DNA of 62,804 nucleotides from Actinomycetota bacterium (GCA_036007245.1 DASYOY010000118.1:1-62804); one strand, 5' to 3'. Positions 1-62,804 are shown, counted from the stretch's first letter. The notes: generated by a model not told the origin, from the sequence alone. A program made the numbers and translations.

Positions 1-1214
1 AACTTCGCGTCCATCACGTCGCGCAGGCGCATCTCGCGACGCCCGTCACGAAGCGCCACCAACAGCGCTTCATCGAAGAGGTGCTCGATCATCACGGGCG
101 TGTAGCCGAACGTCTCGGACGCCACGCGGTCGCGCGTCTCGCTCATGTCCAGCTCATCCTCGTGAACCTTCCGAACGAGGAAGAAGTCGATCAGCTCGCG
201 CCGCTCCTGCTTGGTCGGCACGTCGAAGTACAGGCGGCGATCGAAGCGCCCGGGGCGCAGGAGCGCCGGGTCGAGCGATTCGCCGCGGTTGGTCGCCGCG
301 ATCAGCAGGATGTTCGAGTACTCCGGGCGCATCGGGGTCATCTGCCACGTCGGCGGCAGGTAGCCGTTGATCCAGGAGATGACCTTGGCCTTCATCCGGC
401 GCCCGAGGGGCGGCTGGTCGAACGACTGCATCTGGATCAGCAGCTCGTTGACCATGTTGCCCGCGTCGCCGCCGCCGAAGAAGGCCGACGTCGTCCGCGA
501 CAGGTCCGTCGGCGCGGGAACGGCCGGGGACCCGCCGCCACGGGTCATGGCCACCGCGTCGATCTCCTCGATGAAGCCGATCGCGCCCCCTTCCTTGCGC
601 GCCGCTTTCCGGAGCTTGCGGAAGAACGACCGGATCCGGAACGCCGACATGCCCTGCCACATGGACTGGAACGCCGGCGCCGGGATGAACAGGAACGGCA
701 CGCCCGCCTGCTTGGCCATCGCCTTGGCGAGGAACGTCTTGCCGGTTCCGGGAGGACCTTCGAACAGGATGCCGCGGCGCGGGGTGCCGCCGAGCTCCTC
801 GCGGAAGGTCGCGTAGCCGAGGAAGACGTCGAGCGAGCGCATGACCTCTTCCACCTGGTTGTCGAGGCCCTTGATATCGGTGAGGCCGACCTCGACCTGC
901 TCGGGGTACACCGTGATGTGCGGCGAACGCCCGTTCATCAACATCATGAGCGGCATCCCGATGATCGCGATAAGCATCACGAACGGCGGGATGAAGAAGA
1001 TGGAGTCGGAGCCGAAGTGCGGCATCCCGAGCGAGAAGCCCGAGGCCCACAGGCGGTACAAGAGGTAATCGATCAGCGCGACGATGATGATCGCGCGGAC
1101 CACCTTCTTGAGGCGCGTGCGCTCGCGCTGGCGAAACACATCCGCGCGACCCTTGGTGGTGAGTTGGGATCCGGCCAACAGTGCACTCTGCGCGGTCGTT
1201 TCCTCGTTGCGCAC
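1..1214 (-). CDS. AAA+ ATPase, FtsH-like, membrane-anchored; partial (C-terminus lies beyond window start)
   Basis: This frame is absent from the ORF track because it has no stop inside the window. Hand translation of the minus strand from GTG 1214 gives VRNEETTAQ.. and two hydrophobic helices (VVRAIIIVALIDYLLYRLW; IFFIPPFVMLIAIIGMPLMMLM). It also gives Walker A GILFEGPPGTGKTFLAKAMA, Walker B GAIGFIEEIDAV, and ILLIAATNRGESLDPALLRPGRFDRRLYFDVP. The frame was checked down to codon 404 at nt 5..3. Confidence 0.8.
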   Translation of the reverse strand, partial: MRNEETTAQSALLAGSQLTTKGRADVFRQRERTRLKKVVRAIIIVALIDYLLYRLWASGFSLGMPHFGSDSIFFIPPFVMLIAIIGMPLMMLMNGRSPHITVYPEQVEVGLTDIKGLDNQVEEVMRSLDVFLGYATFREELGGTPRRGILFEGPPGTGKTFLAKAMAKQAGVPFLFIPAPAFQSMWQGMSAFRIRSFFRKLRKAARKEGGAIGFIEEIDAVAMTRGGGSPAVPAPTDLSRTTSAFFGGGDAGNMVNELLIQMQSFDQPPLGRRMKAKVISWINGYLPPTWQMTPMRPEYSNILLIAATNRGESLDPALLRPGRFDRRLYFDVPTKQERRELIDFFLVRKVHEDELDMSETRDRVASETFGYTPVMIEHLFDEALLVALRDGRREMRLRDVMDAK

Positions 1215-1420
1215 GTCGGCTCCTCGCGCGTATGGGCCGATCGGGGCATCGGCCGGGGTCGTTCGTGAGTGCCACGCTACATCGGATGCGATTTGCGGCG
1301 CATCAGACTTCCGGCGGTGTCGCCGGGTTCGAACGCAGGGGACCGAGCGGCGCGCACGGGTGCTGCATCCGGCAGAGCATCTGGCCCGCAAGCCGTCACC
1401 GCGGCGGTGAGCCGTCGCGA

Positions 1421-1426
1421 TAGGCT
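1421..1426 (+). promoter_or_regulatory. -10-like TAGGCT upstream of XRE gene
   Basis: TAGGCT lies 9 nt upstream of ATG 1436 with no SD in between. The same hexamer recurs upstream of three other genes in this window. Confidence 0.3.
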
Positions 1427-1435
1427 CCGCTGCCC

Positions 1436-1810
1436 ATGGCCCGCACCAAGAAACCGCCCATCGCGCAGCGCGATCGCGCCGTGATCGGCGCACTCCTGCG
1501 AGATCTCAGGCGCGCGGCGGGGTACCGCTCGGTCGACGCCGCGGCCGAAACGAAGGGGTGTCCGGCCTCGCGCCAGACCATCTATCAGTACGAGCGCGGC
1601 GCGATGAGCCCCTCGCTCCCTCAGTTCCTCGAGCTCGTGTCGTTCTTCGTGCTCGAGGCGCCGCGCGGCGCCGACGCGAAGGCCGACGCCGACCTGCGGG
1701 CGCACGGGGTGGCGGCGGTGACGCGCGCGCTCGACCTTCCCGCGTACCACGTCGCGGCCGCGCGTGAGCTGATCGCGAAGATGCAGCCGGTCGCAGGCGC
1801 CGCGCGATGA
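1436..1810 (+). CDS. XRE/Cro-C1 family helix-turn-helix transcriptional regulator
   Basis: 124-aa ORF with an HTH-like core, RSVDAAAETKGCPASRQTIYQYERGAMSPSLPQFLELV. Its stop overlaps the next start (ATGA at 1807-1810). Confidence 0.65.
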   Translation: MARTKKPPIAQRDRAVIGALLRDLRRAAGYRSVDAAAETKGCPASRQTIYQYERGAMSPSLPQFLELVSFFVLEAPRGADAKADADLRAHGVAAVTRALDLPAYHVAAARELIAKMQPVAGAAR

Positions 1811-2214
1811 TCGAGCTCACCGACGTCGACCACGTCGGCATCGCGGTGGGTGATCTGGACGACGCCGTCGCGACCTACGAGCGGTTGCTCGGCGTCGCAC
1901 CGGCGCACCGCGAGCGTGTCGAGGATCAAGGGGTCGAAGAGGTGCTGTTCCCTGTCGGGTCCTCCTTCATCCAGTTGCTCGGCGCGCTCGGACCTGAGAC
2001 GCCGGTGGGGCGCTCGCTCGAGAAGCGCGGCCCCGGCGTGCATCACGTCGCGTACCGCGTCGACGATGCCGCAGCGGCCCTGGCGCACCTCCGCGCCGAA
2101 GGTGCCCGTCTCATCGACGAAGCACCCCGTCCCGGGTCGCGCAACACGCTGATCGCGTTCGTGCATCCGGCCGCGATGGGTGGCGTGCTGGTGGAGCTCG
2201 TCCAGGAGCGCTAG
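1807..2214 (+). CDS. mce: methylmalonyl-CoA epimerase (VOC family)
   Basis: 135 aa with VDHVGIAV, GPGVHHVAYRVDD and FVHP..GVLVELVQ blocks typical of methylmalonyl-CoA epimerases. Genomic context includes ccr, pccB and the mutase. Confidence 0.85.
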   Translation: MIELTDVDHVGIAVGDLDDAVATYERLLGVAPAHRERVEDQGVEEVLFPVGSSFIQLLGALGPETPVGRSLEKRGPGVHHVAYRVDDAAAALAHLRAEGARLIDEAPRPGSRNTLIAFVHPAAMGGVLVELVQER

Positions 2215-2645
2215 TGCCACCCTTCGTCACGCGGCCGTGCGCGTTCGTTTTCCTCCGGTCCGACGACCGGGTGCTGATCTCGGAGATGCAGCACCCGGTC
2301 GAGGGAACGTTCTATCGCCCGCCCGGTGGCGGCATCGAATTCCAGGAGACCTCCGCGGAGGCGGCCCGCCGCGAGCTCATGGAGGAGCTGGCCGTGGCGG
2401 TCGAGGACCTCACGCTCCTTGGGGTTCGCGAGGAGATCTTCTCCATGAGCGGCGAGCCGTACCACGAGATCGGGTTCGTCTTCGAAGGCTGGATCGACGC
2501 CGAGGCGCTCACGGCGCTCGACGGACGTGCGATCGTCGAAGCGGACGGTGACATCGAGATCGCGCGCGTCGTCTCGATGGCGGACCTTCGCGCCGAGCGG
2601 TATGCGCCGCTCTATCCAGAGGCCGTGCTCGAGCTCTTGGACTGA
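2214..2645 (+). CDS. NUDIX hydrolase
   Basis: The GTG start overlaps the mce stop (TAGTG). Nudix box GGGIEFQETSAEAARRELMEELAV fits GX5EX7REUXEEXGU. Confidence 0.85.
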   Translation: MPPFVTRPCAFVFLRSDDRVLISEMQHPVEGTFYRPPGGGIEFQETSAEAARRELMEELAVAVEDLTLLGVREEIFSMSGEPYHEIGFVFEGWIDAEALTALDGRAIVEADGDIEIARVVSMADLRAERYAPLYPEAVLELLD

Positions 2646-2649
2646 GGAG

Positions 2650-3897
2650 CTACGCGGCGCCGCTGCCGGGCTCGGCCGCGCCGACCAGACAGCTCACGTT
2701 GCCCTCCGGCAGCTGCCCGTCGCCCATCAGCTGGTGCGCCTCGGGGATCTCGCCGTACGCGTACGTGTGACCGAGCGTCGTGACGACCTTGCCTCGGCGG
2801 ACCAGGTCGTTGAACGCGAGCGCCTGCTCGTCGTTCATCAGGTGGGAACCCTGGTAGCGCTTCTGCAAGAACCAGAGATACCGGACGTCGATCACGGTGT
2901 CGTAGCCGGTCGTGCCGGCGCAGATCACGATCATGCCGCCGCGGTCGCACACGAAGTTCGACGTCGGGATCGTGTCCTGCCCGGGATGGTCGAACACGAT
3001 CCGCGGATTCGACTTCTCACCGAGCGCGTCCCAGAACGCCTTGCCGAAGGCCTTCGCGCCGTCGAGCCAGCCCTTCCAGTCGGGCGAGTCCCAGGCCGGG
3101 GGCACGCCCCAGTGATCGAAGCGCTTGCGGTTGATGTACCCGACCGCGCCGAGTTGCTTGGCGTACTCGCCTTTCTCGTCGGTCGACGTAACGGCGACCG
3201 CACGGCCGCCGGCGTCGGTGACGAGCTGCACCGCGAGCGAGCCGAGGCCGCCCGACCCACCCCAGACGAGGACCGGATCGCCCGGCTCGACCACGTTGGG
3301 CGGCCAGCCGAAGAGCATCCGGTACGCGGTGCCCCCGGTGAGGGTCGGCGCGGCGGCCTCTTCCCAGGTGAGCTGCTCCGCCTTGGGCATGCACTGGTGG
3401 TCCTGCACCTTCGTGAACTGCGCCATCGAGCCCCAGCACGTGTCGTAGCCCCAGACGCGGAAGCTGCCCGCGAGCCCGGGATCTTTGCCGGCGGTCACCC
3501 ATGGGTCGTCGTGATCCCATTGACCCGGATGCACGGTGACGTGATCGCCCACCTGGACGCCCGTCGCCTCCGACCCGACCGCGTAGACGATCCCGCTCGC
3601 GTCGGAGCCGACGATGTGGAAGTCGGTCGGCTCGCTCCACCGCGCCTGGGTCTTCGTAACGTCGACCGGGATGCCGCGCGCCGCCCAGACGTTGTTGAAA
3701 TTGACGCCGGCCGCCATCACCGCGACCAGCACGTCGTGCGGGTCGAGCTCGGGTACGTCGATCACCTCGTCACGGATCGCGTCGCGCGGCTCGCCGTAGC
3801 GGTCGGGCCGTACGAGCATCGCGTGCATCTGCGGCGGCACCTCGCCGATCGGCGGCAACTCGCCGATGTCGTAGACGTCCTTGCCCATGGTTCTCAC
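2650..3897 (-). CDS. ccr: crotonyl-CoA carboxylase/reductase
   Basis: 415 aa with Ccr-type blocks LTWEEAAAPTLTGGTAYRML, VLVWGGSGGLGSLAVQL, IVFDHPGQDT and GGMIVICAGTTGYD..DVRYLW..KRYQGSH. These are collinear with Streptomyces Ccr as I recall it. GTG 3897 is the listed start; ATG 3888 is an alternative. Confidence 0.85.
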   Translation of the reverse strand: MRTMGKDVYDIGELPPIGEVPPQMHAMLVRPDRYGEPRDAIRDEVIDVPELDPHDVLVAVMAAGVNFNNVWAARGIPVDVTKTQARWSEPTDFHIVGSDASGIVYAVGSEATGVQVGDHVTVHPGQWDHDDPWVTAGKDPGLAGSFRVWGYDTCWGSMAQFTKVQDHQCMPKAEQLTWEEAAAPTLTGGTAYRMLFGWPPNVVEPGDPVLVWGGSGGLGSLAVQLVTDAGGRAVAVTSTDEKGEYAKQLGAVGYINRKRFDHWGVPPAWDSPDWKGWLDGAKAFGKAFWDALGEKSNPRIVFDHPGQDTIPTSNFVCDRGGMIVICAGTTGYDTVIDVRYLWFLQKRYQGSHLMNDEQALAFNDLVRRGKVVTTLGHTYAYGEIPEAHQLMGDGQLPEGNVSCLVGAAEPGSGAA

Positions 3898-3933
3898 CGC
3901 TTTCGGCTGGATGGATGGGGAACCCTAGCGAGG

Positions 3934-4152
3934 GTGCGGGAACGCGACAACGCGCCATCGACGTGCGGAGCCGCTCGGATCGACGAACGCTGGCGAACCG
4001 ACGGCACCCCGTCCGGCACGACGCTCGCGGCGAACATCGAATCCGGTGGATCCGATCCGCCGCAGACCTTCACGAACCTGAGCGGCTCGATGTTGTTCAC
4101 CGCAGACGATGGGGTGCACGGAACCGAGATCTGGAAGTTCGTGCCCCAGTGA
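3934..4152 (+). pseudogene. orphan single ELWxxDGT repeat (72-codon ORF, probable gene remnant)
   Basis: This is the tail of track ORF 2527..4152, the only part not antisense to ccr. It reads ERWRTDGTPSGTTLAANIESGGSDPPQTFTNLSGSMLFTADDGVHGTEIWKFVPQ*, one complete unit of the ELWxxDGT repeat. There is no signal peptide and no further repeats. The first in-frame start is GTG 3934. Confidence 0.45.
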
Positions 4153-5085
4153 TCAGGGGACGAGCACGGGCACCGCTTCGGGGTCGGCGACCGGACACTC
4201 GGGCGCGCGGTAGCACCAGGCGCACCATCTGCCGGGGTTGAGCGTCGCCTCGCGGCCTCCTCGCAGCGCCGCGGCGGAGCGAGCCGCCGCGATCACCCGG
4301 TCGGCCGCGTGGAACAGCAGCTCCTCGTGCACATCCTCGGACTGCCAAGTGCCGCCTTCGAGGAAGAACGACGCAACGCGGTACGGCGGGACGCCGAACC
4401 GCAGCGTGTGCAATAGCGCGTACGCGCGGTTGTCCTCCGCGTGCTCGGGATACGCGCCGCCGGTCTTGAGGTCGATCAGCAGCCGCTGTGCGCGCATCGG
4501 CTGCATCCGGTCGGGCCGGCCGATGACGAGGTCGACCTTGCCGGAGACGACGAGCGACCCGCCGAGCAGCTCGGCCTTCATCGGGAGCTCGGCGAGCGGC
4601 GCGAGCTCGCGGCGGAGATCCCGGAGCGGCGGGAACGAGCCCTCGAACAACGCGGTTCGCCGAGCGACCTCCATCAACAGGTCGTCCTGCTCGGCAGCGC
4701 TCAGGTCGCGCCAGTACTCGGCGAACCGCTCCTCCCGGTCCGCGGTGCGCGTGGCCGCGATCGACGCGGCGTCGTGCGGCTCGAGCGCCTCGCGCGCGCC
4801 CACCACGACCTCGATCGCCCGGTGCTGGACGACACCGACCGCGGTCGCCCGGCTGTGTGCGAACGGCGGCCCCTCCCCCGCGAGCCTGGACCAGAAGGTG
4901 CCCTCGCACCGGTCGAGGTCGTTGAGCCGCTCCTTGCCGAGCCACAGCGGGTCGCCGAGCTCAAGACCTCGCACGGCCTCCTCGATCCGGTCGCGTAGGC
5001 GCTGCGAGAGATCGGCCGGGAAGACGGGGCGGTCGGTGCCGATCAGCTGGTCGAGGGTGCGCTGCTGCGGTTCGGTCAGCTGCAT
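4153..5085 (-). CDS. PD-(D/E)XK nuclease family protein, Cas4/AddB-like Fe-S cysteine set
   Basis: 310 aa with an IDLKTG core. It has one N-terminal Cys (DRCEGTFW) plus the C-terminal CAWCYRAPEC (C-x2-C-x5-C). Confidence 0.75.
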   Translation of the reverse strand: MQLTEPQQRTLDQLIGTDRPVFPADLSQRLRDRIEEAVRGLELGDPLWLGKERLNDLDRCEGTFWSRLAGEGPPFAHSRATAVGVVQHRAIEVVVGAREALEPHDAASIAATRTADREERFAEYWRDLSAAEQDDLLMEVARRTALFEGSFPPLRDLRRELAPLAELPMKAELLGGSLVVSGKVDLVIGRPDRMQPMRAQRLLIDLKTGGAYPEHAEDNRAYALLHTLRFGVPPYRVASFFLEGGTWQSEDVHEELLFHAADRVIAAARSAAALRGGREATLNPGRWCAWCYRAPECPVADPEAVPVLVP

Positions 5086-5095
5086 GCCAGCATGC
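5082..5095. promoter_or_regulatory. inverted repeat GCATGC-CA-GCATGC at a 19-bp divergent gene junction
   Basis: Read directly from the sequence. The first hexamer contains the nuclease start codon. The second overlaps its -10-like TAGCAT (5092..5097, minus strand, 6 nt from the ATG). AGGAGG for the ArsR/DUF2087 gene follows at 5097..5102. Confidence 0.3.
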
Positions 5096-5104
5096 TAGGA
5101 GGCG

Positions 5105-5668
5105 ATGCCGACATCTCGAGGGAACCCAGACGACATCGTGCGCGCGCTCGCCGATCCTGAGCGGATCGCGATCGCGGGCCAGCTCGCGCACGCCGACCGC
5201 ACGGCAGACGAGCTGGCCGGAGACCTCGGCCTTGAGCCGAGGCACGTGATGGCACAGCTCGGGAAGCTCACCGCCGCCGGGGTCGTTGCGGTCGCAGACG
5301 ACCGACGGACCTACCGGCTCGACGTGGACACCCTTCGCCAAGCGGCCGAGATCGTGGGGCCGCCCCGCGACGCCGGGCTCGCGCTCGGGGCCGCCACCGA
5401 AGACGAGGAACACATCCTCAAGACCTTCTTCCGCAACGGTCGGCTGACCGAGATCCCGATGAAACACTCGAAGCGCGTGATCGTGCTCCAGCGGGTTGCG
5501 CTCGAGTTCGAACCCGGACGTCGCTACGACGAGAAGGAGGTCAACGCGATCGTCGGCGCGTTCTTCACCGACCATGCGGCGCTGCGCCGATACCTGGTCG
5601 ACGAGGGGTTCCTGGACCGCGACCACGGCGAGTATTGGCGCGCCGGCGGCCGGGTCGACGTCGACTGA
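5105..5668 (+). CDS. ArsR-like HTH + DUF2087 domain protein
   Basis: 187 aa. The N-terminal winged-helix-like part reads ALADPERIAIAGQL..TADELAGDLGLEPRHVMAQLGKL. The C-terminal part, FFRNGRLTEIPMKHSKRVIVLQRVALEFEPGRRYDEKEVNAIV..HAALRRYLVDEGFLDRD, matches DUF2087 as I recall it. AGGAGG lies 2 nt upstream. Confidence 0.75.
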   Translation: MPTSRGNPDDIVRALADPERIAIAGQLAHADRTADELAGDLGLEPRHVMAQLGKLTAAGVVAVADDRRTYRLDVDTLRQAAEIVGPPRDAGLALGAATEDEEHILKTFFRNGRLTEIPMKHSKRVIVLQRVALEFEPGRRYDEKEVNAIVGAFFTDHAALRRYLVDEGFLDRDHGEYWRAGGRVDVD

Positions 5669-5687
5669 CGCCTGCTAGGGTCGGCGG

Positions 5688-6134
5688 GTGCCGAGACGGT
5701 TCCTCGCGACTGTCGTCACCCTCCCCCTGATCCTCATCCTGGTGACGATGACGCCGACACACGCCAAGCCGGGCGTCGGGCCCTGCGACCTCACCGCTAA
5801 CCCTGGTGAGTCCATTGCGCATCTGATGCGGCGGCGTATCACGTGCTCGGTCGATCGCTTCGGCCCCGTCGGCGGCGGCGCGACGCGCGCGATCTGCATC
5901 GCGAAGCGCGAGAGCGGACTCGACCCGACCGCGTCGTCGGCCACGGGCGAGTACCTCGGCCTCTTCCAGCAGTCATCCAAGATGTGGCCCAGCAGGTACA
6001 AGGCGTGGACGCAGACGGCGTGGCAGCTCTCCACCAACGCGAAGAACGGGCGCTCCAACGCGATCGTCACGATCCGGATGGTGCACACCGCGGGCGGGTG
6101 GAAAGACGCCGGCTGGCGGGTCAAAGGCTGCTGA
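5688..6134 (+). CDS. secreted lytic transglycosylase-like (lysozyme-like) protein
   Basis: 148 aa with a signal peptide (LPLILILVTMTPTHA). CIAKRESGLDPTA...GEYLGLFQQ resembles the E-S...GLxQ catalytic block of SLT-type domains. Confidence 0.6.
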   Translation: MPRRFLATVVTLPLILILVTMTPTHAKPGVGPCDLTANPGESIAHLMRRRITCSVDRFGPVGGGATRAICIAKRESGLDPTASSATGEYLGLFQQSSKMWPSRYKAWTQTAWQLSTNAKNGRSNAIVTIRMVHTAGGWKDAGWRVKGC

Positions 6135-6169
6135 GCGCTCCCGCCGGACCGCTCCCCTAGACTCCGTTC

Positions 6170-7753
6170 ATGGCCAAGACCGAGAAGCCTCCCGCCAACG
6201 AGCGGACCGTCGAGGATCGGATCGAGGAGTTGCGGGAACGGCGCGACGCCGCCTTGATGCCCGCCGGTCCCGAGGCCGCCGACAAGCAGCACGACAAGGG
6301 CAAGCTCACCGCGCGTGAGCGGCTCGACATCCTGATGGACGCCGGCTCGTTCGTGGAGACCGACCCCTTCACCGTCCACCGCTCGCACGACTTCGGGATG
6401 GACAAGCGCAAGCCGCCCGGCGACGGCATCGTCACGGGCTACGGGACGATCGACGGACGCAAGGTGTTCGTCGCGTCGCAGGACTTCACCGTGTTCGGCG
6501 GCTCGATGGGCGAGGTCGTCGCGCAGAAGGTGTGCAAGGTGATGGACCTCGCGCTGCAGACCGGAGCCCCGTTCATCCAGATCAACGACTCCGGCGGCGC
6601 GCGGATCCAGGAGGGTGCCGCGTCGCTCGCCGGCTACGGCTACATCTTCGAGCGCAACGTGCGCTCGAGCGGCGTGATCCCACAGATCAGCGTGATCATG
6701 GGGCCATGCGCGGGCGGCGCCGTCTACTCGCCCGCTATCACCGACTTCACCTTCATGGTGAAGGAGACGTCGCACATGTTCATCACCGGCCCCGACGTGA
6801 TCAAGACCGTCACCGGCGAGGACGTGACGATGGAGGCGCTCGGCGGCGCGATGACCCACGCGACGCAGTCCGGCGTCGCCTCGTTCATCGGTGAGGACGA
6901 CGAGGACGTGCTGATGCGTGTGCGCTATCTGCTGTCGTTCCTCCCGTCGAACAACCTCGAGGATCCGCCTGCCTACGCGACGACCGACGACCCCGAGCGG
7001 CTCACCGACGCGCTCACGCATCTCGTGCCCGACCGCGCCGCCGAGGCGTACGACATGCACGAGGTGATCCGCTACGTCGTGGACGAGGGCGAGTTCCTCG
7101 AGGTGTTCCCGCTCTGGGCGGCCAACATCGTGACCGGGTTCGCGCGACTGGACGGGAGAAGCGTCGGCGTCATCGCGAACCAGCCGAAGGTGCTCGCCGG
7201 CACGCTCGACATCGACGCGAGCGAGAAGGCAAGCCGGTTCGTACGGTTCTGCGACGCGTTCAACATCCCGATCCTCACGTTCGTCGACGTGCCGGGCTTC
7301 CTGCCCGGAGCGACGCAGGAGTACAACGGGATCATCCGGCACGGGGCGAAGCTCCTGTACGCGTTCTCCGAGGCGACGGTGCCTCGCATGACGGTGATCA
7401 CGCGGAAGGCCTACGGCGGCGCGTACCTGGTCATGAACTCCAAGCACCTGCGCGCGGACGTCTCGTTCGCGTGGCCGACCGCCGAGATCGCGGTGATGGG
7501 CGCCGAGGGAGCGGTCAACATCGTCTTCAAGAAGGAGATCGAGACGGCCGACGACCCGGGCGAGCGGCGCGCGGAGCTGATCACCGAGTACCGCGACAAG
7601 TTCTCGACGCCGTACGCGGCGGCCGAGCGAGGGTTCATCGACGACGTGATCGAGCCCGCGGAGACACGGCCGAGACTGATCAAGGCGCTGCGGATGCTCT
7701 CGACCAAGCGCGAGGCGGTCCCCGCCCGCAAACACGGCAACATCCCCCTCTAG
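6170..7753 (+). CDS. pccB: propionyl-/acyl-CoA carboxylase carboxyltransferase (beta) subunit
   Basis: 527 aa with full-length carboxyltransferase signatures: [55 protein letters not shown], and [29 protein letters not shown]. Confidence 0.92.
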
Positions 7754-7765
7754 CGAGGAGCCAGC

Positions 7766-8032
7766 GTGTTCGAGACCGACGACGGACGGAAGATCGACGT
7801 CCCCAAGGGCCTGACCCTCGAGGAGGAGCGCGCGGTGCTGATGGCGCTCGAGCGCTACTTCGTCGCCGAGAACCCGAAGCCCGCGCCGTGGGTATTGCAA
7901 GGACGGATCGAAGCGACCGGGTTCGGCGCGCTCCAGGTTCGGCGGTTCGCGCGCGAGCCATGGCACGGGCAATGGGTGGAGTTCGCACGCAAGGGCGTCC
8001 CGCCGGTCCACGGGCGGAGCGACGTTCGGTGA
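7766..8032 (+). CDS. acyl-CoA carboxylase epsilon subunit (putative)
   Basis: An 88-aa ORF 12 nt after pccB, the position where AccE/PccE sits in actinobacteria. LTLEEERAVLMAL resembles the (T/D)EEELAAL block of that family. The family is weakly conserved. Confidence 0.5.
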   Translation: MFETDDGRKIDVPKGLTLEEERAVLMALERYFVAENPKPAPWVLQGRIEATGFGALQVRRFAREPWHGQWVEFARKGVPPVHGRSDVR

Positions 8033-8712
8033 TGGGGTCCTCGGTCACGCCGATCGATCCCGCGACGCTGCCCCGCGAGGATCCGCGGCTCGATCAGCGG
8101 TGGCCGACGACCCTCGACGGTGTCTCGACGGACGAGGTCGCCGAGATCGTGAGGCTGCTCGATGGCGCGGGGATCGCCTGCCACGTCGAAACGGTGTCGC
8201 CGCGCATCAGCGGTATGGCCGGGCACGTCGCCGGGCTCTACGACGTGCTCGTCCGGGAAGAGGATCTTCGACCCGCGGTGGACGTATTGGAACCGGCGTT
8301 CCCCGAGCGCTTCCCCGGCGTGAAGCTGCCCGACGACAGCCTGTGGCCGGGCGCCGAGTTCGGAGACGACCCGCGCGTGTTGTGCCGGCTGTCGTGGGCA
8401 CAGAGCTGGGACCTGACCGCAGCGCTCGGGCGTGCCGGGATCAAAGCCATCGTGCTGCCCGACGACGTGCCGCCGCCAGAGCCACCCGAGCACGGATCGC
8501 TGGGCGACATGCTCAAGGAAGAGACGCACGAGCTGATCACCGAGGCCGAGGACTGGACGGACATCGGGGCCGGGGCGCCGAGTCAGACCCCAATACAGGA
8601 TCTCTGGTACGTCGTGGTGGTCTTGAAGGCCGACCTGGATCGTGCCGCGGAACTCGCGTCGAAGGCGCTGGGATCCGGCTTCGAACTCGACGGCAGCGCC
8701 TACGACGGGTAG
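8032..8712 (+). CDS. hypothetical protein with two DUF2007-like small domains
   Basis: ATG 8032 overlaps the previous TGA (TGATG). The 226 aa come from the C-terminal part of track ORF 7471..8712. Two similar modules are present: VAEIVRLLDGAGIACHVE..YDVLVREEDLRPAVDVLE, and LTAALGRAGIKAIVLPDD..WYVVVVLKADLDRAAELA. Confidence 0.55.
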   Translation: MGSSVTPIDPATLPREDPRLDQRWPTTLDGVSTDEVAEIVRLLDGAGIACHVETVSPRISGMAGHVAGLYDVLVREEDLRPAVDVLEPAFPERFPGVKLPDDSLWPGAEFGDDPRVLCRLSWAQSWDLTAALGRAGIKAIVLPDDVPPPEPPEHGSLGDMLKEETHELITEAEDWTDIGAGAPSQTPIQDLWYVVVVLKADLDRAAELASKALGSGFELDGSAYDG

Positions 8713-8716
8713 CGGC

Positions 8717-9013
8717 GTGCCCGCCTCGATCACGCCGGGTTCGGCGACCCGCGACGAGGCGCTCGCCGCCTTCGCACGCGAGGACTGTTCGGAGCCGCGG
8801 TCGTGGGGCAACGTTCCGGGAGATACGTACGGCCGTCACGAGCACCCGCGCGCGAAGGTGCTGTTCTGCCTGGAGGGCTCGATCGTGTTTCACACGGAAG
8901 ACGGCGACGTGGCGCTCGGCGCAGGCGACCGCCTCGACCTCCCGGCGGGCACCGCACACGCGGCGACCGTCGGACCGGATGGCTGCGCGTGTGTGGAGGC
9001 GTGGGGTCCATGA
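8717..9013 (+). CDS. cupin domain protein
   Basis: 98 aa counted from GTG 8717, just after the previous stop. HEHPRAKVLFCLEGSIVFHTEDGDVALGAGDRLDLPAGTAHAA is a two-motif cupin core. Confidence 0.7.
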   Translation: MPASITPGSATRDEALAAFAREDCSEPRSWGNVPGDTYGRHEHPRAKVLFCLEGSIVFHTEDGDVALGAGDRLDLPAGTAHAATVGPDGCACVEAWGP

Positions 9014-10116
9014 GGGTCGCCTTCCACGTCGACCAGCTGTGGTTCGCTGCGCCCGGCGGCATCGGGACCTACGTGTCACATCTGGCGACCGAACTCCCCG
9101 CGGCCGCGCCCGACGACGAGCTCGTGCCGTTCTCGGCCTCGTGGGCGGGACGGCCCACACCCGACGGTGTCCCGACCGCGACCCAGTCGGTCGGGATGCC
9201 GATCCGCGCGCTCTACCCGATGTGGGCGTGGAGCCGACGGCCGTGCCTTCCCGCGCGATTCGGCGATCTCGATGTGATCCACGCGACGAACCCCGCCGCG
9301 ATCCCGCCGGTGCGGCCAGGGCAGGCGCTCGTCGTGACGATCCACGACCTCGCGTTCGAACGATTCCCTGAGCTGTACCCGCCGCGATGGCTGCGGCTGT
9401 ACAAGCGGGGACTCGAGATCGCACTGCGCGAGGCGAACGCGGTGCTCGTTCCGTCCCGGGACACAGCCGCAGCCGTCGTGACACGCGGCGTCGAACGCGA
9501 GCGGATCCACGTGACGCCGCTCGCGGCCGACCTGCCGGCCGACACAGGATCGCCGTCGCCGTACGACGCGCCGTACGTCTTGTTCGTGGGAACGCTCGAG
9601 CCGCGCAAGAACCTGCCTCGCCTGGTGCGGGCGTTCCGCGCGGCCGTTCGCGAAGCCTCGCTCCCCCATCAGCTCGTGCTTGTCGGAGCGACCGGATGGC
9701 AGCAAGACCCGCTCGCGAACGAGCTGGCCGCCGACGGCGGCGGACTGGTGCACGTCCCGGGTCGGGTCGCGCCCAATGAGCTCGACGCGTTGTATCGCGG
9801 CGCGGACGCCGTGGCGTACCCCTCCCTCTACGAGGGGTTCGGACTGCCTGTGCTCGAGGCGCTCGCCTACGGGACGCCGACCTTGTCGTCGACGACCTCG
9901 GCGATCCCTGAGGTCGCCGACGACGCCGCGCTCCTGGTTGATCCCGAGGATGAAGACGCGATCGCGGGCGGCCTCGTGCGCATCCTCAGTGACGAGGCCC
10001 TTCGTGCCGACCTGAAGGAGAAGGGTCCGAAGCGAGCCGCGTCGTTCTCCTGGGCGGCGACCGCCGGCGCTACCCTCGACGCCTACCGCACCGCGATGGA
10101 ACGAGCCCGACCATGA
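9010..10116 (+). CDS. glycosyltransferase family 4 (GT-B)
   Basis: ATG 9010 overlaps the previous TGA (ATGA). The 368 aa include YVLFVGTLEPRKN, GR.....L..LY..A...AYPSLYEGFGLPVLEALAYG.P, and EVADDAALLVDP. Confidence 0.85.
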   Translation: MRVAFHVDQLWFAAPGGIGTYVSHLATELPAAAPDDELVPFSASWAGRPTPDGVPTATQSVGMPIRALYPMWAWSRRPCLPARFGDLDVIHATNPAAIPPVRPGQALVVTIHDLAFERFPELYPPRWLRLYKRGLEIALREANAVLVPSRDTAAAVVTRGVERERIHVTPLAADLPADTGSPSPYDAPYVLFVGTLEPRKNLPRLVRAFRAAVREASLPHQLVLVGATGWQQDPLANELAADGGGLVHVPGRVAPNELDALYRGADAVAYPSLYEGFGLPVLEALAYGTPTLSSTTSAIPEVADDAALLVDPEDEDAIAGGLVRILSDEALRADLKEKGPKRAASFSWAATAGATLDAYRTAMERARP

Positions 10117-11051
10117 AGATCTCCCTGATCGCAACCGTGCTGAACGCCGACGACCATATCGGCGCGTTCCTGGCGTCGATCGCCGCGCAAGACCACGTGC
10201 CCGATGAGGTGATCGTCGTCGACGGTGGGTCCACCGACGGCACGCTCCAACGCCTGCGCGACGCCGGCGACGCGATCACGCTGATCGAGGACCCCGGCGC
10301 GAACATCGCACGCGGCCGCAACCTCGCGATCGCCGCCGCCTCGCACGACGCGATCGCGGTCGCCGACGCCGACTGCGCATACGGCCCCGGGTGGATCGCC
10401 GCATTGGTCGCGCCGCTCGAGGACGGCGCCGACGTCGCGATGGGCTGGACCGAACCGGTGATCGGCTCGTTGCTCGACGCGTGCGTCGCGTCGCTCGGGT
10501 TCCCGCTCGCCGCCACGGAGGTCGACGAGACGTCGTTCATGCCGAGCGCACGCAGCGTCGCGTTCCGGCGCGAGGCGATCGACGCGGTCGGCGGCTATCC
10601 GGAATGGCTCCCGATCGGCGAGGACATGTGGGTGAACCACCGGTGGCGCGAGCGCGGGTTCGCGATGCGGATGGCGCCCGACGCGGTGGCGTCGTGGCAC
10701 CCGCGTGGCTCCCTCGGCGATATCTGGACGCAATACGTTCGATACGCGCGAGGCGACGGCCAAGCCGGGATGTATCCGGAGCGGCACGCCCTTCGCTTCG
10801 CGGTCTACGGCGGGTTGCTCGTGGCGCTCGCGTCCCGCAGGACCTGGCCGAAGCTACTCGCCGCCGGCGGTGCGGTCGCGTACGCCCGCACACCCGTCGC
10901 TCGCGCGCACGCGCGCCTGACGGACCAGCGCGATCGCGCGATCGCCACCGTCGTGGTGCCGGCGCTGCTGGCGTTCACAGACGTGGCGAAGATGTGGGGC
11001 TACGCCTTGGGCCTCGCGGACCGGCTCACCGGCCGCGTCCGCTCTGTATAG
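10113..11051 (+). CDS. glycosyltransferase family 2
   Basis: ATGA overlap with the GT4 gene. ISLIATVLNADDHIGAFLASIAAQ...DEVIVVDGGSTDGT, IARGRN and DAD are GT-A/DxD features. C-terminal TM helices are present. Confidence 0.85.
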   Translation: MKISLIATVLNADDHIGAFLASIAAQDHVPDEVIVVDGGSTDGTLQRLRDAGDAITLIEDPGANIARGRNLAIAAASHDAIAVADADCAYGPGWIAALVAPLEDGADVAMGWTEPVIGSLLDACVASLGFPLAATEVDETSFMPSARSVAFRREAIDAVGGYPEWLPIGEDMWVNHRWRERGFAMRMAPDAVASWHPRGSLGDIWTQYVRYARGDGQAGMYPERHALRFAVYGGLLVALASRRTWPKLLAAGGAVAYARTPVARAHARLTDQRDRAIATVVVPALLAFTDVAKMWGYALGLADRLTGRVRSV

Positions 11052-11905
11052 GCGTAGAAGCCCTCACCGGTCTTGCGGCCGAGCTTGCCCTCCGCCACGA
11101 GCGACCGAAGCATCGCCGGCGCCTCGTACCGGGGTTCCCCGAAGGCGCGGTGCAGCACGTCCCCGATCGACGCCACCGTGTCGAGCCCGATCAGGTCCGA
11201 CAGACGCAGCGGCCCCATCGGATGCGCGAGCCCGAGGTGGATCGCGGTGTCGATGTCCTGCTTCGTCGCGAACCCCCGCTCGTAGAGCCGGATCGCGTCG
11301 AACAGGTACGGGATGAGCAACCGGTTCACGATGAACCCGGCCTCGTCGGAGGACCGCACGCACGTCTTGCCGAGCACCTCCGTGGCGAACGCCTCAACGA
11401 GCGCATAGGTCGTGTCACTGGTCGCGGCCGACGGCGTCAGCTCGATCAGGCCCATCACCGGCACCGGATTGAAGAAGTGCATCCCGATCACGCGATCGCG
11501 CCTGCCGGACGCCTCACCGAGCGTCGAGATCGGGATCGACGACGTGTTGGAGGCAAGGACGACCTCGTCCCGGATGGCCTCACCGAGCCGATGGAAGATC
11601 GCGCGCTTCGCTTCCGGATCCTCGGTCGCGGCCTCGATCACGAGGTCGGCGGCGGTGAGGGCACGCACATCGTCGACCGCGTCGATCAGCCCGAGCGCGG
11701 CGTCCCGCCCGGCGGCCTCGAGCTTGCCCGCAGACACCGCCGCCTCCAGGGAACGCTCGATCCGGGCGCGGCCGGCCTCGATCAGTTCGGTGTTGCCCTC
11801 GGCGAAGGTCACCCGGAGCCCGGCGCGGGCGCATACCTCCACGATGCCCGAGCCCATCAGCCCGCACCCGACGACCCCGATATGCCGCACATCCTGCGCG
11901 TTCAC
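11000..11905 (-). CDS. hbd: 3-hydroxybutyryl-CoA dehydrogenase
   Basis: Rossmann motif IGVVGCGLMGSGI, plus ASNTSS, HFFNP, P.M.L.E and GFIVNRLL.PY. A GTG at 11905 is preceded by the purine-rich GAGGCGGGGGG. The track start at 11950 is an alternative but would overlap the divergent gene. The 3' end overlaps the GT2 3' end by 52 nt. Confidence 0.88.
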   Translation of the reverse strand: MNAQDVRHIGVVGCGLMGSGIVEVCARAGLRVTFAEGNTELIEAGRARIERSLEAAVSAGKLEAAGRDAALGLIDAVDDVRALTAADLVIEAATEDPEAKRAIFHRLGEAIRDEVVLASNTSSIPISTLGEASGRRDRVIGMHFFNPVPVMGLIELTPSAATSDTTYALVEAFATEVLGKTCVRSSDEAGFIVNRLLIPYLFDAIRLYERGFATKQDIDTAIHLGLAHPMGPLRLSDLIGLDTVASIGDVLHRAFGEPRYEAPAMLRSLVAEGKLGRKTGEGFYAYTERTRPVSRSARPKA

Positions 11906-11930
11906 GCGACCCCCCGCCTCGGAAGGTGCG

Positions 11931-11936
11931 TACGAT
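11931..11936 (+). promoter_or_regulatory. -10-like TACGAT, leaderless-type
   Basis: TACGAT lies 7 nt upstream of ATG 11944. Confidence 0.3.
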
Positions 11937-11943
11937 AGACGAG

Positions 11944-12519
11944 ATGTCACCCCTCGGGTCCTCTCGGCCGCCCCTTGTCCTCGCCCTCGCGTTCGGCGGG
12001 GTGCTCCTTGGGCACACGGTCGCGTATCGCCTCCTGGTCCCCGACGCCCATGCCCGGGCGCTCGAGCTGGCGGCCTCGGGCCACGGCTACCTCAGCGGCG
12101 CGAACGCCTTCGGTCTCGTCGTCACGATCGTCGCGCTCGCCGCGCTGTTCCTCGGCGGGGTCATGCGGACGCAAGACGCCGTCCCGCGGCATCTCGCGGC
12201 CCGGCTCGTCGCGTTCCAGATGGCGGCGTTCCTCGCGATGGAGGTACTCGAGCGGATCGCGTCGGGTGGCGGCCTCCAGCATCTCGCCTCGGTCTTGCTG
12301 GTCGGGTTGCCTGTCCAGGCCCTGATCGCGGCGCTGGTCGCGCTCGTCGCACGGCTGTTGGTTCGGGTCGCTGCAGCGATCGCGGACCGGCTTACCCCGA
12401 CGCCCGTGTGGGCCTCGACGGCCATCGCGTTCATCGGCGCATCTGCCGAGCCGCGCCGTCCCGATCGGACGGGCTCGCCGCCCGGCCGCGCTCCCCCGTC
12501 GCTCGTGGTCGCTTCGTAA
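11944..12519 (+). CDS. integral membrane protein (first gene of copper-cluster operon?)
   Basis: Hydrophobic helices PPLVLALAFGGVLLGH, AFGLVVTIVALAALFLGGV, LVAFQMAAFLAMEVL and VLLVGLPVQALIAALVALVA. ATG 11944 fits the leaderless pattern. The track start, GTG 11926, is an alternative. Confidence 0.6.
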   Translation: MSPLGSSRPPLVLALAFGGVLLGHTVAYRLLVPDAHARALELAASGHGYLSGANAFGLVVTIVALAALFLGGVMRTQDAVPRHLAARLVAFQMAAFLAMEVLERIASGGGLQHLASVLLVGLPVQALIAALVALVARLLVRVAAAIADRLTPTPVWASTAIAFIGASAEPRRPDRTGSPPGRAPPSLVVAS

Positions 12520-12572
12520 CACGCGGTCGCGCATCGTGCGCGGTCGGACCACGAACAGAAGGAGCACATCCG

Positions 12573-13217
12573 ATGCGACGTGTCCTGTTGATCTCCGCGC
12601 TCGCGGGCGCGTTCGTCCTGCTGGTGGCGGGCCCCGCGCTCGCGCACGGGGAGTACGACCACGGCGATATCGCCATCGCAACCGGGTTCCAGACCGAGCC
12701 CGCGTACGTCGGCCAACCGAACGCCGTCGAACTCGAGATCACGAAGGGCGGCAAGCCGGTCACCGATGTCGGGCAGGGGGACCTGAAGGTCGGCGTGACG
12801 TTCGGCGGACAGAGCACGGCCTTGAGCCTCGAGCCGAACTTCGAGGTCGGCGAATGGGGGACGCCCGGCGACTACATCGCCTCGTTCATCCCGACCCAGC
12901 CCGGCAAGTACACGTTCACGGTCGACGGCACAGTCGCGGGTGAACAGATCAAGTACTCGATGACGTCGGGTCCGTCGACGTTCAGCGAGGTCGAGGATCC
13001 CGCGCCGGCCATGTTCCCGCCGGTCGACGCCCCGACGACCACAGATCTGAACGCCAAGCTGGACGCCGCGTCGACCCGCACCGACGCATCGATCTCCTCG
13101 GCCCAGGACGCCGCCAACTCAGCCAAGACGGTGGCGATCATCGCCGTCGTGGTCGCGTTGATCGCGATCGTCCTGGCCGTGATCGGCTGGCGTCGTGGGA
13201 AGGCAACGACCGCGTGA
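12573..13217 (+). CDS. secreted, C-terminally anchored protein whose predicted mature N-terminus is His (putative Cu-binding)
   Basis: AGGAG lies 8 nt upstream of ATG 12573. The signal peptide is MRRVLLISALAGAFVLLVAGPALA|HGEYDHGD. A beta-rich body and a C-terminal TM helix (TVAIIAVVVALIAIVLAVIGW) follow. This is the C-terminal part of track ORF 11412..13217. Confidence 0.7.
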   Translation: MRRVLLISALAGAFVLLVAGPALAHGEYDHGDIAIATGFQTEPAYVGQPNAVELEITKGGKPVTDVGQGDLKVGVTFGGQSTALSLEPNFEVGEWGTPGDYIASFIPTQPGKYTFTVDGTVAGEQIKYSMTSGPSTFSEVEDPAPAMFPPVDAPTTTDLNAKLDAASTRTDASISSAQDAANSAKTVAIIAVVVALIAIVLAVIGWRRGKATTA

Positions 13218-13783
13218 ACCCGCTCCTGGCCCACGGGACCGGCGCCGACGAGTCGATGAGCCTCGTCATGCTCTTCGCCGGCATCTGGGTGGGCTGGATC
13301 GGCTGGTCATGCTTGCGCGGCACCGGGTTCGCCCGGCTGCCGCACTGGGGCGCGTGGGCCCTGATCGGGGCCGCGGCGACGCTGATGATCACCGCGACCT
13401 TCGTGCCGCGCATGCTCATCGGGCCGGTGGTCCCGACCGCGGCACCCGGGGCCCCGCGCCCGTCGTCGCCGGCCAAGCTGAGCTTCGTCTTACCGAAACC
13501 GGATGCGAAAGAATCCGGCGACACCATGACCGTCCAGATGAACCTCCAGAACGGGACGCTGACGCCGCTGACGACGACGGTCATCACACCGGACACGGGA
13601 CACATCCACCTGAGCCTGGACGGGACGTTGATCTCGATGAGCGGCGACACGCTGCAGGTGCTCGACCTGCGGAACGTCGCACCGGGGCAGCACACGCTCA
13701 CGGCGGATTTCGTCGCGGCCGACCATCTCCCGTTCGACCCGCCGGTGACGACCTCGGTCACGTTCGATCGGACATCGGGGTGA
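13214..13783 (+). CDS. membrane protein with DUF4399-like GHIHL domain
   Basis: GTGA start/stop overlap with the upstream gene. It has two N-terminal TM helices. The C-terminal GHIHLSLDG...APGQHTLTADFVAADHLP resembles the HHL-motif domain DUF4399 as I recall it. Confidence 0.6.
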   Translation: MNPLLAHGTGADESMSLVMLFAGIWVGWIGWSCLRGTGFARLPHWGAWALIGAAATLMITATFVPRMLIGPVVPTAAPGAPRPSSPAKLSFVLPKPDAKESGDTMTVQMNLQNGTLTPLTTTVITPDTGHIHLSLDGTLISMSGDTLQVLDLRNVAPGQHTLTADFVAADHLPFDPPVTTSVTFDRTSG

Positions 13784-15741
13784 GACGCGTCGTGCGCTCC
13801 GTGGTCGCCGCATCGATCGCGACGCTCGCGTTCGTAGGCATGTCGGGCGTCGCATGGGCGCACGCGAACCTGCTGTCGTCCACCCCGGCCGGCGGATCCA
13901 CGACGCAGACGCCGCCGACGCAGATCGTCCTGAACTACTCCGAGGAACCGGACCCGCAGCTGTCGCAGGTCGAGCTGCTCAACAGCGCGGGTGCGACGGT
14001 TGCCACCGGATCGCCCACGCTCCAGGGCAAGACGACCCTGATCGTGCCGATCACCGGCGACATGCCCGACGGGGTGTACACGGTGAGCTGGAGCGCGGTC
14101 TCGGTCGACGACGGGCACACAACGACGGACTCGTTCTCGTTCGGCGTCGGCGTGAAGGCGCCGCCGGCCGGACCCGCCACGGCCGCGCCGCCGCCGACCG
14201 CGTCAGGTCCGACGGTGCTCGCCGTCGCCGGGAAGGCGCTGTTGTACGCCGGCCTGATGCTGGTGCTTGCCGTCGCCGTGATCGGCGAGGGCGTCTTCGG
14301 GGGCGCGCCGAAGGCGCGCCCCCGGATCGCAGCCTGGGCCGGTCTCGCCGCCGTCGTGGGGTCGATCGCGCTGCTGCTTTCACAGGAACAAGGCACGCAT
14401 GCATCGATGAGCAAGTTCCTCGGCTCCCAGGTCGCCCGGACGCCGATCGCACTGGTCATCGCGTGCGTCGTCGCGGCCGTGTTCGCGTTCATGGCCGCCC
14501 GTCGGTCGCAACGCTGGTTGCCCTGGGCCGCGGGGATCGCGGCGGTGATCGCGATGGGGCTCCGTGCTCACGGCGGACACGCGACCGCGACCTCCACGCC
14601 CGTCCTCAGCCAGGCCGAACAGTGGGTCCACATGATCGCCGGCGCGTGCTGGGCCGGCGGCCTGGTGCTGCTGATCCTCCTGATCCGTGAGCGCCGCGGC
14701 GATCCCCCGGTAACGCAGGCGCGGCGATACTCGACGATCGCCCTGGCCGCGATCACGGTCGTCGTGGCGACGGGGCTCTTGCGGAGCATCTCCGAGCTCG
14801 GCGGGATCGGGCAGCTCGTGCATATCTGGGACTCCTCGTACGGCCGCACGCTCGCGATCAAGGTTGCGGTCGTGCTCGTCGTGATCGGGCTCGGCGCGAT
14901 CAACCGCTACCGCTCGGTGGGCCGGCTCGAAACCGACGCGTCGCCGCTGCTTCGGATCGCGAGCACCGAGGTCGTCGCGGCCGTCGGGATCTTGCTGCTC
15001 ACCGCGACGTTGACCAGCTATTCCCCGCCGACCAGCACGGGCGCCGTCGGCCAGCAACCGCCGAGCAACGTTGTCGCGATCTCGGGCAGCGACGTCGCGA
15101 CCACCACGACGGTCGCCCTCACCGTCACGCCGGCGCAGCCCGGACCGAACCTCTATCGGGCGACCGTGACGGCGTACGGCACCCAGACGCCCGTCCAGGC
15201 CGACGCGCTGACGCTGCAGCTCAACTCCGTCACGCAGCCGAACCTCCCTGGGACCTCGGTGACGTTCAAGCCCGACGGCAGCGGCGGCTGGGTGGCGCAG
15301 TCGCTCGACCCCGCCACGCCGGGGACGTTCGCGATGCAGGCGCAGGTCCGGTCGGGCGACGCGGTGACCGAGGTGCGGCTCACGCTGATCACGCGCTCGA
15401 CGGGGACCATCTCAGCCGGGATCGCGCCCGACGAGACCGTCGCCAACGCCGCGTTCCCCGACGGCGTTCGGCTGCAAGGGACCTCCGCACCGGGGACGCC
15501 GACCCAGATCCACCTCACCGCGTTCGCCTCGAACGGCACGGAACTCCCGCTGTCCGATCTCGAGCTCGCCGCCAGCCCCGCGACGGGCCCGCCCCTGCAC
15601 CTCCAGGATCAGCGGTTCTCGGCCGGGCACTTCGCGGCGAGCCCGACGCTCACTCCCGGCACGTGGACGATCGACGCGGTCGCGACGACGAAGGACGGCC
15701 AGGCGTATCAGCTCACGTGGCAGACCGCGGTCACGCCGTGA
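13780..15741 (+). CDS. copper resistance CopC-CopD fusion protein with extra C-terminal Ig-like region
   Basis: GTGA overlap with the upstream gene. The signal peptide ends AWA|HANLLSSTPAGGS (the CopC start), and DGVYTVSWSAVSVDDGHTT is also CopC-like. About 8 TM helices of CopD type follow, then an extracytoplasmic tail of about 230 aa. Confidence 0.85.
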   Translation: MRRVVRSVVAASIATLAFVGMSGVAWAHANLLSSTPAGGSTTQTPPTQIVLNYSEEPDPQLSQVELLNSAGATVATGSPTLQGKTTLIVPITGDMPDGVYTVSWSAVSVDDGHTTTDSFSFGVGVKAPPAGPATAAPPPTASGPTVLAVAGKALLYAGLMLVLAVAVIGEGVFGGAPKARPRIAAWAGLAAVVGSIALLLSQEQGTHASMSKFLGSQVARTPIALVIACVVAAVFAFMAARRSQRWLPWAAGIAAVIAMGLRAHGGHATATSTPVLSQAEQWVHMIAGACWAGGLVLLILLIRERRGDPPVTQARRYSTIALAAITVVVATGLLRSISELGGIGQLVHIWDSSYGRTLAIKVAVVLVVIGLGAINRYRSVGRLETDASPLLRIASTEVVAAVGILLLTATLTSYSPPTSTGAVGQQPPSNVVAISGSDVATTTTVALTVTPAQPGPNLYRATVTAYGTQTPVQADALTLQLNSVTQPNLPGTSVTFKPDGSGGWVAQSLDPATPGTFAMQAQVRSGDAVTEVRLTLITRSTGTISAGIAPDETVANAAFPDGVRLQGTSAPGTPTQIHLTAFASNGTELPLSDLELAASPATGPPLHLQDQRFSAGHFAASPTLTPGTWTIDAVATTKDGQAYQLTWQTAVTP

Positions 15742-17001
15742 TCAGTGGTTGCAGACGTCGTTGAGAACCGGGTACGGGTTGACGGCGCTCGTGCCCGGGA
15801 TCGTCACGTAGCCGTAGAAGCTCGCCGGCCAGTTCGCCGGTGGTCCACCGATCGGGTGCCACTCGAAGTGGTCGTGCGGCGTGCCCTTCGCGTCGCCGGT
15901 GTCCCCGACGTAGCCGATCACGTCGCCGGCCTTGACCGGTCCGTTCGACTTCGCCGAGTACCGCTCGAGGTGCGCGTTGTAGACGTAGGAGCCGTCGGCC
16001 GCGTACACGTACTCGCCGTTCCCACCGAGCGTGTTGTAGGTCGGCTTCGCGACCCCGTCGAACGGCGCGCGGATCTTCGTGCCGTAGTCGGCCAGGATGT
16101 CGTCGCCGGCGTGCAGGTGGAACTGCCCGGTGTAGCGCGGCGCGCCGAAGCCGTCGCCGAACGCCCGCGGGGGGTCGACCGGACACACCTTCAACGGGTT
16201 GACGAACCCGGGCGGCAGCTGCACGTCGGGTGCGGGCGGCGACACCGTCGACTGCGCCTGCTGCTCCAGGTAGTTCTGGCGCTGCTTGTTCAGGGTCTTG
16301 TACTGCTGCAGCGTCTGCTGCGCCGACGCGACCGCTTGATCGCGCAGGTGACTGATCGACGAAAGGTTGTTCAGGATCTGGTTGCGCAACGCGGTCTGCT
16401 GGTCAACCTGATCCTGCTGCTTCGCCAACAGGGCCTCGAGGCTCTTCTCCTCGATCTCGAGCACGACCTTGAGGTTCGACGCCTGTTGGGCGAGCGCGGC
16501 GTCGGCCTGGGTGACCGCGTCGACGAACTCCATCCGGTCGGAGAGATCGCCCATCGAGGTCGCCCCCAGGAAGATCTCGAGATCCGACGCGGGCCCGGCG
16601 ATGAACGCCTGTGCCGCGCGCTCCTCGAGCTGCGCCTGGAGCCGGTCGTACCGCGCCTGCGCGTCGGCGATCCGCGCCTTCGTCTCGGCGATCTGCGATT
16701 GGATCTCGGCGAGCTGCGCCTGGAGCCGGTCGAGCTTCTCGACGGCGGCGTTCAGCTGGATCTGGATCGACTCGATCTGGGACCGGTACTGGCGGATCTG
16801 CGCTTCTGCGGCGAGGTAGGCGGCATGCGCGCTCTTCACCTGGTTCTTCGAGGGGGCCGGGGTCGAGGCGCCCGCCATGGGCACCGAGACGAGCAACGCC
16901 ACGATCGCAGCGGCCAGGGCCAGCAGCCGCGGGCCGACGGGGAAGGTCCGGTCCGATCTGGTCATAGGGGAGACGCTCACCGTACAGGCATCGGCGGTCA
17001 C
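15742..17001 (-). CDS. M23 family metallopeptidase with N-terminal coiled coil
   Basis: A signal/TM segment is followed by long Q/A/L-rich coiled coils. The C-terminal part carries HLHAGDDILADYGTKIRAPFDG...GDVIGYVGDTGDAKGTPHDHFEWH (HxxxD and HxH). ATG 16965 is an alternative start. Confidence 0.85.
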   Translation of the reverse strand: MTADACTVSVSPMTRSDRTFPVGPRLLALAAAIVALLVSVPMAGASTPAPSKNQVKSAHAAYLAAEAQIRQYRSQIESIQIQLNAAVEKLDRLQAQLAEIQSQIAETKARIADAQARYDRLQAQLEERAAQAFIAGPASDLEIFLGATSMGDLSDRMEFVDAVTQADAALAQQASNLKVVLEIEEKSLEALLAKQQDQVDQQTALRNQILNNLSSISHLRDQAVASAQQTLQQYKTLNKQRQNYLEQQAQSTVSPPAPDVQLPPGFVNPLKVCPVDPPRAFGDGFGAPRYTGQFHLHAGDDILADYGTKIRAPFDGVAKPTYNTLGGNGEYVYAADGSYVYNAHLERYSAKSNGPVKAGDVIGYVGDTGDAKGTPHDHFEWHPIGGPPANWPASFYGYVTIPGTSAVNPYPVLNDVCNH

Positions 17002-17040
17002 CGACGCCAGATGTAAGGGGGAGTTAGCCTCCCTTGCGGC

Positions 17041-20000
17041 TCAAGGCGTTGCAATCACCCGAAGGTCAGCGATCAGCTCGGGTTCGGCCAAGGCCTGCCG
17101 CCATTCGTTGCGCTCCAACGTTTCCCGGGCCTCTTCGATCGCCCGTTCGCCGCCGGCGGCCTCGGGGCCGAACAGCGAGCCCGTCCACCACACCGCGGCG
17201 GCCCGGCGGTTGGGCTGCTGGCGCTCCCCCGTTTCGGCCGCAAGCAGTGCGAGGGAACGACTCCGGGCGCCCGGGCGGTCGCCCTCGGCGAGGTCGGTGA
17301 CCGCTTCGGCATAGAGGAGGGCCGTGGATCCCCCCTGCTCACTCTCGGCCGTGCGAGCGATCGGGTCGGCTAGGACAGAGCGCGCTCCGGCCACGTCGCC
17401 TTGCATCGCGAGGGTCCGGGCGAGCTCGGACGCCGTCCAGGTGACCAGGGCGCGCTCGTTGAGATCTCGGCACAGGACGAACGCCTCGCGCAGATCGAGC
17501 TCCGCGGCGTCGAGCCGGCCGGCCACCCGGTGGGCGGTGCCTCGGTCACCCAGGACGCTCGCGAGCTCCCACCGGGCGCCGAGCTCGCGAAAGATCCGGA
17601 CCGCGGTGTCGGCGTGCGAGATCGCGTCGTCGAGTTCGAGCATCCGGCACGACGCCGCGCTCACCAGCTGATGCGCGATCGCAGCGGAGAACTGCTGTCC
17701 GCTCGCCTCGGCGGTGCTCAGCGCGGTGTTGGCGATCTTGAGCACGTCGGCCTCGCTCCCCCGCGGCGACGTGACACCGGCCAGGCCGACGAGCGCGCGC
17801 ACCTCGGCCCAGGCGTCGGTCGTCTCGCCGGACCGCGAGACGTCGAGCGCCTCTTGGAACAGCGCCTCGGCGTCGTCGAGCCGGTCGCGCCAGTACGGCA
17901 CCCAGCCCGCCATCAGCAACGTGCGCGCGAGCACCCGCGGGTCGCCGAGCCGGCGCGCGGCGGCGAGCGACCGTTCGAACAACCCGGCGGCGAGCGCGTC
18001 GTCGCCGCGGATCGTCAGCGTGATGTCGGCGAGGAAGCGCGCGGCGTGGGCCGTGACACGATCGTCGCCCTCGGCAAGCGCCATGGCCTTCCGGAACCGC
18101 GCCTCCGCCTCGTCGAAGTCGCCGAGCCAATACCGCGCCTCGCCGAGCATGCTCACGATCCACGACTCGCGGACGCCCCAGCCGCTCTCAGGTCCGGCCA
18201 GCGCGAGGGCGCGCTCGTACAGATCGACGGCGGCGCGGGATTCGATCCGCCGGCGGGCGGCGTCGCCGGCCCGCGTCAACGCATCGACCGCGCGGTCCGG
18301 GATCGAGCGGTCGTCGGGACTGAGGTCGAGCGAGGCGCGCGCTGCGAGCTCGAGATGGAACGCGATCGTGCGCGGATATCGCTCCATGAGCTCCGGCTCC
18401 GACAACCGGTCGGCGACCCGCAGATGGAGGCGCCGCCGTTCGCGCTTGGCGAGCGCGTCGTACGCGACGTCACGGAGCACGTCGCTGCGGAACCGCCACA
18501 CCCCGGGGTGCTCCTCGTCGGGCAGCAACAGCTCCTGGTTCTCGGCCTCGGCGAGCAGTTCCGGCGTGGGCTCGGCGATCAACGACAGCTCGTCGATGTC
18601 GAACCGGCCGCGCGGGAACACCGACGCCCGCCGGACAAGCTCGCGCGCGGGTGACGACAGCTGATCGATGCGGGCGGCGACCACCGCCTGGACGGTCGCC
18701 GGCAGCGCGACGCCCGCGGCGTCGCCGAACCCGGTGTGCGGCGTGGTGCCGTCCTCGTGATGCAGCATCCCGGTGATCTCGATGATGAACAGCGGGTTCC
18801 CGCCGGCGTGCGCGGCCACCCGCTCGGCGTCGGCGCGATCCAAGCCCCCGGCATCCATCGCCAGGCGTGTCGCGTGATCCGGCGAGAGCTGCTCGACCCA
18901 GAGCGTCACCGCGTCCGGCAGCCCGCCCGCCCAGTTCGGCCGGTCCTCGAGGAAGTCCCACCGTGCGACGCACAGGACCACAAGCGGGACCTTGCGCGCC
19001 TCCTTCACGAGCTGCTCGATCAGGTCGAGCAAGAGCGGATCGGCCTGATGGAGGTCCTCGAACACGAGCACGACCGGGCCGCTGCGCGCGAGCCCGGTGA
19101 GCATCGCGAGCACCCCTTGGCGGACCTCGGCGAGCTGGTAGCGGCTGTCGTCCTCTCCGTCGACGTGCAGCCCGAGCGCGAGGCCCAGCCGGTGCGCCGC
19201 GGTTTCCACCTCGCTCGAGTCGACCCACTCCGAGACCGCGGCTCGCAGGCGCTCCTCGATGTCGGTCGCGGGCGCCGTCTCGTCGTCGCCCAGCTGGCGG
19301 TGGAGCATCTGCGCGACGGGCCAGAACTCCACGTCTTCCTCGAACGGGCTCGAACGGCCGGCCAGCACCTTCGTGCCCTCGGGAAGCCCGGCGAGGAACT
19401 CCGCGACCACACGCGATTTCCCGATCCCGGGCTCCCCGAGCAGCGTCACGAGGTGCGCCCGCTCGCGCGAGGCGGCGCGGTCGAACACGTCGTTCAACAG
19501 CGACAGCTCGCGCCGCCGGTTCACGAACGCGATCCGCCGCCGGTCGACGATCCGCTGGCGCAAGCCGACCACCGGCCACGCGGTGATCGCGCGCTCGAAC
19601 CCTTTGGCCTCGATCGTGCGCGACTCGCCGAAGTCGACCGCGTCGCGCGCGAGCTGCATCGTCGAGGAGCCCGCCAGGATCTCGCCCGGCGCCGCGGCCT
19701 GCTGCAGGCGCGCGCCCAGATTCACCTCCGCGCCGATCACGATCGTACGGTCCTCGGCGGTGCCGACCGCAACCTGGCCGGTCCGCACCCCGATCCGCAC
19801 CTCCAGCGGCATCCGCAGGCCGAGGTCCTCGCAGAGATCTCGCGCACGGTCGCGGATGTCGAGCGCCGCACGGATCGCCCGCACCGCGTCATCGTCCCGA
19901 CCCGACGGGATGCCGAACACCACCAGCACGGCGTCGCCGATGAAGCGCTCCGCGACCCCGCCGTACCACGCGGCCTCTTCGGCCACCATCCCGTGGAACG

Positions 20001-20196
20001 CCGCCAAGATCTCGCGGAACCGCTCGGGGTCGACCTGCGATGCGAGCTCGGTCGAACCCGTCATGTCGACGAAGACCACCGACACGAGCCGGCGCTCCGA
20101 CGCCGCAGGCACGGAGACCGGCGCGCCGCAGTTCGGGCAGAAGTTGGCGCCGGGCGGCAGGGGCCGCCCGCACCGCGGGCACGGCTCAGTGGCCAC
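17041..20196 (-). CDS. zinc-ribbon / class III adenylate-guanylate cyclase / STAND ATPase / TPR multidomain regulator
   Basis: The start is taken as GTG 20196 (VATEPCPRCGRPLPPGANFCPNCGAPV). The cyclase core has VVFVDMTGST, RFIGDAVLVVFG and GAEVNLGARLQ. P-loop LLGEPGIGKSRV and Walker B VLVFEDLHQAD follow, then a C-terminal TPR-like region of about 450 aa. No LuxR HTH is present. The track ORF's extra 55 N-terminal residues overlap the VOC gene and were rejected. Confidence 0.85.
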   Translation of the reverse strand: MATEPCPRCGRPLPPGANFCPNCGAPVSVPAASERRLVSVVFVDMTGSTELASQVDPERFREILAAFHGMVAEEAAWYGGVAERFIGDAVLVVFGIPSGRDDDAVRAIRAALDIRDRARDLCEDLGLRMPLEVRIGVRTGQVAVGTAEDRTIVIGAEVNLGARLQQAAAPGEILAGSSTMQLARDAVDFGESRTIEAKGFERAITAWPVVGLRQRIVDRRRIAFVNRRRELSLLNDVFDRAASRERAHLVTLLGEPGIGKSRVVAEFLAGLPEGTKVLAGRSSPFEEDVEFWPVAQMLHRQLGDDETAPATDIEERLRAAVSEWVDSSEVETAAHRLGLALGLHVDGEDDSRYQLAEVRQGVLAMLTGLARSGPVVLVFEDLHQADPLLLDLIEQLVKEARKVPLVVLCVARWDFLEDRPNWAGGLPDAVTLWVEQLSPDHATRLAMDAGGLDRADAERVAAHAGGNPLFIIEITGMLHHEDGTTPHTGFGDAAGVALPATVQAVVAARIDQLSSPARELVRRASVFPRGRFDIDELSLIAEPTPELLAEAENQELLLPDEEHPGVWRFRSDVLRDVAYDALAKRERRRLHLRVADRLSEPELMERYPRTIAFHLELAARASLDLSPDDRSIPDRAVDALTRAGDAARRRIESRAAVDLYERALALAGPESGWGVRESWIVSMLGEARYWLGDFDEAEARFRKAMALAEGDDRVTAHAARFLADITLTIRGDDALAAGLFERSLAAARRLGDPRVLARTLLMAGWVPYWRDRLDDAEALFQEALDVSRSGETTDAWAEVRALVGLAGVTSPRGSEADVLKIANTALSTAEASGQQFSAAIAHQLVSAASCRMLELDDAISHADTAVRIFRELGARWELASVLGDRGTAHRVAGRLDAAELDLREAFVLCRDLNERALVTWTASELARTLAMQGDVAGARSVLADPIARTAESEQGGSTALLYAEAVTDLAEGDRPGARSRSLALLAAETGERQQPNRRAAAVWWTGSLFGPEAAGGERAIEEARETLERNEWRQALAEPELIADLRVIATP

Positions 20197-20533
20197 CGGC
20201 GTACTCGATGATCTGCACGGGGTTGCCGTCGGGATCGCGGAAAGTCGCGAACCGTGCGTACCCCTCGACCTCGCCCACGTAGGCGTCGAAGACCGCGCCC
20301 CGCTGCTCGAGGGTCCAGCGCGTCTGGTCGAGGTCGTCGACCCGCAACACCACCGTGCCACTGGCAGGTGGCTCCTCGTCGGTCCCGTGCAGCGCGATCC
20401 GCACCGGCCCGCCGTCGAGCTCCGCCCACTCGTCGCCGTCGCGACGCAGCAGCTCCAGCCCGACGACGTCGGTGTAGAACGCGAGCGCGCGGCCCATGTC
20501 GCGGGTCCAGTAGTAGACGTGGTCGACGATCAC
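20186..20533 (-). CDS. VOC/glyoxalase family protein
   Basis: 115 aa with VDHVYYWTRDMGRALAFY..LGLE and FRDPDGNPVQIIE blocks. Confidence 0.8.
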   Translation of the reverse strand: MIVDHVYYWTRDMGRALAFYTDVVGLELLRRDGDEWAELDGGPVRIALHGTDEEPPASGTVVLRVDDLDQTRWTLEQRGAVFDAYVGEVEGYARFATFRDPDGNPVQIIEYAGGH

Positions 20534-20558
20534 GCCCCGATGCTACCGGGGAGGACCG

Positions 20559-21203
20559 TCAGCTCTGCCCGAGGATCTTGGCCTTCTGGGCCTGGAACTC
20601 GTCCTCGGTGAGGACGCCGTCGGCGCGCAGCTTGGCCAGCCGTTCGAGCTCGGTCGTCGCGCTCGGCGCGGCCGGCGGGATCGCCGGTGCGGGCGGCGGC
20701 GGCGTCACGGCCTGGTCGCCCTGATACATCCGTTTCTTGTTGAGCTCGCCCTGGTGATAGATCGTCTTCTGCACCTCTTCGGGATGACGGATGTCATCGA
20801 ACGAGCTGGTCCCGAAGTCCGCCGCGGATGAGATCCGAAGCGTCCCCGCCCCGACGATCCGGTCGATGATGCCCGACTCGAAGCGCACGTCGTTGATCGC
20901 CTCGAGCGGGATCTCCATCGAGCGCTTCGCGATCCAGCCCTGGCGATGGATCACCCGCTCGCTCGTGACCACGAAGTTCGACGTCAGCCACCACGTCATG
21001 CGAGGGATCGGGTACAGGAGCATCGCGACGATCCAGATCGCCGGCCAGAGCCACCAGGGACCACCGAGCCAGCTCGTCAGGAATCCGACCGCGACCGTGA
21101 GCACGATCGTGTAGAGGGCGGGAAGCGCGAGCGCGATCGGGTGCGGCCGAAGGTCGAGAACCAGGTTCTCGCCCTCGATCAACAGGCGTCGCGGGAACGG
21201 CAT
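20559..21203 (-). CDS. membrane bPH_2 (YdbT-like PH) domain protein with C-terminal SHOCT domain
   Basis: Two TM helices are followed by VTSERVIHRQGWIAKRSMEIPLEAINDVRFESGIIDRIVGAGTLRISS. A Pro/Ala linker leads to LERLAKLRADGVLTEDEFQAQKAKILG (SHOCT). Confidence 0.8.
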   Translation of the reverse strand: MPFPRRLLIEGENLVLDLRPHPIALALPALYTIVLTVAVGFLTSWLGGPWWLWPAIWIVAMLLYPIPRMTWWLTSNFVVTSERVIHRQGWIAKRSMEIPLEAINDVRFESGIIDRIVGAGTLRISSAADFGTSSFDDIRHPEEVQKTIYHQGELNKKRMYQGDQAVTPPPPAPAIPPAAPSATTELERLAKLRADGVLTEDEFQAQKAKILGQS

Positions 21204-21243
21204 GGCCGGACGCTACCGCGGGACCCAGGGCCCGGCAATCCGG

Positions 21244-22026
21244 TCAGGCCGAGGGACGGAGGTACTCGACGTCGCCGAACGCGACGCGCGACTCGCCGGT
21301 GTCGGTGGACAGCTGGAGCGAACCGAAGTCGTCGATGCCGACGGCGCGGCCCGTCGTCTCCTTGCCGTCGAGCGTCCGCGCGCGCACCACCTGGCCGATC
21401 GTCGAGGACACCGGCAGCCATTCGTGGCGAACGCGCTCGGGCAGCGATGCGTCGGCCGCCCGATATACCGCGGAGAACCGCTTGAGGAACGCGATCAGCA
21501 GCTCGCGCTGACCGGTGCGGTCCCCGAGCGCCCCCGCGCCCTCGATCTCCTTCGGCGCCTCGAGGTTGACCCCGACGCCGACGACGATGTACCGCAGGTC
21601 GCCGTCCTCGACGCCCGATTCCAGCAAGATCCCGCCGACCTTCGCCCCGTCGAGCAGGATGTCGTTCGGCCACTTGCACGAGACCCTGCGGCCGGTCACG
21701 TCGCGGATCGCGTCGGCCATGCACGCCCCCGCGAGCAACGACAGGAGCCCCGCGCGGGCCGGCGGCAGCGACGGACGGAGCACCAGCGAGAACAGGAGCG
21801 CTCGGTCGGGCACGTCGGTCCAGGAGCGGCCGACGCGGCCGTGGCCTTCGGTCTGGTGCGCAGCCGATACCAGCGTCCACTCGGGGCTGTCCTCGCCGGC
21901 CAGGGCAACCGCCAGCGCGTTGGTCGACCCGGTAACCTCCTCCGCACGCACGGGGGCGTCGATCGGGATCGCTCTCAAGGCAGCCCGCAGGTCGTCGTCG
22001 GTCAGCACGTGGTCACCGAGTGGCAT
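21244..22026 (-). CDS. birA: biotin--[acetyl-CoA-carboxylase] ligase
   Basis: 260 aa with QTEGHGRVGRSW, KWPNDILLDGAKVGGILLE and VVGVGVN. It is divergent from accA. Confidence 0.88.
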   Translation of the reverse strand: MPLGDHVLTDDDLRAALRAIPIDAPVRAEEVTGSTNALAVALAGEDSPEWTLVSAAHQTEGHGRVGRSWTDVPDRALLFSLVLRPSLPPARAGLLSLLAGACMADAIRDVTGRRVSCKWPNDILLDGAKVGGILLESGVEDGDLRYIVVGVGVNLEAPKEIEGAGALGDRTGQRELLIAFLKRFSAVYRAADASLPERVRHEWLPVSSTIGQVVRARTLDGKETTGRAVGIDDFGSLQLSTDTGESRVAFGDVEYLRPSA

Positions 22027-22055
22027 CGGACGCTCATGGAAGGCACGATACGCGA

Positions 22056-23780
22056 GTGACGAAGCAGAAGCTCCTGATCGCGAACCGCGGGGAGATCGCC
22101 GTCCGGATCATCCGCACATGCCGCGAGATGGGCATCACGTCCGTCGCGATCTACTCCGACGCCGACCGGGACGCCCTGCACGTCGAGCTCGCCGATGAGT
22201 CCTACCGGGTCGGACCTGCGCTCGCGAGCGACTCGTACCTGTCGATCGGCGCGATCCTCGAGGCCGCGCGCAAGTCGAAGACGACGCTCGTGCACCCGGG
22301 GTACGGGTTCCTTGCCGAGCGGGCGCACTTCGCACAGGCGGTCGACGAGGCCGGGTTCACGTTCGTCGGTCCCTCCGCCACCGCGATCGAGCAGATGGGC
22401 GACAAGGCGGCGGCGCGTCGGATCGCCGACGCCGCGGGCATGCCGATCGTCCCCGGCACGCGCGAGCCCGTCGACATCGACGCCGCGAAGAAGGAGGCGC
22501 CGCGCGTCGGGTATCCGTTGCTCGTCAAAGCCGCGTTCGGCGGCGGCGGCAAGGGCATGCACGTCGTACGGGACGCCAAGCATCTCGAGGATTCGCTGAA
22601 GCGCGCGGCCCGTGAGGCGCAGTCCTACTTCGGCCGGCCCGAGGTCTTCCTCGAGCGATACGTCGACCGTGCGCACCACATCGAGGCGCAGGTGATCGCC
22701 GACACGCACGGCGAGGTCGTGTTCCTCGGTGAGCGCGATTGCTCCGTGCAACGGCGCCATCAGAAGCTGATCGAGGAAACGCCGTCGCCGTTGGTGGACG
22801 ACGCGCTCCGCGAACGGTTCGCAGAGGCCGCGACGTCGCTCGTCCGCGAGGCGAACTACGTGAACGCCGGCACGATCGAATGCATCCTGGACGAAGAAGG
22901 CTCCTTCTATTTCCTGGAGATGAACACGCGGCTCCAGGTGGAGCACACCGTCACCGAGATGGTGACCGGCCTCGACATCGTCGCGCTGCAGATCGACGTC
23001 GCGCTGGGCGGGTCCCTGGCCGGGCTCGAGGTCGCGCCTCGTGGGCACGCGATCCAGTGCCGGATCAACGCCGAGGACCCCGGCCGGAACTTCCTGCCCG
23101 GCCCCGGCCGGATCACGCGCTACGTCGAGCCGGGCGGCCCGTTCGTGCGGGTTGACTCCGGCGTGACCGAGAGCCGCGAGATCCCGGGCGATTACGACTC
23201 GATGTTCGCGAAGCTGATCGTGGCCGGAGCCGACCGCGAGCAGGCGCGTCACCGCATGCTCCGTGCCCTCGGCGAGTACATGGTGGAAGGCGTCCCGACG
23301 ACGATCCCGGTGCACCAGTGGATCCTCGAGACCGAGGCGTTCCGCGATTCGACGCACACGACGACCTGGCTCGAGAAGGCGCTGGCCGATGCGCACCTGC
23401 CGGCCCAGGGCGACCTGTCGCAGGGCGGCAGCGGGCGCGCGACGCGTCCGCAGGACATCTTGGTCGAGGTCGACGGCCGCCGGATCCCGGTGCGGATCTT
23501 CGACGAGCGGCGCGAGGCCGCCCCGAAGGCGCCCGCGGGTCACGGCGGGCACGGCGGCGAGCACGTCCACGGCGAGATCCGCGCGCCGATGCAGGGCACG
23601 ATCGTGAAGGTCCTCGTCGAGAAGGGCCAGGCGATCCGCGCCGGCGAGGTCGTGTGCATCCTCGAAGCGATGAAGATGGAGAACCACATCGCCTCGACGC
23701 GCGAGGGCGAGATCACCGACCTGCCGATCCGGCCCGGCCAAGTGGTTGAGACCGGCGCGTTGCTCGCCGTGATCGACTAG
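22056..23780 (+). CDS. accA: acetyl/propionyl-CoA carboxylase alpha subunit (biotin carboxylase + BCCP)
   Basis: KLLIANRGEIAVRIIRTCREMG, the ATP-grasp blocks, and a C-terminal biotinyl motif EAMKMEN. The start is taken as GTG 22056 (VTKQKLLIANRGE). The track start at 22020 would overlap the birA start. Confidence 0.92.
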   Translation: MTKQKLLIANRGEIAVRIIRTCREMGITSVAIYSDADRDALHVELADESYRVGPALASDSYLSIGAILEAARKSKTTLVHPGYGFLAERAHFAQAVDEAGFTFVGPSATAIEQMGDKAAARRIADAAGMPIVPGTREPVDIDAAKKEAPRVGYPLLVKAAFGGGGKGMHVVRDAKHLEDSLKRAAREAQSYFGRPEVFLERYVDRAHHIEAQVIADTHGEVVFLGERDCSVQRRHQKLIEETPSPLVDDALRERFAEAATSLVREANYVNAGTIECILDEEGSFYFLEMNTRLQVEHTVTEMVTGLDIVALQIDVALGGSLAGLEVAPRGHAIQCRINAEDPGRNFLPGPGRITRYVEPGGPFVRVDSGVTESREIPGDYDSMFAKLIVAGADREQARHRMLRALGEYMVEGVPTTIPVHQWILETEAFRDSTHTTTWLEKALADAHLPAQGDLSQGGSGRATRPQDILVEVDGRRIPVRIFDERREAAPKAPAGHGGHGGEHVHGEIRAPMQGTIVKVLVEKGQAIRAGEVVCILEAMKMENHIASTREGEITDLPIRPGQVVETGALLAVID

Positions 23781-24237
23781 GGATCCGCGGTCGGACCGGC
23801 CGGATCACTCGGGCTGCCTGCGAAGACCTCGGCGCCCACTTGCTGCATCAAGCCAAGGTCATCGCGATGGTTCCACAGTTCGACCACGAGGCCACCTGCG
23901 AAGCGGAAGATGTTCACGCCGCTGAACGTCGCGCGCTTCCCGGTCGGCACCACGTCGCCCCACGTACCGGTAACGTCCCGGTCGAGGTCCAGCGAGCCGC
24001 CACGAAGTCATCCTCCGCGAGCAACACGTCGACCTCCATCTGCAGATCCGGGAACGCCTCCCGGAACGCTCGCGCGATGGAGGCCATCCCCACTCCGCCC
24101 CCGGCCGCCTTGGTCGGCCTGAGGTCGTGCCGGACGTAGTCATCAGCGAGGATCTCGCGCGCGACCTCGACGTCACCACCGTTCCACACCTCTTCATAGA
24201 ACCGCCGCACGATGGCCTTGTGCTCTTCGGTCGACAT
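23777..24237 (-). pseudogene. SnoaL-like ester cyclase, disrupted by a 1-nt frameshift near 23965-23975
   Basis: The N-terminal frame (track ORF 23914..24279, real ATG 24237) reads MSTEEHKAIVRRFYEEVWNGGD...FPDLQMEVDVLLAEDDFVAARWTSTGT, then nonsense and a stop. The family continues in another frame: TGTWGDVVPTGKRATFSGVNIFRFAGGLVVELWNHRDDLGLMQQVGA...*, stopping at 23779..23777. The span is 461 nt, which is 3n-1. Confidence 0.7.
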
Positions 24238-24287
24238 CCGCGCCCTCCGGGTTCCGCGAGAACCACCACGGTGGCACACTCCGACGG

Positions 24288-25052
24288 ATGGACGCCATCT
24301 TGCTCCCCGGCGGCATCCTGCCGGCCGAGCTCGCGTACGCCGACCTGCTCGCTCGATTCAGCGCTGACGTGAACGCACGCGCCAAGGAGCTCGAGGTGTA
24401 CGCGGCACCGGAGACGCCGCCGCCCGGGTACACGCTGGACACCGAGATCGATGGCATCGGATCCGTTGCCGACGAGGCGGGGTTCGGCCGGTTCCACCTC
24501 GTGGGGTACTCGGCCGGCGGGGCATCCGCGCTCGCGTTCGCGCTCGCGCACCCCGACCGACTCGTGAGCCTGACGCTTGCCGAGCCAGCCTGGGCCGGAA
24601 CCGAGGGCCGTAGCGCGGCGGAGGCGGATGCGACGCAGCGGCCCATCGATGCGCTCGACCTACCGCCTGAGGAGATGCTTCCGGCGTTCATGCGCGCCCA
24701 GCTCGAAGACGGCGTGGAGCTGCCGCCGACGCCCACCGGGCCGCAGCCCGCCTGGATGCGCTCGCGGCCGCCCGGCACCGCCGCGATCGCCGCGGCGTTC
24801 CAGGCTCCCCCGTACCCGTCCGAGGCGATGCGCACCTTCCTCCCGCCGGTGTTGTTCGTGGTGGGCGGGAGGAGCCGGCACGCGTACTACGGGTTGATGG
24901 CCGAGCGGCTCGGATCGTTGTTCCCAGACTTCTCGCTCGCGCTGTTCCCTGAACGGCATCACTTCGATCCGCCGCATCGCGCCGAGCCGGAGCGGTACGC
25001 GCACGTGCTCGAGGAGCATTGGCGACGGGCCGAGGCGCTGCCTCAACCCTGA
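24288..25052 (+). CDS. alpha/beta hydrolase
   Basis: 254 aa with the nucleophile elbow HLVGYSAGGASAL and a C-terminal His region (PERHHFDP). Confidence 0.75.
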   Translation: MDAILLPGGILPAELAYADLLARFSADVNARAKELEVYAAPETPPPGYTLDTEIDGIGSVADEAGFGRFHLVGYSAGGASALAFALAHPDRLVSLTLAEPAWAGTEGRSAAEADATQRPIDALDLPPEEMLPAFMRAQLEDGVELPPTPTGPQPAWMRSRPPGTAAIAAAFQAPPYPSEAMRTFLPPVLFVVGGRSRHAYYGLMAERLGSLFPDFSLALFPERHHFDPPHRAEPERYAHVLEEHWRRAEALPQP

Positions 25053-25735
25053 GCCGGCGAGCCCCACGGGTCGCGGCCGGTCATCCGGAACCCCGCGTCG
25101 TGGAGCTTGTAACGGATATTGACCGAGATGAGCAGCGGGGTCATCTGTTCGGCGATCCGCGCCATCTGCAACCCGCCGAGGTCGACCCATCGCATGCCGT
25201 CGATGTCGTCGGCGAGCGAGCCGATCGCCGCCTTCGCCTCGGCGTCCTCTCCCATCACGAACGTGTCCGAGTCGACGGATCTGTCGAGCGCACGCAGCAC
25301 ACCTGCGCTCACTGTGTGGAAGCCGGCCACGAGCCGGGTGCCGTGAGGCAAGAGAGTGCGGACGAACTCCGCCGCCGATCCGTGCCACGGATGGAGCGCG
25401 TGCGAGGGCCGGCCACCGACCGATGCCATGAGCGGACTGGTGCAATCGCACACCACAGTCTCGGGCGTGACCGACCCGGCGATCGACTCGTAGATCGCGG
25501 CCGCGCCCTCGAAGGGCACGGTCACGATCACGACGGGCGCGGCCGCGGCCGCCGCCGGGTTCTCCGCCCCTGAGACCTGGGCGTCAGCACCGAGGATGCC
25601 CCTCGCTTCCTCGGCCTTCGCGGCGGCGCGGCCGGCATCGCGGGAGCCGATCGTGATGTGGTGCCCCGCCTTGGCCAGGCGGAGCGTCAGGCCGAAGCCC
25701 TCCGCGCCGGTTCCGCCGATGATCGCGACGTCCAT
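25043..25735 (-). CDS. npdG: NADPH-dependent F420 reductase
   Basis: 230 aa with MDVAIIGGTGAEGFGLTLRLAKAGHHITIGSRD and the overall NpdG pattern. TAGGCT (25743..25748) lies 7 nt upstream of the ATG. Confidence 0.85.
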   Translation of the reverse strand: MDVAIIGGTGAEGFGLTLRLAKAGHHITIGSRDAGRAAAKAEEARGILGADAQVSGAENPAAAAAAPVVIVTVPFEGAAAIYESIAGSVTPETVVCDCTSPLMASVGGRPSHALHPWHGSAAEFVRTLLPHGTRLVAGFHTVSAGVLRALDRSVDSDTFVMGEDAEAKAAIGSLADDIDGMRWVDLGGLQMARIAEQMTPLLISVNIRYKLHDAGFRMTGRDPWGSPAQG

Positions 25736-25742
25736 GCGGGCG

Positions 25743-25748
25743 AGCCTA
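25743..25748 (-). promoter_or_regulatory. -10-like TAGGCT, leaderless-type (npdG)
   Basis: The minus strand reads TAGGCT-cgcccgc-ATG (7-nt spacer). It sits back to back with TAGCCT (25754..25759, plus strand), which lies 5 nt upstream of ATG 25765. Confidence 0.35.
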
Positions 25749-25764
25749 GCCGGTAGCCTCCGGC

Positions 25765-25935
25765 ATGGTGACCTCGGTGACGGCGGTGATCGAGCTGCTG
25801 GTCGGCACGGCGTGCATCGCGATCGCGCTGCCGTGCTGGCGCCAAGGGTCCACGGTGTTCCGCGTGATGGGCGCCGTGCTGGCCGTCGCCGGCGTCACCG
25901 CGGTGGTCAACGCTCTGGCGACATTGGTCCGCTGA
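25765..25935 (+). CDS. small two-helix membrane protein (56 aa; below ORF-track cutoff)
   Basis: Hand translation gives MVTSVTAVIELLVGTACIAIALPCWRQGSTVFRVMGAVLAVAGVTAVVNALATLVR*. Nearly all codons end in G/C. A TAGCCT box lies just upstream. Confidence 0.4.
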   Translation: MVTSVTAVIELLVGTACIAIALPCWRQGSTVFRVMGAVLAVAGVTAVVNALATLVR

Positions 25936-25939
25936 GGGC

Positions 25940-27517
<1,578 letters not shown>

Positions 27518-27523
27518 CGGTCG

Positions 27524-27529
27524 AGCCTA
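27524..27529 (-). promoter_or_regulatory. -10-like TAGGCT, leaderless-type (mutase large subunit)
   Basis: The minus strand reads TAGGCT-cgaccg-GTG (6-nt spacer). Confidence 0.35.
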
Positions 27530-27555
27530 CCGTTGGTCGTGCGCACCGACCCGAG

Positions 27556-27561
27556 TAGGGT
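27556..27561 (+). promoter_or_regulatory. -10-like TAGGGT, leaderless-type (O-methyltransferase)
   Basis: TAGGGT-gcgccc-ATG 27568 (6-nt spacer). Confidence 0.35.
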
Positions 27562-27567
27562 GCGCCC

Positions 27568-28200
27568 ATGGACATCGTGAACCCGCAGGTCGAGGAGTAC
27601 ATGACGTCACTCCAGGCGCAGTACGACGAGCCGGTGTTGCTGGAGATGGAGCAGGAAGGACGCGAACGCGACTTCCCGATCGTCGGACGAAACGTCGGGG
27701 TGACGATCGAGGTGCTCGCCCGCTCGATCGGCGCGCGTCGGGTGATGGAGCTCGGCAGCGGCTTCGGATACAGCGCGTACTGGTTCGCGCGAGCGGTCGG
27801 TGCGGACGGCGAGGTGCATTGCACCGACGGCGACCCGGCCAACGCCGCGAAGGCCGAGGACTACCTGACGCGTGCCGGTCTTTGGGACCGGGTGACGTAT
27901 CACGTCGGCGATGCGGTCGAGCAGTTGGCGACCCTCGAAGGCAGCTTCGACGTCGTGTACGACGACATCGACAAGCACGGCTACCCGGACGCCTGGCGGG
28001 CCGGCCGCGAGCGGATCCGCGCCGGTGGCCTCTACATCTGTGACAACGTGCTGTGGTCCGGCCGCATCGTTGAGCCCGACCCCGACCGGAACACGAGCGC
28101 GATCCTGGAGCACAACCGGCTGATCGCCGAGGACGACCGATTCGTCAGCACCATCGTGCCGACCCGCGACGGCGTGTTCGTCGCTCTGCGCGTGGGATAG
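27568..28200 (+). CDS. class I SAM-dependent O-methyltransferase (caffeoyl-CoA OMT-like, family 3)
   Basis: 210 aa with VMELGSGFGYSAYWFA (motif I), DVVYDDIDKHGYP and GGLYICDNVLWSG. Confidence 0.85.
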   Translation: MDIVNPQVEEYMTSLQAQYDEPVLLEMEQEGRERDFPIVGRNVGVTIEVLARSIGARRVMELGSGFGYSAYWFARAVGADGEVHCTDGDPANAAKAEDYLTRAGLWDRVTYHVGDAVEQLATLEGSFDVVYDDIDKHGYPDAWRAGRERIRAGGLYICDNVLWSGRIVEPDPDRNTSAILEHNRLIAEDDRFVSTIVPTRDGVFVALRVG

Positions 28201-28330
28201 TCCGCCCGGCAGGGTGAAGGCCTGAGGTTGGCCGTCCCGCAGTAGACTCCGCGCGGCTCGGTGGACGTACCGGCCACCTTCCCCCAGCCTCCGGGCGATA
28301 GCCTGGAAGGGCGATCGCGACCGACGAGGA

Positions 28331-28744
28331 GTGACGCGCGTGGCAACGGTGCGGAAGAAGAGCAAGAGCGACTACGGCGGCATCTACAAGGGCCATCCGG
28401 GTCAATACTCCTGGATCCTGCACCGCATCACCGGCGTCGCGATCATCTTGTTCCTGTTCATGCACGTCGTCGACACCGCCTTGATCGGCTGGGGTCCTGA
28501 GGCGTACGACCGGGTTCTCCGCGCCTACCAGAACCCCCTGGTCCATCTGTTGGAACTCGGCCTGGTGATCGCCGTGCTGTACCACTCGATCAACGGCTTC
28601 AAGATCACGCTGATCGACTTCTTCCCGAAGCTCGTGAGCTACATCCGGGGCATCTCGCTCGCCGCAGCGATCGTGTTCGCGCTGGCGGCGATCCCGACCA
28701 CTGCGATCATGCTCAAGCAGACCTGGGACCTCTGGAAGGCCTAA
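28331..28744 (+). CDS. sdhC: succinate dehydrogenase cytochrome b subunit
   Basis: Three TM helices and HRITGVAIILFLFMHV heme-ligand histidines. It is the first gene of sdhCDAB. An in-frame GTG at 28340, 8 nt after GAGGAG, is a likely true start. Confidence 0.85.
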   Translation: MTRVATVRKKSKSDYGGIYKGHPGQYSWILHRITGVAIILFLFMHVVDTALIGWGPEAYDRVLRAYQNPLVHLLELGLVIAVLYHSINGFKITLIDFFPKLVSYIRGISLAAAIVFALAAIPTTAIMLKQTWDLWKA

Positions 28745-28746
28745 CG

Positions 28747-29190
28747 ATGGCGACCACGACCACGCCCCGACCTGTCCAGAACAACCCCGACCCTCGCGAC
28801 CGTCGACTCGGTCGCGAACGCCCCATCGGCGGTGGCGAGCTCTGGCTCTGGCTGTTCATGCGGATCAGCGGCCTGATCCTGATGGTGCTCGCCCTCGGCC
28901 ACCTGGTGGTCATGCACCTGATGGGCACCGGCGCGGAGCGCATCAACTTCGGGTTCGTCGCGGTCCGCTGGGCGAGCCCGTTCTGGCGCACGTGGGACTG
29001 GATGCTGCTGATGCTGGCGCTTGTCCACGGCATCAACGGCCTGCGGAACATCACGCTCGACTACGTGCAGCGCGCGGGTCTCCGCCTGACGATCAACATG
29101 CTGTCGTACGTGATCGGGTTCACCTTGATGGTGCTGGGCACGATCATCGTGGTGACGTTCGACCCCTCGAAGTGGCCGGGTGCCGTCTAG
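28747..29190 (+). CDS. sdhD: succinate dehydrogenase hydrophobic membrane anchor subunit
   Basis: 147 aa with three TM helices (LWLWLFMRISGLILMVLALGHLVVMH...), positioned between sdhC and sdhA. Confidence 0.8.
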   Translation: MATTTTPRPVQNNPDPRDRRLGRERPIGGGELWLWLFMRISGLILMVLALGHLVVMHLMGTGAERINFGFVAVRWASPFWRTWDWMLLMLALVHGINGLRNITLDYVQRAGLRLTINMLSYVIGFTLMVLGTIIVVTFDPSKWPGAV

Positions 29191-30930
29191 ATGACGACGA
29201 CTCACACGTACGACGCGCTCGTGGTCGGGGCCGGTGGCGCCGGGATGCGCGCGGCGATCGAGCTCTCCGACAAGGTCAAGACTGCGGTGATCTCCAAGCT
29301 CTACCCCACCCGGTCGCACACCGGTGCGGCGCAGGGCGGGGTGTGCGCGGCGCTCGGTAACACCGAAGAAGACCACCCCGAGTGGCACGCCTTCGACACG
29401 ATCAAAGGCGGCGACTACCTGGTCGACCAGCCCGCCGCGATGCTGATGACCGAGGAGGCCATCCAGGCGATCTACCAGCTGGAGCGCTGGGGCCTGCCGT
29501 TCAACCGGACGCCCGACGGACGGATCGATCAGCGGCGGTTCGGCGGCCACACCGCCGAGCACGGCGAGCGCCCGGTGCGACGTGCGTGTTATGCGGCCGA
29601 CCGCACGGGCCACATGATCCTGCAGACCCTTTACCAACAGTGCGTGAAGCGGAACGTCCGCTTCTTCAACGAGTTCTACTGCCTCGACCTGCTCCGCGAT
29701 GCGGACGGCACCACGGCCGGGGTCGTCGCCTACGAGCTCGCGACCGGCGAACTCCACGTGTTCCGGGCGAAGTCGATCGTGTTCGCCACCGGCGGCTACG
29801 GCCGGATGTTCCGTGTCACGTCGAACGCGCATGCGCTCACCGGCGACGGGCCGGCGGTCGTGTGGCGCCGCGGGATCCCGCTCGAAGACATGGAGATGTT
29901 CCAGTTCCATCCGACAGGTCTCGCGCGACTCGGCGTCTTGTTGTCGGAGGCGGCGCGCGGCGAGGGCGGGATCGTCCTGAACAAGGACGGCGAGCGCTTC
30001 ATGGAACGCTACGCGCCGACGATCAAGGACCTCGCGCCGCGCGACATGGTCAGCCGCGCGATCTACCAGGAGATCAAGGAGGGTCGCGGCGGCGGTCCCA
30101 ACAGCGACTGGGCATTCCTGGACATCTCGCACCTCGACCCGCGCATCATCGAGGAGAAGCTCCCCGACATCACGGAGTTCGCCCGGATCTACCTGAAGGT
30201 CGAGCCGACCAAGGAGCCGGTGCCGATCCAGCCCACCGCGCACTACGCGATGGGCGGCATCCCGACCGACACCGAGGGCCGCGTGGTCACCGGACCCGAC
30301 GAGGCGATCGTGCCGGGACTCTACGCGGCGGGCGAATGCGCATGTGTCAGCGTCCACGGAGCCAACCGCCTGGGGACGAACTCGCTGCTCGACCTCGTGG
30401 TGTTCGGCCGGCGCGCGGGCGACGACGCCGCGCGTCACGCGAAAGAAGCCGAGCTCGCGCCGCTGCCGGATACGCCCGACGCCCACGTCCTCGAGCAGCT
30501 GAACGGGATCCTCGGACGCACCAGCGGCGACAACGCCGCGGACATCCGCAAGGAGCTTCAGGACAACATGTTCGACCTGGCGTTCGTCGTGCGGTCCGAG
30601 GAAGGGCTCGGCAAGATGGAGTCGATCCTCGGCGGGCTGCGCGAGCGATATGACCGGGTCGCGATCACCGACAAGAGCGCGTTGTACAACACCGACCTGA
30701 TGGAGACCGTCGAGCTCGGCTACCTACTCGATTGCGCCGAGGCGCTGGTCAGCAGCGCCCGCGCACGGACCGAGAGCCGGGGCGGGCACTATCGCGAGGA
30801 TCATCCGCTGCGCGACGACGCGAACTGGCTGAAGCACTCGCTCGCCTATCGCAACGACGACGGCACGATCCGCTTGGAGTACAAGCCCGTGAAGATGGGC
30901 CCCTACATCCCCATGGAGAGGAAGTACTGA
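29191..30930 (+). CDS. sdhA: succinate dehydrogenase flavoprotein subunit
   Basis: 579 aa with YDALVVGAGGAGMRAA, TRSHTGAAQGG (FAD-linked His), HPTG, RGEGG and GANRLG.NSLLDLVVFG. Confidence 0.95.
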   Translation: MTTTHTYDALVVGAGGAGMRAAIELSDKVKTAVISKLYPTRSHTGAAQGGVCAALGNTEEDHPEWHAFDTIKGGDYLVDQPAAMLMTEEAIQAIYQLERWGLPFNRTPDGRIDQRRFGGHTAEHGERPVRRACYAADRTGHMILQTLYQQCVKRNVRFFNEFYCLDLLRDADGTTAGVVAYELATGELHVFRAKSIVFATGGYGRMFRVTSNAHALTGDGPAVVWRRGIPLEDMEMFQFHPTGLARLGVLLSEAARGEGGIVLNKDGERFMERYAPTIKDLAPRDMVSRAIYQEIKEGRGGGPNSDWAFLDISHLDPRIIEEKLPDITEFARIYLKVEPTKEPVPIQPTAHYAMGGIPTDTEGRVVTGPDEAIVPGLYAAGECACVSVHGANRLGTNSLLDLVVFGRRAGDDAARHAKEAELAPLPDTPDAHVLEQLNGILGRTSGDNAADIRKELQDNMFDLAFVVRSEEGLGKMESILGGLRERYDRVAITDKSALYNTDLMETVELGYLLDCAEALVSSARARTESRGGHYREDHPLRDDANWLKHSLAYRNDDGTIRLEYKPVKMGPYIPMERKY

Positions 30931-31694
30931 TGGCGACGGCGGCCGAGGCGCTCAACGCCTCCGACGACCAACGGGTGGGGAACAAGCCCGGCACGATGAC
31001 GCTCACCGTCCGGGTGCGCCGGTTCAACCCCGAGGTGTCCCAGGACTCGTGGTGGGACGAATGGACCGTCACCTGCGAGCCACTCGAGCGGCTGGTCGAG
31101 GTCCTGCACCAGATCAAGTGGCACCACGACGGCACGCTGAGCTTCCGGCGGTCGTGTGCCCACGGCATCTGCGGCTCCGACGCGATGCTGATCAACGGGC
31201 GCAACCAGCTCGCGTGCAAGGTCCTAGCCGAAGACGTCGGCCCAAAGGTCACGATCGAGCCCATCCGCGGCCTCGCGGTGCTCAAGGACCTGATCGTCGA
31301 CATGGACCCGTTCATGGACGAGTACCGCGGCGTGCTCCCCTTCCTGATCAACGACTCGGGCGAGCCCGACAAGGAGCGGCGCCAGTCACAGGAAGACCGG
31401 CACCGCTACGACGACACGACGAAGTGCATCCTGTGCGCCTGCTGCACGACCTCGTGCCCCGTGTTCTGGGGCGACGGCGGTTACGTCGGCCCCGCGGCCA
31501 TCGTGAACGCGCATCGGTTCATCTTCGACTCGCGCGACGAGGCCGGCCGCGAGCGGATGAAGATCCTGTCGGAGAAGACCGGCGTGTTCCGCTGCCGCAC
31601 GACCTTCAACTGCACCGACGCGTGCCCACGCGGGATCCAAGTGACGAAGGCGATCCAGGAAGTGAAGCGCGCGATCTTGTTCGAGCGGTTCTAG
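30930..31694 (+). CDS. sdhB: succinate dehydrogenase iron-sulfur subunit
   Basis: ATG 30930 overlaps the sdhA TGA. Cys clusters are SCAHGICGSDAMLINGRNQLAC, CILCACCTTSCP and CRTTFNCTDACP. Confidence 0.95.
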   Translation: MATAAEALNASDDQRVGNKPGTMTLTVRVRRFNPEVSQDSWWDEWTVTCEPLERLVEVLHQIKWHHDGTLSFRRSCAHGICGSDAMLINGRNQLACKVLAEDVGPKVTIEPIRGLAVLKDLIVDMDPFMDEYRGVLPFLINDSGEPDKERRQSQEDRHRYDDTTKCILCACCTTSCPVFWGDGGYVGPAAIVNAHRFIFDSRDEAGRERMKILSEKTGVFRCRTTFNCTDACPRGIQVTKAIQEVKRAILFERF

Positions 31695-31831
31695 GAACGT
31701 TCGCCTCGGCGTCGACCGCGCGCCACCTCGGCACTTGACGCGTTGCGACCGGCGGGCATACAAGAGAGGTCTCCCATGGCCGGGAGCCCTCTTCCCTTCA
31801 CGAAGAGGCCGAAGCGAGCACGGGTTGTTGC

Positions 31832-32725
31832 ATGAAGACGGAGACGCGTCATATCGCGTCCGCCGCGTTCGATTGCACGCTGTGCGGCGCCCGCCTGGAC
31901 GCCGAGCACGTGGATGTCGCAGCGGACGGTGCCCATTGCACGTTCTGCGGTGCGACGCAACGAGAGGCCACCCAGCTCGATCCCGGCGTATCGCTCGATG
32001 TCGGCGGCACCCTGCACGACGCTCGGCTCACCCGCGGCGAAACGCTCGAGCAGGCCTCGCACTTCACCCACATCCAGATCCCGTATCTACGGGCGCTCGA
32101 GCACGACCAGGCCTCGGCGTTCGATCCGTTCCCGGGCATGACATACGCGCGGTATTTCCTTCGCGACTACGCAGAGCACCTCGGGATCGATCCGCAGCCG
32201 TTGGTGCGTCGGTTCGATCGCGAGGTCACGGTTCCGCCGGTGTTGCCGGCACGGTTGCCGCTGCGATCACGACGAACGCATACCGGCCGCTGGGCGGTCG
32301 GCGGGATGGTGGTCCTGATCGCGCTGCTGGTCGCGAGCGCCGCGTGGTCGAGGGGCTATCTGCGGGCCACCCCGGCTGTGCCGTCGGCCCCGGCCGCGGT
32401 CCCCAGGACGCCGCACGCCGCAGCGTTCATCCCGCTGGTCGAGCCGAAGCCGGTGCCCACAGCAACGCGGATCGTGGCGGTCGTGCGGACGACCGGCCGG
32501 CCCTCGTGGGTCCAGGCGATGGTGAACGGCAGAACCGTGCACGAGAAGACCGTCTTGCCCGGCATCGTGCTCCGGTACAGCGCCACGCGGACGTTCGAGC
32601 TCCGGCTCGGCGATGCGGGGGCGGTGGTGCTGACGGTCAACGGGAAGAAGGTCCCGACCGGTGGATCCGGCGCGGTCGCCGATCTGTCGTTCGCCATGCG
32701 GGATGGTCGGGTGGTACGCATCTAG
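31832..32725 (+). CDS. RodZ-like protein (zinc-ribbon + HTH_25 + TM + DUF4115)
   Basis: N-terminal CTLCG...CTFCG, then LHDARLTRGETLEQASHFTHIQIPYLRALEHDQ..FPG..YARYFLRDYAEHLGIDP. One TM helix follows, and the C-terminal part reads SWVQAMVNGRTVHEKTVLPG....F.....LRLGDAGAVVLTVNG. Confidence 0.75.
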   Translation: MKTETRHIASAAFDCTLCGARLDAEHVDVAADGAHCTFCGATQREATQLDPGVSLDVGGTLHDARLTRGETLEQASHFTHIQIPYLRALEHDQASAFDPFPGMTYARYFLRDYAEHLGIDPQPLVRRFDREVTVPPVLPARLPLRSRRTHTGRWAVGGMVVLIALLVASAAWSRGYLRATPAVPSAPAAVPRTPHAAAFIPLVEPKPVPTATRIVAVVRTTGRPSWVQAMVNGRTVHEKTVLPGIVLRYSATRTFELRLGDAGAVVLTVNGKKVPTGGSGAVADLSFAMRDGRVVRI

Positions 32726-32740
32726 CGCAGGAACGCCGTT

Positions 32741-33214
32741 CTACGGAGACGCCGAGCACCCCACCACACCGACCCCCCGGTATGGCTGCCAGGTGCCGTG
32801 TTGGCGCTTGAAGTCCAGTTCCGTCCAGCCGTAGCAGCCGTACTTCCCGGGGTCTCGCCACGCGAACTGCGCGTCGACGGGATCCGAGCGGAAACCCACC
32901 GGCGCGAACACCCAGAACTGATCCCCGTGCGGGTCTCGATGCGAGACCCACGTGATCCGCTGGCTGATCGCCGCCTCGAGCGCGACCTGCAACCGAGGTT
33001 TGATGGGGCTACAGCGACGCTCGTGCGTTGGGTTCTGGCACAGCTGGTTGAGGACCTGGACCGAGTGCCCACTCGTGCTCGCCGTCGGGGTCACGAGGGC
33101 GAGCATCGCGGCCTGCGTGTCGGGGCCGCGACCGTGCAGCCCCGAGGCGGCGAACGCCGGAGACGCGAGCAGTCCGACGGCGAGTGCGGCGGCGAGGATC
33201 GAACGCTTGCGCAC
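32741..33214 (-). CDS. secreted hypothetical protein
   Basis: Counted from GTG 33214: VRKRSILAAALAVGLLASPAFA|ASG.., a 157-aa Trp/Cys-containing globular body. The rest of track ORF 32741..33679 is antisense to the IDH gene and was rejected. Confidence 0.6.
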   Translation of the reverse strand: MRKRSILAAALAVGLLASPAFAASGLHGRGPDTQAAMLALVTPTASTSGHSVQVLNQLCQNPTHERRCSPIKPRLQVALEAAISQRITWVSHRDPHGDQFWVFAPVGFRSDPVDAQFAWRDPGKYGCYGWTELDFKRQHGTWQPYRGVGVVGCSASP

Positions 33215-33304
33215 GCCGCAACGATGGCACGTCCAGCAGAAAGGCAACAACCGTCGTTCGGTCCCGACCTGAGGACCGTTGTCGGGCGGCGACCGGCGGA
33301 CGGC

Positions 33305-33310
33305 TACCCT
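33305..33310 (+). promoter_or_regulatory. -10-like TACCCT, leaderless-type (IDH paralog 1)
   Basis: TACCCT-gcaggcc-ATG 33318 (7-nt spacer). Confidence 0.3.
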
Positions 33311-33317
33311 GCAGGCC

Positions 33318-34403
33318 ATGGCGAAGCACCGCGTCACGCTGATCCCCGGCGACGGCATCGGCCCCGAGGTCGCCGAGGCGAGCCGTCTCGTGCTCGACGC
33401 CGCGGACGTCGGGATCGAGTGGATCGAGATGCCGGCCGGCGCGGGCGCCCTCGGCACCCATGGCGCGCTCTTGCCCGACGAGACCGTCGACGCCATCCGA
33501 ACGTGCCGCGTCGCCATCAAGGGTCCGATCACGACGCCGGTCGGGACGGGCTTCCGGAGCGTCAACGTCGCGCTCCGTCTGGGCCTCGACCTGTTCGCCG
33601 CGGTCAGACCCGCTCGCTCGCTGCCGGGCGTTCCCACCCGGCACGCCGACGTCGACCTGGTGATCGTCCGCGAGAACACCGAGGACCTCTACCAGGGGAT
33701 CGAGTTCGAACGCGGCTCGGAAGACACGGCGGCGCTCAAGCGACAGCTCCACGACGTCGGCGGACTCGAGCTGCTCGACGACGCCGGCATCACGCTGAAG
33801 CCCATCAGCGTGACCGGCGCGCATCGGATCGTTCGGTTCGCGTTCGAGTACGCGCGTTCACACCGCCGCAAACGCGTCACGGTCGGCCACAAAGCGAACG
33901 TGATGCGCTACTCCGATGGGATCTTCCTCGACGCCGCGATCGAGGACGCGAAGACCTACCCCGACATCGACTGGGACGAGATCCAGATCGACCATCTGTC
34001 GTCGCGGCTCGCGCGCACGCCCGAGGACTTCGACGTGCTGCTGTTGCCGAACCTCTACGGCGACATCATCTCGGACCTCTGCGCGGGGTTGGTCGGCGGT
34101 CTCGGGCTGATCCCCGGCGCGAACATCGGGTGGGAGTACGCGGTCTTCGAGGCCGTGCACGGTAGCGCGCCGGACATCGCCGGCAAGGGCGTCGCCAACC
34201 CCGTCGCGATGATCCTGTCGGGCGCGATGCTGCTCCGTCATATCGGCGAGATCGAGGCCGCCGAGAACGTCGAGTGGGGCGTCGACGAGACCCTCCGCAA
34301 GCAAGAGGTCAGGACGCCCGACCTGGGCGGGACCGCCAACACGATGCAGTTCGCCGAGGCCATCGCGGCCGAAGCCGTCGCCTGGGAGCACGGCCCGAGC
34401 TGA
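33318..34403 (+). CDS. isocitrate dehydrogenase, NAD-IDH-like small type (canonical paralog)
   Basis: MAKHRVTLIPGDGIGPEV, FRSVNVALR, VRENTEDLYQGIE, GHKANVM, NLYGDIISDLCAGLVGGLG and HGSAPDIAGKGVANP. RENTE-Y distinguishes the IDH/HICDH branch from IPMDH (RELTGG) as I recall it. Confidence 0.85.
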   Translation: MAKHRVTLIPGDGIGPEVAEASRLVLDAADVGIEWIEMPAGAGALGTHGALLPDETVDAIRTCRVAIKGPITTPVGTGFRSVNVALRLGLDLFAAVRPARSLPGVPTRHADVDLVIVRENTEDLYQGIEFERGSEDTAALKRQLHDVGGLELLDDAGITLKPISVTGAHRIVRFAFEYARSHRRKRVTVGHKANVMRYSDGIFLDAAIEDAKTYPDIDWDEIQIDHLSSRLARTPEDFDVLLLPNLYGDIISDLCAGLVGGLGLIPGANIGWEYAVFEAVHGSAPDIAGKGVANPVAMILSGAMLLRHIGEIEAAENVEWGVDETLRKQEVRTPDLGGTANTMQFAEAIAAEAVAWEHGPS

Positions 34404-34413
34404 TCGGGAAGCG

Positions 34414-34890
34414 TTACGGGGGCGCGAGCCCCGGGATCGACGCGAGCTGCGACGCGATCAGCTCGCGGTCCTCCTTGTCCTCGAGCGTGGCGAGCACCCG
34501 CCGCGCCTCCGCCGCGTAGCGGTCACGCCCGTGGTCGTCGTCGACCGCGGCAGACGCGCGCGCCATGCCCTCGAGCATCGACGCGAGCCGCCAGTCGGTC
34601 CACCCGTTCGCGCGGCAGATGTCCAGCGCCACGGTCGCGTACCGGTGCGCGAGCTCGCCCAGGTCCTCGAGGCTCGCGACGTGGGCGATCAGCCAGTCCC
34701 CCACCATCGCCTCTTCGTCGCCGCCGACCCAGCCCCAGTGGTAGCGAGACGTGAACGCGAGCGCGAGCAGCTCTCGGTCTTGTTCGGGGGTTCGGACGCC
34801 GAGCTCGATCAGCTCCCACGCGCGGTTGAATGCGTCGACCGCGACCTGCCGGTGCCACCCGGCCTGACCGTCGATCGGCTCTTCAGCCAC
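34414..34890 (-). CDS. conserved hypothetical protein (all-helical, 158 aa)
   Basis: GTG 34890 is preceded by GAGGAGGA. The product reads VAEEPIDGQAGWHRQVAVDAFNRAWELIE...SRYHWGWVG...EDRELIASQL. The upstream part of track ORF 34414..35559 was rejected. Confidence 0.7.
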   Translation of the reverse strand: MAEEPIDGQAGWHRQVAVDAFNRAWELIELGVRTPEQDRELLALAFTSRYHWGWVGGDEEAMVGDWLIAHVASLEDLGELAHRYATVALDICRANGWTDWRLASMLEGMARASAAVDDDHGRDRYAAEARRVLATLEDKEDRELIASQLASIPGLAPP

Positions 34891-34941
34891 CGTGGTCCTC
34901 CTCGCCGTGCTCGTGATGCTCGCCGTTGTGGTGGTGTTCGC

Positions 34942-34963
34942 CGGGTCCTCGACCGAGGTCCCA
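34942..34963 (-). promoter_or_regulatory. SECIS-like hairpin 12-13 nt downstream of in-frame UGA
   Basis: The mRNA can fold as U-GGG-A-CCUC[GGUC]GAGG-A-CCC-G. This gives 4+4 Watson-Crick pairs plus a closing G.U pair, one A.A mismatch, and a GGUC tetraloop (34954..34951). Confidence 0.3.
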
Positions 34964-34975
34964 CTCGGGGGTGCG

Positions 34976-35143
34976 TCAACAGCCGGGTTCTCCGTGATGG
35001 CCACAACAGCCGCGGTTGAACAGACCGATCGCCCGGTTCTTGATCGTGAGCCCAACCTTCTGCGCAACGGTGTAGTTCGGGTTCCGCCAGTTGGTGAAGA
35101 ACATCGCCACGTGCTCTCGGAGCTCGTCGCGGAAGGCGGCCAT
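34976..35143 (-). CDS. small Cys-rich protein (55 aa to first TGA; possibly 86 aa to 34883 if TGA is recoded)
   Basis: Below the ORF-track cutoff; hand translation gives MAAFRDELREHVAMFFTNWRNPNYTVAQKVGLTIKNRAIGLFNRGCCGHHGEPGC*. 45 of 55 codons end in G/C, whereas the antisense frame here has many A/T-ending codons. TACGAT lies 6 nt upstream of the ATG. Confidence 0.5.
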   Translation of the reverse strand: MAAFRDELREHVAMFFTNWRNPNYTVAQKVGLTIKNRAIGLFNRGCCGHHGEPGC

Positions 35144-35149
35144 CCAGGA

Positions 35150-35155
35150 ATCGTA
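35150..35155 (-). promoter_or_regulatory. -10-like TACGAT, leaderless-type (small Cys-rich ORF)
   Basis: The minus strand reads TACGAT-tcctgg-ATG 35143 (6-nt spacer). Confidence 0.3.
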
Positions 35156-35203
35156 CGCCGACCGTGCTTTGTCGTCGCCAGGGCGGGTGCGAGACTGCCT
35201 CGG

Positions 35204-35893
35204 ATGGAACCTCCCGGCGGCATGGAAGCCGAGCCCCGCATGGACGCGTCCGCCCCGTCTCCCCTCCGGCTGGCGGGGTTCGGACTCACCGCGCTCGGAG
35301 CGCTGGTGATCGGTGTCGGTGTGGTCCTCACGTGGGTGAGCGTGGGGCTCTCGAGCTCACAAGGGAACGTCCCGACCCAGGGCATCGATACGACCCAAGG
35401 CAAGATCGCGCTGGGGTGCGCCATCGTGACGCTGATCCTCATCATCGTCAGCAGGATCACATCCGACGCCGCGCGCGCCGTGCTTGCCGGTGTGGTCGTC
35501 GCGTTGGGAGCGTTCGCGACGGGCGCCGCGGCGATGTTCATCCGATCAGCACCGACCAACTACAACCCGGCCAACGACCCTGCGATCGTCGCACAACTCG
35601 CTACGCTGTTCGGGCAGACGCCCGATCAGATCAGAGCGGCACTCTCCGCGGAGGTCGTCACCGTCGGCCCTGGTGCGTGGATCGTGATGGTGGGTGGCCT
35701 GATGGTCATCGTGGGCGGCGTGCTGACGGTTCGTTGGGCTGCGCGCCTCAGCGCCGACCGCGCCGCATCGGAGGAAGACGCCATCGATGAGGCGGACGAG
35801 TATGCGGAACCGCCCCACGACGGCGACCCGACGGACGACCCGATGCCGGCGATGCCGGATGCGCAGGACGGCGACGAAACGTCGTTCGACTGA
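35204..35893 (+). CDS. integral membrane protein with acidic C-terminal tail
   Basis: Four TM helices (LRLAGFGLTALGALVIGVGVVLTWV, etc.) and the tail EEDAIDEADEYAEPPHDGDPTDDPMPAMPDAQDGDETSFD. Possible starts are ATG 35204, 35222 or 35240. The track ORF's N-terminal 104 aa were rejected. Confidence 0.7.
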   Translation: MEPPGGMEAEPRMDASAPSPLRLAGFGLTALGALVIGVGVVLTWVSVGLSSSQGNVPTQGIDTTQGKIALGCAIVTLILIIVSRITSDAARAVLAGVVVALGAFATGAAAMFIRSAPTNYNPANDPAIVAQLATLFGQTPDQIRAALSAEVVTVGPGAWIVMVGGLMVIVGGVLTVRWAARLSADRAASEEDAIDEADEYAEPPHDGDPTDDPMPAMPDAQDGDETSFD

Positions 35894-36817
35894 TCACAGC
35901 TTCGCCAGGTCGGCGCACTTCTCGCGGATACCCTCCGCCGCGCCATGCAGCTTGCTCAGCTCGTCTTCGTTGAGGTCGAGCTCGACGATCTCCTCCACCC
36001 CGGCTCTCCCCAGCTTCGCGGGCACACCGACGTAGACGTCCTCGATCCCGTACTCCCCCGTCGTCCACGCGCACACCGGCAGCACCGCCTTGGTGTCGCG
36101 GACGATCGCCTCGACCATCGCGACGACCGACGCGCTCGGCGCGTAGTAGGCGGACCCCGTCTTCAACAGCGCGACGATCTCCGCGCCGCCGTCGCGCGTC
36201 CGCTGGAACAAGCGCTCCAGCGTCGCGTCGTCGACGAGCTCGGGCAGGGGCTTGCCGTTGACGGTCGCGTGGCGCGGCAAGGCGATCATCGCGTCGCCGT
36301 GCGATCCGAGCGTCATCGCCTCGACGCCGGTCGTCGACACGCCGAGCTCCTCGGCGATGAAGAAGCGCAGCCGCGCCGAGTCGAGCACTCCGGCCATCCC
36401 GACGACCCGTTCCTTCGGGAACCCGGACTTCTCCGCGGCGAGGAACGTCATCTCGTCCAGCGGGTTCGACACGATGATGAGGATCGCGTTCGGCGAGCCC
36501 GGCGTGATCCTCGCGACGACGTCGGACATGATCGCCGCGTTCTTGCCGAGCAGGTCCATCCGGCTCATCCCGGGCTGACGCGGGAACCCGGCGGTGATCA
36601 CGACGACGCCACTGCCGACGGTGTCCGCGTAGTCGTTCGTGCCAACGATCGTGGGCTCGTAGCCCTCGACCGGCGCGGCTTCCTTCAGGTCGAGCGCGAG
36701 CCCTTGCGGCTTGCCCTCGATGATGTCGATCAGGACGACCTCGCCCAGGCCCTTCTCGAGCAGGCGCATCGCGGCGGTCTGGCCGACGAATCCGCTGCCC
36801 ACGACGGTGATCTTCAT
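35894..36817 (-). CDS. mdh: malate dehydrogenase (LDH-like type)
   Basis: MKITVVGSGFVGQT, and ITAGFPRQPGMSRMDL, where Arg at the substrate-specificity position indicates MDH rather than LDH. Also VSNPLD and GSHGD. AAGGAG lies 10 nt upstream. Confidence 0.92.
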   Translation of the reverse strand: MKITVVGSGFVGQTAAMRLLEKGLGEVVLIDIIEGKPQGLALDLKEAAPVEGYEPTIVGTNDYADTVGSGVVVITAGFPRQPGMSRMDLLGKNAAIMSDVVARITPGSPNAILIIVSNPLDEMTFLAAEKSGFPKERVVGMAGVLDSARLRFFIAEELGVSTTGVEAMTLGSHGDAMIALPRHATVNGKPLPELVDDATLERLFQRTRDGGAEIVALLKTGSAYYAPSASVVAMVEAIVRDTKAVLPVCAWTTGEYGIEDVYVGVPAKLGRAGVEEIVELDLNEDELSKLHGAAEGIREKCADLAKL

Positions 36818-36853
36818 GGCGGAGCGACTCCTTGCGTTCGGGAACGACCCAGG

Positions 36854-37042
36854 CTACCGAACGCCGCCCAACCGGATGCCCGCGTCGTCGTCCTCGTCAC
36901 GCACGACCCCCACGGGCGTCCGCCGCTTCGGCGGTGGATCGACCTTCACCGGGGATCCGAGCGCGGCCGCAAGCGTGGCCATCCCGAGGAAGAACACTCG
37001 CACAGGTCGGCTCTGCACCATCCGAGCGGTGACCGTCGACAT
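36854..37042 (-). CDS. possible small protein (62 aa) between membrane gene and mdh
   Basis: MSTVTARMVQSRPVRVFFLGMATLAAALGSPVKVDPPPKRRTPVGVVRDEDDDAGIRLGGVR has mostly G/C-ending codons. No recognisable family. Confidence 0.3.
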   Translation of the reverse strand: MSTVTARMVQSRPVRVFFLGMATLAAALGSPVKVDPPPKRRTPVGVVRDEDDDAGIRLGGVR

Positions 37043-37049
37043 GCCGGAG

Positions 37050-37490
37050 TCAACGGCCCAGTCGCTCGGCGAGCGTCGCGGACGGGAGACCTGCAACCAC
37101 GAGGAACGCGAGATACGCCATGAAGTGCCAGTCGTCGGGATCCGCGCCCGAAGACACGACGGTCAGCACAACGATCATCAGGACGAGGAAGACCAGATAG
37201 AAGCCGACCGCGATCAGCTTCTTGCGCTCGGTGCCGGTGCGTTCCATCCATGACGCGAGCGCGCCCTCGATCAGCACCCAACACCCACCGAAGGCCACCC
37301 CGATGATCCCCCACGAGATGATGAGCGCCGCCTGGTGCGCCGGCCGGACATGGTCGGAACCGACCGCGTAGAAGAAGACCGCGATCGCCGCCCAGGCGCC
37401 GAACAGGATCGCCGCGCGCACCCAGATCTGCGACCACGCCGAGGCGAACGGCCCAGGCGACGGCTGCGGTGCGGCCGGCACATCGCTCAT
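37050..37490 (-). CDS. integral membrane protein (146 aa)
   Basis: The real start is ATG 37490 (MSDVPAAPQ..). It has four hydrophobic helices. The track ORF's N-terminal extension overlaps the IDH paralog. Confidence 0.65.
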   Translation of the reverse strand: MSDVPAAPQPSPGPFASAWSQIWVRAAILFGAWAAIAVFFYAVGSDHVRPAHQAALIISWGIIGVAFGGCWVLIEGALASWMERTGTERKKLIAVGFYLVFLVLMIVVLTVVSSGADPDDWHFMAYLAFLVVAGLPSATLAERLGR

Positions 37491-37506
37491 GATCCGAGTG
37501 TAGGCG

Positions 37507-38595
37507 TCACAGACACGCAGCGATGGCGTCCGCGACGCCGAACGTGCCCGCGGCCGGACGGTCGTCGTCGGGTTCACGAAGGTCGAACGTGACCGAGGTT
37601 CCGTCGGCGAGCACCTCGGCGGTCGCGGCCTCGACACGATCGCCCGCCTCGACCTCGCCGATGTGGCGAAGCAACATCGCCGCCGACAGGATCACCCCGA
37701 CCGGATCCGCCCGGTTCGTGCCGGCGAGCCGCGACGCGGTGCCGTGCGTTGCCTCGAACACCGCCAGCTCCCGGCCGTCGGCTCCACCGAAGTGGGCGCC
37801 GGGCGCGACGCCGGTGCCGCCGATCAATCCGGCGCCCAGCTCGGCCACCAGGTCGCCGTACATGTTGGGCATCACGAGCACGTCGAACCGTTCGGGCGCT
37901 TGGATCAGTTGCATGCACAGCGCATCGATGATCCGGTCGTCGAACGCGATATCGGGGAAGTCCCGCGCCACCGAACGCGCCACCTCGAGGAACAAGCCGT
38001 CGGAGAACTTCATGATGTTCGCCTTGTGCGAGGCGGTGACCCGCTTCCGCCCGTGGTCGCGCGCCCACTCGAACGCGAACCGCACGACACGCTCCGACGC
38101 CGGGGCCGAGATCTCCTTCACGGAGATGCCGCTGTCGGGCCGAACCGTCTGCCCGTGCGTCGCGGCGATGAATGAGATCAGGGCCTCGACCTCCGGCGTG
38201 TCGTGCTCGAGTTCGAGCCCGGTGTACATCCCTTCCGTGTTCTCACGGACGACGATCAGATCGACCTCGTCATAGCGAGAGGGAACGCCCGGATACCGCC
38301 GGCACGGCCGCACGTTGGCGAACAGGTCGAGATCTTGCCGGAGTGCGAGGTTGACGCTTCGCAAGCCGCTCTCGGGCGGCGTCTCGACCGGGCCCTTCAA
38401 CGCCACGCGGGACGAACGGATCGCGCGCAGCGTCTCGGCCGGCAGCGGGGTGCCTTCCGACGCGAACGCGCCCGCGCCCATCGGCCGGACGTCCCACTCG
38501 ATCGCGACCCCGGTGGCGTCGAGCACCCGCTGCGCCGCTTCCGTGACCTCCGGACCGACGCCGTCGCCGGTGATCAGGGTCACGCGGGTCGCCAT
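37507..38595 (-). CDS. isocitrate dehydrogenase family paralog with degenerate metal/nucleotide motifs
   Basis: It retains MATRVTLITGDGVGPEV, LRSVNLALR, VRENTEGMYTGLE and SHKANIM. It has NMYGDLVAELGAGLIGG instead of D-x-x-x-D, and HGTASRLAGTNRADP instead of HGSAPDIAGK..ANP. Confidence 0.85.
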   Translation of the reverse strand: MATRVTLITGDGVGPEVTEAAQRVLDATGVAIEWDVRPMGAGAFASEGTPLPAETLRAIRSSRVALKGPVETPPESGLRSVNLALRQDLDLFANVRPCRRYPGVPSRYDEVDLIVVRENTEGMYTGLELEHDTPEVEALISFIAATHGQTVRPDSGISVKEISAPASERVVRFAFEWARDHGRKRVTASHKANIMKFSDGLFLEVARSVARDFPDIAFDDRIIDALCMQLIQAPERFDVLVMPNMYGDLVAELGAGLIGGTGVAPGAHFGGADGRELAVFEATHGTASRLAGTNRADPVGVILSAAMLLRHIGEVEAGDRVEAATAEVLADGTSVTFDLREPDDDRPAAGTFGVADAIAACL

Positions 38596-38603
38596 CGGGG
38601 CGC

Positions 38604-38609
38604 AGCCTA
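38604..38609 (-). promoter_or_regulatory. -10-like TAGGCT, leaderless-type (IDH paralog 2)
   Basis: The minus strand reads TAGGCT-gcgccccg-ATG 38595 (8-nt spacer). Confidence 0.3.
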
Positions 38610-38650
38610 GCGGTCACGACGTCGGTTTGGGTTCGCGCCCAACCACCCTC

Positions 38651-38656
38651 TATCCT
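38651..38656 (+). promoter_or_regulatory. -10-like TATCCT, leaderless-type (citrate synthase)
   Basis: TATCCT-ggctggc-ATG 38664 (7-nt spacer). Confidence 0.3.
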
Positions 38657-38663
38657 GGCTGGC

Positions 38664-39782
38664 ATGAGTGAGAAGGGCCTGCGGGAGATCAACGCCGCCG
38701 ACACGCAGATCTCCGATATCGACGGCGAGGCAGGCCGCCTGTGGTACGTGGGCTACACGATCGAGGATCTGGCCGCCCATGCCTCGTTCGAAGAGACCAT
38801 CTATCTGCTCCACAAGCTCGAGCTGCCGAACCGTCAGCAGCTCCAACAGCTCAATACCTTCTTGGTACGCGAACGAGAGCTCCACCCGTTCCTCGCGCGG
38901 CTGATGCCGACCCTGGCACAGAACGCCTCTCCGATGTCGATGCTTCGAACCGGCCTGTCGGCCTCGAGCGCCTTCGACCCGGACGGTTGGGACGACTCCC
39001 CCGAGGCCGAGTACCGCAAGGCCCTCCGCCTGATCGCGGAGACGCCGACCCTGATCGCGACCTTCGACCGGCTCCGGACCGGCCGCGAGATGATCCCGCC
39101 GAACCCCGAGCTCAGCCACGCTGGCAACCTCCTGTGGATGCTCCACGGCGTCGAGCCCGACCCCGACGACGCGAAGGTGCTCGACACGACGTTCGTGCTC
39201 TACGCCGACCACACGATGAACGCGTCGACGTTCACCGCGCGGGTCATCGCCTCGACGCTGTCGGACATGTTCTCGGCCATCACCGGGGCGGTCGGCGCCC
39301 TGAAGGGCCCGTTGCACGGCGGCGCGAACGAAGAGTCGCAGAAGATGGCCGAAGAGGTCGGCAAGGCCGAGAACGCCGAGGCCTACGTCCGCGAGCGGCT
39401 CGCGAACCACCAGAAGATCATGGGGTTCGGTCACGCGGTCTATCGCACGATGGATCCGCGCGCGCGGATCTTGAAGGAGCTCTGCCGGCAGCTCGGCGAA
39501 CGGGTCGATCAGCCGCAGTGGTACGAGATCTTCAGCGCGCTCGAGGAGACGACGATGGAACAGAAGGGTCTCTACCCGAACGTCGACCTCTACGCCGCCG
39601 GCGTGTACCACATGCTCGGGATCCCGACCGACCTGATGACGCCGCTGTTCGCGCTCGCGCGGATGGCCGGCTGGACGGCGCACGTGCGGGAGCAGTACGC
39701 GGACAACCGGATCATCCGGCCCGGCTCGACGTACGTCGGCCCGCGCGACCGTACGTACGTCTCGATCGACGAACGCGCGTGA
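38664..39782 (+). CDS. citrate synthase (short, ~370-aa type)
   Basis: 372 aa with YADHTMNASTF, GALKGPLHGGANE, GFGHAVYRT.DPRA and NVDLYA..Y..LGIP....TPLFA.AR..GW.AH..EQ. Confidence 0.93.
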   Translation: MSEKGLREINAADTQISDIDGEAGRLWYVGYTIEDLAAHASFEETIYLLHKLELPNRQQLQQLNTFLVRERELHPFLARLMPTLAQNASPMSMLRTGLSASSAFDPDGWDDSPEAEYRKALRLIAETPTLIATFDRLRTGREMIPPNPELSHAGNLLWMLHGVEPDPDDAKVLDTTFVLYADHTMNASTFTARVIASTLSDMFSAITGAVGALKGPLHGGANEESQKMAEEVGKAENAEAYVRERLANHQKIMGFGHAVYRTMDPRARILKELCRQLGERVDQPQWYEIFSALEETTMEQKGLYPNVDLYAAGVYHMLGIPTDLMTPLFALARMAGWTAHVREQYADNRIIRPGSTYVGPRDRTYVSIDERA

Positions 39783-40291
39783 CGCGTCGGCGTCGAACCC
39801 TCTTCATCGCCATCCTCGCGCTGGTCGGCGCCACGCTGTCGCCAACCGTCGCGATGGCGAGCTCCGTGCGCGACAGCAAGGAGTACGGGACGAGGTACGA
39901 CATCCGGTACACGAAGCTCGTGCGTCCGGCTCCCCACACCTTGTTGTGGACGATCAAGACCTGGGGAACGTGGAAGAAGGCGCCGTCCTCACAGAGCCCG
40001 CTCACCCTGCAGCTCGACACGAGCGGAACGACAGCGCCCGACTACACGGTCGCGATCTTCACCGACCCGCACAAGAACGGGCAGTACTGCGAGCTCCGCC
40101 GCCCGACCCAGAAGGTCATCCGCCAGGGGATGCTGCGTCGTCCCGACCGCTCCTCGGCGACGTGTCGCTTCTCGACGAAACGCATCCGCTTCAAGCGGCT
40201 CCATTGGAAGGCCTCGATGTTCATCCGGCTCACGCTCGCGGGACCGGTCATCGACGACGCGCCGGACTCGGGCTGGATCGACGGCGTCTAG
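39779..40291 (+). CDS. secreted hypothetical protein
   Basis: GTG 39779 overlaps the citrate synthase TGA. The product is VTRRRRTLFIAILALVGATLSPTVAMA|SS.., 170 aa, basic and Trp/Lys-rich. The rest of track ORF 38741..40291 was rejected. Confidence 0.6.
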   Translation: MTRRRRTLFIAILALVGATLSPTVAMASSVRDSKEYGTRYDIRYTKLVRPAPHTLLWTIKTWGTWKKAPSSQSPLTLQLDTSGTTAPDYTVAIFTDPHKNGQYCELRRPTQKVIRQGMLRRPDRSSATCRFSTKRIRFKRLHWKASMFIRLTLAGPVIDDAPDSGWIDGV

Positions 40292-40308
40292 CAGCGCGCA
40301 CTTCGTCG

Positions 40309-41229
40309 TCAGCCGACGGGGCGCGGCAGCAGCCCCGCGCGCGTGACCAGATCCCAGGTCACCTCGTCGTGACCCATCGCCATCACGTGGATCCCGGCGA
40401 TACCGGGGATCGCACGGATCTGCTCGATCAACGGTGCAACCAACTCGACGCCGATGCTCGCGGCGTCGTCGCCTGCCGCGTCGAGCGCGGCGATCATGTC
40501 CGCCGGAACCGAGACCCCGGGGAGCTTCTCGTCCATGAACCGCGCCTGCTTCGCGCTCCGCAGCGGGGTCACGCCGATCACGACCTTCGCGCGTTCGAAG
40601 AGTCCCCAGTCGCGCATCCGGTCCGCCCACGCCGCGAGCGCACGGACGTCGTACACGATCTGCGTGATGACGAAGTCCGCGCCCGCGTCCAGCTTCGAGC
40701 CGAGCTTGGCCGGGTCGTACGGATCTGCGAGCGGCACGTCGGCCACACCGATCAGATACCGGGGCGGATCTGCGAGGTCGGCGCCGGCCAGCGACGTGCC
40801 CTCGTCGCGGAGGCGCTTCGCCAGCGCCACCACGTCGTTGACCGTGAGATCCCCCACGACGACGGCGTCGGGATGGTCCCCGACGTGCAGCGGGTCGCCC
40901 GAAAGGCAGAACACGTTGCGCGCGCCCAGCGCCCACGCGCCGAGCAGATCGCTCGTTAACGAGAGCCGGTTCCGGTCACGGACCGTGAGCTGGACCGTCG
41001 GCTCGATCCCGGCCGCCGCGGCGGCGGCGACCCCGGCCAACGGGGACATGTGCGCCGAGGCGGTCGGGTTGTCGGTGAGATTGACGGCGTCGACCGACCC
41101 AACGAGCGCCACCGCGTGCTCGCGGACGGGCGCGAGGGACCCGCCGGCCGGCGGCACGATCTCACCGGTGACGGTGAACGCGTTCCGCGCGAACAGCGCG
41201 GCCAGGTGGCCGCCGATCTCGGTCGTCAT
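40309..41229 (-). CDS. metF: methylenetetrahydrofolate reductase (MetF family)
   Basis: ATG 41229 overlaps the folD TGA (ATGA). The 306 aa include VTGEIVPP, VDAVNLTDNP, VRDRNR, FCLSGDP, ADFVITQ.VYD and GIHVMAMG. Confidence 0.8.
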   Translation of the reverse strand: MTTEIGGHLAALFARNAFTVTGEIVPPAGGSLAPVREHAVALVGSVDAVNLTDNPTASAHMSPLAGVAAAAAAGIEPTVQLTVRDRNRLSLTSDLLGAWALGARNVFCLSGDPLHVGDHPDAVVVGDLTVNDVVALAKRLRDEGTSLAGADLADPPRYLIGVADVPLADPYDPAKLGSKLDAGADFVITQIVYDVRALAAWADRMRDWGLFERAKVVIGVTPLRSAKQARFMDEKLPGVSVPADMIAALDAAGDDAASIGVELVAPLIEQIRAIPGIAGIHVMAMGHDEVTWDLVTRAGLLPRPVG

Positions 41230-42104
41230 CCCTGCGCGAAGGCCTGCGCCTCGGCAGCCTGCACCGTGTTGACCATCAGCATCGCGACGGTCATCGGACC
41301 GACGCCGCCCGGTACGGGGGTGATCGCGCCCGCGACCTCGGCGACCTCGTCGAACTTCACGTCGCCGATCAGCCCGTCCTTGGTCCGGTGCACGCCCACG
41401 TCGAGGACGGTCGCGCCGGGCTTGATCATCTCGGCCGTGATCAGGTGCGGGACGCCCGCAGCGGCGACCACGATGTCGGCCTCGAGCGTGTGCGCCGTCA
41501 GGTCCTTGGTCCGGATGTGTGTGGACGTGACGGTGGCGTTCCCACGGATCGAATCCTGCGTGAGCATGACCGACAGGGGCGCGCCGACCAGCTCGCCGAA
41601 CCCCACGATCGTGACCTCGGCGCCCTCGATCGGGATCTCGGCGCGGAGCAGAAGCTCGACGATCCCATAGGGCGTCGCCGGCAGGAAGCACGGCCCCTGC
41701 CGAAGCATCATCCCGATGTTCCACGGGTGCAGACCGTCGACATCCTTCTCGGGCGCGACCGCGCGCTGGATCTCGAGCTCGTGCAGATGGCTCGGCAACG
41801 GGAGCTGCACGATGATCCCGTGGATCTCGGGGTCACGGTTGAGCCGCCGGATCGTCGCGAGCAACTCGTGCTCGGTGACATAGGACGGCAGGTCGACCTG
41901 CTCGGAGCGGATCCCCACGTCGGCGCACGCCTTGTGCTTCTGACCCACGTAGATGCGAGAGGCCTGGTCGTCGCCCACCAGGACGGCGGCCAGGCCGGGG
42001 GTGATCCCGGTCTCGGCGAGCGCGCGTACCCGCTCGGCCACCTCGCTACGGATCTGGGCCGCGATGGCCTTTCCATCGAGGATGCGGGCGGTCACGGCGA
42101 GCAT
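41226..42104 (-). CDS. folD: bifunctional methylene-THF dehydrogenase / methenyl-THF cyclohydrolase
   Basis: ILDGKAIAAQIR, PGLAAVLVGDD.AS..YV..K.KAC..VGI, GIIVQLPLP, DVDG.HP.N.G, ATP.G and PVPGGVGPMTVAMLM. Starts are ATG 42104, or GTG 42095 if TAGGAT (42103..42108) is its -10 box. Confidence 0.92.
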   Translation of the reverse strand: MLAVTARILDGKAIAAQIRSEVAERVRALAETGITPGLAAVLVGDDQASRIYVGQKHKACADVGIRSEQVDLPSYVTEHELLATIRRLNRDPEIHGIIVQLPLPSHLHELEIQRAVAPEKDVDGLHPWNIGMMLRQGPCFLPATPYGIVELLLRAEIPIEGAEVTIVGFGELVGAPLSVMLTQDSIRGNATVTSTHIRTKDLTAHTLEADIVVAAAGVPHLITAEMIKPGATVLDVGVHRTKDGLIGDVKFDEVAEVAGAITPVPGGVGPMTVAMLMVNTVQAAEAQAFAQG

Positions 42105-42159
42105 CCTACCGGCCGGGGAAGGCCTCCAATGCGATGCGCCGTTGCAGCGCACCGCGGAA

Positions 42160-42184
42160 CCGGGCGCGGTGACTCAGCGCCCGG
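42160..42184 (-). promoter_or_regulatory. hairpin CCGGGCGC-N9-GCGCCCGG with the stop codon of the small upstream ORF in its loop
   Basis: An 8-bp perfect stem read from the sequence. The TGA at 42176..42174 lies in the loop, 55 nt upstream of folD. Confidence 0.3.
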
Positions 42185-42308
42185 AACGGCGGCGGCGCTT
42201 GCGGCGCCGGGTGGAGCTGTGATCACGGTGGCGAGCGGCTGCTCGCCGCCTCGAGGACTCGAGTTGGTTGAACTCCTCGAGCCGGTACCAGGACGACGGG
42301 GGCATCAT
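42174..42308 (-). CDS. possible 44-aa highly basic small protein / upstream ORF of folD-metF
   Basis: GGAGGAGG (42324..42317) lies 8 nt upstream of ATGATG 42308. The product is MMPPSSWYRLEEFNQLESSRRRAAARHRDHSSTRRRKRRRRSGR*. 37 of 44 codons end in G/C. Below the ORF-track cutoff. Confidence 0.35.
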   Translation of the reverse strand: MMPPSSWYRLEEFNQLESSRRRAAARHRDHSSTRRRKRRRRSGR

Positions 42309-42372
42309 CTTGCGCACCTCCTCCGGTCGGGGGTATCATTCATCTCGACGTGAAGATACTCTATCTCGAAGT

Positions 42373-42397
42373 TTGATGTCAAGAGATTTGAGCTCAA
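42373..42397. promoter_or_regulatory. two tandem palindromic operator-like sites (TTGA-N2-TCAA) upstream of marR
   Basis: TTTGATGTCAAGAGA and TTTGAGCTCAAGACA form a 15-bp direct repeat. The cores are TTGATGTCAA (42373..42382) and the perfect palindrome TTGAGCTCAA (42388..42397). They lie in a conspicuously AT-rich stretch 24 nt upstream of the MarR ATG. Confidence 0.45.
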
Positions 42398-42420
42398 GAC
42401 ATAGGGAAGGAGCAGGGACG

Positions 42421-42936
42421 ATGACCCCACCCTCCACTCGGAAGGACTCCATCGACCGGTTCGTCGACTCCTCGCTGGCGCTGTTCCCCGGCGTCGATCC
42501 CGAGACCGAGGCCGCGGTGGACCGGATCCACATGCTGTCCAAGCGCATCAAGCGCTCGACCGAAGGCGTCGTCGCGCGGTTCGGGCTGAACGCCGGCGAG
42601 TTCTACGCCCTGTTGAAGCTCCGCGTCGCGCCGAACCAGCAGATGTCCGCTGGTGACCTGGCCGAATTACTCGACCTGTCGACCGGCGCGATGACGAACC
42701 GGCTCGACGGCCTCGAGGAGCACGGCCTGATCACCCGGGAGCGAGCCGCGGCCGATCGTCGGAGCGTGCTCGTCGCGATGACACCCAAGGGGCAAGAGAC
42801 GCTCGTCAACGCCGTCGAGGCCGCCGGCAAGGAGGAGCACGCGCTCTTCTCGACGTTGAGCGAGGCGCAGCACCGCCAGCTCAACGCGCTGCTGCGGTCG
42901 CTGGTGCTGACCTTCCAAGATCCCGACGACTGCTAG
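42421..42936 (+). CDS. MarR family transcriptional regulator
   Basis: ATG 42421 follows GGGAAGGAG. The 171 aa include the winged-helix core MSAGDLAELLDLSTGAMTNRLDGLEEHGLITRERAAADRRSVLVAMTPKGQE. Confidence 0.85.
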   Translation: MTPPSTRKDSIDRFVDSSLALFPGVDPETEAAVDRIHMLSKRIKRSTEGVVARFGLNAGEFYALLKLRVAPNQQMSAGDLAELLDLSTGAMTNRLDGLEEHGLITRERAAADRRSVLVAMTPKGQETLVNAVEAAGKEEHALFSTLSEAQHRQLNALLRSLVLTFQDPDDC

Positions 42937-44474
42937 TGCCGGAAGTGGCGGGTCCCGGTGAGGACGACCGCCATCCCACGGCCCTCGGCCGCCGCCAGCA
43001 CATCCTCGTCTCCCTTGGAACCGCCCGGGTGGATCACGGCGCTGCATCCCGCGTCGGCTGCAACCTCCAGCGCGTCCGGGAACGGGAAGAACGCGTCGGA
43101 CGCGCACACCGCTCCCTGAGCTCGCTCCCCCGCCTTGCGCGCCGCGATCCACGACGAATCCACGCGTGACATCTGCCCCGCGCCGATCCCCACGGTCGCG
43201 CCGTCCTTCACGAACACGATCGTGTTCGATTTGACGCGCCACGCGATCGTCCACGCGAGCTCGAGATCACGCCACTCCTGCGCGGTCGGCTCCCGGCTCG
43301 ACACCACCTTCCAATCGGCGCGGGTCTCCCGGACCATGTCGAGGTCTTGGATCAGCGCACCGCCGGGGAGCGTGCGCACGTCCCATCCGCTCGGCTGATC
43401 GAGCGGCGCGCGCACCACGCGGAGGTTCGGCCGCTCCGCGAACGCGGCGAGGGCTCCGTCGGTGAACGACGGCGCGACCGCGACCTCGGTGAAGACCTCG
43501 CGCATCGCGGCGGCCGCAGCCTCGTCGCACGAACCGCGGAACGCGACGATGCCGCCGAACGCGCTCACCTCGTCGCATGCGAACGCGCCTCGATAGGACG
43601 CCGCCGGGTCGCCGAGCGCCGCGACCCCGCACGGGTTGTTGTGCTTGACGATCACGCACGCGCCGTCGGGCAGCGCATGGACCAGGTCGGCGGCCGCCCA
43701 CGCGTCGAGCCAGTTGTTGAACGACATCTCCTTGCCCTGGAGCACCTCGGCGCCGCCGAGCACACCGGGTCCGCCCGCTTCTGCGAACAGCGCCCCGCGC
43801 TGATGCGGGTTCTCGCCGTAGCGGAGGTCGCCCGCCTTCTCGTACGCGAGCCCGACGAATCCGGGGATCGCGTCGTCGTCGGTCTCCTGCTGTGCGAACC
43901 ACCCGGCGACGGCAGCGTCGTAGGTGGCGGTATGCGCGAACGCCTCGGCTGCGAGCGCGAACCGCGTGGCGCGCGTGATCCCGCCCTCAAGGTCGAGCTC
44001 CTCCAGGATCGCCTCGTAGCGCTCGGGGTTCACCACGACGGTCATCGACTCGAAGTTCTTCGCGCTCGCGCGGACCATCGCCGGTCCCCCGATGTCGATC
44101 TTCTCGATCGTGTCCTCGAACCCCGCGCCGGACGCGACGGTCTCGCGGAACGGATAGAGATTGCTGACGAGCAGGTCGAACGGCTCGATCCCCTGGCCGG
44201 CGATCTGCCGGAGGTGGTCTTCGTCGCGCTGATCGGCGAGTAGCCCCGCGTGGATCGCGGGATGCAGCGTCTTGACCCGGCCGCCGAGCATCTCGGGGAA
44301 GCCGGTCACGTCGGCGACCTCGGTGACGTCGACGCCGGCCTCGCGGAGCGTGGCGGCCGTGCCGCCGCTCGACACCAACTGCACGTCGCGGTCGCGCAGC
44401 GCGCGCGCCAACTCGACGATGCCCTCCTTCTCGTAGACAGCCAGCAACGCCCGGCGGATCGGCCTCGTGCTCAC
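42933..44474 (-). CDS. purH: bifunctional AICAR transformylase / IMP cyclohydrolase
   Basis: 513 aa with ALLAVYEKEGIVELAR, SSGGTA..L...G, GGRVKTLHP, IDIGGP.M.R..AKN and KHNNPCG. Confidence 0.95.
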   Translation of the reverse strand: MSTRPIRRALLAVYEKEGIVELARALRDRDVQLVSSGGTAATLREAGVDVTEVADVTGFPEMLGGRVKTLHPAIHAGLLADQRDEDHLRQIAGQGIEPFDLLVSNLYPFRETVASGAGFEDTIEKIDIGGPAMVRASAKNFESMTVVVNPERYEAILEELDLEGGITRATRFALAAEAFAHTATYDAAVAGWFAQQETDDDAIPGFVGLAYEKAGDLRYGENPHQRGALFAEAGGPGVLGGAEVLQGKEMSFNNWLDAWAAADLVHALPDGACVIVKHNNPCGVAALGDPAASYRGAFACDEVSAFGGIVAFRGSCDEAAAAAMREVFTEVAVAPSFTDGALAAFAERPNLRVVRAPLDQPSGWDVRTLPGGALIQDLDMVRETRADWKVVSSREPTAQEWRDLELAWTIAWRVKSNTIVFVKDGATVGIGAGQMSRVDSSWIAARKAGERAQGAVCASDAFFPFPDALEVAADAGCSAVIHPGGSKGDEDVLAAAEGRGMAVVLTGTRHFRH

Positions 44475-45082
44475 GGATCCTCCCTGATCTCGACCAACCG
44501 ATCGTGGATCACGAGCCGGTCCTCCAGCAACGCCCGGACGGCGCGTGGCAGCAGACGGTGTTCGACCTCGTGGACACGCGGTTCCAGCGAGTCCCAGTCA
44601 TCGTCGGGCCGGATCGCGATCGCTTCCTGCAGCACCACAGGACCCGTGTCCACGCCGGCATCGACCAGATGCACCGTGACCCCGGTGACCTTCACGCCCG
44701 CGGCCAGCGCATCCGCCACGGCGTGCGTCCCCGGGAACGACGGAAGGAGCGCGGGATGGACGTTCAGCCACCGATCGCGCCACCGCTCGACCACCGGCGA
44801 CCCGAGCAGGCGCATATAGCCCGCGCTGACGATGACGTCGACGCCGCGTTCGGTGAGCGCGTCCGCGACCGCGGCCGACAGCGCGGCGCGGCCGCCCGCG
44901 GGCTCGATCACCAGGGTTTCGATCGCGGCCTCGTCGGCTCGCTCGAGCGCCCGGACGCCGGGCCGGTCGGACAGGACCAGGACGAGGTGGGGCCGGATCG
45001 CGGGGTCGTCCAGGAGAACTTGCAGGTTGGTTCCGGAGCCGGAGACCAGCACCGCGACACGCCCGCCCATGGAGGCGGCCAT
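44471..45082 (-). CDS. purN: phosphoribosylglycinamide formyltransferase
   Basis: VAVLVSGSGTNLQ, NVHPALLPSFPG, and GVTVH.VD.G.DTGP...Q. Its stop overlaps the purH start. ATG 45070 is an alternative start. Confidence 0.9.
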   Translation of the reverse strand: MAASMGGRVAVLVSGSGTNLQVLLDDPAIRPHLVLVLSDRPGVRALERADEAAIETLVIEPAGGRAALSAAVADALTERGVDVIVSAGYMRLLGSPVVERWRDRWLNVHPALLPSFPGTHAVADALAAGVKVTGVTVHLVDAGVDTGPVVLQEAIAIRPDDDWDSLEPRVHEVEHRLLPRAVRALLEDRLVIHDRLVEIREDP

Positions 45083-45155
45083 GCTAGCCGAGCGTGCATC
45101 TCCGCAGGACAGGGGCGGTAAGCTGACGCGTCCGTCCGACCGGTGGAGGCAACGC

Positions 45156-45965
45156 GTGAAGAAGTGTCCGTACTGCGCGGAAGAGATCCAGGACGAAGCG
45201 ATCAAGTGTCGCTACTGCCACAGCGACCTCACGGTCCCGCCGCCCTCCGCGAGCGCGGCCCCGTCCGAGAGCGTGGGTCAGGCGCAGCCGGCCGCCGCGG
45301 CCACCGGCTCGGACCAGGGTTCGAGCGATGCGGGGTCGGCCGGCGCCGGCTCGAGCGGATCCGACGCGGCGAGTCCGCAGCCCACTGCCTGGGGCAGCAC
45401 GTCGAGCACACCCACTCCGACCGGGTCCACCACGCAGCAGGCCTCCGCGCCCCCGATGGGCTCGATGACCGCGCCGATGGGGTCCTCGATGGCGGCGCCC
45501 GGGGGCGGCACCGCGCAGAAGTACACGCACTCGGGCTACCGCTACGTGCTCGGCTACGGCGCCGACTTCTTCGGGATCTGGAACCGCGACAACCCGACGA
45601 TGCCGACCGAGCGGTATCCCCGCACCGACCAGGGATGGCGCGACGCGTGGGCTAAGTTCGCGTCGCTCGAGCCGAACCAGGTGCCGGTGCCCGACGCCGT
45701 CACCGGTGCGACCACCATGCCGATGACGACCAACGCGCCGCAGCTGCAGATGGACGCGAGCGACACGCAGGTTCTGCAATACACCCACACGGGCACGCGC
45801 TACCTCCTCGGGTACGGCCAGACGTTCTTCGGGATCTGGGACCGGCAGAACCCGACGGCCCCGGTCGAGCGGTTCCCGCGGAGCGACGATGGGTGGGGAC
45901 AGGCCTGGCGGCGCTACACGCAGATCGAGAACAACTTCACCGAGGTGTCGCCGAGCCAACGCTGA
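45156..45965 (+). CDS. zinc-ribbon protein with low-complexity linker and two tandem ~51-aa repeats
   Basis: GGTGGAGG lies 6 nt upstream of GTG 45156. KKCPYCAEEIQDEAIKCRYCHSDL is followed by an S/A/G/T-rich linker. The repeats span aa 122-172 (nt 45519..45671) and aa 208-258 (nt 45777..45929). Confidence 0.7.
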   Translation: MKKCPYCAEEIQDEAIKCRYCHSDLTVPPPSASAAPSESVGQAQPAAAATGSDQGSSDAGSAGAGSSGSDAASPQPTAWGSTSSTPTPTGSTTQQASAPPMGSMTAPMGSSMAAPGGGTAQKYTHSGYRYVLGYGADFFGIWNRDNPTMPTERYPRTDQGWRDAWAKFASLEPNQVPVPDAVTGATTMPMTTNAPQLQMDASDTQVLQYTHTGTRYLLGYGQTFFGIWDRQNPTAPVERFPRSDDGWGQAWRRYTQIENNFTEVSPSQR

Positions 45966-47208
45966 CCCGTTTCGGCCACGGCAGCGCGGCGCCGATCGCG
46001 CCACCCAACACACCCCACGCGAGGGCGAAGCCGCCCGTCGCGAGCAACGGCACGCCGAGCGTCGCGTCGCCCTTCGTGATGCTCGCCCACGCGGGCACCT
46101 CGATGCCCGCCGCCCACGCGGCGACCACACACAGGATCGCGAAGACGACCCCGCCGGCGGCGCCGCGGAGCGCGCGTTCGCCCGTGCTGCGCTCCTGCCC
46201 CGCCGCCGCCCGGCCGCCGAGCACCGTTGCGATCAGCGGGACCAACAGGAACGCCCAGAACCACACGGGGAACGAGGCTGTGTAGCCCATCGCACCGGCG
46301 AGGCCGGCAAGCAGCACCCCGGCGCCCTGGCTCGCGTCGATCCCCTCGCGCGACAGGACGACGGCGGGTTGGCCGCCGACGCTGACCCTCGCCTGCGTCC
46401 CCATCGTCATCGGGAGCACGAGCGCGGACTGGTTCGGCAACAGCGACGCGTGCTCGATCACCGTCGCCGCGCCGCTCCCGCCGGTCCGTGACACGAATCG
46501 CGCGTAGGCGCCCGTCGGCCCGGGGGAGATCGCGCCCACGAGCAGGACCGCGAGGAACGCGCCGACGATCCCCCACCAGAAGGCGGTCGCGCCGCCGACG
46601 ACCGCGCCCATGACCCGGCCTCCGACGCGCTCCTCGAGCGCGTCCCGTGCCACCGCGGCGCCGCCGGCCGCGCCGGCCGCGCCGCTCACCACCAACGGCA
46701 TCACGAACGCTTGCCACAACACGGGCTCGAGCCGCCCGATCCCGAACTGCGGGAACCCGAGCGTGACCGGGAACGCGATCATGAGCATGGGGATCGCGAC
46801 CCCGAGGGCGATCACCGACCCGGCGAGCGCGGCTGCGCCAGGCCGCCGTGCGAACGCGCGCGCTTGCTCGCGACCGGCGCGATACGCGAGCACGAGCACC
46901 AGGATGGTCAGCGCGCCGGTCGCGACGACCAGCGTGCCGGGAGCGCCGGGACCGAGCGACCCTTCCGCGTGCGCCGACGCGGTGAACGGCACGCGCACGC
47001 TCGACAACGTCTCGGCCAGGCCGATCTTGAACCAGGAGTACGGGTGGTACCACCCGCTCACCGCATACGTGAGCCATGCGAGCGCTTGCCCGGCCACGAA
47101 CACGGGCAGGAACACGAACAACGTGCCACGCCGAAGACCCGAGACGAGCAGGTCGCCCGGCGCGGTCGCCGGCGGTGCTTCTGTGCCGGCGACCTCCGCG
47201 GTGCTCAT
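45937..47208 (-). CDS. polytopic membrane protein, PerM-like (DUF6350) by position and topology
   Basis: 423 aa with about 10 hydrophobic helices. It sits between sucD and purN, where Rv0955/PerM lies in M. tuberculosis as I recall. Its ATG overlaps the sucD stop. Confidence 0.6.
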
Positions 47209-48077
47209 CGCGGAAGGCGCTCCGCGGCGATCCGTGCGACCTGCGACGGCGTCCGACCGACCGCGACGCCGGCCGCTTCGAGGGCCTCGGCCTTGGCCGC
47301 CGCGGTGCCCGCCGACCCCGTGACGATCGCGCCGGCGTGGCCCATCCGCTTGCCCGGCGGCGCCTCGAACCCCGCGATGTACGCGACGACCGGCTTCGTC
47401 ACGTGCCCGCCGATGAACGCCGCCGCGCGTTCCTCGTCATCGCCGCCGATCTCGCCGGTCATGATGATGAGGTCGGTGTCGGGGTCGGCCTCGAACAGCC
47501 GCAACGACTCGATGAACCCGACGCCGTGCACCGGGTCGCCGCCCATCCCGATGCACGTCGACTGCCCGATCCCCGCGGTCGAGAGCTCGTGCACGATCTG
47601 ATACACGAGCGTGCCTGAGCGGCTGACGAACCCGACGCGGCCCGGCGTGCACACCTCGCCGGGGATGATGCCGACGTTCGCGACGCCCGGCGAGATCACG
47701 CCCGGGCAGTTCGGGCCGACCAACGTCGTCTGCGTGCCGGCGAGGTACGCGTGGACGGCCGCCATGTCGCGCACCGGGATGCCCTCGGTGATGCAGACGG
47801 TGAGCGCGACGCCGGCGTCGGCCGCTTCCAAGATCGCGTCGGCCGCGAACCGCGGCGGCACGAAGATCATCGACGTGTTCGCGCCCGTCGTCGCGACGGC
47901 TTCCGCGACGGTGTCGAACACCGGGATGCCCTCGACATCCTGCCCACCTTTGCCCGGCGTCACACCGGCAACGACCGAGGTGCCGTAGGCACGGTTCCGC
48001 AGCGTATGGAACGTCCCTTCCGATCCCGTGATGCCTTGCACCACGAGCTTCGTGTCCTCGCCGACGAGGACGCTCAT
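47205..48077 (-). CDS. sucD: succinyl-CoA ligase alpha subunit
   Basis: The real ATG is 48077 ([18 protein letters not shown]..). Also [19 protein letters not shown], and MGHAGAI (phospho-His). Confidence 0.95.
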
Positions 48078-49213
48078 GCGGCGCCCGCCAGCCGAGCGGC
48101 TTCCTCGGCCGCGGCGTCCATCGTCGCGACCGGCACGATCCGGGGGTGCGCCGCTTCGGCGAGGATCCGGCGGCCCTCCTCGGCGTTGGTGCCGTCCAGG
48201 CGCACGACGATCGGCACGGTCGGCTCGACCTGCTTCAGTGCTTCGAGGATCCCCTCGGCGACGACGTCGCAGCGCGTGATGCCGCCGAAGATGTTGATGA
48301 ACACGCACCGGACCGATGGGTCGGACAAGATCACCTGCAGCGACGTCGCCAGCTTCTCGGCGCTCGCGCCGCCGCCGATGTCCAGGAAGTTCGCCGCACG
48401 GCCGCCCGCCTGCGCGACCACGTCGAGCGTCGACATCACCAAACCGGCGCCGTTGCCGATGATGCCGACCGACCCATCCAGCTTCACGTACTGGAGGTCC
48501 GCGTCCTTCGCGCGCTTCTCGACCGGATCGACGGGGAAGGCGTTCTGCAACGCCTCGAGATCGGGATGCCGGAACAACGCGTTGTCGTCGACGGTGACCT
48601 TCGCGTCGAGCGCCACGACCTCACCGCCCTCGAGTTGCACGAGCGGGTTGATCTCGACGAGGGTCGCGTCGGCCTCCTGGACCACCGACCACATCGCGCG
48701 GAGCACCTGCGAGGCGCCGTCACGGGCGTCGACGGGCAACACGCCGACCAGCTCGCGCAGATGCCACGCCCGCAGCCCGAGCCCGGGGTTCACGTGAACG
48801 CGCCGGAGCGCCTCGGGCCGTTCGCGGGCGAGCGTCTCGATATCCATCCCGCCCTCGGCGGTGAGCATCCAGAGGTACTCGCCGACGGAGCGGTCGAGCA
48901 GCACCGACGTGTAGAACTCGTGCGCGATCGGCAGCAGCTCTTCCACGAGCACCCTCGTGACAGCGTGACCCTTGAAGTCGGATCCGAGCATGCGCGCCGC
49001 CGCGTCCCGCGCCTCGCCGGCGGATCTGCAGAGCGCAACGCCGCCGCCCTTGCCGCGCCCGCCGACCTGGACCTGGACCTTCACGACCGAGCTGCCGCCG
49101 AGCTCATCGGTCGCGGCCGCCGCCTCGTCGGGTGTCTCGGCGACGATCCCGCGCGGCGCCGGTATCCCGTGGGCCCGGAACAGGTCCTTGCCCATGTGCT
49201 CGTAGAGATCCAA
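48074..49213 (-). CDS. sucC: succinyl-CoA ligase beta subunit
   Basis: The start is TTG 49213, preceded by GGAGGG. Also [40 protein letters not shown] and GGI.RCD. Confidence 0.95.
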
Positions 49214-49390
49214 CAGACCCTCCGGAAACGGGAACCGCGCGAACGAGCGCGGAGTCTACCCAAGACCGCCACACGGTCTTGACGGGACACGCATGTTTCC
49301 CGTCTTCACAACCCTGAAGGGCGGGTGTAGGTTTCGTTGCGCCTCGAAGCACGCGACCTATCCGGGACAACCCGGTGGGAGGGGGAACCG

Positions 49391-51157
49391 ATGCGGGCAC
49401 AGGTCTGGACCACCCTTCGGCTGCGCGCGGCTGTCACCACCGTGACGGTTGCGATGGCCGCTTTGCTGCTGGCGGCACCGCCCGCCGCACAGGCAGCGAT
49501 CCAGAAGTGCATCAACCCCCCGACCGTCTACCCGATCGGTCAGTTGACCGATGGGATGCAGGCCACGGGCTGGACCGTGCTCCACGGCACGCAGCCAGAG
49601 TCGTTCGGCGTCAAGATCCTCGGCGTTCTGCCCGACGCGATCGCTCCGGGCGATGACCTGATCTTGGTCAAGGCCCACGGCGCCAACATCGACGCGATCG
49701 GCGGGATGGGCCCGGGCTTCTCCGGCTCCCCCGTCTACATCAACAACGAGCTCGTCGGGTCCGTGTCGTACGGCCTCGGTGACGGGGACGCACACTACGG
49801 CGCGCTCACCCCCGGTCAAGAGCTCGTCGACGTCTTGATGAACCCGCGCGCTCGCACCGCGGCGTCCGCCACCCGTGTGCCGCTCACGCGTGCGGACCGG
49901 CGCCTTGTCGCGAACGACGCCGGCACCGCACTCTCCACGGTTGGGACGTCGCTCACGCAGATCCCGATGCCGCTGGCGGTGGCCGGCGCGACCGACCAGC
50001 GCGCCACGCTGCTCCAGAAGCGCCTCGCGAAGCAGGGCATCGTCGTCGAGCCCTACCGCTCGAGCAGCTCGACATCGTCGAGCCAGCTGTCGGGCGGCGA
50101 CCCGATGGTGCCGGGCGGCGTCTTCACGGCAGCGCTGAGCTACGGCTCGGTCGCCTACGCTGGGATCGGCACCACCACCATCGTGTGCGGCGACTACGTC
50201 GTGGCGTTCGGGCACTACTTCCTGTTCCAAGGAGCAGGCCTGGACGGCGCGATGCTCGACGGCAACGTCGTGGCGACGATCCCTGCGGGCACCGGCGGGT
50301 TCGGCGGCACGCCGTTCAAGATCGCGAACATCGGCGGCTTGCGCGGCACGCTCGACCAGGACCGCCTGAACGGTGTCCGCGGCGTGCTCGGCAAGCAGCC
50401 ACCGCTCACGACACTCACCAGCTCGATCGAGAACCTCGATACCGGCCAGACGCACACCGCGACCACGCAGGTGGCGCTCCCGCGGTACCTGCCGTTCATC
50501 GCCGAGGACCACGTCTACGGGTCGATCCTGGCGGCGCTCGACGCTCGCAAGGGCACCGACTGGATCACGTGGACCGTCAACGGCGTGTCGAAGGGCACCC
50601 CGTTCGAGTTCTCGATCACGAACGCGTACACCGGCTACAACGCGCTGTTCCGTCCGGCCTACGACGTGTACGCCACGCTCCGCTCGATCCGCAACGCTCA
50701 GGGGCCGGCGCGCGTCACGTCGGTGCAGATCCAGGGCACCGTCACCGGAAAGGCCGATTACGCGCTGATCCACAAGCCGCGCACCCAGAGCACGACCCAG
50801 CCCGGGTTCACGACGGGGACGACCCTGGACGTGCGCCGCGGCGACACGGTCGATGTGCGGGTGCCAGTGCAGCAGGTCAGCTCCGGCGACGTGTCTACCG
50901 CGACCGCGAGCTTCACGATCCCAAGCACGGTGCGCGGCTCGGGTCGGGTCGAGGTGTATGCGAGCCGCGGCTACTTCTACACGCGGCGCAACCTGACACT
51001 GGATCAGACGATCGCCGCATTGCAGCACGTGCCGCTGGGAAACGACCTGACGATCGAGATCCGGATGCGCGGCGCGCACACGATGCGGGCCGTGATCCCG
51101 ACCGCGTGGCCCTTGAAGGGCAACGTGAACGAGGTCGACCTGCACCTGCTCAAGTAG
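49391..51157 (+). CDS. secreted serine peptidase, SpoIVB/S55-like domain
   Basis: GGGAGGGGG precedes ATG 49391. The signal peptide is VTVAMAALLLAAPPAAQA. GGMGPGFSGSPVYINNELVGSVSYG resembles the G-x-S-G-S-P block of S55 peptidases. The C-terminal region is large and beta-rich. Confidence 0.65.
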   Translation: MRAQVWTTLRLRAAVTTVTVAMAALLLAAPPAAQAAIQKCINPPTVYPIGQLTDGMQATGWTVLHGTQPESFGVKILGVLPDAIAPGDDLILVKAHGANIDAIGGMGPGFSGSPVYINNELVGSVSYGLGDGDAHYGALTPGQELVDVLMNPRARTAASATRVPLTRADRRLVANDAGTALSTVGTSLTQIPMPLAVAGATDQRATLLQKRLAKQGIVVEPYRSSSSTSSSQLSGGDPMVPGGVFTAALSYGSVAYAGIGTTTIVCGDYVVAFGHYFLFQGAGLDGAMLDGNVVATIPAGTGGFGGTPFKIANIGGLRGTLDQDRLNGVRGVLGKQPPLTTLTSSIENLDTGQTHTATTQVALPRYLPFIAEDHVYGSILAALDARKGTDWITWTVNGVSKGTPFEFSITNAYTGYNALFRPAYDVYATLRSIRNAQGPARVTSVQIQGTVTGKADYALIHKPRTQSTTQPGFTTGTTLDVRRGDTVDVRVPVQQVSSGDVSTATASFTIPSTVRGSGRVEVYASRGYFYTRRNLTLDQTIAALQHVPLGNDLTIEIRMRGAHTMRAVIPTAWPLKGNVNEVDLHLLK

Positions 51158-51184
51158 CGAACCGCTCAACGCGCTCGGAGGCCG

Positions 51185-51595
51185 TCACCCGCTGCGGGTT
51201 TCGGCCTCCAGCCGTTGTTGGAGCCATGCGACGATGTCGCCGGTCGGCGCGCCGGGCGTGAAGATCTTCTCGACGCCTTCGTGCTCGAGTTTGGCGATGT
51301 CGTCGGCGGGGATGATGCCGCCGCCGAACACCACGATGTCGCCGGCGCCGCGCTCGCGGAGCAGCGTGACCACGCGCGGGAAGAGCGTCATGTGCGCGCC
51401 CGAGTGCAGCGAGAGGCCCACCGCGTCGGCGTCCTCCTGGATCGCGGTCTCGACGATCTGCTCCGGAGTCTGGTGCAGGCCGGTGTAGATCACCTCGAAC
51501 CCCGCGTCGCGGAGCGCGCGGGCGACGATCTTCGCGCCGCGGTCGTGTCCGTCCAGGCCGGGCTTCGCGACGATCACGCGGTACTTCTCGGGCAT
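51185..51595 (-). CDS. methylmalonyl-CoA mutase small subunit (cobalamin-binding domain)
   Basis: 136 aa counted from ATG 51595: [33 protein letters not shown] (DxHxxG B12 motif), then GLSLHSGAH and [15 protein letters not shown] (51603..51608) lies 7 nt upstream of the ATG. Confidence 0.88.
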
Positions 51596-51602
51596 GCGGG
51601 CG

Positions 51603-51608
51603 AGTCTA
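51603..51608 (-). promoter_or_regulatory. -10-like TAGACT, leaderless-type (mutase B12 subunit)
   Basis: The minus strand reads TAGACT-cgcccgc-ATG 51595. The 7-nt spacer is identical to the one upstream of npdG. Confidence 0.35.
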
Positions 51609-51667
51609 TCGAACGCCCACGGTGCGCCCGTTCGCGCGCGGGCGCGGTCCGTAGACTTCCTGCCGCG

Positions 51668-51829
51668 ATGGCGCGTAAGAAGATCACGATCCGGCCGCCC
51701 GGTCTGAAGCCGACGACGAAGGTCGGCACGCTCGGTCCCTACCATGGACGCCTCGGGCTGGCATGGGTGATCGCGCCGGTCGTCGTAGGCCTGTTGATCC
51801 TCGTCGCCGGCTACCTGGCGCTGCGCTGA
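51668..51829 (+). CDS. small single-pass membrane protein (53 aa)
   Basis: [53 protein letters not shown]. Its TGA overlaps the ATG of the next gene (TGATG). TAGACT lies 10 nt upstream. Confidence 0.5.
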
Positions 51830-53283
51830 TGCTCGAGGCCTACTGCTGGCCACGCTCGGCGGTGCCCGGCGATCGCGTGGGCCTGCACCTTTCCAGCGAT
51901 GCGACCACCGTCGCCGTCACCGTGATGCGCGACGGCAGGGAGTCCGCGGAGGTGTGGCGGGCAGATGAGGTCGCTGCGACCGTGCACCCCACGCCGGCGG
52001 ACGCGAGCGCGAACGGCTGCGACTGGCCGGTCGCGCTGGAGATCCCGGTCGGCGACTGGCCCTCGGGCTACCACGCCGTGACGGTCACCGCCGGCGACGA
52101 ACGCGCCGACGCGTTCCTGGTCGTGCGGGCCGGTGATCGCGAGCGCGCGCCGATCCTGCTCGTCCTTTCGACCTCGACGTACGACGCCTACAACGACTGG
52201 GGCGGCCCCTCGCTGTACACAGGCGGCACGAAGGTCTCGATGCAGCGGCCGATGGCGCCGGGGTTCCTGGTCAAACCCGAGCCGCACCGGCGCAAGATGC
52301 AGCCCGAACCCGATCGCGAAGCGTTGTGGTTCTTCGAGTGGGCCGAGCCGCTCGGTCTGTCCGTGTGGAGCGGCGGGGCGGGCTGGTGGAACTGGGAGCG
52401 CGCGTTCGTTCACTGGGCGGAGCGCAACGGGTACGCGTTCGACGTCGCGATCTCGACGGACCTCGAGACCCTCCCCGGCGTGCTCGACGACTATCGCCTG
52501 TTCGTGTGTGCTGGACACGACGAGTACTGGTCGTGGGGCATGCGAGATGCACTCGACGCGCACACCGGCGGTGGCGGCAACGCCGCGATCCTGAGCGGCA
52601 ACACGTGCTACTGGCAGGTGCGCTTCGATCACGACGCCGGCACGATGACGTGCTTCAAGTACGGCGCCGACGCGGACCCGGTGCTCGGGACCGCGGACGA
52701 ACGGTTCCTGAGCGGGCCGTGGTCGCATCGGCTGGTCGGCCATCCCGAGACGTCGACGATCGGACTGACGTTCACCCGCGGCGGCTACTCGCGCTACGGG
52801 CTCGGCGTGCCCCGCGCGTCCGGCGCCTTCACCGTCCACCGCCCGGAGCATTGGCTGTTCGAGGGCACCGAGCTCCAGCCGGGCGACGCGCTCGGCCTCG
52901 CCGACACGATCGTGGCCTACGAGGTCGACGGGTGCGCGATGACACTCGGCGCCGACGGCCGGCCGGTGCCGACCCATGAGGACGGGGCGCCCGAGACGCT
53001 CGAGATCCTCGCGACGGCGCCCGCGCGGCTGTGGGCGCAGCAGGACCAACCGTCGCGATACGCACACGAGCCCGGCGAGCTCGAGCACACCGCGCTGGCG
53101 CTGTGGGGTGAGGACTGGCGCGACCACATCGACGAGATCGCGTACAACCACGCGGTGCTCGGCGTCTGGACCACACCCGCCGGCGGCACCATCGTCAACG
53201 TCGGCGTCACCGACTGGACCGACGGGTTGGGCGACCCGATCGTCGACCGGATCACGCGGACGATGCTCGACCGCCTCGGCTGA
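51829..53283 (+). CDS. N,N-dimethylformamidase beta-subunit-like family protein (DUF6605-type)
   Basis: 484 aa counted from ATG 51829. [36 protein letters not shown] and [18 protein letters not shown] are blocks I associate with this family. Confidence 0.65.
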
Positions 53284-55224
53284 TCAGTCGCGCAGGTGCT
53301 TGTCCAGGAACTCGAGGATCAACTCGAAGCGTTGCACCCGGTGCGTCGGGCTGCCCGACCGCGTGAGCTCATGGCTCTCGGCCGGGAACCGCACGAACTC
53401 GACCTCGCGGCCGAGCGCCCGCAGCATCGTGAACAACTGCTCGCCCTGGTTGATCGGGCAGCGCAGGTCCTCCTCGGAGTGCAGGATCAGCAACGGCGTC
53501 GTGATCTGGGCCGCGTACGTCAGCGGTGAGATCGCGCGGTACACCTCCGGCGCATCCCACGGGTACGCGCCGATGTATCCCTTGAAGAACCCGCCGATGT
53601 CGCTCGAGCCGTCCTCGGACGCGATGTCGTTCACCGCGCGCTCCGAGATCGCGCAGCGGAACCGGTCGGTGTGCCCGACGATCCACGACGTCATGTAGCC
53701 GCCGTAGGACCCGCCCATCACCGCCATCCGCTCCGCGTCGATGAACCCGAAGCGCTTGATCGCTTCGTCCGTGACGGCCATCAGGTCGTCGTAGTCGACC
53801 GATCCCCAGCCCGGCCCCGCGTTGCCGACCGGTCCTCGGATCGCACGACCCCAGTCCTCGGAGTAGCCGGAGGAGCCGCGCGGGTTCGCGTACAGCACCA
53901 CGTACCCGGCGCCCGCGTACACCTGGAACTCGTCAAAGAACCGCTCGCCGTACTGGGTGAACGGACCGCCGTGGATCGACAGCACCGCCGGGTAGGTCTC
54001 GTTCGGGTCGAAGCCGGGCGGTCGCACGATCCACGCGGGCACCTCGGTACCGTCGGGCGAGACGGCGGTGAACGCCTCCGGCTCGCCGAGCGGGACCTCG
54101 TCGCTGAACGCGGCGCCGACGTCGGTCAGCCGGCGCTCACCGACCCGAACCTCGGCCAGCATCGTCGGCGTGGTCTCGCCGTGCACCAGCGTCCCGCCGA
54201 CCAGGTCGAATCCGGTCAGGCCCGCGACATCGGCGATCAGCGCCGGGGCGTCCGATCCGTCTGCGGGCACCGCGTAGATCGGAACCCGGCCCTCGTTCTC
54301 GATCGGGAACACGATCCGGTCGCCGTCCCAGATCGGCGCGCGCACCATCGGATACGGGGCGGCCGTCCGGTCGAGACCCTCGGTAAGGATGGTTCGATCG
54401 CCGGAGGCAACGTCGATCACCACCAGCCGCGCGTGCCGCGGCTCGTCGAACTCACCCGGGAAGAAGAGGTAGGCGATGCGGGCGCCGTTGGGCGACCACA
54501 CCGGGGCGAGGTGCCCGCCCTCGGTGCGCGTGATCCGGCGTGGCTCCCCGCCACCGGCCGGGACGGTAAAGACATCGTTGGCCGTTCCGCGGTCCCAGTC
54601 CGGATGCCGCGCCGACGTGAAGGCGATCGTCGTGGAGTCGGGCGACCACGCGGGCCACTCGTCCTCGAAGTCACCGTCGGTGAGCTGCACCGGGTCGGGT
54701 CCATCGAGACCGACCACGTACACGTGGTGTGCGCGTCCCTCGGTCCAACCCTCGTGATCGAGCCTGTTCTGCAGCCGAGTCAGCCGCCGTGGGGGACGCT
54801 TCGACGCGTCCGCCTCGTCGTCGTTGGGGTCGTGCGTGCGGGACGTGAACGCGATCCGCGAGCCGTCGGGGGACCAGACCGGCGACTCGACCGCCTCCTT
54901 CAGGTGCGTCAGCTGGCGGGATTCGCCGGGACCGTCGGCCGGCAGGACGAAGAGTTGCGCGTGATCGTCGCCGCGAGCCGACGTGAACGCGAGCCACCGG
55001 CCGTCGGGCGACCATCGGGGATCCGCATCGCGCTTGGCGCCGGCGGTCAACTGTCGCGGCTCCGCGCTCCCGTCGACCGGTACCGACCACACCGCGCTCC
55101 TCGGCTCGTGTGCGTCCTGGTCGACCCACGCGCGGACGAATGCCACGGCGCGCGCATCGGGCGACAGTCGCGTATCCCCTACGTTGGTCAGCCGGTAGAC
55201 GTCGTCGGGTTGCATGCCGCGCAC
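53284..55224 (-). CDS. S9 family serine peptidase (acylaminoacyl-peptidase-like; beta-propeller + alpha/beta hydrolase)
   Basis: Repeated P.WSPDG..IAF propeller motifs, the nucleophile MGGSYGGYM, and a C-terminal LILHSEEDLRCP...ESHEL. GTG 55224 lies 6 nt after GGAGAGGAG. The track start at 55272 and ATG 55215 are alternatives. Confidence 0.88.
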   Translation of the reverse strand: MRGMQPDDVYRLTNVGDTRLSPDARAVAFVRAWVDQDAHEPRSAVWSVPVDGSAEPRQLTAGAKRDADPRWSPDGRWLAFTSARGDDHAQLFVLPADGPGESRQLTHLKEAVESPVWSPDGSRIAFTSRTHDPNDDEADASKRPPRRLTRLQNRLDHEGWTEGRAHHVYVVGLDGPDPVQLTDGDFEDEWPAWSPDSTTIAFTSARHPDWDRGTANDVFTVPAGGGEPRRITRTEGGHLAPVWSPNGARIAYLFFPGEFDEPRHARLVVIDVASGDRTILTEGLDRTAAPYPMVRAPIWDGDRIVFPIENEGRVPIYAVPADGSDAPALIADVAGLTGFDLVGGTLVHGETTPTMLAEVRVGERRLTDVGAAFSDEVPLGEPEAFTAVSPDGTEVPAWIVRPPGFDPNETYPAVLSIHGGPFTQYGERFFDEFQVYAGAGYVVLYANPRGSSGYSEDWGRAIRGPVGNAGPGWGSVDYDDLMAVTDEAIKRFGFIDAERMAVMGGSYGGYMTSWIVGHTDRFRCAISERAVNDIASEDGSSDIGGFFKGYIGAYPWDAPEVYRAISPLTYAAQITTPLLILHSEEDLRCPINQGEQLFTMLRALGREVEFVRFPAESHELTRSGSPTHRVQRFELILEFLDKHLRD

Positions 55225-55293
55225 GGGTTGCTCCTCTCCCTGAAGCGTTCGATCGATACTGCCACGGATCACGCACAGCGGGGAGGGCGCGCG

Positions 55294-57561
55294 CTAACCG
55301 ACCTTCGTGATGGGCGCGTACGACAGGAGCACGCGCTTCTCCCCCACCTCGCCGAACCGGATCGTGGCCTCGGCGTCGTCGCCGTAGCCGCTGGTGGCGA
55401 CCACGACGCCCTCACCCCAGCGTTCGTGTTGCACGGTGTCGCCCGCCACGATCGCGGGCACCTCACGCCTGGTCACACCGGGCACCGACGGCGGCGTCCA
55501 CCCCGACTGCACCTCGACCTCGCCCTTCCCCGGAAGACCGATCACCGAGTAGCCGGGACCGCCGCCGGCCGGGCGGCCTGTCCGCGCGTAGCGCGAGGTC
55601 CGCTGCACCCGCGTCTCCGACTCGCGCGCGCTGACGAGCGCCTCGGGGATCTCGCCGAGGAACCGCGACGGCGGGTTGTAGTTGGTCTGCCCGAACAACG
55701 TCCGGCTCCACGCGTGCGTCAGATACAGGCGCTGCTGCGCGCGCGTGATTCCGACGTAGGCGAGCCGCCGTTCCTCCTCGAGCTCGTTCGTGTCGGTCAT
55801 CGACCGGAAGTGCGGGAAGATCCCGTCCTCCATCCCGACGATGAACACCACGGGGAACTCGAGACCCTTCGCGATGTGCAGCGTCATCAGCGTGACGCTC
55901 GAGTCCTCTTCTTCGTAGTCGTCCTGCTCGCCGACGAGCGAGACGAGCTCGAGGAACTCCGCGAGCGTGGAATCAGGCTCGCGCGCGGCGGTCTCCATCG
56001 CGACGCCCGCGAGCTCCTGCAGGTTCTCGATGCGACCCTGCGCCTCGATCGTGCGCTCGGTCTCGAGCTCGAGCAGGTAGCCCGACTCCTGCCCGGCGAG
56101 CTCGATCATGCGCGCCGGGCCCGCTCCCTCGTCGTAGTGGGCCTGCAGGGCCGTCATCACCTGGTTGAACCCGGCGACCGCGCCCTTCGCTCGGTTGTTG
56201 AGCAACGTGTTCTCGTCGACGCGGCGGCACGCCTCCAGCACGTCGATGCCCTCCGTCGATGCGAACGATTCGATCGCGGCGACCGTCGCGTCGCCGATCC
56301 CGCGTTTCGGCATGTTCACGACGCGCCGGAACGAGACGACGTCCTGCGGATTCAGCAGCAGGCGGAGGTACCCCAGCACGTCCTTGATCTCCCGGCGTTG
56401 GTAGAACCGCACGCCGCCGAATACTCGGTAGGACGTGCCGACCCGCACGAACACGTCCTCGATCACGCGGGACATCGCGTTCGTCCGGTAGAAGACCGCG
56501 ACGTCGCGATTGCGGAACCCCTCCTCGTCGCGCAGACGCTCGATCTCGCTCGCGACGAACAGCGCCTCCTCGTGCTCGTCGTTGCCGCGGAACGTCGTGA
56601 CGAGCTCGCCGGGAGCCGCCTCGGTCCAGAGCTCCTTGGGCTTGCGCTGCGCGTTGTTCGCGATCACGGCGTTGGCGGCCTCGAGGATGTTGCCTGTCGA
56701 GCGGTAGTTCTGCGCCATCAGGAACACCTGGGCGTCCGGGTAGTCGCGCTCGAAGTCGAGCATGTTCTGGATCGTGGCGCCGCGCCAGGAGTAGACGCCC
56801 TGGTCGGCATCGCCGACGACGCACACGTTGCGATACCGGTTCGCGAGCTGGTTCACGAGTTCGTACTGCGCGCGGCTCGTGTCCTGATACTCGTCGACCA
56901 GCAAGTATCTGAAGCGCTCCTGGTAGTACCGGAGCACCTCCTCGTGATCCCGGAACAGGCGGACCGTCTCGCTGATCAGGTCGTCGAAGTCCAGCGCGCC
57001 GGCGGCGTGCTTGCGGGTCTCATACGCTTGATACACCTTCGCGACGATCTCCTCATAGAAGTTCGAGGCCATCCCGGCGAACTCGTCCGGCCCGAGGACG
57101 CGGTCCTTGGCGTGGCCGATCGCCGAGGCAAGCTGCTTGGGCGGGAACCGTTTCGGATCGATGTCCAAGTCACGGACGATCTGCGAGACCAGCCGCTCGG
57201 TGTCGCCGTCGTCGTAGATGGTGAAGCTCGACGGGATGTCCAGATGGGCGTGCTCTCGGCGGAGCAGCCGCGCGCACATCGAGTGGAAGGTCAGGATCCA
57301 CATCCCGCCGGCGGCACCGGTGCCCACCAGCCCTTCGACCCGGTCGCGCATCTCGCGGGCCGCCTTGTTGGTGAAGGTGATCGCGAGGATCTGGCCCGGC
57401 GCGACGTCGCGCTCCCGCACGAGGTACGCGATCCGATGCGTGAGGGCCCGCGTCTTGCCGCTGCCGGCACCCGCGACGATCAGCACCGGCCCTTCGGTAT
57501 GCAGGACGGCCTCGCGCTGGATGTCGTTCAGACCTTCGAGCAGGGGTGACGGGACGTCCAC
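55294..57561 (-). CDS. pcrA: ATP-dependent DNA helicase PcrA/UvrD
   Basis: LNDIQREAV, AGAGSGKTRAL, ILAITFTNKAA.EM, LLVDEYQDT, VGD.DQ.IY.WRGA, and a C-terminal Tudor-like GD.V.HERWGEGVV. GTG 57561 is supported by TACACT 6 nt upstream. Confidence 0.92.
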   Translation of the reverse strand: MDVPSPLLEGLNDIQREAVLHTEGPVLIVAGAGSGKTRALTHRIAYLVRERDVAPGQILAITFTNKAAREMRDRVEGLVGTGAAGGMWILTFHSMCARLLRREHAHLDIPSSFTIYDDGDTERLVSQIVRDLDIDPKRFPPKQLASAIGHAKDRVLGPDEFAGMASNFYEEIVAKVYQAYETRKHAAGALDFDDLISETVRLFRDHEEVLRYYQERFRYLLVDEYQDTSRAQYELVNQLANRYRNVCVVGDADQGVYSWRGATIQNMLDFERDYPDAQVFLMAQNYRSTGNILEAANAVIANNAQRKPKELWTEAAPGELVTTFRGNDEHEEALFVASEIERLRDEEGFRNRDVAVFYRTNAMSRVIEDVFVRVGTSYRVFGGVRFYQRREIKDVLGYLRLLLNPQDVVSFRRVVNMPKRGIGDATVAAIESFASTEGIDVLEACRRVDENTLLNNRAKGAVAGFNQVMTALQAHYDEGAGPARMIELAGQESGYLLELETERTIEAQGRIENLQELAGVAMETAAREPDSTLAEFLELVSLVGEQDDYEEEDSSVTLMTLHIAKGLEFPVVFIVGMEDGIFPHFRSMTDTNELEEERRLAYVGITRAQQRLYLTHAWSRTLFGQTNYNPPSRFLGEIPEALVSARESETRVQRTSRYARTGRPAGGGPGYSVIGLPGKGEVEVQSGWTPPSVPGVTRREVPAIVAGDTVQHERWGEGVVVATSGYGDDAEATIRFGEVGEKRVLLSYAPITKVG

Positions 57562-57567
57562 GTTCGC

Positions 57568-57573
57568 AGTGTA
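57568..57573 (-). promoter_or_regulatory. -10-like TACACT, leaderless-type (pcrA)
   Basis: The minus strand reads TACACT-gcgaac-GTG 57561 (6-nt spacer). Confidence 0.3.
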
Positions 57574-57651
57574 GGCGGGGCCGCGGACGCACCGGCCAGA
57601 TGGCGGATGAGCAGGGACTTCCGGTCGATGGTGGTCCGGCGGTCTCGCGGG

Positions 57652-57657
57652 TAGCGT
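57652..57657 (+). promoter_or_regulatory. -10-like TAGCGT, leaderless-type (sortase)
   Basis: TAGCGT-ggtccgg-ATG 57665 (7-nt spacer). Confidence 0.3.
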
Positions 57658-57664
57658 GGTCCGG

Positions 57665-58327
57665 ATGGCGAGCGTTCCCGCCGACGTCGGCACCTCGAAG
57701 AAGCGCTTCACGTGGCACACCGCGCTGCGCTGGTTCGGCGTGCTCTGCTTGATGGGCGCCGCCTACTTCGCCGGCTACGTCGCCTGGCTCCTGTGGGGAA
57801 CCGGCATCCAGACCCAGCAGGCGCAGAACTCGTTCCAGCCGACGGTGCAGCAGTGGGAGCAGCACCCGCAAGCGGTGCCACCGATCGGTACGGCGCCGCG
57901 GATCCTTCCGGGCGACGCCTACGCCGTGATCGTGATCCCGCGCATCGGTCTCGATATGGTCGTCGTGCAGGGAACGGACTACGAGGACCTGAAGAAGGGA
58001 CCGGGCCACTACGTCGACACCGCGAACCCGTGGGACGGCACCGGCCGGGTCGGCATCGCGGGGCACCGCACCACCTATCTGCACCCGTTCTTCAACCTGG
58101 ATCAGGTGCAGCCGGGCGACACGATCAGTCTGATCACGCGCTACGGCCGCTACGACTACGAGGTCACGGCCAACTTCGTGCTGCCGGAGGCGACCGCCGG
58201 CAAGGTCCTGACGCAGACCCCCGACCCGACGTTGGTGCTCACGACCTGCAACCCGAAGTACGCATCGAGCCAGCGCCTCATCGTGACGGCCAAGCTGGTG
58301 CACGCGCCGCCGGGCTCAGGCCAGTAG
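57665..58327 (+). CDS. class E sortase
   Basis: An N-terminal TM anchor, IAGHRTTY (catalytic His) and LVLTTCNP (TLxTC Cys). ATG 57665 is preferred over the track GTG 57656 because of the -10 spacing. Confidence 0.85.
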   Translation: MASVPADVGTSKKRFTWHTALRWFGVLCLMGAAYFAGYVAWLLWGTGIQTQQAQNSFQPTVQQWEQHPQAVPPIGTAPRILPGDAYAVIVIPRIGLDMVVVQGTDYEDLKKGPGHYVDTANPWDGTGRVGIAGHRTTYLHPFFNLDQVQPGDTISLITRYGRYDYEVTANFVLPEATAGKVLTQTPDPTLVLTTCNPKYASSQRLIVTAKLVHAPPGSGQ

Positions 58328-58330
58328 CAT
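58325..58330 (+). promoter_or_regulatory. -10-like TAGCAT, leaderless-type (MFS transporter)
   Basis: TAGCAT-ccggcgg-ATG 58338 (7-nt spacer). It overlaps the sortase stop codon. Confidence 0.3.
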
Positions 58331-58337
58331 CCGGCGG

Positions 58338-59963
58338 ATGGATCGCACGGACGCGACGACCGCCGCCGCGAAAGGCACCGGCATCGTGCTGCTCACGCTC
58401 GCCGCCGGGCAGTTCCTGATGACGCTCGACAGCTCGGTGATGAACGTGTCGATCGCCACCGTCGCCCAGGACGTCGGCACCACGGTCACCGGCATCCAGA
58501 CGGCGATCACGCTCTACACGCTCGTGATGGCGATGTTGATGATCCCCGGCGGGAAGGTCGGCTCGATCATCGGACGCAAGCGCGCGTTCGCGATCGGGTG
58601 CGTGATCTACGGGTGCGGCTCGTTCACGACGGCGATCGCGCAAACGCTCGGCGTCTTGATCTTCGGCTGGTCGTTCCTGGAGGGCGTCGGCGCCGCGCTG
58701 ATCATGCCGGCGATCGTCGCGCTCGTCGCCTCGAACTTCCGTACGGAAGAGCGACCGCGAGCTTACGGGCTCGTCGCCGCGGCCGGAGCGGTCGCGGTCG
58801 CGGTCGGCCCGCTGATCGGCGGCCTCGCCACCACGTACGCCTCGTGGCGGTGGGTGTTCGCCGGTGAAGTGCTCGTCGTGATCGTGATCCTGCTGCTCTC
58901 GCGCAAGATCGTGGACGCGCCGGTCGAACACCGGCCCCAGCTCGACGTCTTCGGGGCGGTGCTGTCGGCGCTCGGTCTGGGCCTCGCGGTCTTCGGCGTT
59001 CTTCGTTCGAGCGAATGGGGCCTGGTCCTGCCGAAGCCCGGCGGCCCATCGATCGGCGGCGTCTCCCCCACGATCGTGTTCATCACGACCGGCATCCTCG
59101 TCCTGTGGCTGTTCACCGAGTGGGAGCGCCGCCGCGAACGCCTGGGCAAGGAACCGCTCGTCCAGATGTCGATGCTGCAGATCCCGCAGCTCAAGGGCGG
59201 GCTCATCATGTTCTTCTTCCAGTTCTTGATCCAGGCGGGCGTCTTCTTCGTCATCCCGCTGTATCTCTCGGTCGCGCTCGGGCTGTCGGCTATCGACACC
59301 GGGCTCCGGATCATGCCGCTGTCCATCACGTTGCTGGCCGCCGCGGTTGGGATCCCGCGGTACTTCCCCGGGGCGTCGCCTCGGCTGGTCGTGCGGCTCG
59401 GCATCCTCGCGATGTTCGCCGGCATCGTGATCCTGCTGATGGCGATCGACATCGACGCCGGTCCGGAGATCGTCACGATGCCGCTGCTCCTGGTGGGCCT
59501 CGGGATCGGCGCCCTCGCGTCTCAGCTCGGCGCCGTAACCGTCTCGGCCGTGCCCGACGAGCAGAGCCCCGAGGTGGGCGGCCTGCAGAACACCGCCACC
59601 AACCTCGGCGCGTCGATCGGGGTCGCGCTCGCCGGCTCGTTCCTGATCGTGGTCCTGACGAGCTCGTTCCTCACGGGGATCCAGGGGAACGCGGCCGTTC
59701 CGAACGACGTCTCCGCGCAGGCGAGCGTCCAGCTGGCGAGTGGGATCCCGTTCGTGTCGGATGCGCAGTTGTCGCAGGGACTCGCCGATGCCGGCGTGAA
59801 CCCGGAGACGAGCCAGGCGATCGTCGACGAGAACTCCCAGGCTCGGCTCGATGGGTTGAAGGCGGCGCTGTCGATCCTCGCGGCGCTCTCGCTGTTGGGG
59901 TTGTTCGCGTCTCGCAGGATCCCCGCGAACCAGTTGCAAGCGCCGGCTGCCGCAGCGGCCTAG
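58338..59963 (+). CDS. MFS transporter, DHA2 (14-TMS) drug:H+ antiporter type
   Basis: 541 aa with LDSSVMNVSIATVAQD, GKVGSIIGRKR, and about 14 hydrophobic segments. Confidence 0.88.
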   Translation: MDRTDATTAAAKGTGIVLLTLAAGQFLMTLDSSVMNVSIATVAQDVGTTVTGIQTAITLYTLVMAMLMIPGGKVGSIIGRKRAFAIGCVIYGCGSFTTAIAQTLGVLIFGWSFLEGVGAALIMPAIVALVASNFRTEERPRAYGLVAAAGAVAVAVGPLIGGLATTYASWRWVFAGEVLVVIVILLLSRKIVDAPVEHRPQLDVFGAVLSALGLGLAVFGVLRSSEWGLVLPKPGGPSIGGVSPTIVFITTGILVLWLFTEWERRRERLGKEPLVQMSMLQIPQLKGGLIMFFFQFLIQAGVFFVIPLYLSVALGLSAIDTGLRIMPLSITLLAAAVGIPRYFPGASPRLVVRLGILAMFAGIVILLMAIDIDAGPEIVTMPLLLVGLGIGALASQLGAVTVSAVPDEQSPEVGGLQNTATNLGASIGVALAGSFLIVVLTSSFLTGIQGNAAVPNDVSAQASVQLASGIPFVSDAQLSQGLADAGVNPETSQAIVDENSQARLDGLKAALSILAALSLLGLFASRRIPANQLQAPAAAAA

Positions 59964-59970
59964 CGGAGGC

Positions 59971-61509
59971 TCACTCCCACTCGATCGTGCCCGGCGGCTT
60001 CGACGTGATGTCGTAGGCGACACGGTTCACGCCGGGCACCTCTCGCACGATCCGCGACGCGATCGTGTCGAGCACGTCGTCCGGCAGTCGTGCCCAGTCG
60101 GCCGTCATCGCGTCCTCGCTCGTGACCGCTCGCACGACGATCGGGTTCTCGTAGGTGCGGCCATCGCCCATGACGCCGACGCTCGCGACATCGGCGAGCA
60201 GCACGCAGAACGCCTGCCAGGTCTCGCGCTCGAGGCCCGCGCGCCGGATCTCCTCGCGCACGATGTGGTCGGCGCCGCGGACCTTCGCGAGGTTCGTCGC
60301 GTTGACCTCCCCGACGATCCGCACCGCGAGCCCGGGACCCGGGAACGGCTGACGCTGCGTGATCTCCTCCGGCAGGCCGAGCTCAGCGCCCACCGCCCGC
60401 ACCTCATCCTTGAACAGGTCGCGGAGCGGCTCGACCAGCTCGAGATCCATGTCCTCGGGCAGGCCGCCGACGTTGTGATGGCTCTTGATGTTGGCGGCGG
60501 TCTTCGACCCCGACTCGATCACGTCCGGATACAGGGTCCCCTGCACGAGGAAGCGTGCCCCGGCGTGGTCGCGCGCGACCTCCTCGAACACCCGGATGAA
60601 CTCCTCGCCGATCGCCTTGCGCTTGACCTCGGGGTCGGTGACGCCGGCGAGCTTCGCGAGGAACCGGTCCTCGGCCTTCACGTGCACGAGCGGCACATGG
60701 AAGTGCCGGGCGAACGTCTCCTCGACCTGGTCGGGCTCCCCTTCCCGGTTCAGCCCGTGATCGACGAAGACGCAGGTCAGCTGGTCGCCGACCGCCCGGT
60801 GGACGAGCAGTGCGGCCACGGCCGAGTCGACGCCGCCGCTCAGCGCGCACAGCACCTGGGCGTCGCCGACCTGCTCGCGGATCCGGTGGACCTGCTCGTC
60901 GACGATGTTGGTCGGCGTCCAGTCGGGCAGCAGCCCACAGCCGTCATAGAGGAACCGCTTCATCACCGCTTGGCCGTGCGATGTATGCGACACCTCGGGA
61001 TGGAACTGCACGGCGAACAGGCCGCGCTCGCGATCCTCCATCGCCGCGACGGGGATCCGGTCGGTGGTCGCGGTGACGCGGAAGCCCTCGGGCGCGCGCG
61101 TGACGGCGTCACCGTGGCTCATCCAGACGGTGTCCGTGGCCGGCAGATCCTGGAGCAGGGTGCCGGGCGCCTGGACATGGAGCTGGGTCCCGCCGTACTC
61201 ACGGTCGCCGGTCGCCGCGACCTCGCCCCCGAGGTCCTTGGCCATCAGCTGGTGGCCGTAGCAGATGCCGAGGACCGGGACGCCGAGCTCGAACAGGCCC
61301 GGATCAACCTGCGGCGAGCCCTCTTCGTAGACGCTGAGCGGACCGCCGGACAGGATGATGCCCGCCGGGCGCTTCGCAGCGAGCTCGGCCGCGCTCAGGT
61401 CGTGCGCGACGATCTCGGAATAGACGTGCGCCTCCCGGACCCGCCGCGCGATCAGCTGGGCGTACTGCGCCCCGAGATCGACGACGAGGACGGGCCGGGG
61501 TTCGGTCAT
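59971..61509 (-). CDS. guaA: GMP synthase (glutamine-hydrolysing)
   Basis: GATase ICYGHQL..FHPE, ATP-PPase SGGVDS, and a C-terminal KPPGTIEWE. Confidence 0.95.
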
Positions 61510-61516
61510 GGCCTCC

Positions 61517-62677
61517 CTAGTGGCCCATCCCGACGCGCTGCTGCGTCTGGTAGGTCTTGCCCTCGGTCTTGATCGACGGCGCGATCACGAGCTCCGCCTT
61601 CTGGAACTCCTTGATCGTCTCGTAGCCGGTCGTCGCCATCGACGTCGCGAGCGCCCCGAACAGGTTGAACGTGCCGTCGTTCTCGTGGGCAGGCCCGGTC
61701 AGGATCTCCTCGATCGAGGCGACCTGCTGAGTCTTGACGCGCGCGCCGCGCGGGAGGGTCGGGTGGAACGTCGCCATCCCCCAGTGGTAGCCGCGGCCCG
61801 GCGCCTCGTAGGCGCGGGTCATCGGCGAGCCGATCATCACGGCGTCGGCGCCGCAGGCGATCGCCTTGGCGATGTCGCCGCCCGTGCGCATCCCGCCGTC
61901 GGCGATCACGTGGCAGTAGCGGCCGGTTTCGTGCATGTGCTCGCGCCGGGCGGCCGCCGCGTCGGCGATCGCCGTGGCCTGGGGCACCCCGACCCCGAGC
62001 ACGCCGCGGGTGGTGCAGGCGTTGCCCGGGCCGACCCCGACCAGCACGCCGACCGCGCCGGTCCGCATCAGGTGCAGCGCCGTCGAGTACGAGGCGCAGC
62101 CCCCCACGATCACTGGGATGTCGAACGCCGGGATGAACTCCTTCAGGTTGAGGGGCTCGGCCTTGGACGAGACGTGCTCGCCGGAGACCACCGTCCCCTG
62201 GATCACCAGGATGTCGAGCCCGGCCTCGAGGACCAGCGAGGCGTACCGTTCGACGCGGGCCGGGGTGAGGGATGCGCAGGAGACCACGCCGCTCTCCTTG
62301 ATCTCCTCGATCCGCTTGCCGATCAGCTCTTCTTTGATGGGCTCGGCGTAAAGCTCCTGCATCCGGCGGGTGGCCTTCTCGTCCGGGAGACCCGCGATCT
62401 CGTCGTAGACCGGGATCGGGTCCTCATACCGGGTCCACAGGCCCTCGAGGTTGAGGCAGGCGAGGCCGCCGACCCGGCCGATCTCGACCGCGGTGATCGG
62501 CGAGACGGCGGCGTCCATCGCGCTCGCCATCATCGGGAGCTTGAAGGTGTAGGCGTCGATCTCCCACTCGATGCTCACGTCCTCGGGGTCACGCGTCCGC
62601 CGCGAGGGGACGATCGCGACCTCGTCGAACCCATAGGCGCGCCGTGCCGTCTTCCCGATGCCGATCTCGAACTCCAT
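61517..62677 (-). CDS. guaB3: GuaB3 family IMP dehydrogenase-related protein
   Basis: 386 aa. It has an IMPDH-like TIM barrel ([27 protein letters not shown]) with no CBS pair and no IMPDH catalytic-loop Cys motif. It lies 7 nt upstream of guaA. Confidence 0.85.
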
Positions 62678-62725
62678 GCGGGGGTGCCTCCCTGGTCAGC
62701 CGGTGGACGATGTGGAGAACGCAGA

Positions 62726-62751
62726 ACGCCCACCCCGTTCGGGATGGGCGT
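62726..62751 (-). terminator. hairpin (10-bp stem, one mismatch, GAAC/GTTC loop) after an upstream minus-strand gene
   Basis: ACGCCCAcCCC-GTTC-GGGaTGGGCGT. On the minus strand it is followed by UUCUGCGUUCUCC. It lies 19 nt downstream of the TGA at 62772..62770 and 49 nt upstream of guaB3. Confidence 0.4.
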
Positions 62752-62769
62752 CCGGAAGCTGCATGCACT

Positions 62770-62804
62770 TCAGGGTAGCACCCGGAACGGCGACGTCAGG
62801 GTCC
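62770..62804 (-). CDS. 3' end of an unidentified gene (partial, 11 codons)
   Basis: The frame ..TLTSPFRVLP* has 9 of 10 G/C-ending codons. The alternative frame running through the hairpin has only about 69% G/C-ending codons. Too short to identify. Confidence 0.3.
   Translation of the reverse strand, partial: TLTSPFRVLP

Follow-up and report, generated by a model that had tools for sequence, protein, structure and literature searches.

A Probable Family of Small Selenoproteins with a Compact GGUC-Loop Hairpin in Uncultured Actinomycetota

Introduction

Bacterial SECIS elements are hairpins that lie immediately 3' of the UGA codon. In the case of E. coli fdhF the minimal element starts 11 nt after the UGA, is bulged, with a U as the bulge of the stem, and carries a GGUC loop whose G and U contact SelB; read from the sequence of this experimentally verified gene, UGA…GCA[GGUC]UGC, the GGUC falls at nt 21. 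In Actinomycetota formate dehydrogenase (FDH) is usually seen as the main or only selenoprotein, and its element can be read in the same manner from the fdnG gene of Tsukamurella, which adjoins selD, tRNA-Sec, selA and selB and in which an in-frame TGA is followed by GGUUCCC[GGUCU]GGGAGCC, with GGUC likewise at nt 21. Sec directly preceded by Cys is also found in animal thioredoxin reductase, in the form of a C-terminal Gly-Cys-Sec-Gly redox centre.

A 2026 inventory of prokaryotic selenoproteins comprises 119 families, all of them tied to Pfam, NCBIfam or InterPro models (PMC13188914). For mycobacteria FDH has been reported as the single selenoprotein, with the machinery present in ∼40% of genomes (PMC13449736), and an uncharacterised family of 78-aa selenoproteins has been predicted in Actinomarina with the program deep-Sep (bioRxiv 10.64898/2026.04.03.716425).

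Here we consider a small gene in a 62,804-nt stretch of DNA from an Actinomycetota bacterium (GCA_036007245.1 DASYOY010000118.1:1-62804), referred to below, at its full length, as the window. It had originally been predicted that this gene runs through an in-frame TGA into a His-rich extension by selenocysteine or readthrough recoding. A comparison with relatives in 80 genomes shows that the TGA is conserved, that the hairpin covaries and keeps the same loop at a fixed distance, and that a coding signal locked to the upstream frame continues past the TGA; homologs with Cys in place of the TGA are found among database protein clusters. As judged from these sequences, the gene very probably belongs to a previously uncatalogued family of small selenoproteins with a Cys-Cys…Cys-Sec arm, usually a His-rich tail, and a compact GGUC-loop SECIS.

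Results

The features of the locus, in window coordinates, are listed below.

35150..35155, minus strand: TACGAT, a -10-like hexamer that ends 6 nt before the ATG
35143..34883, minus strand: proposed selenoprotein gene, ATG to second TGA, 86 residues
34979..35143, minus strand: first 55 codons, MAAFRDELREHVAMFFTNWRNPNYTVAQKVGLTIKNRAIGLFNRGCCGHHGEPGC, the part annotated by gene callers; conserved family
34976..34978, minus strand: in-frame UGA, proposed Sec codon, in UGA-C context directly after Cys55
34886..34975, minus strand: 30-codon extension RTPEWDLGRGPGEHHHNGEHHEHGEEDHGG, the first part of which encodes the hairpin and the rest a His/Asp/Glu/Gly-rich tail
34942..34963, minus strand: SECIS-like hairpin U-GGG-A-CCUC[GGUC]GAGG-A-CCC-G, with the GGUC loop (34954..34951) at 24 nt, counted from the U of the UGA
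34883..34885, minus strand: proposed true stop (TGA) of the long form, inside GTGGCTGA, overlapping the GTG at 34890..34888
34414..34890, minus strand: downstream gene, 158 aa, all-alpha and weakly TPR-like, near clade only

Re-reading of the sequence bears out the original description of the small gene, in that the ATG at 35143 and the TGA at 34978..34976 delimit 55 codons, 45 of which end in G/C, and TACGAT is located at 35155..35150, 6 nt upstream of the ATG. TACGAT suggests that the small gene has its own promoter and a leaderless mRNA, and 60 of 80 loci have a TANNNT hexamer beginning 10-14 nt 5' of the start codon chosen for them, which fits this reading.

By its relatives the 55-codon ORF is a real, conserved gene. 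A protein database search produced 49 matching clusters of ∼50-60 aa, all unnamed and all derived from Actinomycetota MAGs or metagenomes, and every member among them ends in …CCG[HN]HG[EQ]PGC. The invariant family signature is FFTNWR…NR…CCG[HN]HG[EQ]PGC, with F16, T17, N18, W19, R20, N36, C46, C47, G48, H50, G51, P53, G54 and C55 as the invariant residues. Scanning a single genome for each GTDB species revealed relatives of the small gene in 399 species-level genomes, nearly all of them Actinomycetota MAGs; 80 loci retained from these genomes, together with the window, make up the 81 loci that are compared in what follows. Among 1.84 billion cluster representatives searched with a profile, 397 matched at E<=1e-3, and ∼137 of the best 150 terminate exactly at …PGC. 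No relevant match at E<=10 was obtained from Pfam or NCBIfam with either the full-length protein (Sec replaced by Cys) or the four Cys homologs described below, a PDB sequence search with the small protein gave no relative, and the family motif strings are absent from indexed papers in a literature search. None of the inventory's 119 families, as represented by profile HMMs in Pfam/NCBIfam, matches the small protein (PMC13188914). AlphaFold2 predicts two helices in the 55-aa part (residues 2-20 and 26-42) at a low overall pLDDT of 65, with the Cys-rich C-terminus as a low-confidence coil.

TGA follows …PGC in each of the 81 loci, and no other stop codon is found at this column, where the original prediction had proposed that homologs be examined. 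As a control, mdh, icd1 and icd2 of the same loci end with TGA in 52 of 179 cases (29%), and their stops change freely among TGA, TAG and TAA from locus to locus. The second stop, which ends the extension, varies as well (TGA 50, TAG 24, TAA 7). The complete retention of TGA after …PGC, as against 29% in the neighbours and a variable second stop, argues that this codon is under selection.

The extension itself was correctly described at the outset: 30 further open codons, RTPEWDLGRGPGEHHHNGEHHEHGEEDHGG, 24 of which end in G/C and 13 of which have G/C at position 2, no ATG, GTG or TTG in frame, and a TGA at 34885..34883 within GTGGCTGA that overlaps the GTG start (34890) of the next gene. Across the 81 loci the frame beyond the TGA stays open for 12-34 codons without exception, and 74 of the extensions are free of in-frame ATG, GTG and TTG. 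CAY codons past the TGA number 257 in the frame of the upstream ORF vs 30 and 22 in the other two. After residue 10, His accounts for 32% of the tail, Gly and Asp for 14% each, Pro for 11% and Glu for 10%. The downstream sequence is thus conserved in frame among the homologs, as the original prediction had asked. In one subclade the tail is short (15 codons), not His-rich and often contains no His at all. The His-rich part is therefore accessory rather than a universal functional part, and the minimum extension would be about what the hairpin needs.

Within the clade of the window (12 loci) the tail ranges from 22 to 34 codons, and in 11 of the 12 an ATG or GTG in the frame of the next gene lies 4-10 nt before the tail stop, for example as ATGGnTGA or GTGGCTGA; the twelfth (L006) has no canonical start near the tail stop. 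Because the tail stop is tied to the next start despite this variable length, the spacing between that start and the first TGA changes by multiples of three only. Together with the CAY count, this points to translation of the extension in frame past the TGA. The downstream 158-aa gene, present in L001-L008, L012, L014 and L016, is apparently coupled translationally to the long form. Its protein has no match in Pfam, NCBIfam or PDB; 7 helices are predicted, and the best Foldseek E-value, 0.08 to a TPR-like structure, is not significant.

The hairpin at 34963..34942 could be re-read as originally drawn. The local DNA is 70% G+C. Taken alone, the window hairpin is not more stable than shuffled sequences (z = +0.9, with 164 of 200 shuffles folding at least as well), so that the pattern in this single sequence could be due to chance and its significance rests entirely on the comparison with the 80 genomes. 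That comparison is informative. In 80 of the 81 loci the apical loop reads GGUC, and in one (L066) GGUU. Counted from the U of the UGA, the loop starts at 21 nt in 37 loci and at 24 nt in 39, including the window; in the five loci beyond these 76 the loop (GGUC in 4, GGUU in 1) also starts at nt 21 or 24. The loop is carried by 27 distinct stems, among them CCUC/GAGG, ACCCC/GGGGU, AUCCC/GGGAU, GCUCC/GGAGC and GAGCCC/GGGCUC, and in the alignment 6 of the 8 base pairs of the stem show double compensatory changes. Paired cells amount to 86.9%, vs 81.0 ± 0.8% in shuffles; the covariation score was reached by 0 of 500 shuffles, and sliding the registers by 1-3 columns reduces pairing to only 30-63%. 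The stem is often interrupted at pair 7-20 by an internal mismatch, which may be A·A (as in the window), A·G or A·C, and no lower stem was detected below the 8-bp hairpin. The covariation that the original prediction had asked of homologs is thus present, with a GGUC loop at a spacing like that of fdhF.

Conservation at the level of the RNA is also evident from codon usage. The Gly codon of the loop is GGT in all 81 loci, vs 8.4% of the Gly codons in neighbouring genes, and a change from Leu to Pro (CUC to CCC) is accompanied by a synonymous change from CGA to CGG on the opposite strand of the stem. With GGT retained against codon bias, conservation of the hairpin exceeds that of the encoded D-[LP]-G-R-G-P, and on these grounds we take the hairpin to be a conserved RNA element.

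How closely the hairpin looks like known SECIS elements can be judged by direct reading. With E. coli fdhF it shares the UGA-C context, a position directly 3' of the UGA and inside the frame, and the location of GGUC, at 21 nt in fdhF vs 21 or 24 in the family; it differs in that the family stem has 8 bp, often with a mismatch at pair 7-20, where fdhF has a bulged U, and in that the family protein is unrelated and tiny. The fdnG element of Tsukamurella, from the same phylum, is very similar to family members such as GGGGUUCC[GGUC]GGAGUCCC; actinobacterial FDH, unlike the small protein, is a molybdoenzyme of 1000 aa whose gene clusters with selD, selC, selA and selB. The suggested scan of the hairpin region with SECIS covariance models turned out to be negative: none of the Rfam SECIS families (RF01988-RF01991, RF00031), nor any other Rfam family, matches anywhere in the window at the gathering score, and no SECIS family does so at E<=10 over 34850..35050. 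The test is a weak one since the models are FDH-shaped, SECIS_3 scoring only 31 bits even on the genuine actinobacterial fdnG SECIS and failing to match the window. With a covariance model (R1) built from 65 family sequences the fdhF and fdnG elements were not found above noise, so that the likeness to SECIS is a matter of reading the loop and its spacing directly and not of a model score.

It might be supposed that the TGA is a genuine stop, that the hairpin is some other mRNA element, involved in stability, termination or regulation, and that the downstream frame is not translated. Gene callers and NCBI do annotate proteins of 50-60 aa that end at the TGA, and in many loci the hairpin occupies a short convergent spacer before icd1, where a terminator would be plausible. 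An intrinsic transcription terminator can be rejected, however, as the G+C-rich hairpin has no T-run, its stem being followed by GGCGAACACC, and the scan placed no terminator-like site at the hairpin; moreover, in the clade of the window another gene lies directly downstream. A genuine stop also leaves unexplained the fixed GGUC loop, its fixed in-frame distance and the TGA in 81 of 81 loci, the His codons locked to the upstream frame, and the homologs with a Cys codon that continue into a His-rich tail. With a hairpin that covaries and a frame that is conserved, this alternative, which the original prediction had listed as a stop followed by a structured spacer, appears to us very improbable.

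The homologs with Cys are represented by four clusters. At the column of the TGA P0145 has TGT (…EPGCCVGPDGSGSDPHDHDHDH), and P0166 (…DPGCCIATEDCSIDFENGEHSH), P0174 (…EPGCCISSGSHASGDAHPHDHQH) and P0179 (…EPGCCEGSSAKGHHHGEEEDVEK) have TGC. All four retain the His/acidic tail, rich in His and Asp; the hairpin is missing in three and kept in one, with a GGUU loop, and the genes sit in contexts other than those of the TGA form. The search for homologs with either Cys or TGA at this column, as originally proposed, has therefore yielded both, the Cys forms with a His-rich tail. Two apparent Trp forms (P0167 and P0194) are in fact TGA forms translated by the gene caller under another genetic code. 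One apparent Trp form is a relative of 42% G+C (L089) that keeps both the TGA and a GGUC at nt 24, so that the Sec form extends beyond the high-G+C actinobacteria.

Translation of the tail could in principle be achieved in the absence of SelB and selenium if a near-cognate tRNA (Trp, Cys or Arg) were to read a leaky UGA-C codon with the aid of the hairpin. Such readthrough is compatible with all of the evidence for tail translation, and UGA-C is the context in >90% of the loci. Both in sequence and in spacing from the UGA, however, the loop agrees with proven or annotated SelB-dependent elements, the TGA is replaced specifically by Cys codons, which is the classical Sec/Cys pattern, and the apparent Trp forms are, as noted above, TGA under another code. 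We regard SelB-independent readthrough as quite unlikely. A sequencing error, a pseudogene or a separately initiated His-rich mini-ORF can be dismissed, despite a few database variants that are frameshifted or deleted (P0018, P0124 and P0148), as the TGA recurs in 81 independent assemblies, the exact protein context of the window gene recurs in dozens of metagenome contigs, and the extension offers no in-frame start in the 74 loci mentioned above; the recurrent TGA likewise excludes the error and the decaying gene that were considered originally.

Discussion

The reading that we prefer, with considerable confidence, is that the UGA is decoded as Sec and that the gene at 35143..34883 (minus strand) encodes an 86-residue selenoprotein. 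The original proposal of Sec or readthrough recoding, giving an 86-aa product with CC…G-C-Sec and a His-rich tail, is supported by the fixed TGA, the covarying GGUC hairpin, conservation in frame and the Cys homologs; from this pattern we infer SelB dependence, actual incorporation of selenium and the biochemical role. Under Sec decoding, a ribosome on the probably leaderless mRNA would arrive at the UGA (34978..34976), where the hairpin, 13 nt further on, would offer its GGUC loop to SelB·GTP·Sec-tRNA(Sec). Following insertion of Sec, translation would run on through the codons that encode the hairpin, W-D-L-G-R-G-P, and then through the His/acidic tail to the stop at 34885..34883. In the product two basic helices at the N-terminus would precede a flexible arm, C46-C47-G-H-H-G-E-P-G-C55-U56, with two vicinal chalcogen pairs and two His, and the His-rich tail would come last. 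Where insertion of Sec failed, a 55-residue form terminated by Cys would be released. The layout of chalcogen pairs and His would suit the binding of soft metals or metalloids, or thiol/selenol redox chemistry, and our guess is that the function is one of these.

Small selenoproteins with comparable motifs are known. SaoC 'Cys-Cys-COOH', MbdU, KCU-star and the Csac_0668 family resemble the present proteins in their vicinal Cys-Sec (CU), short chains, extra Cys pairs and presumed binding of metals or metalloids (PMC13188914). They differ in that Sec is here internal and followed by 12-34 residues, and the present family has N-terminal FFTNWR helices and a CCGHHGEPGC motif of its own. The resemblance to thioredoxin reductase, which is a resemblance only, lies in a Gly-Cys-Sec on a probably flexible C-terminal arm that could allow a selenenylsulfide; here, in contrast, the motif is G-C-U-R/Q/E and not penultimate, and there is no flavoprotein domain. 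The predicted Actinomarina family, compared by description only, is likewise a small, unannotated, predicted selenoprotein of Actinomycetota with no database match, although it derives from marine organisms with DNA of ∼33% G+C.

The Sec machinery was sought in the DNA around the small gene. A search of the 62.8-kb window and of ∼1.4 Mb of flanking DNA from 80 genomes detected no selA, selB, selD or tRNA-Sec; tblastn with SelA, SelB and SelD of E. coli and Tsukamurella gave no match to the window or any of the loci, and ARAGORN reported no tRNA genes in the window and 60 loci. The small gene thus differs from fdnG in having no sel gene nearby. A SelA search of the protein database gave best matches (120) that are all from Mycobacteriales. 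When the window and loci were searched for other TGAs with GGUC hairpins, or for in-frame TGAs between coding-like stretches, only the small-gene family and ordinary gene junctions emerged; a site at window position 10205 was rejected, the real gene there being in a different frame.

Selenoproteins are systematically mis-annotated, and the present family would be a case in point: in hundreds of genomes and many metagenome contigs a hypothetical protein of 50-60 aa is called where the real product is probably one of 70-90 aa with Sec. If this is true, estimates of the selenium dependence of these abundant bacteria would change, as uncultured lineages from soil would harbour a second, widespread selenoprotein family. 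The compact SECIS, with its 8-bp stem, GGUC loop and rich natural covariation, would constitute a small model system, and the protein a scaffold for metal or redox chemistry pared down to Cys-Cys…Cys-Sec…His. The combination of a fixed TGA, a GGT Gly codon held against codon bias and frame-locked His codons provides a reusable signature for short selenoproteins.

The family is located between genes for malate dehydrogenase and isocitrate-type dehydrogenase, and it is conceivable, although in our estimation rather doubtful, that the UGA and SECIS form a selenium-gated translational switch within a TCA-cycle gene island, coupling the 158-aa gene to the supply of selenium. Were there such a switch, the 86-aa form with Sec and the His tail would be made in the presence of selenium and the 55-aa Cys-terminated form in its absence, ribosomes in the clade of the window would reach the GTGGCTGA start of the 158-aa gene only after decoding of the UGA, and the small protein could be a metal or redox sensor of a new Cys/Sec/His type with ties to central metabolism.

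The island in the window contains, in order, sdhA, sdhB, a RodZ-like gene, an Iso_dh gene (icd1, plus strand), the 158-aa gene, the small gene (minus strand) and a Trp_oprn_chp membrane gene (35204..35893, plus strand), followed by mdh, a 195-aa gene and a second Iso_dh gene (icd2), all on the minus strand, and then by citrate synthase, folD and marR. Nearly all of the 80 loci, down to 44% protein identity, preserve the arrangement icd2 → mdh → small gene ← icd1, and in some of them the small gene begins ∼20 nt after mdh.

Gene neighborhood and promoter

The small gene, a predicted selenoprotein gene, is found within a TCA-cycle island that in the window includes sdhCDAB, a RodZ-like gene, two Iso_dh paralogs (icd1 and icd2), mdh, citrate synthase, folD and marR, with the order icd2-mdh-small gene-icd1 kept in nearly all of the 80 genomes compared. 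No tRNA genes were detected by ARAGORN in the 62.8-kb window (1..62804) or in 60 syntenic loci (L001-L060, 5-20 kb each).

Features at and around the small gene (window coordinates)
28331..42936: TCA-cycle island containing the small gene
35150..35155 (-): TANNNT -10-like hexamer of the small gene, corresponding position compared in L001-L080
34414..34890 (-): 158-aa gene 3' of the small gene, without known family
35204 (start) (+): 229-aa Trp_oprn_chp gene
34414..35559 (-): mechanical ORF, 381 aa
34892..35893 (+): mechanical ORF, 333 aa

A -10-like TANNNT hexamer begins 10-14 nt 5' of the small-gene start codon in 60 of the 80 loci compared (L001-L080, from a scan of one genome per GTDB species), a sequence pattern that suggests a conserved promoter and a leaderless small-gene mRNA.

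The downstream gene and overlapping open frames

The 158-aa gene is confined to the window's near clade, and in 11 of the 12 loci of this clade an ATG or GTG is located near the end of the His-rich tail. A single-sequence AlphaFold2 model of its product contains 7 helices, and the fold matches of this model are TPR/Rap-like and weak (E≥0.08). The 381- and 333-aa ORFs, which span the locus, are G+C-rich open frames in which real genes, namely the 158-aa and 229-aa (Trp_oprn_chp) genes, are fused to non-coding frame.

Variant proteins and duplicate copies

Several database proteins are variants of the small-gene product. An in-frame deletion in P0018 joins the N-terminal helices straight to WDLGRGPGEHH…, with loss of the CC…C-Sec arm, and P0124, P0148, P0169, P0190 and P0192 are frameshifted; all six may be either assembly errors or natural variants. 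In P0167 (contig L089) and P0194 (contig L088), W occupies the Sec column, the position of the in-frame TGA. These readthrough proteins result from the TGA=Trp code used by gene callers, and they could misdirect searches for non-Cys replacements at this position. The best match of the profile search, P0050, is a repeat protein of 1747 aa in which 28 stretches match (…GHHGDTPREVCQPQ… repeats); it is apparently not a relative but a spurious match of the low-complexity or repeat type.

Duplicate copies concern L018, L019 and L020. The L019 contig carries two convergent TGA-containing copies of the small gene, ∼1.1 kb apart, at ∼8881 (+) and ∼10046 (-), and in MAG CAWAPY01 copies are present on two different contigs. 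Such duplicates may represent paralogs or strain variants, or may stem from assembly.

On L089 (42% G+C; 6394..7344) the TGA-form gene lies amid carotenoid genes. Close to it is a gene of the 2-thiouracil desulfurase/DUF523 type, a family counted among known selenoproteins; the nearness of the two genes may be coincidence.
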